A program made the translations under genes and the position numbers. The notes beneath the pieces are model-generated. The model had not been told where the DNA came from. It did no database searches and saw nothing but the letters and a program-made list of their open reading frames with translations. This document shows positions 1 through 24,000 of a stretch of 24,000 nt of DNA, in pieces; positions within the stretch are counted from its first letter, which is position 1; each line of letters begins with the position of its first letter. The DNA is from Paenibacillus sp. An7 (GTDB lineage Bacteria > Bacillota > Bacilli > Paenibacillales > Paenibacillaceae), in contig NZ_WTWX01000009.1 in assembly GCF_009870785.1 (NCBI RefSeq), forward strand, positions 135,562 to 159,561, written 5' to 3'.

Positions 1-1083
1 TCAGTAAATCCAGCGAATCAGAGTTCATCTTTTCAACGAGGTTATGATGATGGATATCTGCGCGGCCGCGCTCATTTTATAATGAACCGAGCAGTAGAAC
101 CTTTGCCTGTACGACCTCTACACGTCCTATATGTTTCCTCAGGTAAGGGATTTCCTTACTCGCCCCTGGACGAGGCAATAAGAGGGACGTTGCGAGACAT
201 GGTTACGAGTCTTCATACAGCAGAACCTCATGAACCCGTTGCAGAAATGGCAGCCTTGCTGAAGCCTGATCTCGTGCTGGTCTTAGATGGAATGTACTTT
301 CCGGTAGAACAGGTAGATGCCATCCGAAATCAAGGAATACGAACTGCAATTTGGCTGACAGATGATCCTTACTATACAGATATAACGCTAAATATTGCTC
401 CACGCTACGATTATGTATTCACACTTGAACTTAATTGCGTCGAGCTATATGAGAGTCATGGATGTCCAGAAGTGCATTATTTACCTTTTGCTGCTTACCT
501 CCCCCAGTTTCACCCGAGTAAGCTGCCTGCCCTTCATCGCAGAGATATCAGCTTCATTGGGTCAGGATATTGGAACCGTGTTAATTATTTCAATCCTCTC
601 CTCCCGCAAATGATGTCGCATCAAACCGTATTCAACGGAATATGGTGGGATCGACTCCCTGACTTTGAAAAATATAAACACAAGATTGAACTGAATCGCT
701 GGATGAGTCCAGATGAGACAAAAGATGTGTATAACGGAACAAAGATTGTGCTCAACTTACACCGTTCCCATGAAGACGATTCTGTAAATAATAATAGTCT
801 TAAAATCCCCGCTTTATCACCCAACCCTCGTACCTTTGAAATTTCAGCCTGTGCAACCCTGCAGCTTACTGATGCCAGAGGAGATTTAGCCCGTTTTTAT
901 AAACCTGGAGAAGAGATTGAAACATATGAGACAGCTGCTGAGATGATGGACAAAATTGAATACTATCTTGCTAATGAAGATAAACGGAGAGCTATTGCGC
1001 TGAGAGGGTTTGAACGCACTTGGAAAGAGCATTCCTATCATCACCGCATGGAGTCCCTGCTTCAGACGATATTCGGTTTATAG
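1..1083 (+). CDS. CgeB-family protein (spore-maturation / glycosyltransferase-like); 5' end probably lies outside the window
   Basis: The ORF-track ATG at 82 has no Shine-Dalgarno upstream, and frame 1 is stop-free from nt 1 (SVNPANQSSSFQRGYDDGYLRGRAHFI then MNRAVE...). The C-terminal segment NPRTFEISACATLQLTD...FYKPGEEIETYETAAEMMDKIEYYLANEDKRRAIALRGFERTWKEHSYHHRMESLL matches the CgeB / Glyco_trans_1_2 signature as I recall it. No alignment was run. Confidence 0.7.
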   Translation, partial: SVNPANQSSSFQRGYDDGYLRGRAHFIMNRAVEPLPVRPLHVLYVSSGKGFPYSPLDEAIRGTLRDMVTSLHTAEPHEPVAEMAALLKPDLVLVLDGMYFPVEQVDAIRNQGIRTAIWLTDDPYYTDITLNIAPRYDYVFTLELNCVELYESHGCPEVHYLPFAAYLPQFHPSKLPALHRRDISFIGSGYWNRVNYFNPLLPQMMSHQTVFNGIWWDRLPDFEKYKHKIELNRWMSPDETKDVYNGTKIVLNLHRSHEDDSVNNNSLKIPALSPNPRTFEISACATLQLTDARGDLARFYKPGEEIETYETAAEMMDKIEYYLANEDKRRAIALRGFERTWKEHSYHHRMESLLQTIFGL

Positions 1084-1270
1084 CGAGTATGCTGTAAATT
1101 ATGTGCGAATGATACGGTGCATATGTCGTGCCGTCATTTGCCGTATTTCATATATTGAGGTAGAGCCATTGAGCCATGATCCTTCAAGTGCACAATCGAA
1201 GGAGGTGAACAACGCACATCCTTTCACTCGCTACCTTTAGGTAAGAAAGCAGGAAGGTTGTACGCCCGAG

Positions 1271-2689
1271 ATGACACGAAAGCCAAAATTAATGTTATTC
1301 AGTCATATCAGTCACAGCCAAAGTATTACGGGGGCGGAAAAGCTGTTGTTGCGCTTTTGCCATGAAATGAATCCTTACTTTCGCTGTGTACTCGTGGTCC
1401 CTAATGAAGGAATGATCTCCCAGTTAGCTCGAAAGAATGGAATTCGGGTAAAAGTCCAGTCTTATGAACTGCTTCACAACATCTACACTCCCCATGAGGG
1501 GCTTAGACAAGAGGCAGATCAGTTAATGCATACCCCGTCTTCTTACGCTGTGATCCGTCTGTTGCAAAAAGAATCTCCTCAAATCGTACTCACGAATACC
1601 TGTGTAAATGCGGTACCTGCTATGGCAGCACGAATGCTTAACATCCCGGTGATTTGGAAAATTACCGAAACCATTACCCTGAACGCATACACGGGGGAAT
1701 CCATAAAGATCATTGATGAGTTCAGCAACTGGGTCATCGGCATCTCGCAAACGGTCTTTGAACCTTTACAAGGCGGCAATATCTCCGCAAAATCCACCAT
1801 ATTATCTCCCACATGGGATGCTTCTCTTGCTGCAATTCATCAGTGGAACGATCTTCGAGCATCAAGGCGCAGCATAATTGGACTATCCTCTGAACATTTC
1901 TGCATTGGTTATATTTCCACTTTTATATACGATGCCAAAGGGTTATTGCCTTTCGTACGAAGTGCTTTGTCTTTATGTGAATCATATCCCCATAGCAGGT
2001 TTTGGATTATAGGAAACCCCGTTGATGAGGACTATTATAACGAGTGTGTGAGAATGATCGCTGAATCGAGATTCCGCCATCAATTCATCTTTACTCCTTT
2101 TCTTGAACAAGTCAGCGAAGCGTACTGTGCGATGGATCTTACCGCCGTTCCGAGTATGGTCAAAGAGGGTTTTGGGATGACGGCACTGGAGAGTCTTTAC
2201 TTTGGAACACCGGTTGTTGCCTTTGGGCAGGGAGGTCTTCAGGAGATGATGGAGGCTGTCGGTAATTCGCATTTACTTGCTGAGCCGGGTAGTGCTACGG
2301 ACTTAGCAAGCAGGATGGCTGTCTGTATCCAAAATCCAGAGGAAACGGCACGGACGGGTGAACGGAGCAAAATAGCCGCAGAGCAGCGATACGGTGCAGA
2401 AACATATAAAAACCGTGCAGAAGATATGATTCGTCATCTCATGAGCCAATTCCCAGGTTGGTTTGGTATACCCTCAGCTCGTCTGCGAACTCATGCCAAA
2501 AAGCGTAAACCGGTGAAAAGTAAGAGAAAGATGGATCAGCAACGAAAGAAAAAAACGAACTCTTCGCGACTGAGAAAAATTGTTAAAAAATCTAGAAACA
2601 CCACGAAGATAAAGCCACTGAAGAAAAATAAAAGGAAGCAAACACGTTCTGTCATGAAGCCTCTGAGGTCTCAGAAAAAACGAAAATGA
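1271..2689 (+). CDS. GT4-type (Glycos_transf_1) glycosyltransferase with a 65-aa polybasic C-terminal tail
   Basis: 472-aa ORF. The GT-B C-terminal E-x7-E region is EGFGMTALESLYFGTPVVAFGQGGLQEMM. The tail HAKKRKPVKSKRK...RSQKKRK is encoded at 2492-2686. The SD-like AGGAAGG lies 13 nt before ATG 1271, which is long, so the start is somewhat uncertain (alternative ATG at 1292). Confidence 0.8.
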   Translation: MTRKPKLMLFSHISHSQSITGAEKLLLRFCHEMNPYFRCVLVVPNEGMISQLARKNGIRVKVQSYELLHNIYTPHEGLRQEADQLMHTPSSYAVIRLLQKESPQIVLTNTCVNAVPAMAARMLNIPVIWKITETITLNAYTGESIKIIDEFSNWVIGISQTVFEPLQGGNISAKSTILSPTWDASLAAIHQWNDLRASRRSIIGLSSEHFCIGYISTFIYDAKGLLPFVRSALSLCESYPHSRFWIIGNPVDEDYYNECVRMIAESRFRHQFIFTPFLEQVSEAYCAMDLTAVPSMVKEGFGMTALESLYFGTPVVAFGQGGLQEMMEAVGNSHLLAEPGSATDLASRMAVCIQNPEETARTGERSKIAAEQRYGAETYKNRAEDMIRHLMSQFPGWFGIPSARLRTHAKKRKPVKSKRKMDQQRKKKTNSSRLRKIVKKSRNTTKIKPLKKNKRKQTRSVMKPLRSQKKRK

Positions 2690-2713
2690 CTTCATGAAAA
2701 AGGAGGGGTCACC

Positions 2714-3805
2714 TTGAAGATTATGACGGTACTTGGAACAAGGCCGGAAATTATCCGGCTAAGTCTTATTATTCCTAAGCTGGACCGTTATGCAGATCGT
2801 CACATCCTTGTGCATACAGGACAGAATTTCACAGAAAGTCTCAGCGGTCAATTTTTTAAAGAATTAGGCCTGCGATCTCCAGATTATGTACTTCAGGATG
2901 AAGCAGCTACGCTTGGTGAGCAATTGTCTGCGATGTTCAGTCAGCTGGAAAAAATTCTGGTTCAAGAAAAGCCGGATAAAATCTTGCTGCTAGGAGATAC
3001 GAACAGTGCTTTATCGGCCATTCTTGCGGAGAGAATGGGTATACCGGTCATTCACATGGAAGCAGGGAATCGGTGTTATGACCTCGATGTACCCGAAGAG
3101 AAAAACCGCCGGGTAATTGATGCCATATCAAGCATTAATATGCCTTATACAGAACAAAGCAAAGCACACTTAATCCGGGAAGGTGTCCCTAGTCAGCGAA
3201 TCGTGCTCACGGGCAATCCCATATATGAAGTAATGAAGCATTATGAAAATCGTATGCTGGAAAGCAAGATTATGGAGAAATTAGGGCTTGAAAAAGGAGA
3301 GTACTTTCTCGTTACAGCCCACCGTGCAGAAAATGTAGATCATCCCGCGCATTTAGCAGCTATTATGACAGGACTCAACCTCGTAGCAGAGAAACATGAA
3401 AAACGGATTATTTGTAGTATTCATCCTCGTACAGCAGCACGGATTAAAGAACACTTGAAGCTGACGATGCATCCCCTAGTAGAATTTCATGAGCCTTTTG
3501 GATTTTTTGATTTTCTTCTATTGGAGCAAAATGCATGCTGCGCCTTAACGGACAGCGGAACGGTCCAGGAAGAGTGCTGCATTATGGGAGTGCCTACCGT
3601 GACCATGCGTAAGACGACAGAACGGCCAGAGACCGTCGATTGCGGAAGTAACATTGTATCAGGGCTTGAAGCAGACCGCATTGCTGCATCCGCAGCGCTG
3701 ATGATGGAACTAAATCGTTCCTGGGAGTGTCCAAAAGGGTATCTCGTTAAAGATGTATCGGATAAAGTAGTTAAATTTCTGCTTGGAGGGAAGCTGCATG
3801 TTTGA
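2714..3805 (+). CDS. Non-hydrolysing UDP-N-acetylhexosamine 2-epimerase, Cap5G/FnlC/WbvD type
   Basis: TTG start 7 nt after GGAGG. Motifs MKIMTVLGTRPEIIRLS, ILVHTGQNF, LGLRSPDY and IHMEAGNRC are typical of the Cap5G/FnlC branch of the WecB family. Confidence 0.85.
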   Translation: MKIMTVLGTRPEIIRLSLIIPKLDRYADRHILVHTGQNFTESLSGQFFKELGLRSPDYVLQDEAATLGEQLSAMFSQLEKILVQEKPDKILLLGDTNSALSAILAERMGIPVIHMEAGNRCYDLDVPEEKNRRVIDAISSINMPYTEQSKAHLIREGVPSQRIVLTGNPIYEVMKHYENRMLESKIMEKLGLEKGEYFLVTAHRAENVDHPAHLAAIMTGLNLVAEKHEKRIICSIHPRTAARIKEHLKLTMHPLVEFHEPFGFFDFLLLEQNACCALTDSGTVQEECCIMGVPTVTMRKTTERPETVDCGSNIVSGLEADRIAASAALMMELNRSWECPKGYLVKDVSDKVVKFLLGGKLHV

Positions 3806-4784
3806 AAATCAACGTATTCTCGTTACCGGAGGTACCGGTTCATGGGGGCATGAATTAATCACTCAATTACTGACTTTAAATCCCAAGGAAGTCATCGTAT
3901 ATTCTCGCGGTGAATCGAGTCAAGTAGCCATGAGCCGTGAATTTGAAGACAGCCGCCTCAGTTTTTGTATCGGAGATATCAGGGATAAGGAAGCCCTCGT
4001 TGCCGCTTGTAAAGAAGTGGATTATGTATATCATCTAGCAGCGCTGAAACATGTCCCTGTCTGCGAAGATCAGCCTTATGAAGCGCTGAAAACCAATGTC
4101 ATTGGTACTCAAAATGTGATTGAGGCAGCGGTAGAGAATGAAGTAAAGAAAGTAATCTATATCTCCACGGATAAAGCAGCAAACCCATCGAACTTTTATG
4201 GAATGACAAAGGCGATTGGAGAAAAGCTGATTGTATATGCGAACTTGCTTCGCAGCAAAACAGCATTCGTAACCGTGCGGGGCGGTAATGTTCTGGGTAC
4301 GAACGGAAGTGTAGTCCATCTGTTTAAGGATCAGATTAAAAATAAAGGCGTAGTATCGATTACGGATATGGAGATGACACGATTCTTCCTTACGCTGCGC
4401 GATGCGATATCGCTTTTATTTGATGCTTCTGTAAAAAGTGTGGGCGGTGAAATTTTTGTAATGACGATGCCTACCTGCAAAATTGTAGATCTAGCAGAAG
4501 TATTAATCGAAGATGCAGGAATATCTGGTGTTCAGATCGTGGAACGAGGTACTCGGCCGGGAGAAAAAATTCACGAAATCCTGATGAGTGAGTTCGAGAG
4601 TAGAACAACCGTTGTTTATGATGAAAAATACCTTGTCATTCTTCCGACAATTAATCTGCCTGAACTAAAAGAACACTATAAATACTACGAGCCGGTGACC
4701 TTCTCCAGCTTCAGTTCGGAATTTAATCTGATGTCGAAAGAGGAGATTAAGGAAATCCTGCAGCGCGGGGGGTTCCTTGGATGA
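3798..4784 (+). CDS. UDP-GlcNAc 4,6-dehydratase, short CapD-family SDR (PseB/FlaA1/CapE/FnlA-like)
   Basis: I prefer ATG 3798 (GGAGGG at 3785-3790, 7-nt spacer; 8-nt overlap with the upstream stop) to the ORF-track TTG at 3783. Motifs: VTGGTGSWG Rossmann fold, ISTDKAANPSNFYGMTKAIGEKL (STDKA and Y-x3-K). Confidence 0.8.
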   Translation: MFENQRILVTGGTGSWGHELITQLLTLNPKEVIVYSRGESSQVAMSREFEDSRLSFCIGDIRDKEALVAACKEVDYVYHLAALKHVPVCEDQPYEALKTNVIGTQNVIEAAVENEVKKVIYISTDKAANPSNFYGMTKAIGEKLIVYANLLRSKTAFVTVRGGNVLGTNGSVVHLFKDQIKNKGVVSITDMEMTRFFLTLRDAISLLFDASVKSVGGEIFVMTMPTCKIVDLAEVLIEDAGISGVQIVERGTRPGEKIHEILMSEFESRTTVVYDEKYLVILPTINLPELKEHYKYYEPVTFSSFSSEFNLMSKEEIKEILQRGGFLG

Positions 4785-5611
4785 AACTGCTCATAATTGG
4801 TGGCCAGGGTATGGCAGGCCACATGATGGTTCAATATTTTAAGCAACAAGGAAAACACACGGTGTTCTATACATCTCGTAATAAGAAAGATCCGAATGGA
4901 CTAATCCTGGATGTGAATGATATTCACAGTGTCGATCTGCTCGTAAAAGCGGTTCAACCTGATGTCATTATCAATGCAGTGGGGATTTTAAATCAATATG
5001 CAGAAAAAAATATAATTCAAGCCTACCATGTTAATGGCTTTTTACCGCACCGCCTTGCGAATCTGGCTGATCAAATCGGTGCAAGACTCATTCATATCAG
5101 CACAGATTGTGTATTCAAAGGGGACCGGTCAGGAGGATATACAGAAGAGGATTTACCAGATGGAGATACGATATATGCGATTACTAAATCACTCGGGGAA
5201 GTTTGTTCCCCGGGTCATCTTACGATACGTACCTCCATCATTGGACCGGAAGTCCGGAAGAACGGGATCGGTCTCATGCATTGGTTCTTTCAGCAAAAAG
5301 GGGTTGTGCAAGGGTATGCGAAAGCAAGGTGGAATGGAGTGACTACACTCATGCTTGCTAAGGTGGTGGATGAGTACATGACTTCAAAAGTGTCGGGTCT
5401 GATTCACCTGGCTCATCCTGAACCCGTATCGAAGTATGAGTTATTATTGCTTTTTAAAGAAATATGGGATCTCAAAGAAACAGTAATCGTCCCCAATAGT
5501 TCGTTTGTACAGGATCGAACCCTCGCTGTCACTCGGGAGGATGTAAACCCTATTCTGCCGTCTTATCGTGACATGCTGAAGGAGTTGAAGGAATGGATAC
5601 AACAAGGCTGA
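4781..5611 (+). CDS. RmlD-like NAD(P)H sugar-nucleotide 4-keto reductase
   Basis: ATGA start/stop overlap with the upstream gene. Motifs: IIGGQGMAGH glycine-rich fold, ISTDCVFKG (RmlD STDYVF-G motif), YAITKSLGE (Y-x3-K). The 276-aa size fits RmlD/WbvR-type reductases rather than Cap5F/FnlB (~370 aa). Confidence 0.65.
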   Translation: MKLLIIGGQGMAGHMMVQYFKQQGKHTVFYTSRNKKDPNGLILDVNDIHSVDLLVKAVQPDVIINAVGILNQYAEKNIIQAYHVNGFLPHRLANLADQIGARLIHISTDCVFKGDRSGGYTEEDLPDGDTIYAITKSLGEVCSPGHLTIRTSIIGPEVRKNGIGLMHWFFQQKGVVQGYAKARWNGVTTLMLAKVVDEYMTSKVSGLIHLAHPEPVSKYELLLLFKEIWDLKETVIVPNSSFVQDRTLAVTREDVNPILPSYRDMLKELKEWIQQG

Positions 5612-6552
5612 AAGACAAAGTCGTGCTGGTAACCGGTGCTTCTGGATTTACAGGCCGGCATGCAGTTCAGCTGCTACGTGCCTGTGGAGCAAAGGTTGCG
5701 GCCGTCACCCGGTCACTTACTGCAGATTTGCAAGATGATCAGGTAATCTTCCATTTATGTGACCTCCGAGATCGTCAAGCCGTAAATCGGCTGGTGGTTC
5801 GTACTCAGCCTGATTATATCTTACATCTAGCAGGTCAGAATTCCGTACCTGTCTCCTGGGCAGACCCCGTGTCTACGATTGAAATGAATGTGATGTCCCC
5901 GCTTTATCTGCTCGATGCCATGCGAACACTGCCCGAATGCCGGGCAGTCATCGTTGGTTCACGTCTCAAATACATTCCTGTCCCAGATCTCCCGCTATCG
6001 CCTCCTCATCCTTATAGTCTCAGTAAGTACATGGAGGAACTCGTTTCTATGTCATTTTCATCGATGTATAGTCAGCAGATGATCTACGCCGAACCAGGAA
6101 ATCTAATTGGGCCCGGTCCTTCCACTGGGATATGTTCATTACTTGCTGCCCATGTGGTTTCGGCTGAACAAGGAGAAAATCCTAATCCTTTCCGCCTATC
6201 ATCCCGTGATGATGCTCGTGATTATTTAGATGTGCGGGATGCCGTTCAGGCATATCTTGCGCTTTTGCTGAATGGAGAGCCAGGCAGAATCTATCCTGTT
6301 ATTTCAGGGAAAGAAAGAACGCTTGGAGAGATCGCTGACTTACTCCTTTCTTATACAAAAGCGCAGGTACCTCTGCTCTGGGGAGCGCCTTCTTCTGGTC
6401 CTGGAGGTGTCTCTGCTGTAGAGAATGATTCTGATTCCTGCACTTCTCTTACCAAATTAGGATGGAAACCAGAAATTCCATTTGCCTCTTCTATAGAGGA
6501 TGTATTGCAGGATCACCGCCATCGCCGTAGTAAGGAAGGAGGGCAAGCATGA
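5593..6552 (+). CDS. NAD-dependent epimerase/dehydratase family SDR; substrate unknown
   Basis: ATG 8 nt after GGAG, with a 19-nt overlap on the upstream gene. Motifs: VTGASGFTGRH Rossmann fold, YSLSKYMEE (Y-x3-K). Confidence 0.7.
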   Translation: MDTTRLKDKVVLVTGASGFTGRHAVQLLRACGAKVAAVTRSLTADLQDDQVIFHLCDLRDRQAVNRLVVRTQPDYILHLAGQNSVPVSWADPVSTIEMNVMSPLYLLDAMRTLPECRAVIVGSRLKYIPVPDLPLSPPHPYSLSKYMEELVSMSFSSMYSQQMIYAEPGNLIGPGPSTGICSLLAAHVVSAEQGENPNPFRLSSRDDARDYLDVRDAVQAYLALLLNGEPGRIYPVISGKERTLGEIADLLLSYTKAQVPLLWGAPSSGPGGVSAVENDSDSCTSLTKLGWKPEIPFASSIEDVLQDHRHRRSKEGGQA

Positions 6553-7271
6553 ATTCGCTCCCTCTGGTCACGGTGGTCATTCCTTTCTATAACTGTCCCT
6601 ATATCTCGCAAGCCATTCGAAGTGCACTCAGCCAAACGTATTCTATGGTAGAAATCATCGTAGTGGATGACGGATCTACACAGTATACGGAACAAATCCA
6701 TCCCTATCTGCCTTTTATTTATTATCTTGGTAAGGCGAATGGCGGAACGGCATCCGCACTCAATCACGGAATTCGGTATGCCTCTGGAGAGTACATCGTT
6801 TGGCTCAGCTCGGATGACCGGTTCTATCCAGAGAAAATAGAGAAACAAGTACAGTTTATGATGAATCAGCAGGCTGTCATTTCTCATACCAATTTTAACT
6901 ATATTAATGAAGATAACAGTGTAACCCAATACCGTGCCGGCATTTCCCCAATGACAGAAAAGGAAATGCTGCGAGTTTTTCTTACGGGGAATCCGGTGAA
7001 TGGATGTACGGTTATGTTTCATAAATCACTAGCTCAGAACATCGGATTATTCGATGAATCTCTTCCTTATACGCATGATTATGATTTATGGTACCGTGTT
7101 CTGCTGAAGGGATATTCGTTTCCCTATTTAACGGAACCGCTGACGGCCTACCGTAAACACCATGGAATGGGGTCTGTAAAATATGCAGATGCAATCCAGC
7201 AAGAAATTCGAATGATTCAAAAGAGGTATGCAGAACAGATTCAGCAGATGATTCAAGTGCAAGGACTGTAG
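6549..7271 (+). CDS. GT2 family glycosyltransferase (paralog A)
   Basis: ATGA overlap with the upstream stop, and GGAGGG 5 nt upstream. Motifs: VTVVIPFYNCPYISQAIRSALSQTY, EIIVVDDGST, WLSSDD (DXD-type). Confidence 0.85.
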   Translation: MNSLPLVTVVIPFYNCPYISQAIRSALSQTYSMVEIIVVDDGSTQYTEQIHPYLPFIYYLGKANGGTASALNHGIRYASGEYIVWLSSDDRFYPEKIEKQVQFMMNQQAVISHTNFNYINEDNSVTQYRAGISPMTEKEMLRVFLTGNPVNGCTVMFHKSLAQNIGLFDESLPYTHDYDLWYRVLLKGYSFPYLTEPLTAYRKHHGMGSVKYADAIQQEIRMIQKRYAEQIQQMIQVQGL

Positions 7272-7287
7272 GGAAGGGGGAAAGCGA

Positions 7288-7869
7288 GTGTATCATGAAA
7301 TACAGAAGACTGATTTTTTACCATTACTCAGTGAATTACTTCGGTTCTCAGATAGTGTGCTTGATGTTGGCAGCGGTCTAGGTGTTTTACTAGAATATTA
7401 CGAGTCCAGGCTCATAGTAGCACTGGATATCCACCGGCCCTATCTGGAACATCGCGTCTACCGAGCTCCACATGTCATCCCCCTGAATGCAGATGCGAAA
7501 ATATTAGATCAATTATTTCTTCCTAATTCATTTTCTGCGGTAACCATGATTGACTCTTTGGAACACTTTACAAAAGAAGATGGAACCTCCATCCTTCAGC
7601 AAGCCGAAAAAATCGCCAAGAATCGGATTATTATTTTTACACCGCGCGGCTTTTTTCCTCAAGAAGGAGTCGATCACTACAACTTACAGGGTGAAGTGTA
7701 TCAAAATCATTACAGTGGTTGGGAAGCAGAGGAACTTGAAAGCATTGGATATCAGGTCATTATCCTTAAAGGATTTCACAATCAAAAGAACCCCTCTTTC
7801 GAGGAGTCGTATGGAACAGAACATGAGCCTGTTGATGCCCTATTGGCCTGGAAGATCCTTGATGAGTAA
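7288..7869 (+). CDS. Class I SAM-dependent methyltransferase
   Basis: GTG start 7 nt after a G-rich SD (GGGAAGGGGG). Motif I is VLDVGSGLG, with the acidic post-I ALDI and motif II-like AVTMIDSLEH. Confidence 0.7.
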   Translation: MYHEIQKTDFLPLLSELLRFSDSVLDVGSGLGVLLEYYESRLIVALDIHRPYLEHRVYRAPHVIPLNADAKILDQLFLPNSFSAVTMIDSLEHFTKEDGTSILQQAEKIAKNRIIIFTPRGFFPQEGVDHYNLQGEVYQNHYSGWEAEELESIGYQVIILKGFHNQKNPSFEESYGTEHEPVDALLAWKILDE

Positions 7870-7887
7870 AAGTGAGGTGAGATGCTT

Positions 7888-8589
7888 GTGAATAGCAAAC
7901 CTGTCGTGACCATCGTCATTCCCTTTTATAATTGCAAATATATTGGAGAAGCCATCGAGAGTGCTTTACAGCAAACCTATAACCATATTGAAGTTATTGT
8001 TGTAGATGATGGATCAACTCAGCATACAGAACTCATTACACCTTATAAAGATCAAATTCGCTATATCCGTAAAGTGAATGGCGGGACAGCTACGGCACTA
8101 AATACAGGAATTGTACATGCGAAGGGGCAGTATTTTGCCTGGCTGAGCAGTGATGATGCCTTTCTTCCCCATAAAGTGGAGACACAAGTGAATTATATGC
8201 TTGAAAAAGGCTTATCTTTTACCCAATCGGCTTATCATTATATGAATTCACTTAGTGAGCAGACTGAAACGATCTATCCGAAACTCGGAAGCAGGTCAGA
8301 CATGATTCATACTCTTTTATCGTATTGTCCGATCAACGGTTGTTCCGTCATGCTCGGTATGCAGGTATTCGGTAAAGTAGGACTGTTCAATCCGAACTTT
8401 CGCTATGCACATGATTATGAGATGTGGCTCAGATTACTTCCGTATTATGAACTTGGATGCGTGGATATCCCGCTGATCAAGTATCGGATGCACGAACAGA
8501 TGGGGACTGCAAGACATATGGAAGAGATCGAAAAAGAGGTAGCTGCCATTCAGAATCTTCATCGGTCTGCTTTGCTATCTTTACTGTGA
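7888..8589 (+). CDS. GT2 family glycosyltransferase (paralog B)
   Basis: I prefer in-frame GTG 7888 (GAGGTG at 7874-7879, 8-nt spacer) to ATG 7882, which is only 2 nt from the SD. It gives (M)NSKPVVTIVIPFYN, parallel to the paralog A start MNSLPLVTVVIPFYN. Motifs: EVIVVDDGST, WLSSDD. Confidence 0.85.
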   Translation: MNSKPVVTIVIPFYNCKYIGEAIESALQQTYNHIEVIVVDDGSTQHTELITPYKDQIRYIRKVNGGTATALNTGIVHAKGQYFAWLSSDDAFLPHKVETQVNYMLEKGLSFTQSAYHYMNSLSEQTETIYPKLGSRSDMIHTLLSYCPINGCSVMLGMQVFGKVGLFNPNFRYAHDYEMWLRLLPYYELGCVDIPLIKYRMHEQMGTARHMEEIEKEVAAIQNLHRSALLSLL

Positions 8590-9657
8590 ATGGATGGAGG
8601 TGAAGAGCAGTTGCGTTACATTTTACCTGTATACACGTTATGTCACGGCGGAGCACAGCGAATGATCGCGGAACTTGCGAATCGGCTTGTCGACACGGGG
8701 CATGAAGTTTTGATTGTAATGCCAAGCCAAGGTGTAGTGGAATATGAGATCAAAGCACGAATTTTGCAAGTGAAGGAGACCATTTTACAATCACGCCATA
8801 TCCCTAAGGGGGATGTCGTTTTATCTAATTTTTACACAACAGCTTTTCCGGCGCAGCAAGCCAGCGAAGAAGGCAAAGGGCTGCATGTAAGGTTGTCCTT
8901 GTGTTATGAGCCTACTTTTCTGAGAGATAACCAATATTCATTTCCTTCCTATCATCTAACCCCTCATTTACTTGTACTTTCCAGGTGGCAGCAAGATATG
9001 ATTTTTCTTAATCATGGAATAAAGGGCAGAATTGTACCTATAGGTGTCAGCCGCTTTTTTCATAATATGCATATTCGGGAACAATTAAATGGTCCGCTGC
9101 GTATTACTTCGATCTACCGGAAAGAAGAAGGGGATTTTTCGTGGCATCGGGAACAAAAATATTTACTTGCTCAGCTTGATCTTGTGAAAGCCGCTCATCC
9201 AGAAGTGAGTTTGAACTTAATAACACCTCCTGGCGAATATGCAGACTCCGAGGATATACAGTTTCTTCAATCGACGGGAAAATATAATATCTATACTCCA
9301 GAGAACGATGAAGAATTGAGATATCATTATAACCAGACCGATATCTATGTTAGTTCAGGTTCATATGATACAGGTTCACTTCCGGGTCTTGAAGCGATGA
9401 GATGCGGAGCAGCTCTTGTCGCTTGTTATTCAGGAGGAAACACGGAATATGCTATGCATGAACGAAACTGTCTTATGTCTTATCGATACGAGAATCGGTT
9501 AGCTAAAGATGTAATCAGGCTGATTGAAAATGATCATCTGAGGTTAAAACTGGCGAAGAATGGGGAACGCGACTCAAGTGTCTTCACCTGGGAGAAAAGT
9601 TATTCCGAGCTGGAGCGGATTGTGAACGATATCGTGAGCAGAGTCCGTGCTATTTAG
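8590..9657 (+). CDS. GT4-type glycosyltransferase
   Basis: 355-aa ORF. The N-terminal CHGGAQRMIAELANRLVDTGHEVLIV and C-terminal LPGLEAMRCGAALVACYSGGNTEY (E-x7-E) are typical of GT-B/GT4. ATG 8590 directly abuts the upstream TGA. An alternative TTG at 8611 follows GGAGG (8596-8600). Confidence 0.75.
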   Translation: MDGGEEQLRYILPVYTLCHGGAQRMIAELANRLVDTGHEVLIVMPSQGVVEYEIKARILQVKETILQSRHIPKGDVVLSNFYTTAFPAQQASEEGKGLHVRLSLCYEPTFLRDNQYSFPSYHLTPHLLVLSRWQQDMIFLNHGIKGRIVPIGVSRFFHNMHIREQLNGPLRITSIYRKEEGDFSWHREQKYLLAQLDLVKAAHPEVSLNLITPPGEYADSEDIQFLQSTGKYNIYTPENDEELRYHYNQTDIYVSSGSYDTGSLPGLEAMRCGAALVACYSGGNTEYAMHERNCLMSYRYENRLAKDVIRLIENDHLRLKLAKNGERDSSVFTWEKSYSELERIVNDIVSRVRAI

Positions 9658-9688
9658 CCCGAAGTTTCTTTTGAGGCTAGATCTATAT

Positions 9689-9733
9689 GAAAAGCCCCCT
9701 GCTTAGAAGAGCTTAGAAGGCAGGGGGCTTTTC
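9689..9733. terminator. Bidirectional rho-independent terminator between convergent genes
   Basis: Perfect 14-bp stem, GAAAAGCCCCCTGC (9689-9702) pairing with GCAGGGGGCTTTTC (9720-9733), with a 17-nt loop. The A-run and T-run flanks give a U-tract in both orientations. Confidence 0.8.
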
Positions 9734-9743
9734 ATCATGAGTT

Positions 9744-11021
9744 TTAACGATATAAAAGATCTTGTTTTTCTTTTTGAGAAGCCGCTTTTTTTCCGAAAAA
9801 CAGTGTTTTGGTGAAAAATACCCTGGCATATCTGTAATTGACAACGATAGCTAACACAATACTGATCAGATTGATCGCAATGGCCAGTTCAAATACACTT
9901 CTAACATGGAAATGCTCCATTAGCAGGCCAGTGACAAAAGGAATTGTCGTATAGGAAATGGAGGTAGCGGTGTACATGAAACCGGTAATCTGTCCTTTTC
10001 GTTCACTAAAAAATTCACTCATCACAGTAAGCGATAACTGCAATACGCCTGAAATTGTAAAACCAATTAACAAGACAGCTGCAATCATTGCCATTTGAGA
10101 TTTCACGGTCAGAAGCAGTATAAACGCAAACAAGGAAAGAATGGGATATAAGAGAACGACACTCACAGGTTTTAACCATTTGCTAAGTGCAATAACAAGA
10201 AAGAATACAGAGACTAAGGAGCCGATATTATAGTAGCTAATCAGCTTAAGCGAATCTGCTTCTGTTAAGCCTATCATCTGTTGTCCATAAGTAGGGAGCC
10301 AGAGTTGCATAACATATAAAAGAGCAGGTCCCGTGAAACCAAGTAAGATTAAGCAAATTCCCTCTAGCCTAAAGCGTGGCTGAGAATGATATACCGGTTT
10401 TTTCGGTACTTCTTTCGTGATGGTTTCATCATCTTTTTCTTCGTCTTCGCACTTCATACTCGGAAACTTCGCTCTGTAGATCAAAATCGTATTCAGAAGA
10501 AAAATGATAGCAGGCAGGAAGAAGGCATATCCATAAAACCAATCTTGATTCATGATAAATAAAATGATGATCGGCAGCAGCGATGCTCCTACCGAGATCA
10601 CACCTCTAACTAATACCGTTGCTGAGCCAGCTGCTTTTGGAAAGGCTTCTATAAGCGCTGGATAGGTACCCGAATCCATACAAGCATTGGCAACCCCTGC
10701 GAGCACTGCAAAAATAACGGCTGTTCCTAAGTTTGGACTGAGCGGAATACCGACCAGGAAGACGGCCATGAGAATACCTGCAATGATAATAAACGGTTTT
10801 CGTCCAAATCGATCTGATAATAAGCCTGATACGTATAGTGTAGCAAGGCGGACAAAACAGATGGCTGATACAAGCAAGCTGACACCGGCTGCATTCGTAT
10901 GAAGAGATTCGGTTAGAAATGACATATGAGATGCCAAAATAATATTAACCATCCCGTATAAGAAATAGTTGATGTATATTCCACAAGCTGCGTGAAGATA
11001 ACTATTTTTCAGGGTATTCAT
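9744..11021 (-). CDS. MFS transporter (YdiM/YdiN-like by recollection); paralog of 15547-16761
   Basis: The sequence is hydrophobic with multiple membrane spans. It carries the MFS loop motif GLLSDRFGRKP and a charged central loop. I prefer ATG at 11021 (GGTGGAG at 11034-11028, 6-nt spacer) to the ORF-track GTG at 11033. Confidence 0.85.
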   Translation of the reverse strand: MNTLKNSYLHAACGIYINYFLYGMVNIILASHMSFLTESLHTNAAGVSLLVSAICFVRLATLYVSGLLSDRFGRKPFIIIAGILMAVFLVGIPLSPNLGTAVIFAVLAGVANACMDSGTYPALIEAFPKAAGSATVLVRGVISVGASLLPIIILFIMNQDWFYGYAFFLPAIIFLLNTILIYRAKFPSMKCEDEEKDDETITKEVPKKPVYHSQPRFRLEGICLILLGFTGPALLYVMQLWLPTYGQQMIGLTEADSLKLISYYNIGSLVSVFFLVIALSKWLKPVSVVLLYPILSLFAFILLLTVKSQMAMIAAVLLIGFTISGVLQLSLTVMSEFFSERKGQITGFMYTATSISYTTIPFVTGLLMEHFHVRSVFELAIAINLISIVLAIVVNYRYARVFFTKTLFFGKKAASQKEKQDLLYR

Positions 11022-11127
11022 GATGTACTCCACCTAACCGATAATGATAGTGAAAAAAATCACAAACGATAACACAATAACATAAAAAAATGGATTGAAA
11101 CTCTCAAACTGGAGTATAAAGTACAAT

Positions 11128-11156
11128 TTTATATAAATCAATAGATTGAATATCAA
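11128..11156 (-). promoter_or_regulatory. SigA-type promoter for the MFS gene (TTGATA-17 nt-TATAAA), with a TCAAT-CT-ATTGA palindrome in the spacer
   Basis: The minus strand reads TTGATA ttcaatctattgattta TATAAA. The -35 is at 11156-11151, the -10 at 11133-11128, and the spacer is 17 nt. This is about 100 nt upstream of the ATG at 11021. Confidence 0.5.
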
Positions 11157-11208
11157 GAAAATGTGTCATTAAATGTAAAAATCCGTCGCATCATAATAAG
11201 AAAAGAAA

Positions 11209-12105
11209 CTACTTAATACTTCCCTGACAATGTGCAATGACATAATCCCGAAATGCAATGGCTGCGGGTGATAAATAACGATTTTTTACTGTAGCCATAT
11301 AGATATATCGCTCATAGCTTGGGTTAGAGATGGGCAGTGCTTTGACCTGAAAATGATTTAGTGTGCTGATCCGGGGCATAATGCCAATTCCGTAATTTAC
11401 AGATACAAGTCCTGCCATCGCATTATCCTCCTCAATCTCACAGATAATGTGCGGAGTGACGTCCACTTGGGCAAATAGGTCGTCAATAATGGGCCTTACA
11501 CCGCTCGCCTCATTAAAGAAAATGAATGGATACCCGGCTGTATCTTTCAAATCAATAGAATCCTGATTCGCTAAAGGATGCTCTGGATGAACAATCACTA
11601 CCAGTTCTTCTTTTGTGACGGGGATAAACTCAATATGTTCTTGTTCTTCAGGGAGAAAGGAACAGAACGCGATATCAAAGGTGTCATTTTTTAATTCCTG
11701 AATTAAAGTTTGTGTATTTCCTTGATGAAAAGAGAGCGTAATATCTTTGAACTCCTCACGAGAAGTAAAGGATTGAATCAGAGAAGGGGCAAAGTGCGGT
11801 CCGAGTGTGTAGATAAAAGCTAGATCAACTCGGCCATGATTGGGACTAGCAAGCTCCCGGATTTTATGCTCACCTTTACTAAGCTCAGACAAAGCCTTGT
11901 CAACATGTTCGAGGAATACACGACCATACTTGGTCAGACGGACATTCCGTCCTTTTTTCTCGAATAAGGGAACGCCAAGTTTCTTCTCTAGTTCTGCGAT
12001 GGCGTGACTTAGACTGGGCTGTGTAATATGCAGTTTAGCTGAAGCCTGGGTGAAGTGTTCTAGTTCAGCTAGGACTTGAAAGTACTGTAGATGCCTAAGA
12101 TTCAT
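11209..12105 (-). CDS. LysR-family transcriptional regulator
   Basis: N-terminal wHTH MNLRHLQYFQVLAELEHFTQASAKLHITQPSLSHAIAELEKKLGVPLFEKKGR, plus a LysR substrate-binding type C-terminus. SD AGGAAG lies 8 nt upstream. The gene is divergent from the 12467 operon. Confidence 0.9.
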   Translation of the reverse strand: MNLRHLQYFQVLAELEHFTQASAKLHITQPSLSHAIAELEKKLGVPLFEKKGRNVRLTKYGRVFLEHVDKALSELSKGEHKIRELASPNHGRVDLAFIYTLGPHFAPSLIQSFTSREEFKDITLSFHQGNTQTLIQELKNDTFDIAFCSFLPEEQEHIEFIPVTKEELVVIVHPEHPLANQDSIDLKDTAGYPFIFFNEASGVRPIIDDLFAQVDVTPHIICEIEEDNAMAGLVSVNYGIGIMPRISTLNHFQVKALPISNPSYERYIYMATVKNRYLSPAAIAFRDYVIAHCQGSIK

Positions 12106-12159
12106 AAGTACAACTTCCTTTCCTATGAGTTAGAAAGCAGGATTATTATAAAACAATCC

Positions 12160-12174
12160 ATAGATAAAATCTAT
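12160..12174. promoter_or_regulatory. LysR-type T-N11-A box (ATAGAT-AAA-ATCTAT perfect inverted repeat)
   Basis: ATAGATAAAATCTAT lies in the divergent lysR/operon intergenic region and contains T-N11-A dyad symmetry. It overlaps the motif shared with the MFS promoter. Confidence 0.45.
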
Positions 12175-12215
12175 TGATTTTTATGAAAATATGAATTTGT
12201 TTTATTGAAAATCTG

Positions 12216-12243
12216 ATTATACAATGTAGCCATAAACGTTCAG
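12216..12243 (-). promoter_or_regulatory. Candidate lysR promoter (perfect -10 TATAAT, weak -35 cTGAac)
   Basis: The minus strand reads ctgaac-16 nt-TATAAT, with the -10 at 12221-12216. The LysR box at 12160-12174 would lie downstream of the transcription start, which fits autoregulation. The -35 is weak. Confidence 0.3.
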
Positions 12244-12364
12244 CTGAATGAAATTGAATTAGATAATGAATAGTGACTAGACTTACCAACAAACGAAAAA
12301 AAGAACAGATGATCTCTCACAACACTAGAGCCGCTCGCTTCAGCGGTTATATTTTAGACCTGAC

Positions 12365-12382
12365 ATGTGAATTAATTCACAT
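12365..12382. promoter_or_regulatory. Perfect 18-bp palindrome ATGTGAATTAATTCACAT: Rex-type (TTGTGAA-N4-TTCACAA) or Crp/Fnr-type (TGTGA-N6-TCACA) operator
   Basis: Read directly. Both half-sites are perfect, and it lies 85-102 nt upstream of the 12467 start codon. A further TTCACAT copy occurs at 12390-12396. Confidence 0.5.
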
Positions 12383-12466
12383 TGGAAGATTCACATGGAA
12401 AGTTTGCAAGACGTTAAGGATGCGGGTCTTAAACATCTTAGATTAAATAAACTGGAGGAAGAGTAA

Positions 12467-14452
12467 ATGTATCCTACGATTTTTTCACCCTTAACTGTGA
12501 AAAGCATGACCCTCAAGAACCGAATTGTCATGCCGCCGATGGGAACGAACTTTGCCGGTACAAACGGTGAAATGACACCAAACCATATGAAATATTATGA
12601 GCAACGGGCGAAAGGCGGAACCGGTCTAATTATTGTAGAAAATGCTTGTCTCGATTTCCCTTTAGGCTCCAATGGAACGACCCAGCTGCGTATAGACCAT
12701 GATCGTTATATTCCAGGGTTCTACGAGCTGACAGAACGTCTTCATAATCAAGGTGCCAAAGTAGCGATTCAAATTAACCATGCAGGTGCTTCTGCAGTTC
12801 CGGATCGAATTGGACAGCAGCCTGTATCCTCTTCTAATATTCCTTCGAAAGCAGGCGGAGCGGTTCCTCGCCCGCTTACCAAAGAAGAAATTCTAGAGAT
12901 TGTAGAGAAGTACGGAAAAGCAGCAAAACGAGTGAAAATGGCAGGTTTTGATGCGATAGAAATTCACGCAGGACACTCCTATTTGCTCTGTCAGTTCTTG
13001 TCTCCTGTATATAACAAACGTACAGATGAGTTTGGCGGCAGTTACGAGAATCGTGCTCGCTTCGCTCGCATGGTTATTGACCGGATCAGAGCAGAGGTTG
13101 GACCAATGTTCCCGATCATGCTTCGAATCAGTGCGGATGAATTTGTTGCCGGAGGCAACACTTTAGAAGATTCACTCCAGCTTCTTGATTATCTGCATGA
13201 GGAAGTAGACGTCATTAATGTGTCCGCGGCGCTGAATGATTCCCTGCAATATCAGATTGATCAAATGAGTCTGCCTGATGGATGGCGCTCCTATCTGGCA
13301 AAAGCAGTACGTGATAAATTTAATAAACCGACGATTGCGAGCGGTAATTTCCGTCATCCACAGGTGGCTGAAAATGTACTCTCTAAAGGAGAAGCGGATC
13401 TCATTGCGATCGGGCGCGGACTTATCGCTGATCCTGATTGGGTAAGCAAAGTAAGCCGTGGTGAAGAAGAAATGCTTCGTAAATGTATTTCTTGTAACAT
13501 TGGATGTGCTGGTCACCGAATTGCACTCAATCGTCCAATTAAATGTACGGTAAATCCAGATGTCATCAATGGAGATGAATATAAAGATAAGCAAGTGAAG
13601 AAGCAAACGAATGTTGTAGTTATCGGCGGAGGTACAGCCGGTCTAGAGGCGGCATGTACAGCAGCAGAAGTAGGTTGCAATACATTCCTAATTGAACAGA
13701 AATCGTATCTCGGCGGACTAGCTGCTGAAATCTCAAGATTGCCGGACAAAAAACGAATTGCTGATTTCCCTAAATATTTAAATCAAAGAAGCAAACGGTT
13801 GAAAAATCTTATTACCTTTACGGATACCGTTGCCGATATCGCTCGAATCGAGAACTTGAAGCCGGATGTGATCGTGAATGCAACAGGATCTAAGCCTTTG
13901 CTTCCGCCAATTCAAGGATTGTTAGAACATATTGATAAGCCGGGTAGTCGTGTTCATTCTATTTTCAGTCTGCTGAGTGACGTGAATCAGTTCCCTAATA
14001 TGGAAGGAAAGAAAGTAGCTGTTATCGGTGGTGGTGCAGTTGGCCTGGATGTAGTTGAATTTTTCTCATCTCAAAAAGCAGAGGTTACCATTGTAGAACG
14101 ACTTCCTGAACTAGGTAAGGATCTTGATATTATTACTAGAATTTCTATGATGGACATGCTGAAGAAACATGAAGTTGATGTGAGAACAAGCACATCCTTG
14201 GTTGAAGTGGCGGGGGATCATTTCAAACTAGAATATGAGGGTGAAGTGAGCTCTCTTGATTTTGACTTTGGATTTGTCTGCCTGGGTATGAGACCAGAAC
14301 GTCCTGAACTCAGTGAGGTAGAGAAGCATTTTATTCCTCAGGGAGTAGAAGTTATTAATATTGGAGATAGTCTCGGCGCACGTAAAATCTTAGATGGGGT
14401 ACGCGAAGGGAGAAATATCCTTTCTACCTTGAAAAAGATAGGTTCCTTGTAA
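12467..14452 (+). CDS. FMN/[4Fe-4S]/FAD NAD(P)H-dependent oxidoreductase of the 2,4-dienoyl-CoA reductase (FadH) / 2-enoate reductase family
   Basis: GGAGG lies 8 nt upstream. The OYE-like N-terminus includes LKNRIVMPPMGTN, QINHAGA and EIHAGHSYLLCQFLSP. The Cys cluster CISCNIGC-x12-C is at 13484-13546. Two dinucleotide folds are present: VVVIGGGTAGLEAA and VAVIGGGAVGLD. Confidence 0.85.
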   Translation: MYPTIFSPLTVKSMTLKNRIVMPPMGTNFAGTNGEMTPNHMKYYEQRAKGGTGLIIVENACLDFPLGSNGTTQLRIDHDRYIPGFYELTERLHNQGAKVAIQINHAGASAVPDRIGQQPVSSSNIPSKAGGAVPRPLTKEEILEIVEKYGKAAKRVKMAGFDAIEIHAGHSYLLCQFLSPVYNKRTDEFGGSYENRARFARMVIDRIRAEVGPMFPIMLRISADEFVAGGNTLEDSLQLLDYLHEEVDVINVSAALNDSLQYQIDQMSLPDGWRSYLAKAVRDKFNKPTIASGNFRHPQVAENVLSKGEADLIAIGRGLIADPDWVSKVSRGEEEMLRKCISCNIGCAGHRIALNRPIKCTVNPDVINGDEYKDKQVKKQTNVVVIGGGTAGLEAACTAAEVGCNTFLIEQKSYLGGLAAEISRLPDKKRIADFPKYLNQRSKRLKNLITFTDTVADIARIENLKPDVIVNATGSKPLLPPIQGLLEHIDKPGSRVHSIFSLLSDVNQFPNMEGKKVAVIGGGAVGLDVVEFFSSQKAEVTIVERLPELGKDLDIITRISMMDMLKKHEVDVRTSTSLVEVAGDHFKLEYEGEVSSLDFDFGFVCLGMRPERPELSEVEKHFIPQGVEVINIGDSLGARKILDGVREGRNILSTLKKIGSL

Positions 14453-14585
14453 GATCAACAGAGGTGTCTGCGTGCTAGAATAAAAAGTTCTGGCACGTGG
14501 CTACCGAGGGAATTACAAAGTTGACCGAGTTATGGTCTTGTCTTTGATAAATAATGAATATAAACAACTAGAGGAGATGTTAATC

Positions 14586-15449
14586 ATGGCAGAACGTATT
14601 TCAGGAAAAACAAAACTTATTGGTTTATTAGGAACTCCCATTTCTCACAGTTTGTCCCCAAAAATGCATAACGAAGCTTTCGCTAAACTCGGATTAGACT
14701 ATGTGTATTTAGCATTTGATGTGGATAATGAGCAGCTTCCTGGGGTAATTCAAGGTTTCCGCTCCCTTAATGTACGTGGTTGCAACGTGACGATGCCGAA
14801 TAAAACGGTTGTTCTTCAATATTTAGATAAGTTATCTCCTGCAGCTGAACTTGCAGGAGCAGTGAACACTGTAGTGAACGATAATGGGGTGCTTACAGGT
14901 CATATCACCGATGGAGTAGGGTACATGAGAGCACTCAAAGAAGATGGTATTGATATCATTGGCAAAAAAATGACGATTACAGGTGCCGGCGGAGCAGCCA
15001 CAGCGATCTGTATTCAAGCAGCACTGGACGGTGTTAAAGAAATCTCTATTTTTAATAGAAAAGATGCATTCTATGAGCGTGCGGAACAAACGGTTAGAAA
15101 TATTATGGAAAAGACAGATTGCAAAGTGAAGCTGTTTGACCTGGAAGACACGAACACTCTCTATAAGGAAATTGAAGACAGTGCAATCTTTACGAATGCA
15201 ACAGGCGTGGGCATGAAACCACTCGTAGGTCAAAGCCTCATTACCGACCCTGCTGTACTGCGCAGTGATCTGATTGTATCTGATGTCGTTTATATTCCTG
15301 AAAAAACACGTCTGCTTGAGATGGCAGAAGAACAAGGATGCCGTACAATTAACGGTCTTGGCATGATGCTATGGCAAGGTGCAGAAGCATTCAAAATCTG
15401 GACAGGGGAAGACATGCCTGTTGATTACATTAAAGAATTGTTGTTCTAG
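14586..15449 (+). CDS. ydiB: Quinate/shikimate dehydrogenase, YdiB type
   Basis: I prefer ATG 14586 (GAGGAG at 14571-14576, 9-nt spacer) to the ORF-track start at 14532. Motifs shared with E. coli YdiB, from memory: LIGLLGTPISHSLSP, NVTMPNK, NTVVNDNG, TDG-G, TGAGGAATAI, FNRKDAFY, TDCKV, GMKPL, GMMLWQGAEAFKIWTG. Confidence 0.85.
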   Translation: MAERISGKTKLIGLLGTPISHSLSPKMHNEAFAKLGLDYVYLAFDVDNEQLPGVIQGFRSLNVRGCNVTMPNKTVVLQYLDKLSPAAELAGAVNTVVNDNGVLTGHITDGVGYMRALKEDGIDIIGKKMTITGAGGAATAICIQAALDGVKEISIFNRKDAFYERAEQTVRNIMEKTDCKVKLFDLEDTNTLYKEIEDSAIFTNATGVGMKPLVGQSLITDPAVLRSDLIVSDVVYIPEKTRLLEMAEEQGCRTINGLGMMLWQGAEAFKIWTGEDMPVDYIKELLF

Positions 15450-15546
15450 GAAGGCGTCTGCCTTCTCACGGCGACACTTGTGAAAAAATGAACAAACTAA
15501 TTCGATCTTAACAAATGAATCTACTCTAAAGGAGCAGTGGAATGTT

Positions 15547-16761
15547 GTGAAGAACAAGTATATGCCAACGGCATTAGCTTTGTATATTAACTATTTTGTA
15601 CATGGTATGGGTGCTATTATCCTGGCACAGAATATGGGGTTCCTAAGCGAACAGTTAAATACCGATAGCGCCGGAATTTCCTATGTTATATCCGCACTCG
15701 GTATTGGACGATTACTCGTTCTGTTTATTTCGGGTGTACTGTCTGACAAATTAGGACGGAAACCATTCGTATTTATCGGGATGGCCATGTATGCCGTATT
15801 CTTCGTCGGAATTCTGTTATCACCGAACGTGACCGTCGCCTTTATCTTTGCCTTGCTCGCAGGGATGGCGAACTCGGTGCTTGATTCTGGTACCTATCCG
15901 GCCCTCATGGAAGCTTTTCCGAAATCTGCAGGTACAGCAAATGTTATTATCAAAGCGTTTATTTCCGGTGGTCAATTTGCACTTCCAATGATCATCAGTG
16001 TACTCATTAGCAGCAACTTGTATTATGGTTACTCCTTCTTGATCTGTGTAGCGATCTTTATCGTCAATGGCTTGTTCCTTATTCGCTTGCCATTCCCTGA
16101 TCAGGAGCAGCAACAAGAACAGCAAGAAACAACTACCGTAGCAGATAAGAGTCATTCCGGTAGAAAACCTAGCTTCTGGATTGAAGGACTATGCCTCATT
16201 CTGATTGGTTATACTGCGACAGCAACGTTTTATCTGATTTCTGTATGGCTTCCAACGTATGGAGAGCAAGTAGCAGGGATGTCAAACACCTCATCATTGC
16301 AGCTTATTAGTTACTACAGTATGGGCTCCTTGATCTCTGTGTTTGTTACTTCTTTCCTTGTGAAGAGTCTTGTGAAACCTGTCACTTTTGTATTTATTTA
16401 TCCGTTAATTTCTTTTATAGCACTGGTTGTACTATGGGCTTTCCCATCTGCGGCAGTATGTGTAATCGCAGGATTTGTGATTGGTTTCTCCGCTGCTGGC
16501 GGCGTATTGCAGCTCGCACTTACAACGATGTCTGAGCTCTTTCCAACTAGTAAAGGTAAAATTACCGGTATTGTATATACCGCATCAAGCCTTGCGACAT
16601 TCTCAATTCCTGTAATTACAGGTATACTATCCAAAACGAGTATCAGCAGTATTATTATGTTCGATGCGATCGTTACGCTTGTCGGTGTTATTCTAGCTAT
16701 TATAGTCAACATCCGTTACCGGAAAGTAATGAACGCACCACTAAAAGCAGTACAAGGCTAA
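15547..16761 (+). CDS. MFS transporter (YdiM/YdiN-like); probable quinate/shikimate permease by context
   Basis: Multi-span hydrophobic protein with GVLSDKLGRKP and DSGTYPALMEAFPKSAG motifs. It aligns without gaps to the 9744-11021 product over the N-terminal half. The GTG start is 12 nt after AAAGGAG, so the start is uncertain (alternative ATG 15562). Confidence 0.8.
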   Translation: MKNKYMPTALALYINYFVHGMGAIILAQNMGFLSEQLNTDSAGISYVISALGIGRLLVLFISGVLSDKLGRKPFVFIGMAMYAVFFVGILLSPNVTVAFIFALLAGMANSVLDSGTYPALMEAFPKSAGTANVIIKAFISGGQFALPMIISVLISSNLYYGYSFLICVAIFIVNGLFLIRLPFPDQEQQQEQQETTTVADKSHSGRKPSFWIEGLCLILIGYTATATFYLISVWLPTYGEQVAGMSNTSSLQLISYYSMGSLISVFVTSFLVKSLVKPVTFVFIYPLISFIALVVLWAFPSAAVCVIAGFVIGFSAAGGVLQLALTTMSELFPTSKGKITGIVYTASSLATFSIPVITGILSKTSISSIIMFDAIVTLVGVILAIIVNIRYRKVMNAPLKAVQG

Positions 16762-16827
16762 AGTTAACAGGCAGTTCTAAATTATAGCTGTAATGACCTT
16801 ATATAGAAGACAAAGGAGTCTATTAAT

Positions 16828-17601
16828 ATGCAAAATACGCTAAAACCCGTTATCGTTAAAAACGTCGCAATTGGCGAAGGCGCACCTAAAATTTGCGTTC
16901 CTCTCGTAGGAGAGACAGTTGAACAGTTAAAAGAAGAGGCAAATTTTCTAACATTCCAAGATTTTGATGTCATTGAATGGCGCGTCGATTTCTTTGAACA
17001 TGTAGAAGATATACAGAAAGTGAAAGAAGCTCTAGCGGAAATTCGCTCGATTCTTCCTACCCAGCCGATTGTCTTTACGTTCCGCAGCGCGAAAGAAGGC
17101 GGAGAAAAAGAAGTCAGCACCGCTTATTATGTAGAATTGAACCAAGCCATTGCGGCAACAGGACAAGTAGATATCGTGGATGCTGAATTGTTCACTGGGG
17201 ATGCAGAAGTAAAAGCAATTATTGATGCAGCACATAAGCATAATGTCTATGTGATCATCTCAAACCATGATTTTGATAAAACACCTTCTAAAGAAGAAAT
17301 CCTATCTCGCCTTCGTAAGGCACAAGAACTTGGCGGCGATATTCCGAAACTGGCAGCGATGCCGCAAAGTGTCTCTGATGTGCTGATGCTGATGGAAGCC
17401 ACTCATATCATGAAAGAAGAGTATGCGGATAGACCGATCATTACGATGTCCATGGCGGGCAAAGGTGTGATCAGCCGGATTGCGGGTGAACTGTTTGGTT
17501 CTGCACTCACATTTGGAGCTGCCAAAAAAGCATCCGCTCCAGGTCAGGTGCCTGTCGAAGAACTTCGCAGTATGCTGAACACGCTGCACAAGCATATGTA
17601 A
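16828..17601 (+). CDS. aroD: 3-dehydroquinate dehydratase, type I
   Basis: AAAGGAG lies 9 nt upstream. Motifs: KICVPLVG, IEWRVDFF, ISNHDFDKTP (catalytic His region), KLAAMP (Schiff-base Lys region), ITMSMAGKG. Confidence 0.9.
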   Translation: MQNTLKPVIVKNVAIGEGAPKICVPLVGETVEQLKEEANFLTFQDFDVIEWRVDFFEHVEDIQKVKEALAEIRSILPTQPIVFTFRSAKEGGEKEVSTAYYVELNQAIAATGQVDIVDAELFTGDAEVKAIIDAAHKHNVYVIISNHDFDKTPSKEEILSRLRKAQELGGDIPKLAAMPQSVSDVLMLMEATHIMKEEYADRPIITMSMAGKGVISRIAGELFGSALTFGAAKKASAPGQVPVEELRSMLNTLHKHM

Positions 17602-17618
17602 ATTTGAGACGTGAAAAG

Positions 17619-17650
17619 CGTTTGGACCTTTTGGGGTTCAAACGTTTTTT
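17619..17650 (+). terminator. Rho-independent terminator of the quinate/shikimate operon
   Basis: 10-bp stem, CGTTTGGACC (17619-17628) pairing with GGTTCAAACG (17635-17644) with one G-U pair, and a 6-nt loop, followed by T6 (17645-17650). Confidence 0.75.
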
Positions 17651-17670
17651 ACTTATAGGTAAAATATGGT

Positions 17671-17699
17671 TTAATTTAAATCGTGTGAAACATTATAAT
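17671..17699 (+). promoter_or_regulatory. Candidate SigA-type promoter for the protease gene (TTAATT-17 nt-TATAAT)
   Basis: A perfect -10 TATAAT at 17694-17699, a 17-nt spacer, and a weak -35 TTAATT at 17671-17676. It lies about 75 nt upstream of ATG 17776. Confidence 0.3.
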
Positions 17700-17775
17700 T
17701 CATTCTGCGTCTAACTTAGGGCACGGGATTTTTTTACGCAGTCCTACAAATATCACACACCTAGAAGGAGACAGA

Positions 17776-19971
17776 ATGAAACAAATGAAGCGCAGGTTAC
17801 TAGTTTTAATTACCATTTTAGGACTGCTTTGCTATCCTTTATCAGGGTACGCTCAGGCAGATGAGCTTGATTTTGAAGATCTATTTAACGAGGCAGTTAT
17901 TCTGTCCATTGGGAGCCCAAACGCCATCTATGATACGGAAGATCGTATTATTGATGAAAATAACTACAATATTGTACCGTATGTGAAAAGTCAACGAACA
18001 ATGGTGCCGCTGCGCTTTATTAGTGAAAGCCTTGGTGCACGAGTTGCCTGGAATCAAGCTACTTCTACCGCAACCATTACGCTTGCAGGAAAGGAAATAA
18101 AAATTACGCTAGGCAGCAAGACCATACTTGTGAACGGGAAAAAGACAGCACTTGACGCACCGGCAGAATATCAACAAGGCCGGACGTTTGTACCTATTCG
18201 TCTGATCAGTGAAACACTCGGTAAGAAGGTATTTTACAGCCGGGGAATTATCGTGATTAGTGAGAAAGCGATTCTACATCCGGTGCAAGATGCTGAGATT
18301 GTAGATTATTTAAAGTTTATTTTAGAACCCTATAACAAAAGTCCTTATACAGGTAAAAACTTAACAAATCAGCAAATCGCGGGTTTTGAACAAAGTGTTG
18401 TTGTATTGGAAGCACTGGATCGCAGCGGTGAATCTACCGGATTTGGCAGTGCATTTGCGGTAGGTTATGGTTTGTACTTAACGAATTATCACGTGATTAA
18501 TGAAGCAAGCAGTTATGTAATTTACACAGGGAAAGATCAAGTGTATGAAGCAGCAGGCATTGTCGCTGTGGACAAGATGAATGACCTGGCTTTAGTAAAA
18601 GCGAAGATACGGACGAATGTACCTCCGCTTCATATCGGTTCCACGCAGAACTTGGCGAAAGGACAAGCCGTTGTTGCGATTGGTAATCCGGAAGGGCTGC
18701 AAAACACCGTTTCGACGGGAGTGATAAGCGGACTTCGTGTCATTGATGGCCAAAGTTTGATTCAATTTACAGCGCCCATTGCTTCAGGCAGTTCGGGAGG
18801 AGCGCTATTTAATAAAAAAGGAGAAGTTATCGGCGTTACTTCTTCCAGTATTGATGAAGGGAATTTGAATTTTGCTGTTCCTATTGATTATGCGAAATCT
18901 TGGATTAGCAAATATAATTCAGCAGCTTTTTCAAAAATAACGGTATTAAATCAAGATCAATTTAGAGAACCTTCGAATGGATCTGGAACAGTTACACCGG
19001 AAGAAACTCCAAAGCCTCCAGCAGTTACACCACCGACAGAAAATGTAAGTGTACTCAATGAAGTTATACAGGAAGCAGTAACCGATCCATCGAGGCCCGT
19101 TGTCTATGCTATCGATGACACTGAATCTACTATTGTCTCCTATGACCTTGCTAAGAAAAAAGTAACCAAGATTTCCACTTCATTTAGCAAGGCGCCACGG
19201 AAACTCGTATATGCAAGTGGAGAACTTTATGTCATTTTTAGTGATGGAGAATACAGTCCCTATCGGTTTGATGAAGAGCAAGGAGGAACCGTGAGAGTAC
19301 TTGATCCTTCTACACTACAAGTAATAGATGAGTGGGATGTGGATATTGATCCTTACGATATTGCGGCTGATGAATCCGGACATGTATATCTTACCTCAGG
19401 CTCCGGTCAGTGGACCTATATGAAAAGTTATGACCGGACGACCAAGAGGGAGCTTTCTTCGTCTCGCGTATATCACCAAACGAAAATCATGATGCATCCA
19501 TCAGAGAATCGGATTTATTCTATCACTACTCCGTTAAGTCCGAGAGATATGGATGTGTTCCGGCTCACGGATGGGAAGATCACAACCACCTATGATTCTC
19601 CCTATCATGGAGACTATAAATTGTCTACGGTATTTGGGATTACGCCAGATGGTAAGTTTATTGTGAACGGTGCGGGTTCGATCTTTACTGCTACCAATAA
19701 TAAGACGAGTGATATGAACTATGCAGGTACGATGGATAAGTTTGATATCTTTGTTGCGAATAAGAATCATACGGAAAAATTTTATACAGCTACAAAAAAT
19801 GTGATTAACCAAGTGGATACAAACACGTTATCCACTACGAAAACGTACAAGACACAAGGCACCATCGTAAAACTGCTGATGACAGATACTCAGCTTATTG
19901 CGATTACTAAAGTCACTGTGACTGGCTCAGCGCTAACGAGAAATGCGATAGAATTGATTGCAGAGCTCTAG
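17776..19971 (+). CDS. Secreted multidomain trypsin-like serine protease (copper-amine-oxidase-N-like stalk, S1-type protease domain, Pro/Thr linker, beta-propeller-like C-terminal domain)
   Basis: AAGGAG lies 5 nt upstream. Signal peptide MKQMKRRLLVLITILGLLCYPLSGYAQA. Two repeats of the stalk-domain type (VPLRFISESLGARVAW, VPIRLISETLGKKVFY). Catalytic triad candidates are His in TNYHVI (18490-18492), Asp in NDLALVK (18583-18585) and Ser in GSSGGALF (18793-18795). Linker TPEETPKPPAVTPPTEN. Confidence 0.8.
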   Translation: MKQMKRRLLVLITILGLLCYPLSGYAQADELDFEDLFNEAVILSIGSPNAIYDTEDRIIDENNYNIVPYVKSQRTMVPLRFISESLGARVAWNQATSTATITLAGKEIKITLGSKTILVNGKKTALDAPAEYQQGRTFVPIRLISETLGKKVFYSRGIIVISEKAILHPVQDAEIVDYLKFILEPYNKSPYTGKNLTNQQIAGFEQSVVVLEALDRSGESTGFGSAFAVGYGLYLTNYHVINEASSYVIYTGKDQVYEAAGIVAVDKMNDLALVKAKIRTNVPPLHIGSTQNLAKGQAVVAIGNPEGLQNTVSTGVISGLRVIDGQSLIQFTAPIASGSSGGALFNKKGEVIGVTSSSIDEGNLNFAVPIDYAKSWISKYNSAAFSKITVLNQDQFREPSNGSGTVTPEETPKPPAVTPPTENVSVLNEVIQEAVTDPSRPVVYAIDDTESTIVSYDLAKKKVTKISTSFSKAPRKLVYASGELYVIFSDGEYSPYRFDEEQGGTVRVLDPSTLQVIDEWDVDIDPYDIAADESGHVYLTSGSGQWTYMKSYDRTTKRELSSSRVYHQTKIMMHPSENRIYSITTPLSPRDMDVFRLTDGKITTTYDSPYHGDYKLSTVFGITPDGKFIVNGAGSIFTATNNKTSDMNYAGTMDKFDIFVANKNHTEKFYTATKNVINQVDTNTLSTTKTYKTQGTIVKLLMTDTQLIAITKVTVTGSALTRNAIELIAEL

Positions 19972-20027
19972 ATGAATCCTTTTCTCATAAGGATGAGAAA
20001 TAAGTGCTTCGATCAAACGATGCGCGC

Positions 20028-20073
20028 AGACGGCAGACAAACGAGCTTCCTCTAGTTTGTCTGCCGTCTTTTT
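20028..20073 (+). terminator. Rho-independent terminator (perfect 15-bp stem) shared by convergent genes
   Basis: AGACGGCAGACAAAC (20028-20042) pairs perfectly with GTTTGTCTGCCGTCT (20055-20069), with a 12-nt loop, followed by a T-run to 20073. The stop codon of the minus-strand GT4 gene (20073-20075) abuts the hairpin. There is no U-tract in the minus orientation. Confidence 0.8.
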
Positions 20074-21494
20074 CATTTTTCTTCCTTTATTACCTTCCGA
20101 TCAGGCAGGCGGTAATCGGCGGGAAGTTTGCTCATTAAGTCAGCAAGAAGTTCGGAAGCAATCGGCAGATGAGGAAGAGAGAAAGCTGGTGATGTACTTA
20201 GGAATTCCGTTCGTGCGTCTCTTCCGATTTTTACATCGGTCTTCTCGTCTTGCCCACGCTCCGCCATCCGATCCTTTTTGATATACCGCTCATAAACCGC
20301 AAGGGTATCCTTCGCCTGCCGTTCCAGTGAACGGTATTTACGTGCCCAGGTACGCGCTGCCGTTCCAACACGGGTTCTTACTTTAGGATGGGTGAGAAGG
20401 TAGTCAAGCTTGCGGGCAAGAGCGGCAGCATCAGAGGGAGGAACGACATAACCGGTCTTGCCCTCTACTACCATATCCGGCATTCCGGCGGTATCCGCCA
20501 CAATGACAGGAATTCCTGCAAGTTGTGCTTCCGTCACAGAGAAAGGCTGAGTATCCTGTAAACTCGGCTGTACATAGATATGGACGTTTTTTAGGAACGA
20601 AGGCACGTTATCGACCATCCCCCAGAATTTCACATGACCCTTTAATCCTTTGTTCTGAGTTTGTTCTTTATAAAGAGGGCCCATACTTCCTTCCCCGGCA
20701 ATCCAGATGACAAAATCCCCTCTGTACTTTTTCAGGATCGCGGCCGCTTCAAGCAGAACATGAATCCCTTTGATGTATTCCAAACGACCTGTAAAAGCAA
20801 TGACTTTCTTGTTAGGAGGAGCAGAATAGGAAGATTGTTTTGTTGCAAGCTCATCATACTGAACCAGGTCTACCGCATAAGGAATTCGGCTGAATGCAGC
20901 GCCAGGTGCCTGAAACTGCTGCATCAGCTGCTGAATCCAGCTCGATGAGACAATAAACCCATCGGATGCAGCGATGCCGAGTTGTTCCATCGTCTTATAG
21001 TATGTTCCGAGCGGGGTAAGTAAATAATCTTCTTTACGCGTATCAGGGTTTATCTGCAGTTCATCGAGATATCCTTCTAAATGCAGCGATCCATGGTAAC
21101 TTGTAACAAGCGGAACTTTGCGCTTCATCACACGGGAAATAGAGTATGCGCTAATCGGGTCTTGGGCATGAATTAGATCATAAGATTCGGTTCCAAGATA
21201 GGCCATTCCAAGTTCATAGGCATACCGATTCAGTTCTAAAAAAGCAAGATAGGGGTCCGCATGAAGTGCCGGAACATGATGGGGAGAGAGGCTTGAATGC
21301 AGAGCAGGGAGGACCGCCTTTTTTTCAAATAACCATCCCTTCTTTAGTATATAAACGGTCTCTTTCTGCATATCAGTTCCAATGACATCGACTTCTATTC
21401 CATGTTCCGCGTACCACTCTGATAATTGCCGAATATACGTCCAAATCCCCCCAAGGTTCTGAAGTCCCCAGAAGGTTGCCATGAGTATTTTCAT
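20073..21494 (-). CDS. GT4-type glycosyltransferase with a ~75-aa C-terminal extension
   Basis: 473-aa ORF. N-terminus MKILMATFWGLQNLGGIWTYIRQL...GIEVDVIG. GT-B C-terminal motif QPFSVTEAQLAGIPVIVADTAGMPDMVVEGKTGYVV. A non-GT tail follows residue ~395. Confidence 0.8.
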   Translation of the reverse strand: MKILMATFWGLQNLGGIWTYIRQLSEWYAEHGIEVDVIGTDMQKETVYILKKGWLFEKKAVLPALHSSLSPHHVPALHADPYLAFLELNRYAYELGMAYLGTESYDLIHAQDPISAYSISRVMKRKVPLVTSYHGSLHLEGYLDELQINPDTRKEDYLLTPLGTYYKTMEQLGIAASDGFIVSSSWIQQLMQQFQAPGAAFSRIPYAVDLVQYDELATKQSSYSAPPNKKVIAFTGRLEYIKGIHVLLEAAAILKKYRGDFVIWIAGEGSMGPLYKEQTQNKGLKGHVKFWGMVDNVPSFLKNVHIYVQPSLQDTQPFSVTEAQLAGIPVIVADTAGMPDMVVEGKTGYVVPPSDAAALARKLDYLLTHPKVRTRVGTAARTWARKYRSLERQAKDTLAVYERYIKKDRMAERGQDEKTDVKIGRDARTEFLSTSPAFSLPHLPIASELLADLMSKLPADYRLPDRKVIKEEK

Positions 21495-21515
21495 GAAGAA
21501 GTGTGCTCCTTCCTA

Positions 21516-22586
21516 TTAAAAAATAGCCAAGGCGTTCATCATTTGACGGAACGAATGAGCATAAGCACCTGGGGAGAATTGAGAGACAAGATACTCACGG
21601 CCTGCCTTTTGAATCTGCGTACGCATCGTATGATTGTTCATCAGTTCCAGGACCTCTTTTGCTGCCTGTTCGACCTCTCCAAGCGGATAAAATTTACCGG
21701 TTTGATTATGTGTAATGAACGCTCTTACGCCGTCAGAATCCGTGCTGACAACAGGACATTCACAGCTAATCGCTTCAGCTACCGCATACCCAAAGCCCTC
21801 CATAATTGACGTTGAGATCATAACCCCGCCTGATCTTGCTGCCATGGAATAATACATCGGCATCTTGGAGTGTGGAACGTTGCTAAAAATTCCGATTTTA
21901 TCTTCCAAATGGAGTGTTTTTAATGTTTCGTAGAACTGCTGTTCATCCGCTGAAAAGGCAAGGGTAGGGTCATGAAAAAACCATAGTCTTGCTTCTGGTT
22001 TTTCTTGAATTACGCGGTGACCAATGTGGAGAAATTCCCGCCAGTTTTTATTAAATTCAAGACGACCAACCCAGAGTAAGGCGGGGTAAGGGGGGATGTC
22101 GGTTTCAAGCGGGGCAAAGCTCGTTGTATCGAGCATTCCTTTAATAATGAACAAGTGCATAAAAGGGCACATGTCCAAAAAAAGTTGATGAAGATGGGTG
22201 GTTGGGGGAATAAGAACCGCATCTGCATAGGCTTGCAGATAAGGAGAAGCCATTTCGATGGTCTCAACAGCCGCTTCCTTTGTGCCAAGTCCTTGTGCCT
22301 CGAAGATGATTTTCCCTTTGTAATGAAGAAAAACACGGAGCCGTTCCAGCATATTAATATCCGAAGTAGAGATGACGGCATCATATTGCTGCTCTTCCAA
22401 AAGCGCACGAATCTCCTCATTATCTGACATGGTAAACACCGTACCTGTAGTATTCTGAAGTCCGGTGCCTGGCATGAGATATAAGGTATGTGCTTCGATC
22501 CCATGTTGTTTCAAGGCTGCACAGCGCAGCCGATTGAGCGTCTCCACACCGCCGCTTGGAATAAAGAAAGTAAACAGTACTTTCAA
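21516..22586 (-). CDS. GT4-type glycosyltransferase
   Basis: TTG start 8 nt after GGGAGGGG. Motifs: MKVLFTFFIPSGGVETL; EGFGYAVAEAISCECPVVSTDSDGVRAFITHNQTGKF (E-x7-E region). It lies 21 nt upstream of the next GT4 gene, so the two are a likely operon. Confidence 0.75.
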   Translation of the reverse strand: MKVLFTFFIPSGGVETLNRLRCAALKQHGIEAHTLYLMPGTGLQNTTGTVFTMSDNEEIRALLEEQQYDAVISTSDINMLERLRVFLHYKGKIIFEAQGLGTKEAAVETIEMASPYLQAYADAVLIPPTTHLHQLFLDMCPFMHLFIIKGMLDTTSFAPLETDIPPYPALLWVGRLEFNKNWREFLHIGHRVIQEKPEARLWFFHDPTLAFSADEQQFYETLKTLHLEDKIGIFSNVPHSKMPMYYSMAARSGGVMISTSIMEGFGYAVAEAISCECPVVSTDSDGVRAFITHNQTGKFYPLGEVEQAAKEVLELMNNHTMRTQIQKAGREYLVSQFSPGAYAHSFRQMMNALAIF

Positions 22587-22788
22587 GACATACCCCTCCC
22601 GTTACTATTGATAAGATAAGGTACGTATAACATGGGGGGACGGTGTGGGTAGTTAGGTATCAGTTCACAATTTAGACAACTTTTTTTAAGGATTCTTTTA
22701 GATTGATTTAAGAATCGTTTATTGTTATCAGGCTAGACTGGGAATACCGTTAATGAACGGAGAAGAGAAGCAGAAAGGATGAAGTCTT

Positions 22789-23751
22789 TTGCTGAAACTG
22801 GATCAAGTAAGTAAAACTTACAATGGTCAAAGAGGGGTTCAGGACCTTGATTTCTCAATGGAACGGGGAGAGATTGTTGGCTTTCTGGGCCCAAACGGAG
22901 CAGGGAAAACAACTACCATGCGAATGATTACCGGATATTTAAGACCAACCGAAGGCAAAATCCTTCTAGATGGAATGTCTGTACATGAGCAGGGGAGAAA
23001 AGTTCGTTCTCGTATCGGATATTTACCAGAGACTCCCCCACTATATCCAGACATGACCGTGCTGTCTTACTTACAATTCGTCGCAAAATTACGTGATGTC
23101 TCTGCAAGGGAACAGAAGCTAAGAGTAGATGAGATGGTCAGCCGACTTGGACTAAGCGGAAGAGAACACCAAATGATTCGAAGCTTATCCAAAGGATATA
23201 AACAGCGGACGGGACTGGCTGGAGCCATTATCCATAAGCCGGATTTGCTGGTTCTCGATGAACCTACGTCTGGACTAGACCCGAACCAGATTATGGAGAT
23301 ACGGGATTTAATTAAAGAGTTAGGCGAGAATCACACGGTATTACTCAGCACGCATATCCTCCCAGAAGTAAGTGCTTTATGCAGCCGAGTTCTTATTATT
23401 AATCAAGGAAAACTTGTGTTGGATGGTTCACCTGATTCGGTAGGGAATTCGATGGGAGATGCATTTGAGGTTCATCTTACGGTAAAAGGAGAAGCAGAAC
23501 ATGTAATGCCTATTCTGACTTCTTGGGGAAATGGACAAGAACACCCTATTACACTGGGTATGCATAGTCAATCAGAAGGGATTTTGCAGCTGCGGCTGAG
23601 CACTCCAACTCATTATGACTATAGAGAGGAGCTTTTTTATAAGCTTGCTTCTGAGCATATTCCGATTCTAGAAATGAAGAAACAGGATCAGACGCTCGAA
23701 GAAGTGTTCCAGAAGCTGACGATGACGGAAGAAGGGAGAGAGCGGAAATGA
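22789..23751 (+). CDS. ABC transporter ATP-binding protein (ABC-2 / GldA-like subfamily)
   Basis: TTG start. Walker A GPNGAGKTT, signature LSKGYKQR, Walker B LLVLDEPTSGLD, H-loop STHIL. The ATGA overlap with the downstream permease indicates translational coupling. Confidence 0.9.
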   Translation: MLKLDQVSKTYNGQRGVQDLDFSMERGEIVGFLGPNGAGKTTTMRMITGYLRPTEGKILLDGMSVHEQGRKVRSRIGYLPETPPLYPDMTVLSYLQFVAKLRDVSAREQKLRVDEMVSRLGLSGREHQMIRSLSKGYKQRTGLAGAIIHKPDLLVLDEPTSGLDPNQIMEIRDLIKELGENHTVLLSTHILPEVSALCSRVLIINQGKLVLDGSPDSVGNSMGDAFEVHLTVKGEAEHVMPILTSWGNGQEHPITLGMHSQSEGILQLRLSTPTHYDYREELFYKLASEHIPILEMKKQDQTLEEVFQKLTMTEEGRERK

Positions 23752-24000
23752 AACGGATGATGGCGATTTTCTATAAAGAACTTCAGTCCTATTTTCTTGT
23801 TCCAACTACGTACTTTGCTTTTGCGGTGTATGTATTGTTGTCGAGCTTTTTGTTCTTTATGAGCTTTGTCTACTATCAGCCTAGTATTGTGGACTACCGG
23901 CTAGTGCTCGGAGATACCGTATCTCTATTGATCTATATTGTACCTCTGCTGACCATGCGTCTTATCGCGGAAGAATTTAAGCAGGGAACCGACGAACTAT
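23748..24000 (+). CDS. ABC-2 type transporter permease (5' part; continues beyond the window)
   Basis: My own translation from ATG 23748 reads MKRMMAIFYKELQSYFLVPTTYFAFAVYVLLSSFLFFMSFVYYQ...LIAEEFKQGTDEL. The FYKEL and EE-x-GT(D/L)EL motifs and the hydrophobic span are typical of ABC-2/GldF-like permeases. The frame is open to the window end. Confidence 0.75.
   Translation, partial: MKRMMAIFYKELQSYFLVPTTYFAFAVYVLLSSFLFFMSFVYYQPSIVDYRLVLGDTVSLLIYIVPLLTMRLIAEEFKQGTDEL

Follow-up and report, generated by a model that had tools for sequence, protein, structure and literature searches.

We propose that the Paenibacillus sp. An7 locus described here is an operon for hydroaromatic acids that is controlled by QuiR and probably modulated by Rex, and give an even chance to the reading in which the enzyme encoded first adds hydrogen across the ring C=C bond of a pathway intermediate. 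Our results speak for, without proving, an NADH sink in which the C=C bond of 3-dehydroshikimate or shikimate is reduced, and make this reductase the best candidate yet for the long-known, gene-less hydrogenation of quinate and shikimate that disposes of surplus NADH. Within the window (the whole 24-kb stretch of DNA that was analysed), the locus is bordered on both flanks by glycosyltransferase and polysaccharide genes and comprises the following features:

9744..11033, minus strand: second MFS permease (MFS_1 at 4e-49)
11209..12105, minus strand: LysR-type regulator, orthologue of Listeria QuiR (Lmo0488), with HTH_1 and LysR_substrate domains
12160..12174, no strand: LTTR-type box ATAGATAAAATCTAT, a T-N11-A dyad read from the sequence
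12329..12358, plus strand: terminator-like hairpin and T-run in the 5' leader (-9.8 kcal/mol, z = -2.5)
12366..12381, no strand: perfect palindrome TGTGAATTAATTCACA, a putative operator of the Rex type (or Fnr/Crp type), 86-101 nt 5' of the reductase ATG
12467..14452, plus strand: 661-aa FMN / [4Fe-4S] / FAD-NAD(H) ene-reductase of a clade termed ER1 (assigned from Pfam, model fold and homologues)
13484..13546, plus strand: CxxCxxxCx12C [4Fe-4S] binding motif (C340, C343, C347, C360), read from the sequence
14463..14505, plus strand: stem-loop without U-run (14-bp core), directly 3' of the reductase stop codon
14586..15449, plus strand: quinate/shikimate dehydrogenase of the YdiB-like branch (287 aa; listed open reading frame starts at 14532)
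15547..16761, plus strand: operon MFS permease (MFS_1 at 4e-44)
16828..17601, plus strand: type I 3-dehydroquinate dehydratase, AroD (DHquinase_I at 2e-80)
17613..17650, plus strand: intrinsic operon terminator 3' of aroD (17-bp stem, -20.3 kcal/mol, z = -5.2, U-run)

The four plus-strand open reading frames, the divergent LysR gene and the second MFS gene all sit where the initial annotation had placed them, and its gene order (reductase, quinate/shikimate dehydrogenase, MFS permease, type I dehydroquinase) was confirmed. Its view that a strong terminator follows only the last gene is right as to the terminator behind aroD, but overlooks a conserved strong stem-loop behind the reductase and the terminator-like leader hairpin. 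The former, which may be an RNA stabiliser or a partial terminator, is retained in a related locus (L002) via compensatory changes, and the reductase-dehydrogenase spacer as a whole folds at -35.7 kcal/mol (z = -3.3); the latter has a conserved stem and a variable loop in loci L001 and L002, and gave no match in an Rfam search.

The reductase carries the Pfam domains Oxidored_FMN (residues 1-333) and Pyr_redox_2 (382-615), and its structure model has a three-domain fold close to those of naphthoyl-CoA reductase (TM-score 0.85) and FadH (0.82). The cysteine cluster noticed earlier (C340-x2-C343-x3-C347-x12-C360) is invariant in 17 homologues and throughout two alignments (A1 and A3), and the two GxGxxG folds reported with it were both recovered (G387/G389/G392 and G521/G523/G526). 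Homologues from Paenibacillus, Bacillus, Listeria and Clostridium are 67-77% identical, among them the Listeria orthologue lmo0489 (whose product is called uncharacterised in the Listeria literature). The protein scores under every NCBIfam equivalog cutoff and, contrary to the expectation of a 2-enoate reductase or FadH affiliation, falls in a separate clade that, judged by sequence, is distinct, highly conserved and uncharacterised; the term 'enoate-reductase type' thus holds at the superfamily level and not in the sense of the classical clostridial 2-enoate reductases (32% identity to FldZ). Furthermore, residues H167/H170/Y172 align with H164/H167/Y169 of YqjM (the His-His-Tyr triad of Old Yellow Enzymes), whereas FadH and naphthoyl-CoA reductase, which reduce CoA esters, have no His pair at these positions. 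This difference suggests that the substrate is an alkene activated by a free carbonyl or carboxylate group, and implies that the label '2,4-dienoyl-CoA reductase', borne by homologues in databases, is probably wrong.

The dehydrogenase (domains Shikimate_dh_N and SDH_C) most likely starts at 14586 and not at 14532, since a Shine-Dalgarno sequence (GGAGA) is present, homologues align from residue 19 and strain L001 has no ATG equivalent to that at 14532. It scores 521 bits against NF001313 (cutoff 431) and 345 bits against the YdiB model NF009390 (cutoff 349), its top PDB matches being the Listeria entries 3TNL/3TOZ (473 bits), followed by YdiB (1NPD/3T4E, ~328 bits). AroD scores 256 bits against TIGR01093 (cutoff 139) and contains DIPKLAAM, which we take to be the Schiff-base lysine motif, and SNHDF, presumably the catalytic histidine motif. 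The operon MFS permease is a candidate hydroaromatic acid/H+ symporter, and most related loci also hold a co-located MFS gene. Its paralogue (~46% identical), which adjoins the LysR gene in L001 and L002 too, is a candidate transporter of quinate/shikimate or of the product.

The effector domain of the LysR protein matches PDB entry 5TED ('Lmo0488 protein') at 261 bits (E = 1e-76), and Listeria QuiR activates qui1/qui2 in a shikimate-dependent manner, with shikimate as co-inducer (bioRxiv 10.1101/2025.04.08.647683). The box ATAGATAAAATCTAT is a candidate QuiR binding site: it is conserved in L001 and L002, and a similar box (ATAGAAAAAATCTAT) occurs in the Listeria lmo0488/0489 intergenic region. 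The palindrome TGTGAATTAATTCACA, likewise conserved in L001 and L002, occurs just once in the window as an exact match (expected number with no more than one mismatch: 0.11), and a Rex/Fnr-like box with 2 mismatches (AGTGAAAAAAATCACA, ~11049-11064) lies just upstream of the second MFS start.

Rex derepresses NADH-reoxidising genes at high NADH, and a Rex-type putative operator before the operon fits the role of an NADH sink. The Rex consensus is given as TTGTGAAnnnnTTCACAA (PMC4162614). We scanned 41 lineages for taxon-matched boxes (TGTGAA..TTCACA for Bacillales, TGTTAA..TTAACA for Clostridia; PMC4162614, PMC8457756) and found them at most 250 bp upstream in 9, as compared to 0.23 expected (P ~4e-12). 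In Bacillaceae loci, boxes of this kind stand before the genes for the reductase, the dehydrogenase and the dehydroquinase, and the Clostridia-type box is present in Lachnospiraceae; none was found in the Listeria or Clostridium sensu stricto loci of the scan. The operon is thus probably Rex-modulated, with binding by Rex itself presumed from sequence; the restriction of the boxes to these 9 of 41 lineages, and the fact that the Bacilli palindrome also matches an Fnr/Crp-type site (TGTGA-N6-TCACA), weigh against the reductive reading.

The synteny survey suggested by the initial annotation showed the link between flavoprotein and quinate/shikimate genes to be conserved despite a shuffled gene order. 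Among 102 loci encoding a reductase at least 55% identical, 56 had flanks of 5 kb or more on either side; the dehydrogenase was present in 53 of these, AroD in 53 and both in 51, so that linkage is kept in ~95% of related loci over more than 20 gene orders. A few clade members lack it (L100, L024), which weighs against the reductive reading. The linked loci come from many gut and soil Firmicutes, form 44 clusters at 90% identity and span Bacilli and Clostridia (Paenibacillus, Bacillus, Niallia, Listeria, Clostridium, Lachnospiraceae and human-gut metagenomes), all hosts of the clade being facultative or strict anaerobes. While many loci, like the window, have the reductase, dehydrogenase and AroD as their only enzymes, extended clusters in some relatives add a QuiC2-like TIM-barrel dehydratase, a second reductase (non-orthologous, 33% identical) and a second dehydrogenase.

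These linkage partners (AroD and the dehydrogenase, not phenolic-acid genes) bear on the earlier alternative that the flavoprotein reduces hydroxycinnamates (caffeate, p-coumarate) freed with quinate from chlorogenic acids. Cinnamate and p-coumarate are indeed reduced by related Fe-S flavoproteins (FldZ, for example), and C. kluyveri and Clostridium sp. AWRP have a gene for an esterase or alpha/beta-hydrolase close to the cluster; however, FldZ shares only the low identity given above and differs in its active-site motif (HAVHEGY, as compared to HAGHSY here), esterase genes are absent from the window and from most loci, and the regulator's known ligand (QuiR) is shikimate. This alternative has lost ground, and we regard it as highly improbable.

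Under the reductive reading, the MFS permeases would take up quinate and shikimate, the NAD-dependent YdiB-like dehydrogenase would convert them to 3-dehydroquinate and 3-dehydroshikimate, and dehydration of 3-dehydroquinate by AroD would create the conjugated C1=C2 bond. Electrons would pass from NADH via FAD and the [4Fe-4S] cluster to FMN, and the reductase would either reduce C1=C2 of 3-dehydroshikimate, with the dehydrogenase then reducing the ketone, or act on the C=C bond of shikimate after the dehydrogenase has reduced 3-dehydroshikimate (the sequence does not discriminate between the two substrates). Either order would yield dihydroshikimate at the net cost of one NADH per molecule, and we therefore propose that the cell uses hydroaromatic acids from plants as a sink for electrons when oxygen is limiting. 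In favour of this reading, AroD is predicted to yield just such an activated alkene and the window contains no aromatising or ring-cleaving gene; there is also a precedent in gut bacteria, which use shikimate as an electron acceptor and turn it into hydroshikimate. The extended clusters, moreover, hold the set of enzymes required for reduction on to dihydroxycyclohexanecarboxylate, a further step that Whiting and Coggins are said to have found in lactobacilli in the 1970s. On the other hand, an Fe-S/FAD module is not obviously required for an enone that is doubly activated, as 3-dehydroshikimate is. The original proposal of a hydroaromatic C=C reductase is thereby strengthened by gene linkage, the QuiR-orthologous regulator and the Rex-type box, but not as regards the substrate, which, like reaction direction and physiological role, we infer.

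One objection comes from Listeria qui1/qui2, the sole orthologous system studied, which is interpreted as forming protocatechuate via QuiC2. The operon could likewise be the first half of such a route (quinate/shikimate to 3-dehydroshikimate to protocatechuate), with a QuiC2-type dehydratase encoded elsewhere and the flavoprotein in an accessory role (e.g. acting on reactive by-products or quinones instead of reducing a pathway intermediate). The orthology of the locus to lmo0488-0491, the published Listeria model, the accumulation of protocatechuate in shikimate-fed Listeria cultures, and the QuiC2-like genes linked to the reductase in some relatives (L022, L030, L034, L060, L098) all speak for this view. 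Yet neither dehydroshikimate dehydratase nor pca genes were found in the 24-kb window, which bears out the gene content first described, and the best-conserved of the clustered genes would be left functionless. Moreover, the clusters also occur, usually with one or two ene-reductases, in strict anaerobes (C. kluyveri, acetogens, gut Lachnospiraceae), of which, in our judgement, a dead-end aromatisation of quinate is not expected, and Rex-type control suits NADH consumption better than a redox-neutral dehydration. If the Listeria experiments were aerobic, as they may have been, an oxygen-sensitive Fe-S enzyme could have lost its activity. On balance we consider the protocatechuate route, and with it the accessory role, unlikely.

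The extended clusters allow for a reductase that acts later in an anaerobic hydroaromatic fermentation, on another cyclohexene or cyclohexenone carboxylate formed by further dehydration. Their two non-orthologous reductases, two dehydrogenases and TIM-barrel dehydratase imply at least two C=C reductions, and Brune and Schink (1992) reportedly described fermenting bacteria that degrade quinate and shikimate. Against a later step, the window and many other loci have only the reductase, dehydrogenase and AroD, which leaves 3-dehydroshikimate and shikimate as the sole available alkenes, and we hold it to be distinctly unlikely. It is very unlikely, too, that the operon is a salvage route feeding quinate and shikimate from the environment into chorismate biosynthesis, beside an unrelated, co-regulated reductase ('NADH oxidase'-type redox housekeeping). 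The permeases, with the dehydrogenase and AroD running towards shikimate, would suit salvage, and in a Listeria Tn-seq screen lmo0491 (aroD) grouped with the shikimate-biosynthesis genes, so that AroD and the dehydrogenase may serve biosynthesis as well; but neither chance nor housekeeping co-location explains the conserved linkage across gene orders in two bacterial classes, and the clusters with paired dehydrogenases and reductases would be unexplained.

Taken together with the C=C reduction that we favour, these observations set the locus among several known systems. Based on sequence identity (LysR 59%, reductase 68%, dehydrogenase 75%, AroD 63%), it is the orthologue of the Listeria monocytogenes QuiR-qui1 operon (lmo0488; lmo0489-lmo0491), with which it shares the divergent LysR gene, the three enzymes and a similar intergenic T-N11-A box. 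It adds one MFS permease in the operon and another beside the regulator, as well as the Rex-type palindrome and leader hairpin, which were not found in the Listeria locus; the Listeria system, read as protocatechuate-forming, leaves Lmo0489 without an assigned function. Aerobic qui/qsu and pca catabolism (Acinetobacter, Pseudomonas, Corynebacterium) has in common the uptake, dehydrogenase and dehydroquinase steps to 3-dehydroshikimate, but goes on to dehydroshikimate dehydratase and the opening of the protocatechuate ring; to our knowledge it involves no ene-reductase.

Classical 2-enoate reductases and FldZ, anaerobe enzymes that use NADH to reduce carboxylate-activated alkenes, share the FMN barrel, the 4-Cys Fe-S motif, the FAD/NADH domain and the length of ~660 aa (ER-BC, ER-CA, ER-CK, ER-CL and ER-MT, 50-82% identical to the C. 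tyrobutyricum enzyme, are members of that classical clade). The best sequence and fold matches are E. coli FadH and 2-naphthoyl-CoA reductase (PDB 1PS9 and 6QKG; 222-229 bits), which act on CoA thioesters and are set apart by the missing His-His pair. The best NCBIfam model match is to the bile-acid Fe-S flavoenzymes BaiCD/BaiH, membership of which is ruled out (467 bits against a cutoff of 825); they reduce the 3-oxo-delta-4 bond on a cyclohexenone ring, a chemistry analogous to 3-dehydroshikimate reduction. Finally, Eggerthella lenta and Sutterella wadsworthensis, which have flavin reductases induced by shikimate, use shikimate as an electron acceptor by reducing its enoate group to give hydroshikimate, so that the earlier statement that no ene-reductase gene had been assigned is true for the present route and family but not in general, the E. 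lenta genes being already tied to this reaction. Their net reaction equals the one proposed here; their enzymes, which we assume from their description to be fumarate-reductase-like and not of the OYE/Fe-S type, are respiratory and support formate-dependent respiratory growth, whereas the present reductase would serve cytoplasmic NADH recycling.

The six genes of the hydroaromatic island in the Paenibacillus sp. An7 window are arranged as follows, and each family assignment made for them in the initial annotation was upheld by Pfam and NCBIfam:

9744-11033, minus strand: second MFS permease
11209-12105, minus strand: LysR regulator
12467-14452, plus strand: reductase, 661 aa
14532/14586-15449, plus strand: shikimate-type dehydrogenase
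15547-16761, plus strand: MFS permease (in operon)
16828-17601, plus strand: type I dehydroquinase (AroD)

The dehydrogenase (shikimate dehydrogenase fold, PF08501 and PF18317) scored 521 bits with NF001313 (cutoff 431) and 345 bits with the YdiB equivalog NF009390 (cutoff 349), YdiB structures being its second-best PDB matches. Its mechanical ORF begins at 14532, 18 codons upstream of the most likely start at 14586, where the ATG has a GGAGA Shine-Dalgarno and agrees with the N-termini of homologues (the ATG at 14532 is absent from L001, one of two sister-strain loci). AroD was recovered as a type I 3-dehydroquinate dehydratase (TIGR01093, 256 bits vs. a cutoff of 139), and its translation contains readable DIPKLAAM and SNHDF motifs, which we take to carry the Schiff-base lysine and the catalytic histidine, respectively. 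The nearest genome locus is that of Paenibacillus sp. J45TS6 (reductase 99% identical, regulator 98%, permease and AroD 95% each). The proposal that the operon has a terminator only after its last gene was borne out in part: aroD is succeeded by a 17-bp hairpin (-20.3 kcal/mol, z = -5.2) and then a U-run, but a terminator-like hairpin is also found in the 5' leader, and a further strong stem-loop, devoid of a U-run, directly follows the reductase stop codon (14463-14505). The latter, kept in the other sister strain (L002) by compensatory substitutions, may serve to stabilise the reductase portion of the mRNA, or to decouple it partially from the genes downstream. Elsewhere in the window, genes of the glycosyltransferase, sugar-epimerase, protease and ABC types were identified. 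On either side (82-9657 and 20073-22586) the island is surrounded by a long series of genes for glycosyltransferases, UDP-GlcNAc 2-epimerase, sugar dehydratases/epimerases and methyltransferases, as if it had been inserted into a polysaccharide or glycosylation locus. The region 17776-19971 encodes a 731-aa secreted-looking protein with copper-amine-oxidase N-terminal-like and trypsin-like peptidase domains, the C-terminal ~350 residues of which had no Pfam match.

The reductase combines an N-terminal Oxidored_FMN TIM barrel (PF00724, E = 6e-79, residues 5-333) with a C-terminal two-dinucleotide-fold domain (PF07992 (Pyr_redox_2) and PF00070). The cysteine cluster noticed earlier is situated between these domains (C340-x2-C343-x3-C347-x12-C360, nt 13484-13546) and the two GxGxxG folds both reside in the Pyr_redox_2 domain; all four cysteines and both glycine motifs are invariant in 17 homologues. 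Among solved structures, 2-naphthoyl-CoA reductase and E. coli FadH come closest to it, and as the AlphaFold model (pLDDT 75) reaches TM-scores of 0.85 to 6QKG and 0.82 to 1PS9, we consider the three-domain architecture of a FadH/2-enoate-reductase-type Fe-S flavoprotein (OYE barrel, four-Cys motif, FAD/NAD domain) to be secure. Binding of FMN, FAD and [4Fe-4S], together with NAD(P)H-dependent alkene reduction, is predicted for this protein.

The expectation that the reductase would fall within the 2-enoate reductase/FadH clade had to be abandoned, as its active site differs from those of both families and its identity to FldZ (sequence taken from the supplement of PMC5882074) is 32%. Given that biochemically characterised enoate reductases are 50-82% identical among themselves (PMC5460604), this value places the reductase outside the classical clade. 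Classical 2-enoate reductase orthology (suggested by 'Predicted enoate reductase', the UniRef name of the C. kluyveri homologue) was rejected on this identity and on the motif: in place of the classical Enr/FldZ (EC 1.3.1.31) active-site segment EIHAVHEGYLLDQF the reductase has EIHAGHSYLLCQF, with OYE spacing. FadH identity was likewise discarded (FadH site VMGSEGY; H167 and H170 of the reductase face M and E of FadH in the 1PS9 alignment), as were BaiCD (NF041087, 467 bits vs. a curated cutoff of 825) and the mycofactocin OYE and bilirubin reductase equivalogs (far under their cutoffs); the reductase stayed under every cutoff of the NCBIfam equivalog models. The clade to which it belongs is tight, with 67-77% identity in Paenibacillus, Bacillus, Robertmurraya, Niallia, Oceanobacillus, Listeria, Clostridium, Caloramator and Clostridioides, and ~60% in its Lachnospiraceae members. 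The homologues bear generic names only. The Old Yellow Enzyme triad is kept (H167/H170/Y172, aligned with H164/H167/Y169 of YqjM), and the His pair is missing from the CoA-ester reducers FadH and naphthoyl-CoA reductase, which in our view points to a free carbonyl- or carboxylate-activated alkene as the substrate and makes '2,4-dienoyl-CoA reductase', a label common among homologues, probably wrong.

The synteny survey proposed in the initial annotation revealed that this clade is linked to the dehydrogenase and AroD, in varying gene order. A reductase at least 62% identical is encoded by 15 of 16 genome loci; among those with flanks on both sides AroD was present in every case (14/14), and the dehydrogenase also in 13/14. 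A metagenome scan contributed 80 further loci (55-74% identity, many from the human gut), and where at least 5 kb were available on both sides (n = 56), the dehydrogenase was found in 53, AroD in 53 and both in 51. The reductase loci form 44 clusters at 90% identity and display more than 20 gene orders. Targeted look-ups returned the following:

Listeria monocytogenes: LysR / reductase-dehydrogenase-AroD
C. kluyveri: LysR / AroD-dehydrogenase-reductase; plus a second reductase-dehydrogenase-MFS-MFS set
C. botulinum: LysR / AroD-dehydrogenase-MFS-reductase
Clostridium sp. AWRP: LysR / AroD-dehydrogenase-reductase-TIM barrel-second reductase-second dehydrogenase-MFS-MFS
Clostridioides: reductase apart from LysR / AroD

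In Lachnospiraceae, a regulator-dehydrogenase-permease-AroD block is divergent from the reductase. By a rough estimate, the probability of finding a one-or-two-copy gene within 8 kb by chance is well under 1%; exceptions to the linkage include two loci (L100 and L024) with unrelated neighbours. Reduction of hydroxycinnamates by the flavoprotein we hold to be highly improbable. Three Peribacillus and Bacillus loci (L003, L005 and L013) have two dehydrogenase paralogues each, and a short metagenome contig (L092, 368-4624) carries two tandem genes of the reductase clade (59% and 56% identity with the reductase of the window). Furthermore, in the Listeria monocytogenes loci L017/L018 an RVT_1 reverse-transcriptase gene (3248-5011) lies ~3 kb upstream of the QuiR gene.

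Upstream of the reductase, the following elements were recognised in the intergenic region:

12160-12174, intergenic: T-N11-A dyad (LTTR-type box), conserved in two sister strains
12329-12358, 5' leader: terminator-like hairpin and T-run, with the LTTR-type box on one side and the Rex-type palindrome on the other
12366-12381, intergenic: perfect palindrome TGTGAATTAATTCACA, conserved in both sister strains (L001 and L002)

The leader hairpin (stem kept and loop variable in the two sister strains) could be an attenuator or the mark of a second downstream promoter. No Rfam match (riboswitch or other known RNA) was obtained at E <= 1 in the 361-nt leader, and a small conserved ORF was dismissed since its frame is broken by indels in L002. 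The palindrome TGTGAATTAATTCACA corresponds to the core of the Rex operator consensus TTGTGAAnnnnTTCACAA (PMC4162614), with agreement at 12/12 core positions and at 16/18 with flanks; it is the sole exact match in the window (0.11 matches expected at <=1 mismatch), and we predict it to be a redox-sensor (Rex-type) operator placed before the reductase. A degenerate Rex/Fnr-like box (AGTGAAAAAAATCACA, 2 mismatches, 11049-11064) immediately precedes the minus-strand gene of the second MFS permease; it is similar to the box, with 1 mismatch, that lies before the reductase gene of Bacillus massiliigorillae (L005).

Across the related loci (one representative per lineage, expectation from composition-matched shuffles), a Rex-like box within 250 bp upstream was present in a minority of lineages (9/41 vs. 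0.23 expected, P about 4e-12). In Bacillaceae such boxes stand ahead of the dehydrogenase and AroD genes as well as the reductase: both dehydrogenase paralogues of L003 and L005 have their own exact box upstream, and L013 has an exact box at the dehydrogenase and a one-mismatch box at AroD. The genes of these three loci are probably separate, individually redox-controlled transcription units and not one operon. In Lachnospiraceae and other Clostridia the box is of the Clostridia type (TGTTAAnnnnTTAACA, PMC8457756) and precedes the reductase by 40-150 nt, and none was found at <=1 mismatch in the loci of Listeria or Clostridium sensu stricto (including clostridial boxes upstream of aroD). The Bacilli site also fits the Fnr/Crp-type TGTGA-N6-TCACA; as the Bacillales-type and Clostridia-type boxes each occur in the matching taxa, the change of consensus with taxon favours Rex over Fnr/Crp.

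With respect to function, the mechanism that we favour is a route in which the hydroaromatic acid would be imported, undergo NAD-dependent oxidation and be dehydrated by AroD, creating a conjugated C1=C2 bond that the flavoprotein would hydrogenate, with electrons passing from NADH via FAD and Fe-S to FMN. The bond might be reduced in 3-dehydroshikimate (the ketone being reduced afterwards) or in shikimate; either order would employ the same three enzymes, give dihydroshikimate and oxidise one NADH net, and the two are not separable by genomics. The His pair and the analogy to ring-enone reducers favour 3-dehydroshikimate as the substrate; the Fe-S/FAD module (typical for poorly activated enoates) and the fact that gut bacteria are already known to reduce shikimate directly favour shikimate. 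That the reductase hydrogenates the ring C=C bond, with hydroaromatic acids serving as an NADH sink, is a reading to which we give about an even chance on the genomic evidence.

Many relatives (L022, 10076-15400; also L030, L034, L060, L098 and L019/L020) possess a second module, composed of a QuiC2-like TIM-barrel protein, a further 640-aa Fe-S flavin reductase that shares only 33% identity with the first, another dehydrogenase (54% identical to that of the window) and MFS permeases. In Clostridium sp. AWRP, where both modules occur in one cluster, the TIM-barrel protein is an orthologue of Lmo2234 (PDB 2G0W, 324 bits), and we take some anaerobes to join in one cluster the gene set that Listeria splits into qui1 (the operon of the lmo0488-0491 region) and its companion qui2. 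A flavin oxidoreductase is presumably encoded by lmo2235 of qui2 as well. Such extended clusters would fit a further dehydration and two reductions leading to dihydroxycyclohexanecarboxylate, a product of the reductive quinate/shikimate pathway reportedly described in the lactobacillus physiology of the 1970s. We tentatively propose, as a possibility somewhat short of even, that the C=C reductase missing from this lactobacillus-type pathway belongs to the reductase clade and that, with the linked second module (many Clostridia, Lachnospiraceae, Listeria), the clade would convert dietary quinate through dihydroshikimate to dihydroxycyclohexanecarboxylate as a cytoplasmic NADH sink, under Rex control in part of the lineages. 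On this reading, genes could be named for the hydrogenation by gut microbes of quinate from coffee and fruit, presumably the opening stage of its conversion to cyclohexanecarboxylate, benzoate and hippurate. The additional steps of the extended clusters also bring up a reductase acting on a later intermediate, which we judge quite improbable.

In soil, silage, fruit, coffee and gut, quinate and shikimate rank with the most abundant plant acids, and it has been recognised for some five decades that they can be hydrogenated anaerobically. We found no published gene assignment for the reductive pathway in Firmicutes in the searchable literature, and shikimate is not mentioned in the 2-ER bioinformatics paper (PMC11759058). 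The gap is narrowed here to one sharply defined, uncharacterised enzyme clade, whose members share 60-77% identity across Bacilli and Clostridia, are frequent on metagenome contigs from the human gut and include one in a partly studied Listeria operon. Should the hydrogenation of the ring by this clade prove correct, an orphan reaction would gain its gene, the labels '2,4-dienoyl-CoA reductase' and 'NADH oxidase', now in wide use, would be put right, and a new electron sink would be added to the Rex regulon and to fermentative redox balancing. Moreover, it would offer biocatalysis an ene-reductase for polyhydroxylated cyclohexene carboxylates.

The closest known counterpart is the QuiR-qui1 system of Listeria, which has the same divergent QuiR-type LysR (QuiR being Lmo0488; window regulator 261 bits to its crystal structure 5TED and 59% identical to the Listeria regulator) and the same neighbours, namely reductase, quinate/shikimate dehydrogenase (that of the window matching the Listeria structure 3TNL/3TOZ with 473 bits) and type I dehydroquinase. 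In Listeria, QuiR activates qui1 and qui2 with shikimate as the co-inducer, both operons include 'uncharacterized' genes, and YdiB, AroD, SdhD and QuiC2 are said to yield protocatechuate, which Listeria is unable to use and the accumulation of which was reported (bioRxiv 10.1101/2025.04.08.647683); the reaction of lmo0489, the orthologue of the reductase, 'remains to be elucidated' (PMC10269891). This accumulation speaks for a protocatechuate route in which the reductase is accessory, a reading that we regard as unlikely; in the 24-kb window neither dehydroshikimate dehydratase nor pca genes were found, as already stated in the initial annotation, and the qui2-type module (QuiC2 dehydratase, second dehydrogenase) is absent from it. 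Were the reductive reading true, the qui1/qui2 protocatechuate model would be reopened, with protocatechuate as the aerobic overflow of an anaerobic reductive route. The grouping of lmo0491 (qui1 aroD) with shikimate-biosynthesis genes in Listeria Tn-seq (PMC11970672) suggests that it may also be the working biosynthetic dehydroquinase and that part of the operon may be dual-use; salvage into biosynthesis as the role of the window operon is to our mind very improbable. Seen against these systems, the operon type (from Listeria) and the enzyme superfamily are already known, and what is new is a distinct reductase clade whose association with quinate/shikimate genes extends across Firmicutes, the prediction of a redox-sensor operator ahead of the reductase, and a directly testable assignment for the orphan reductive pathway.
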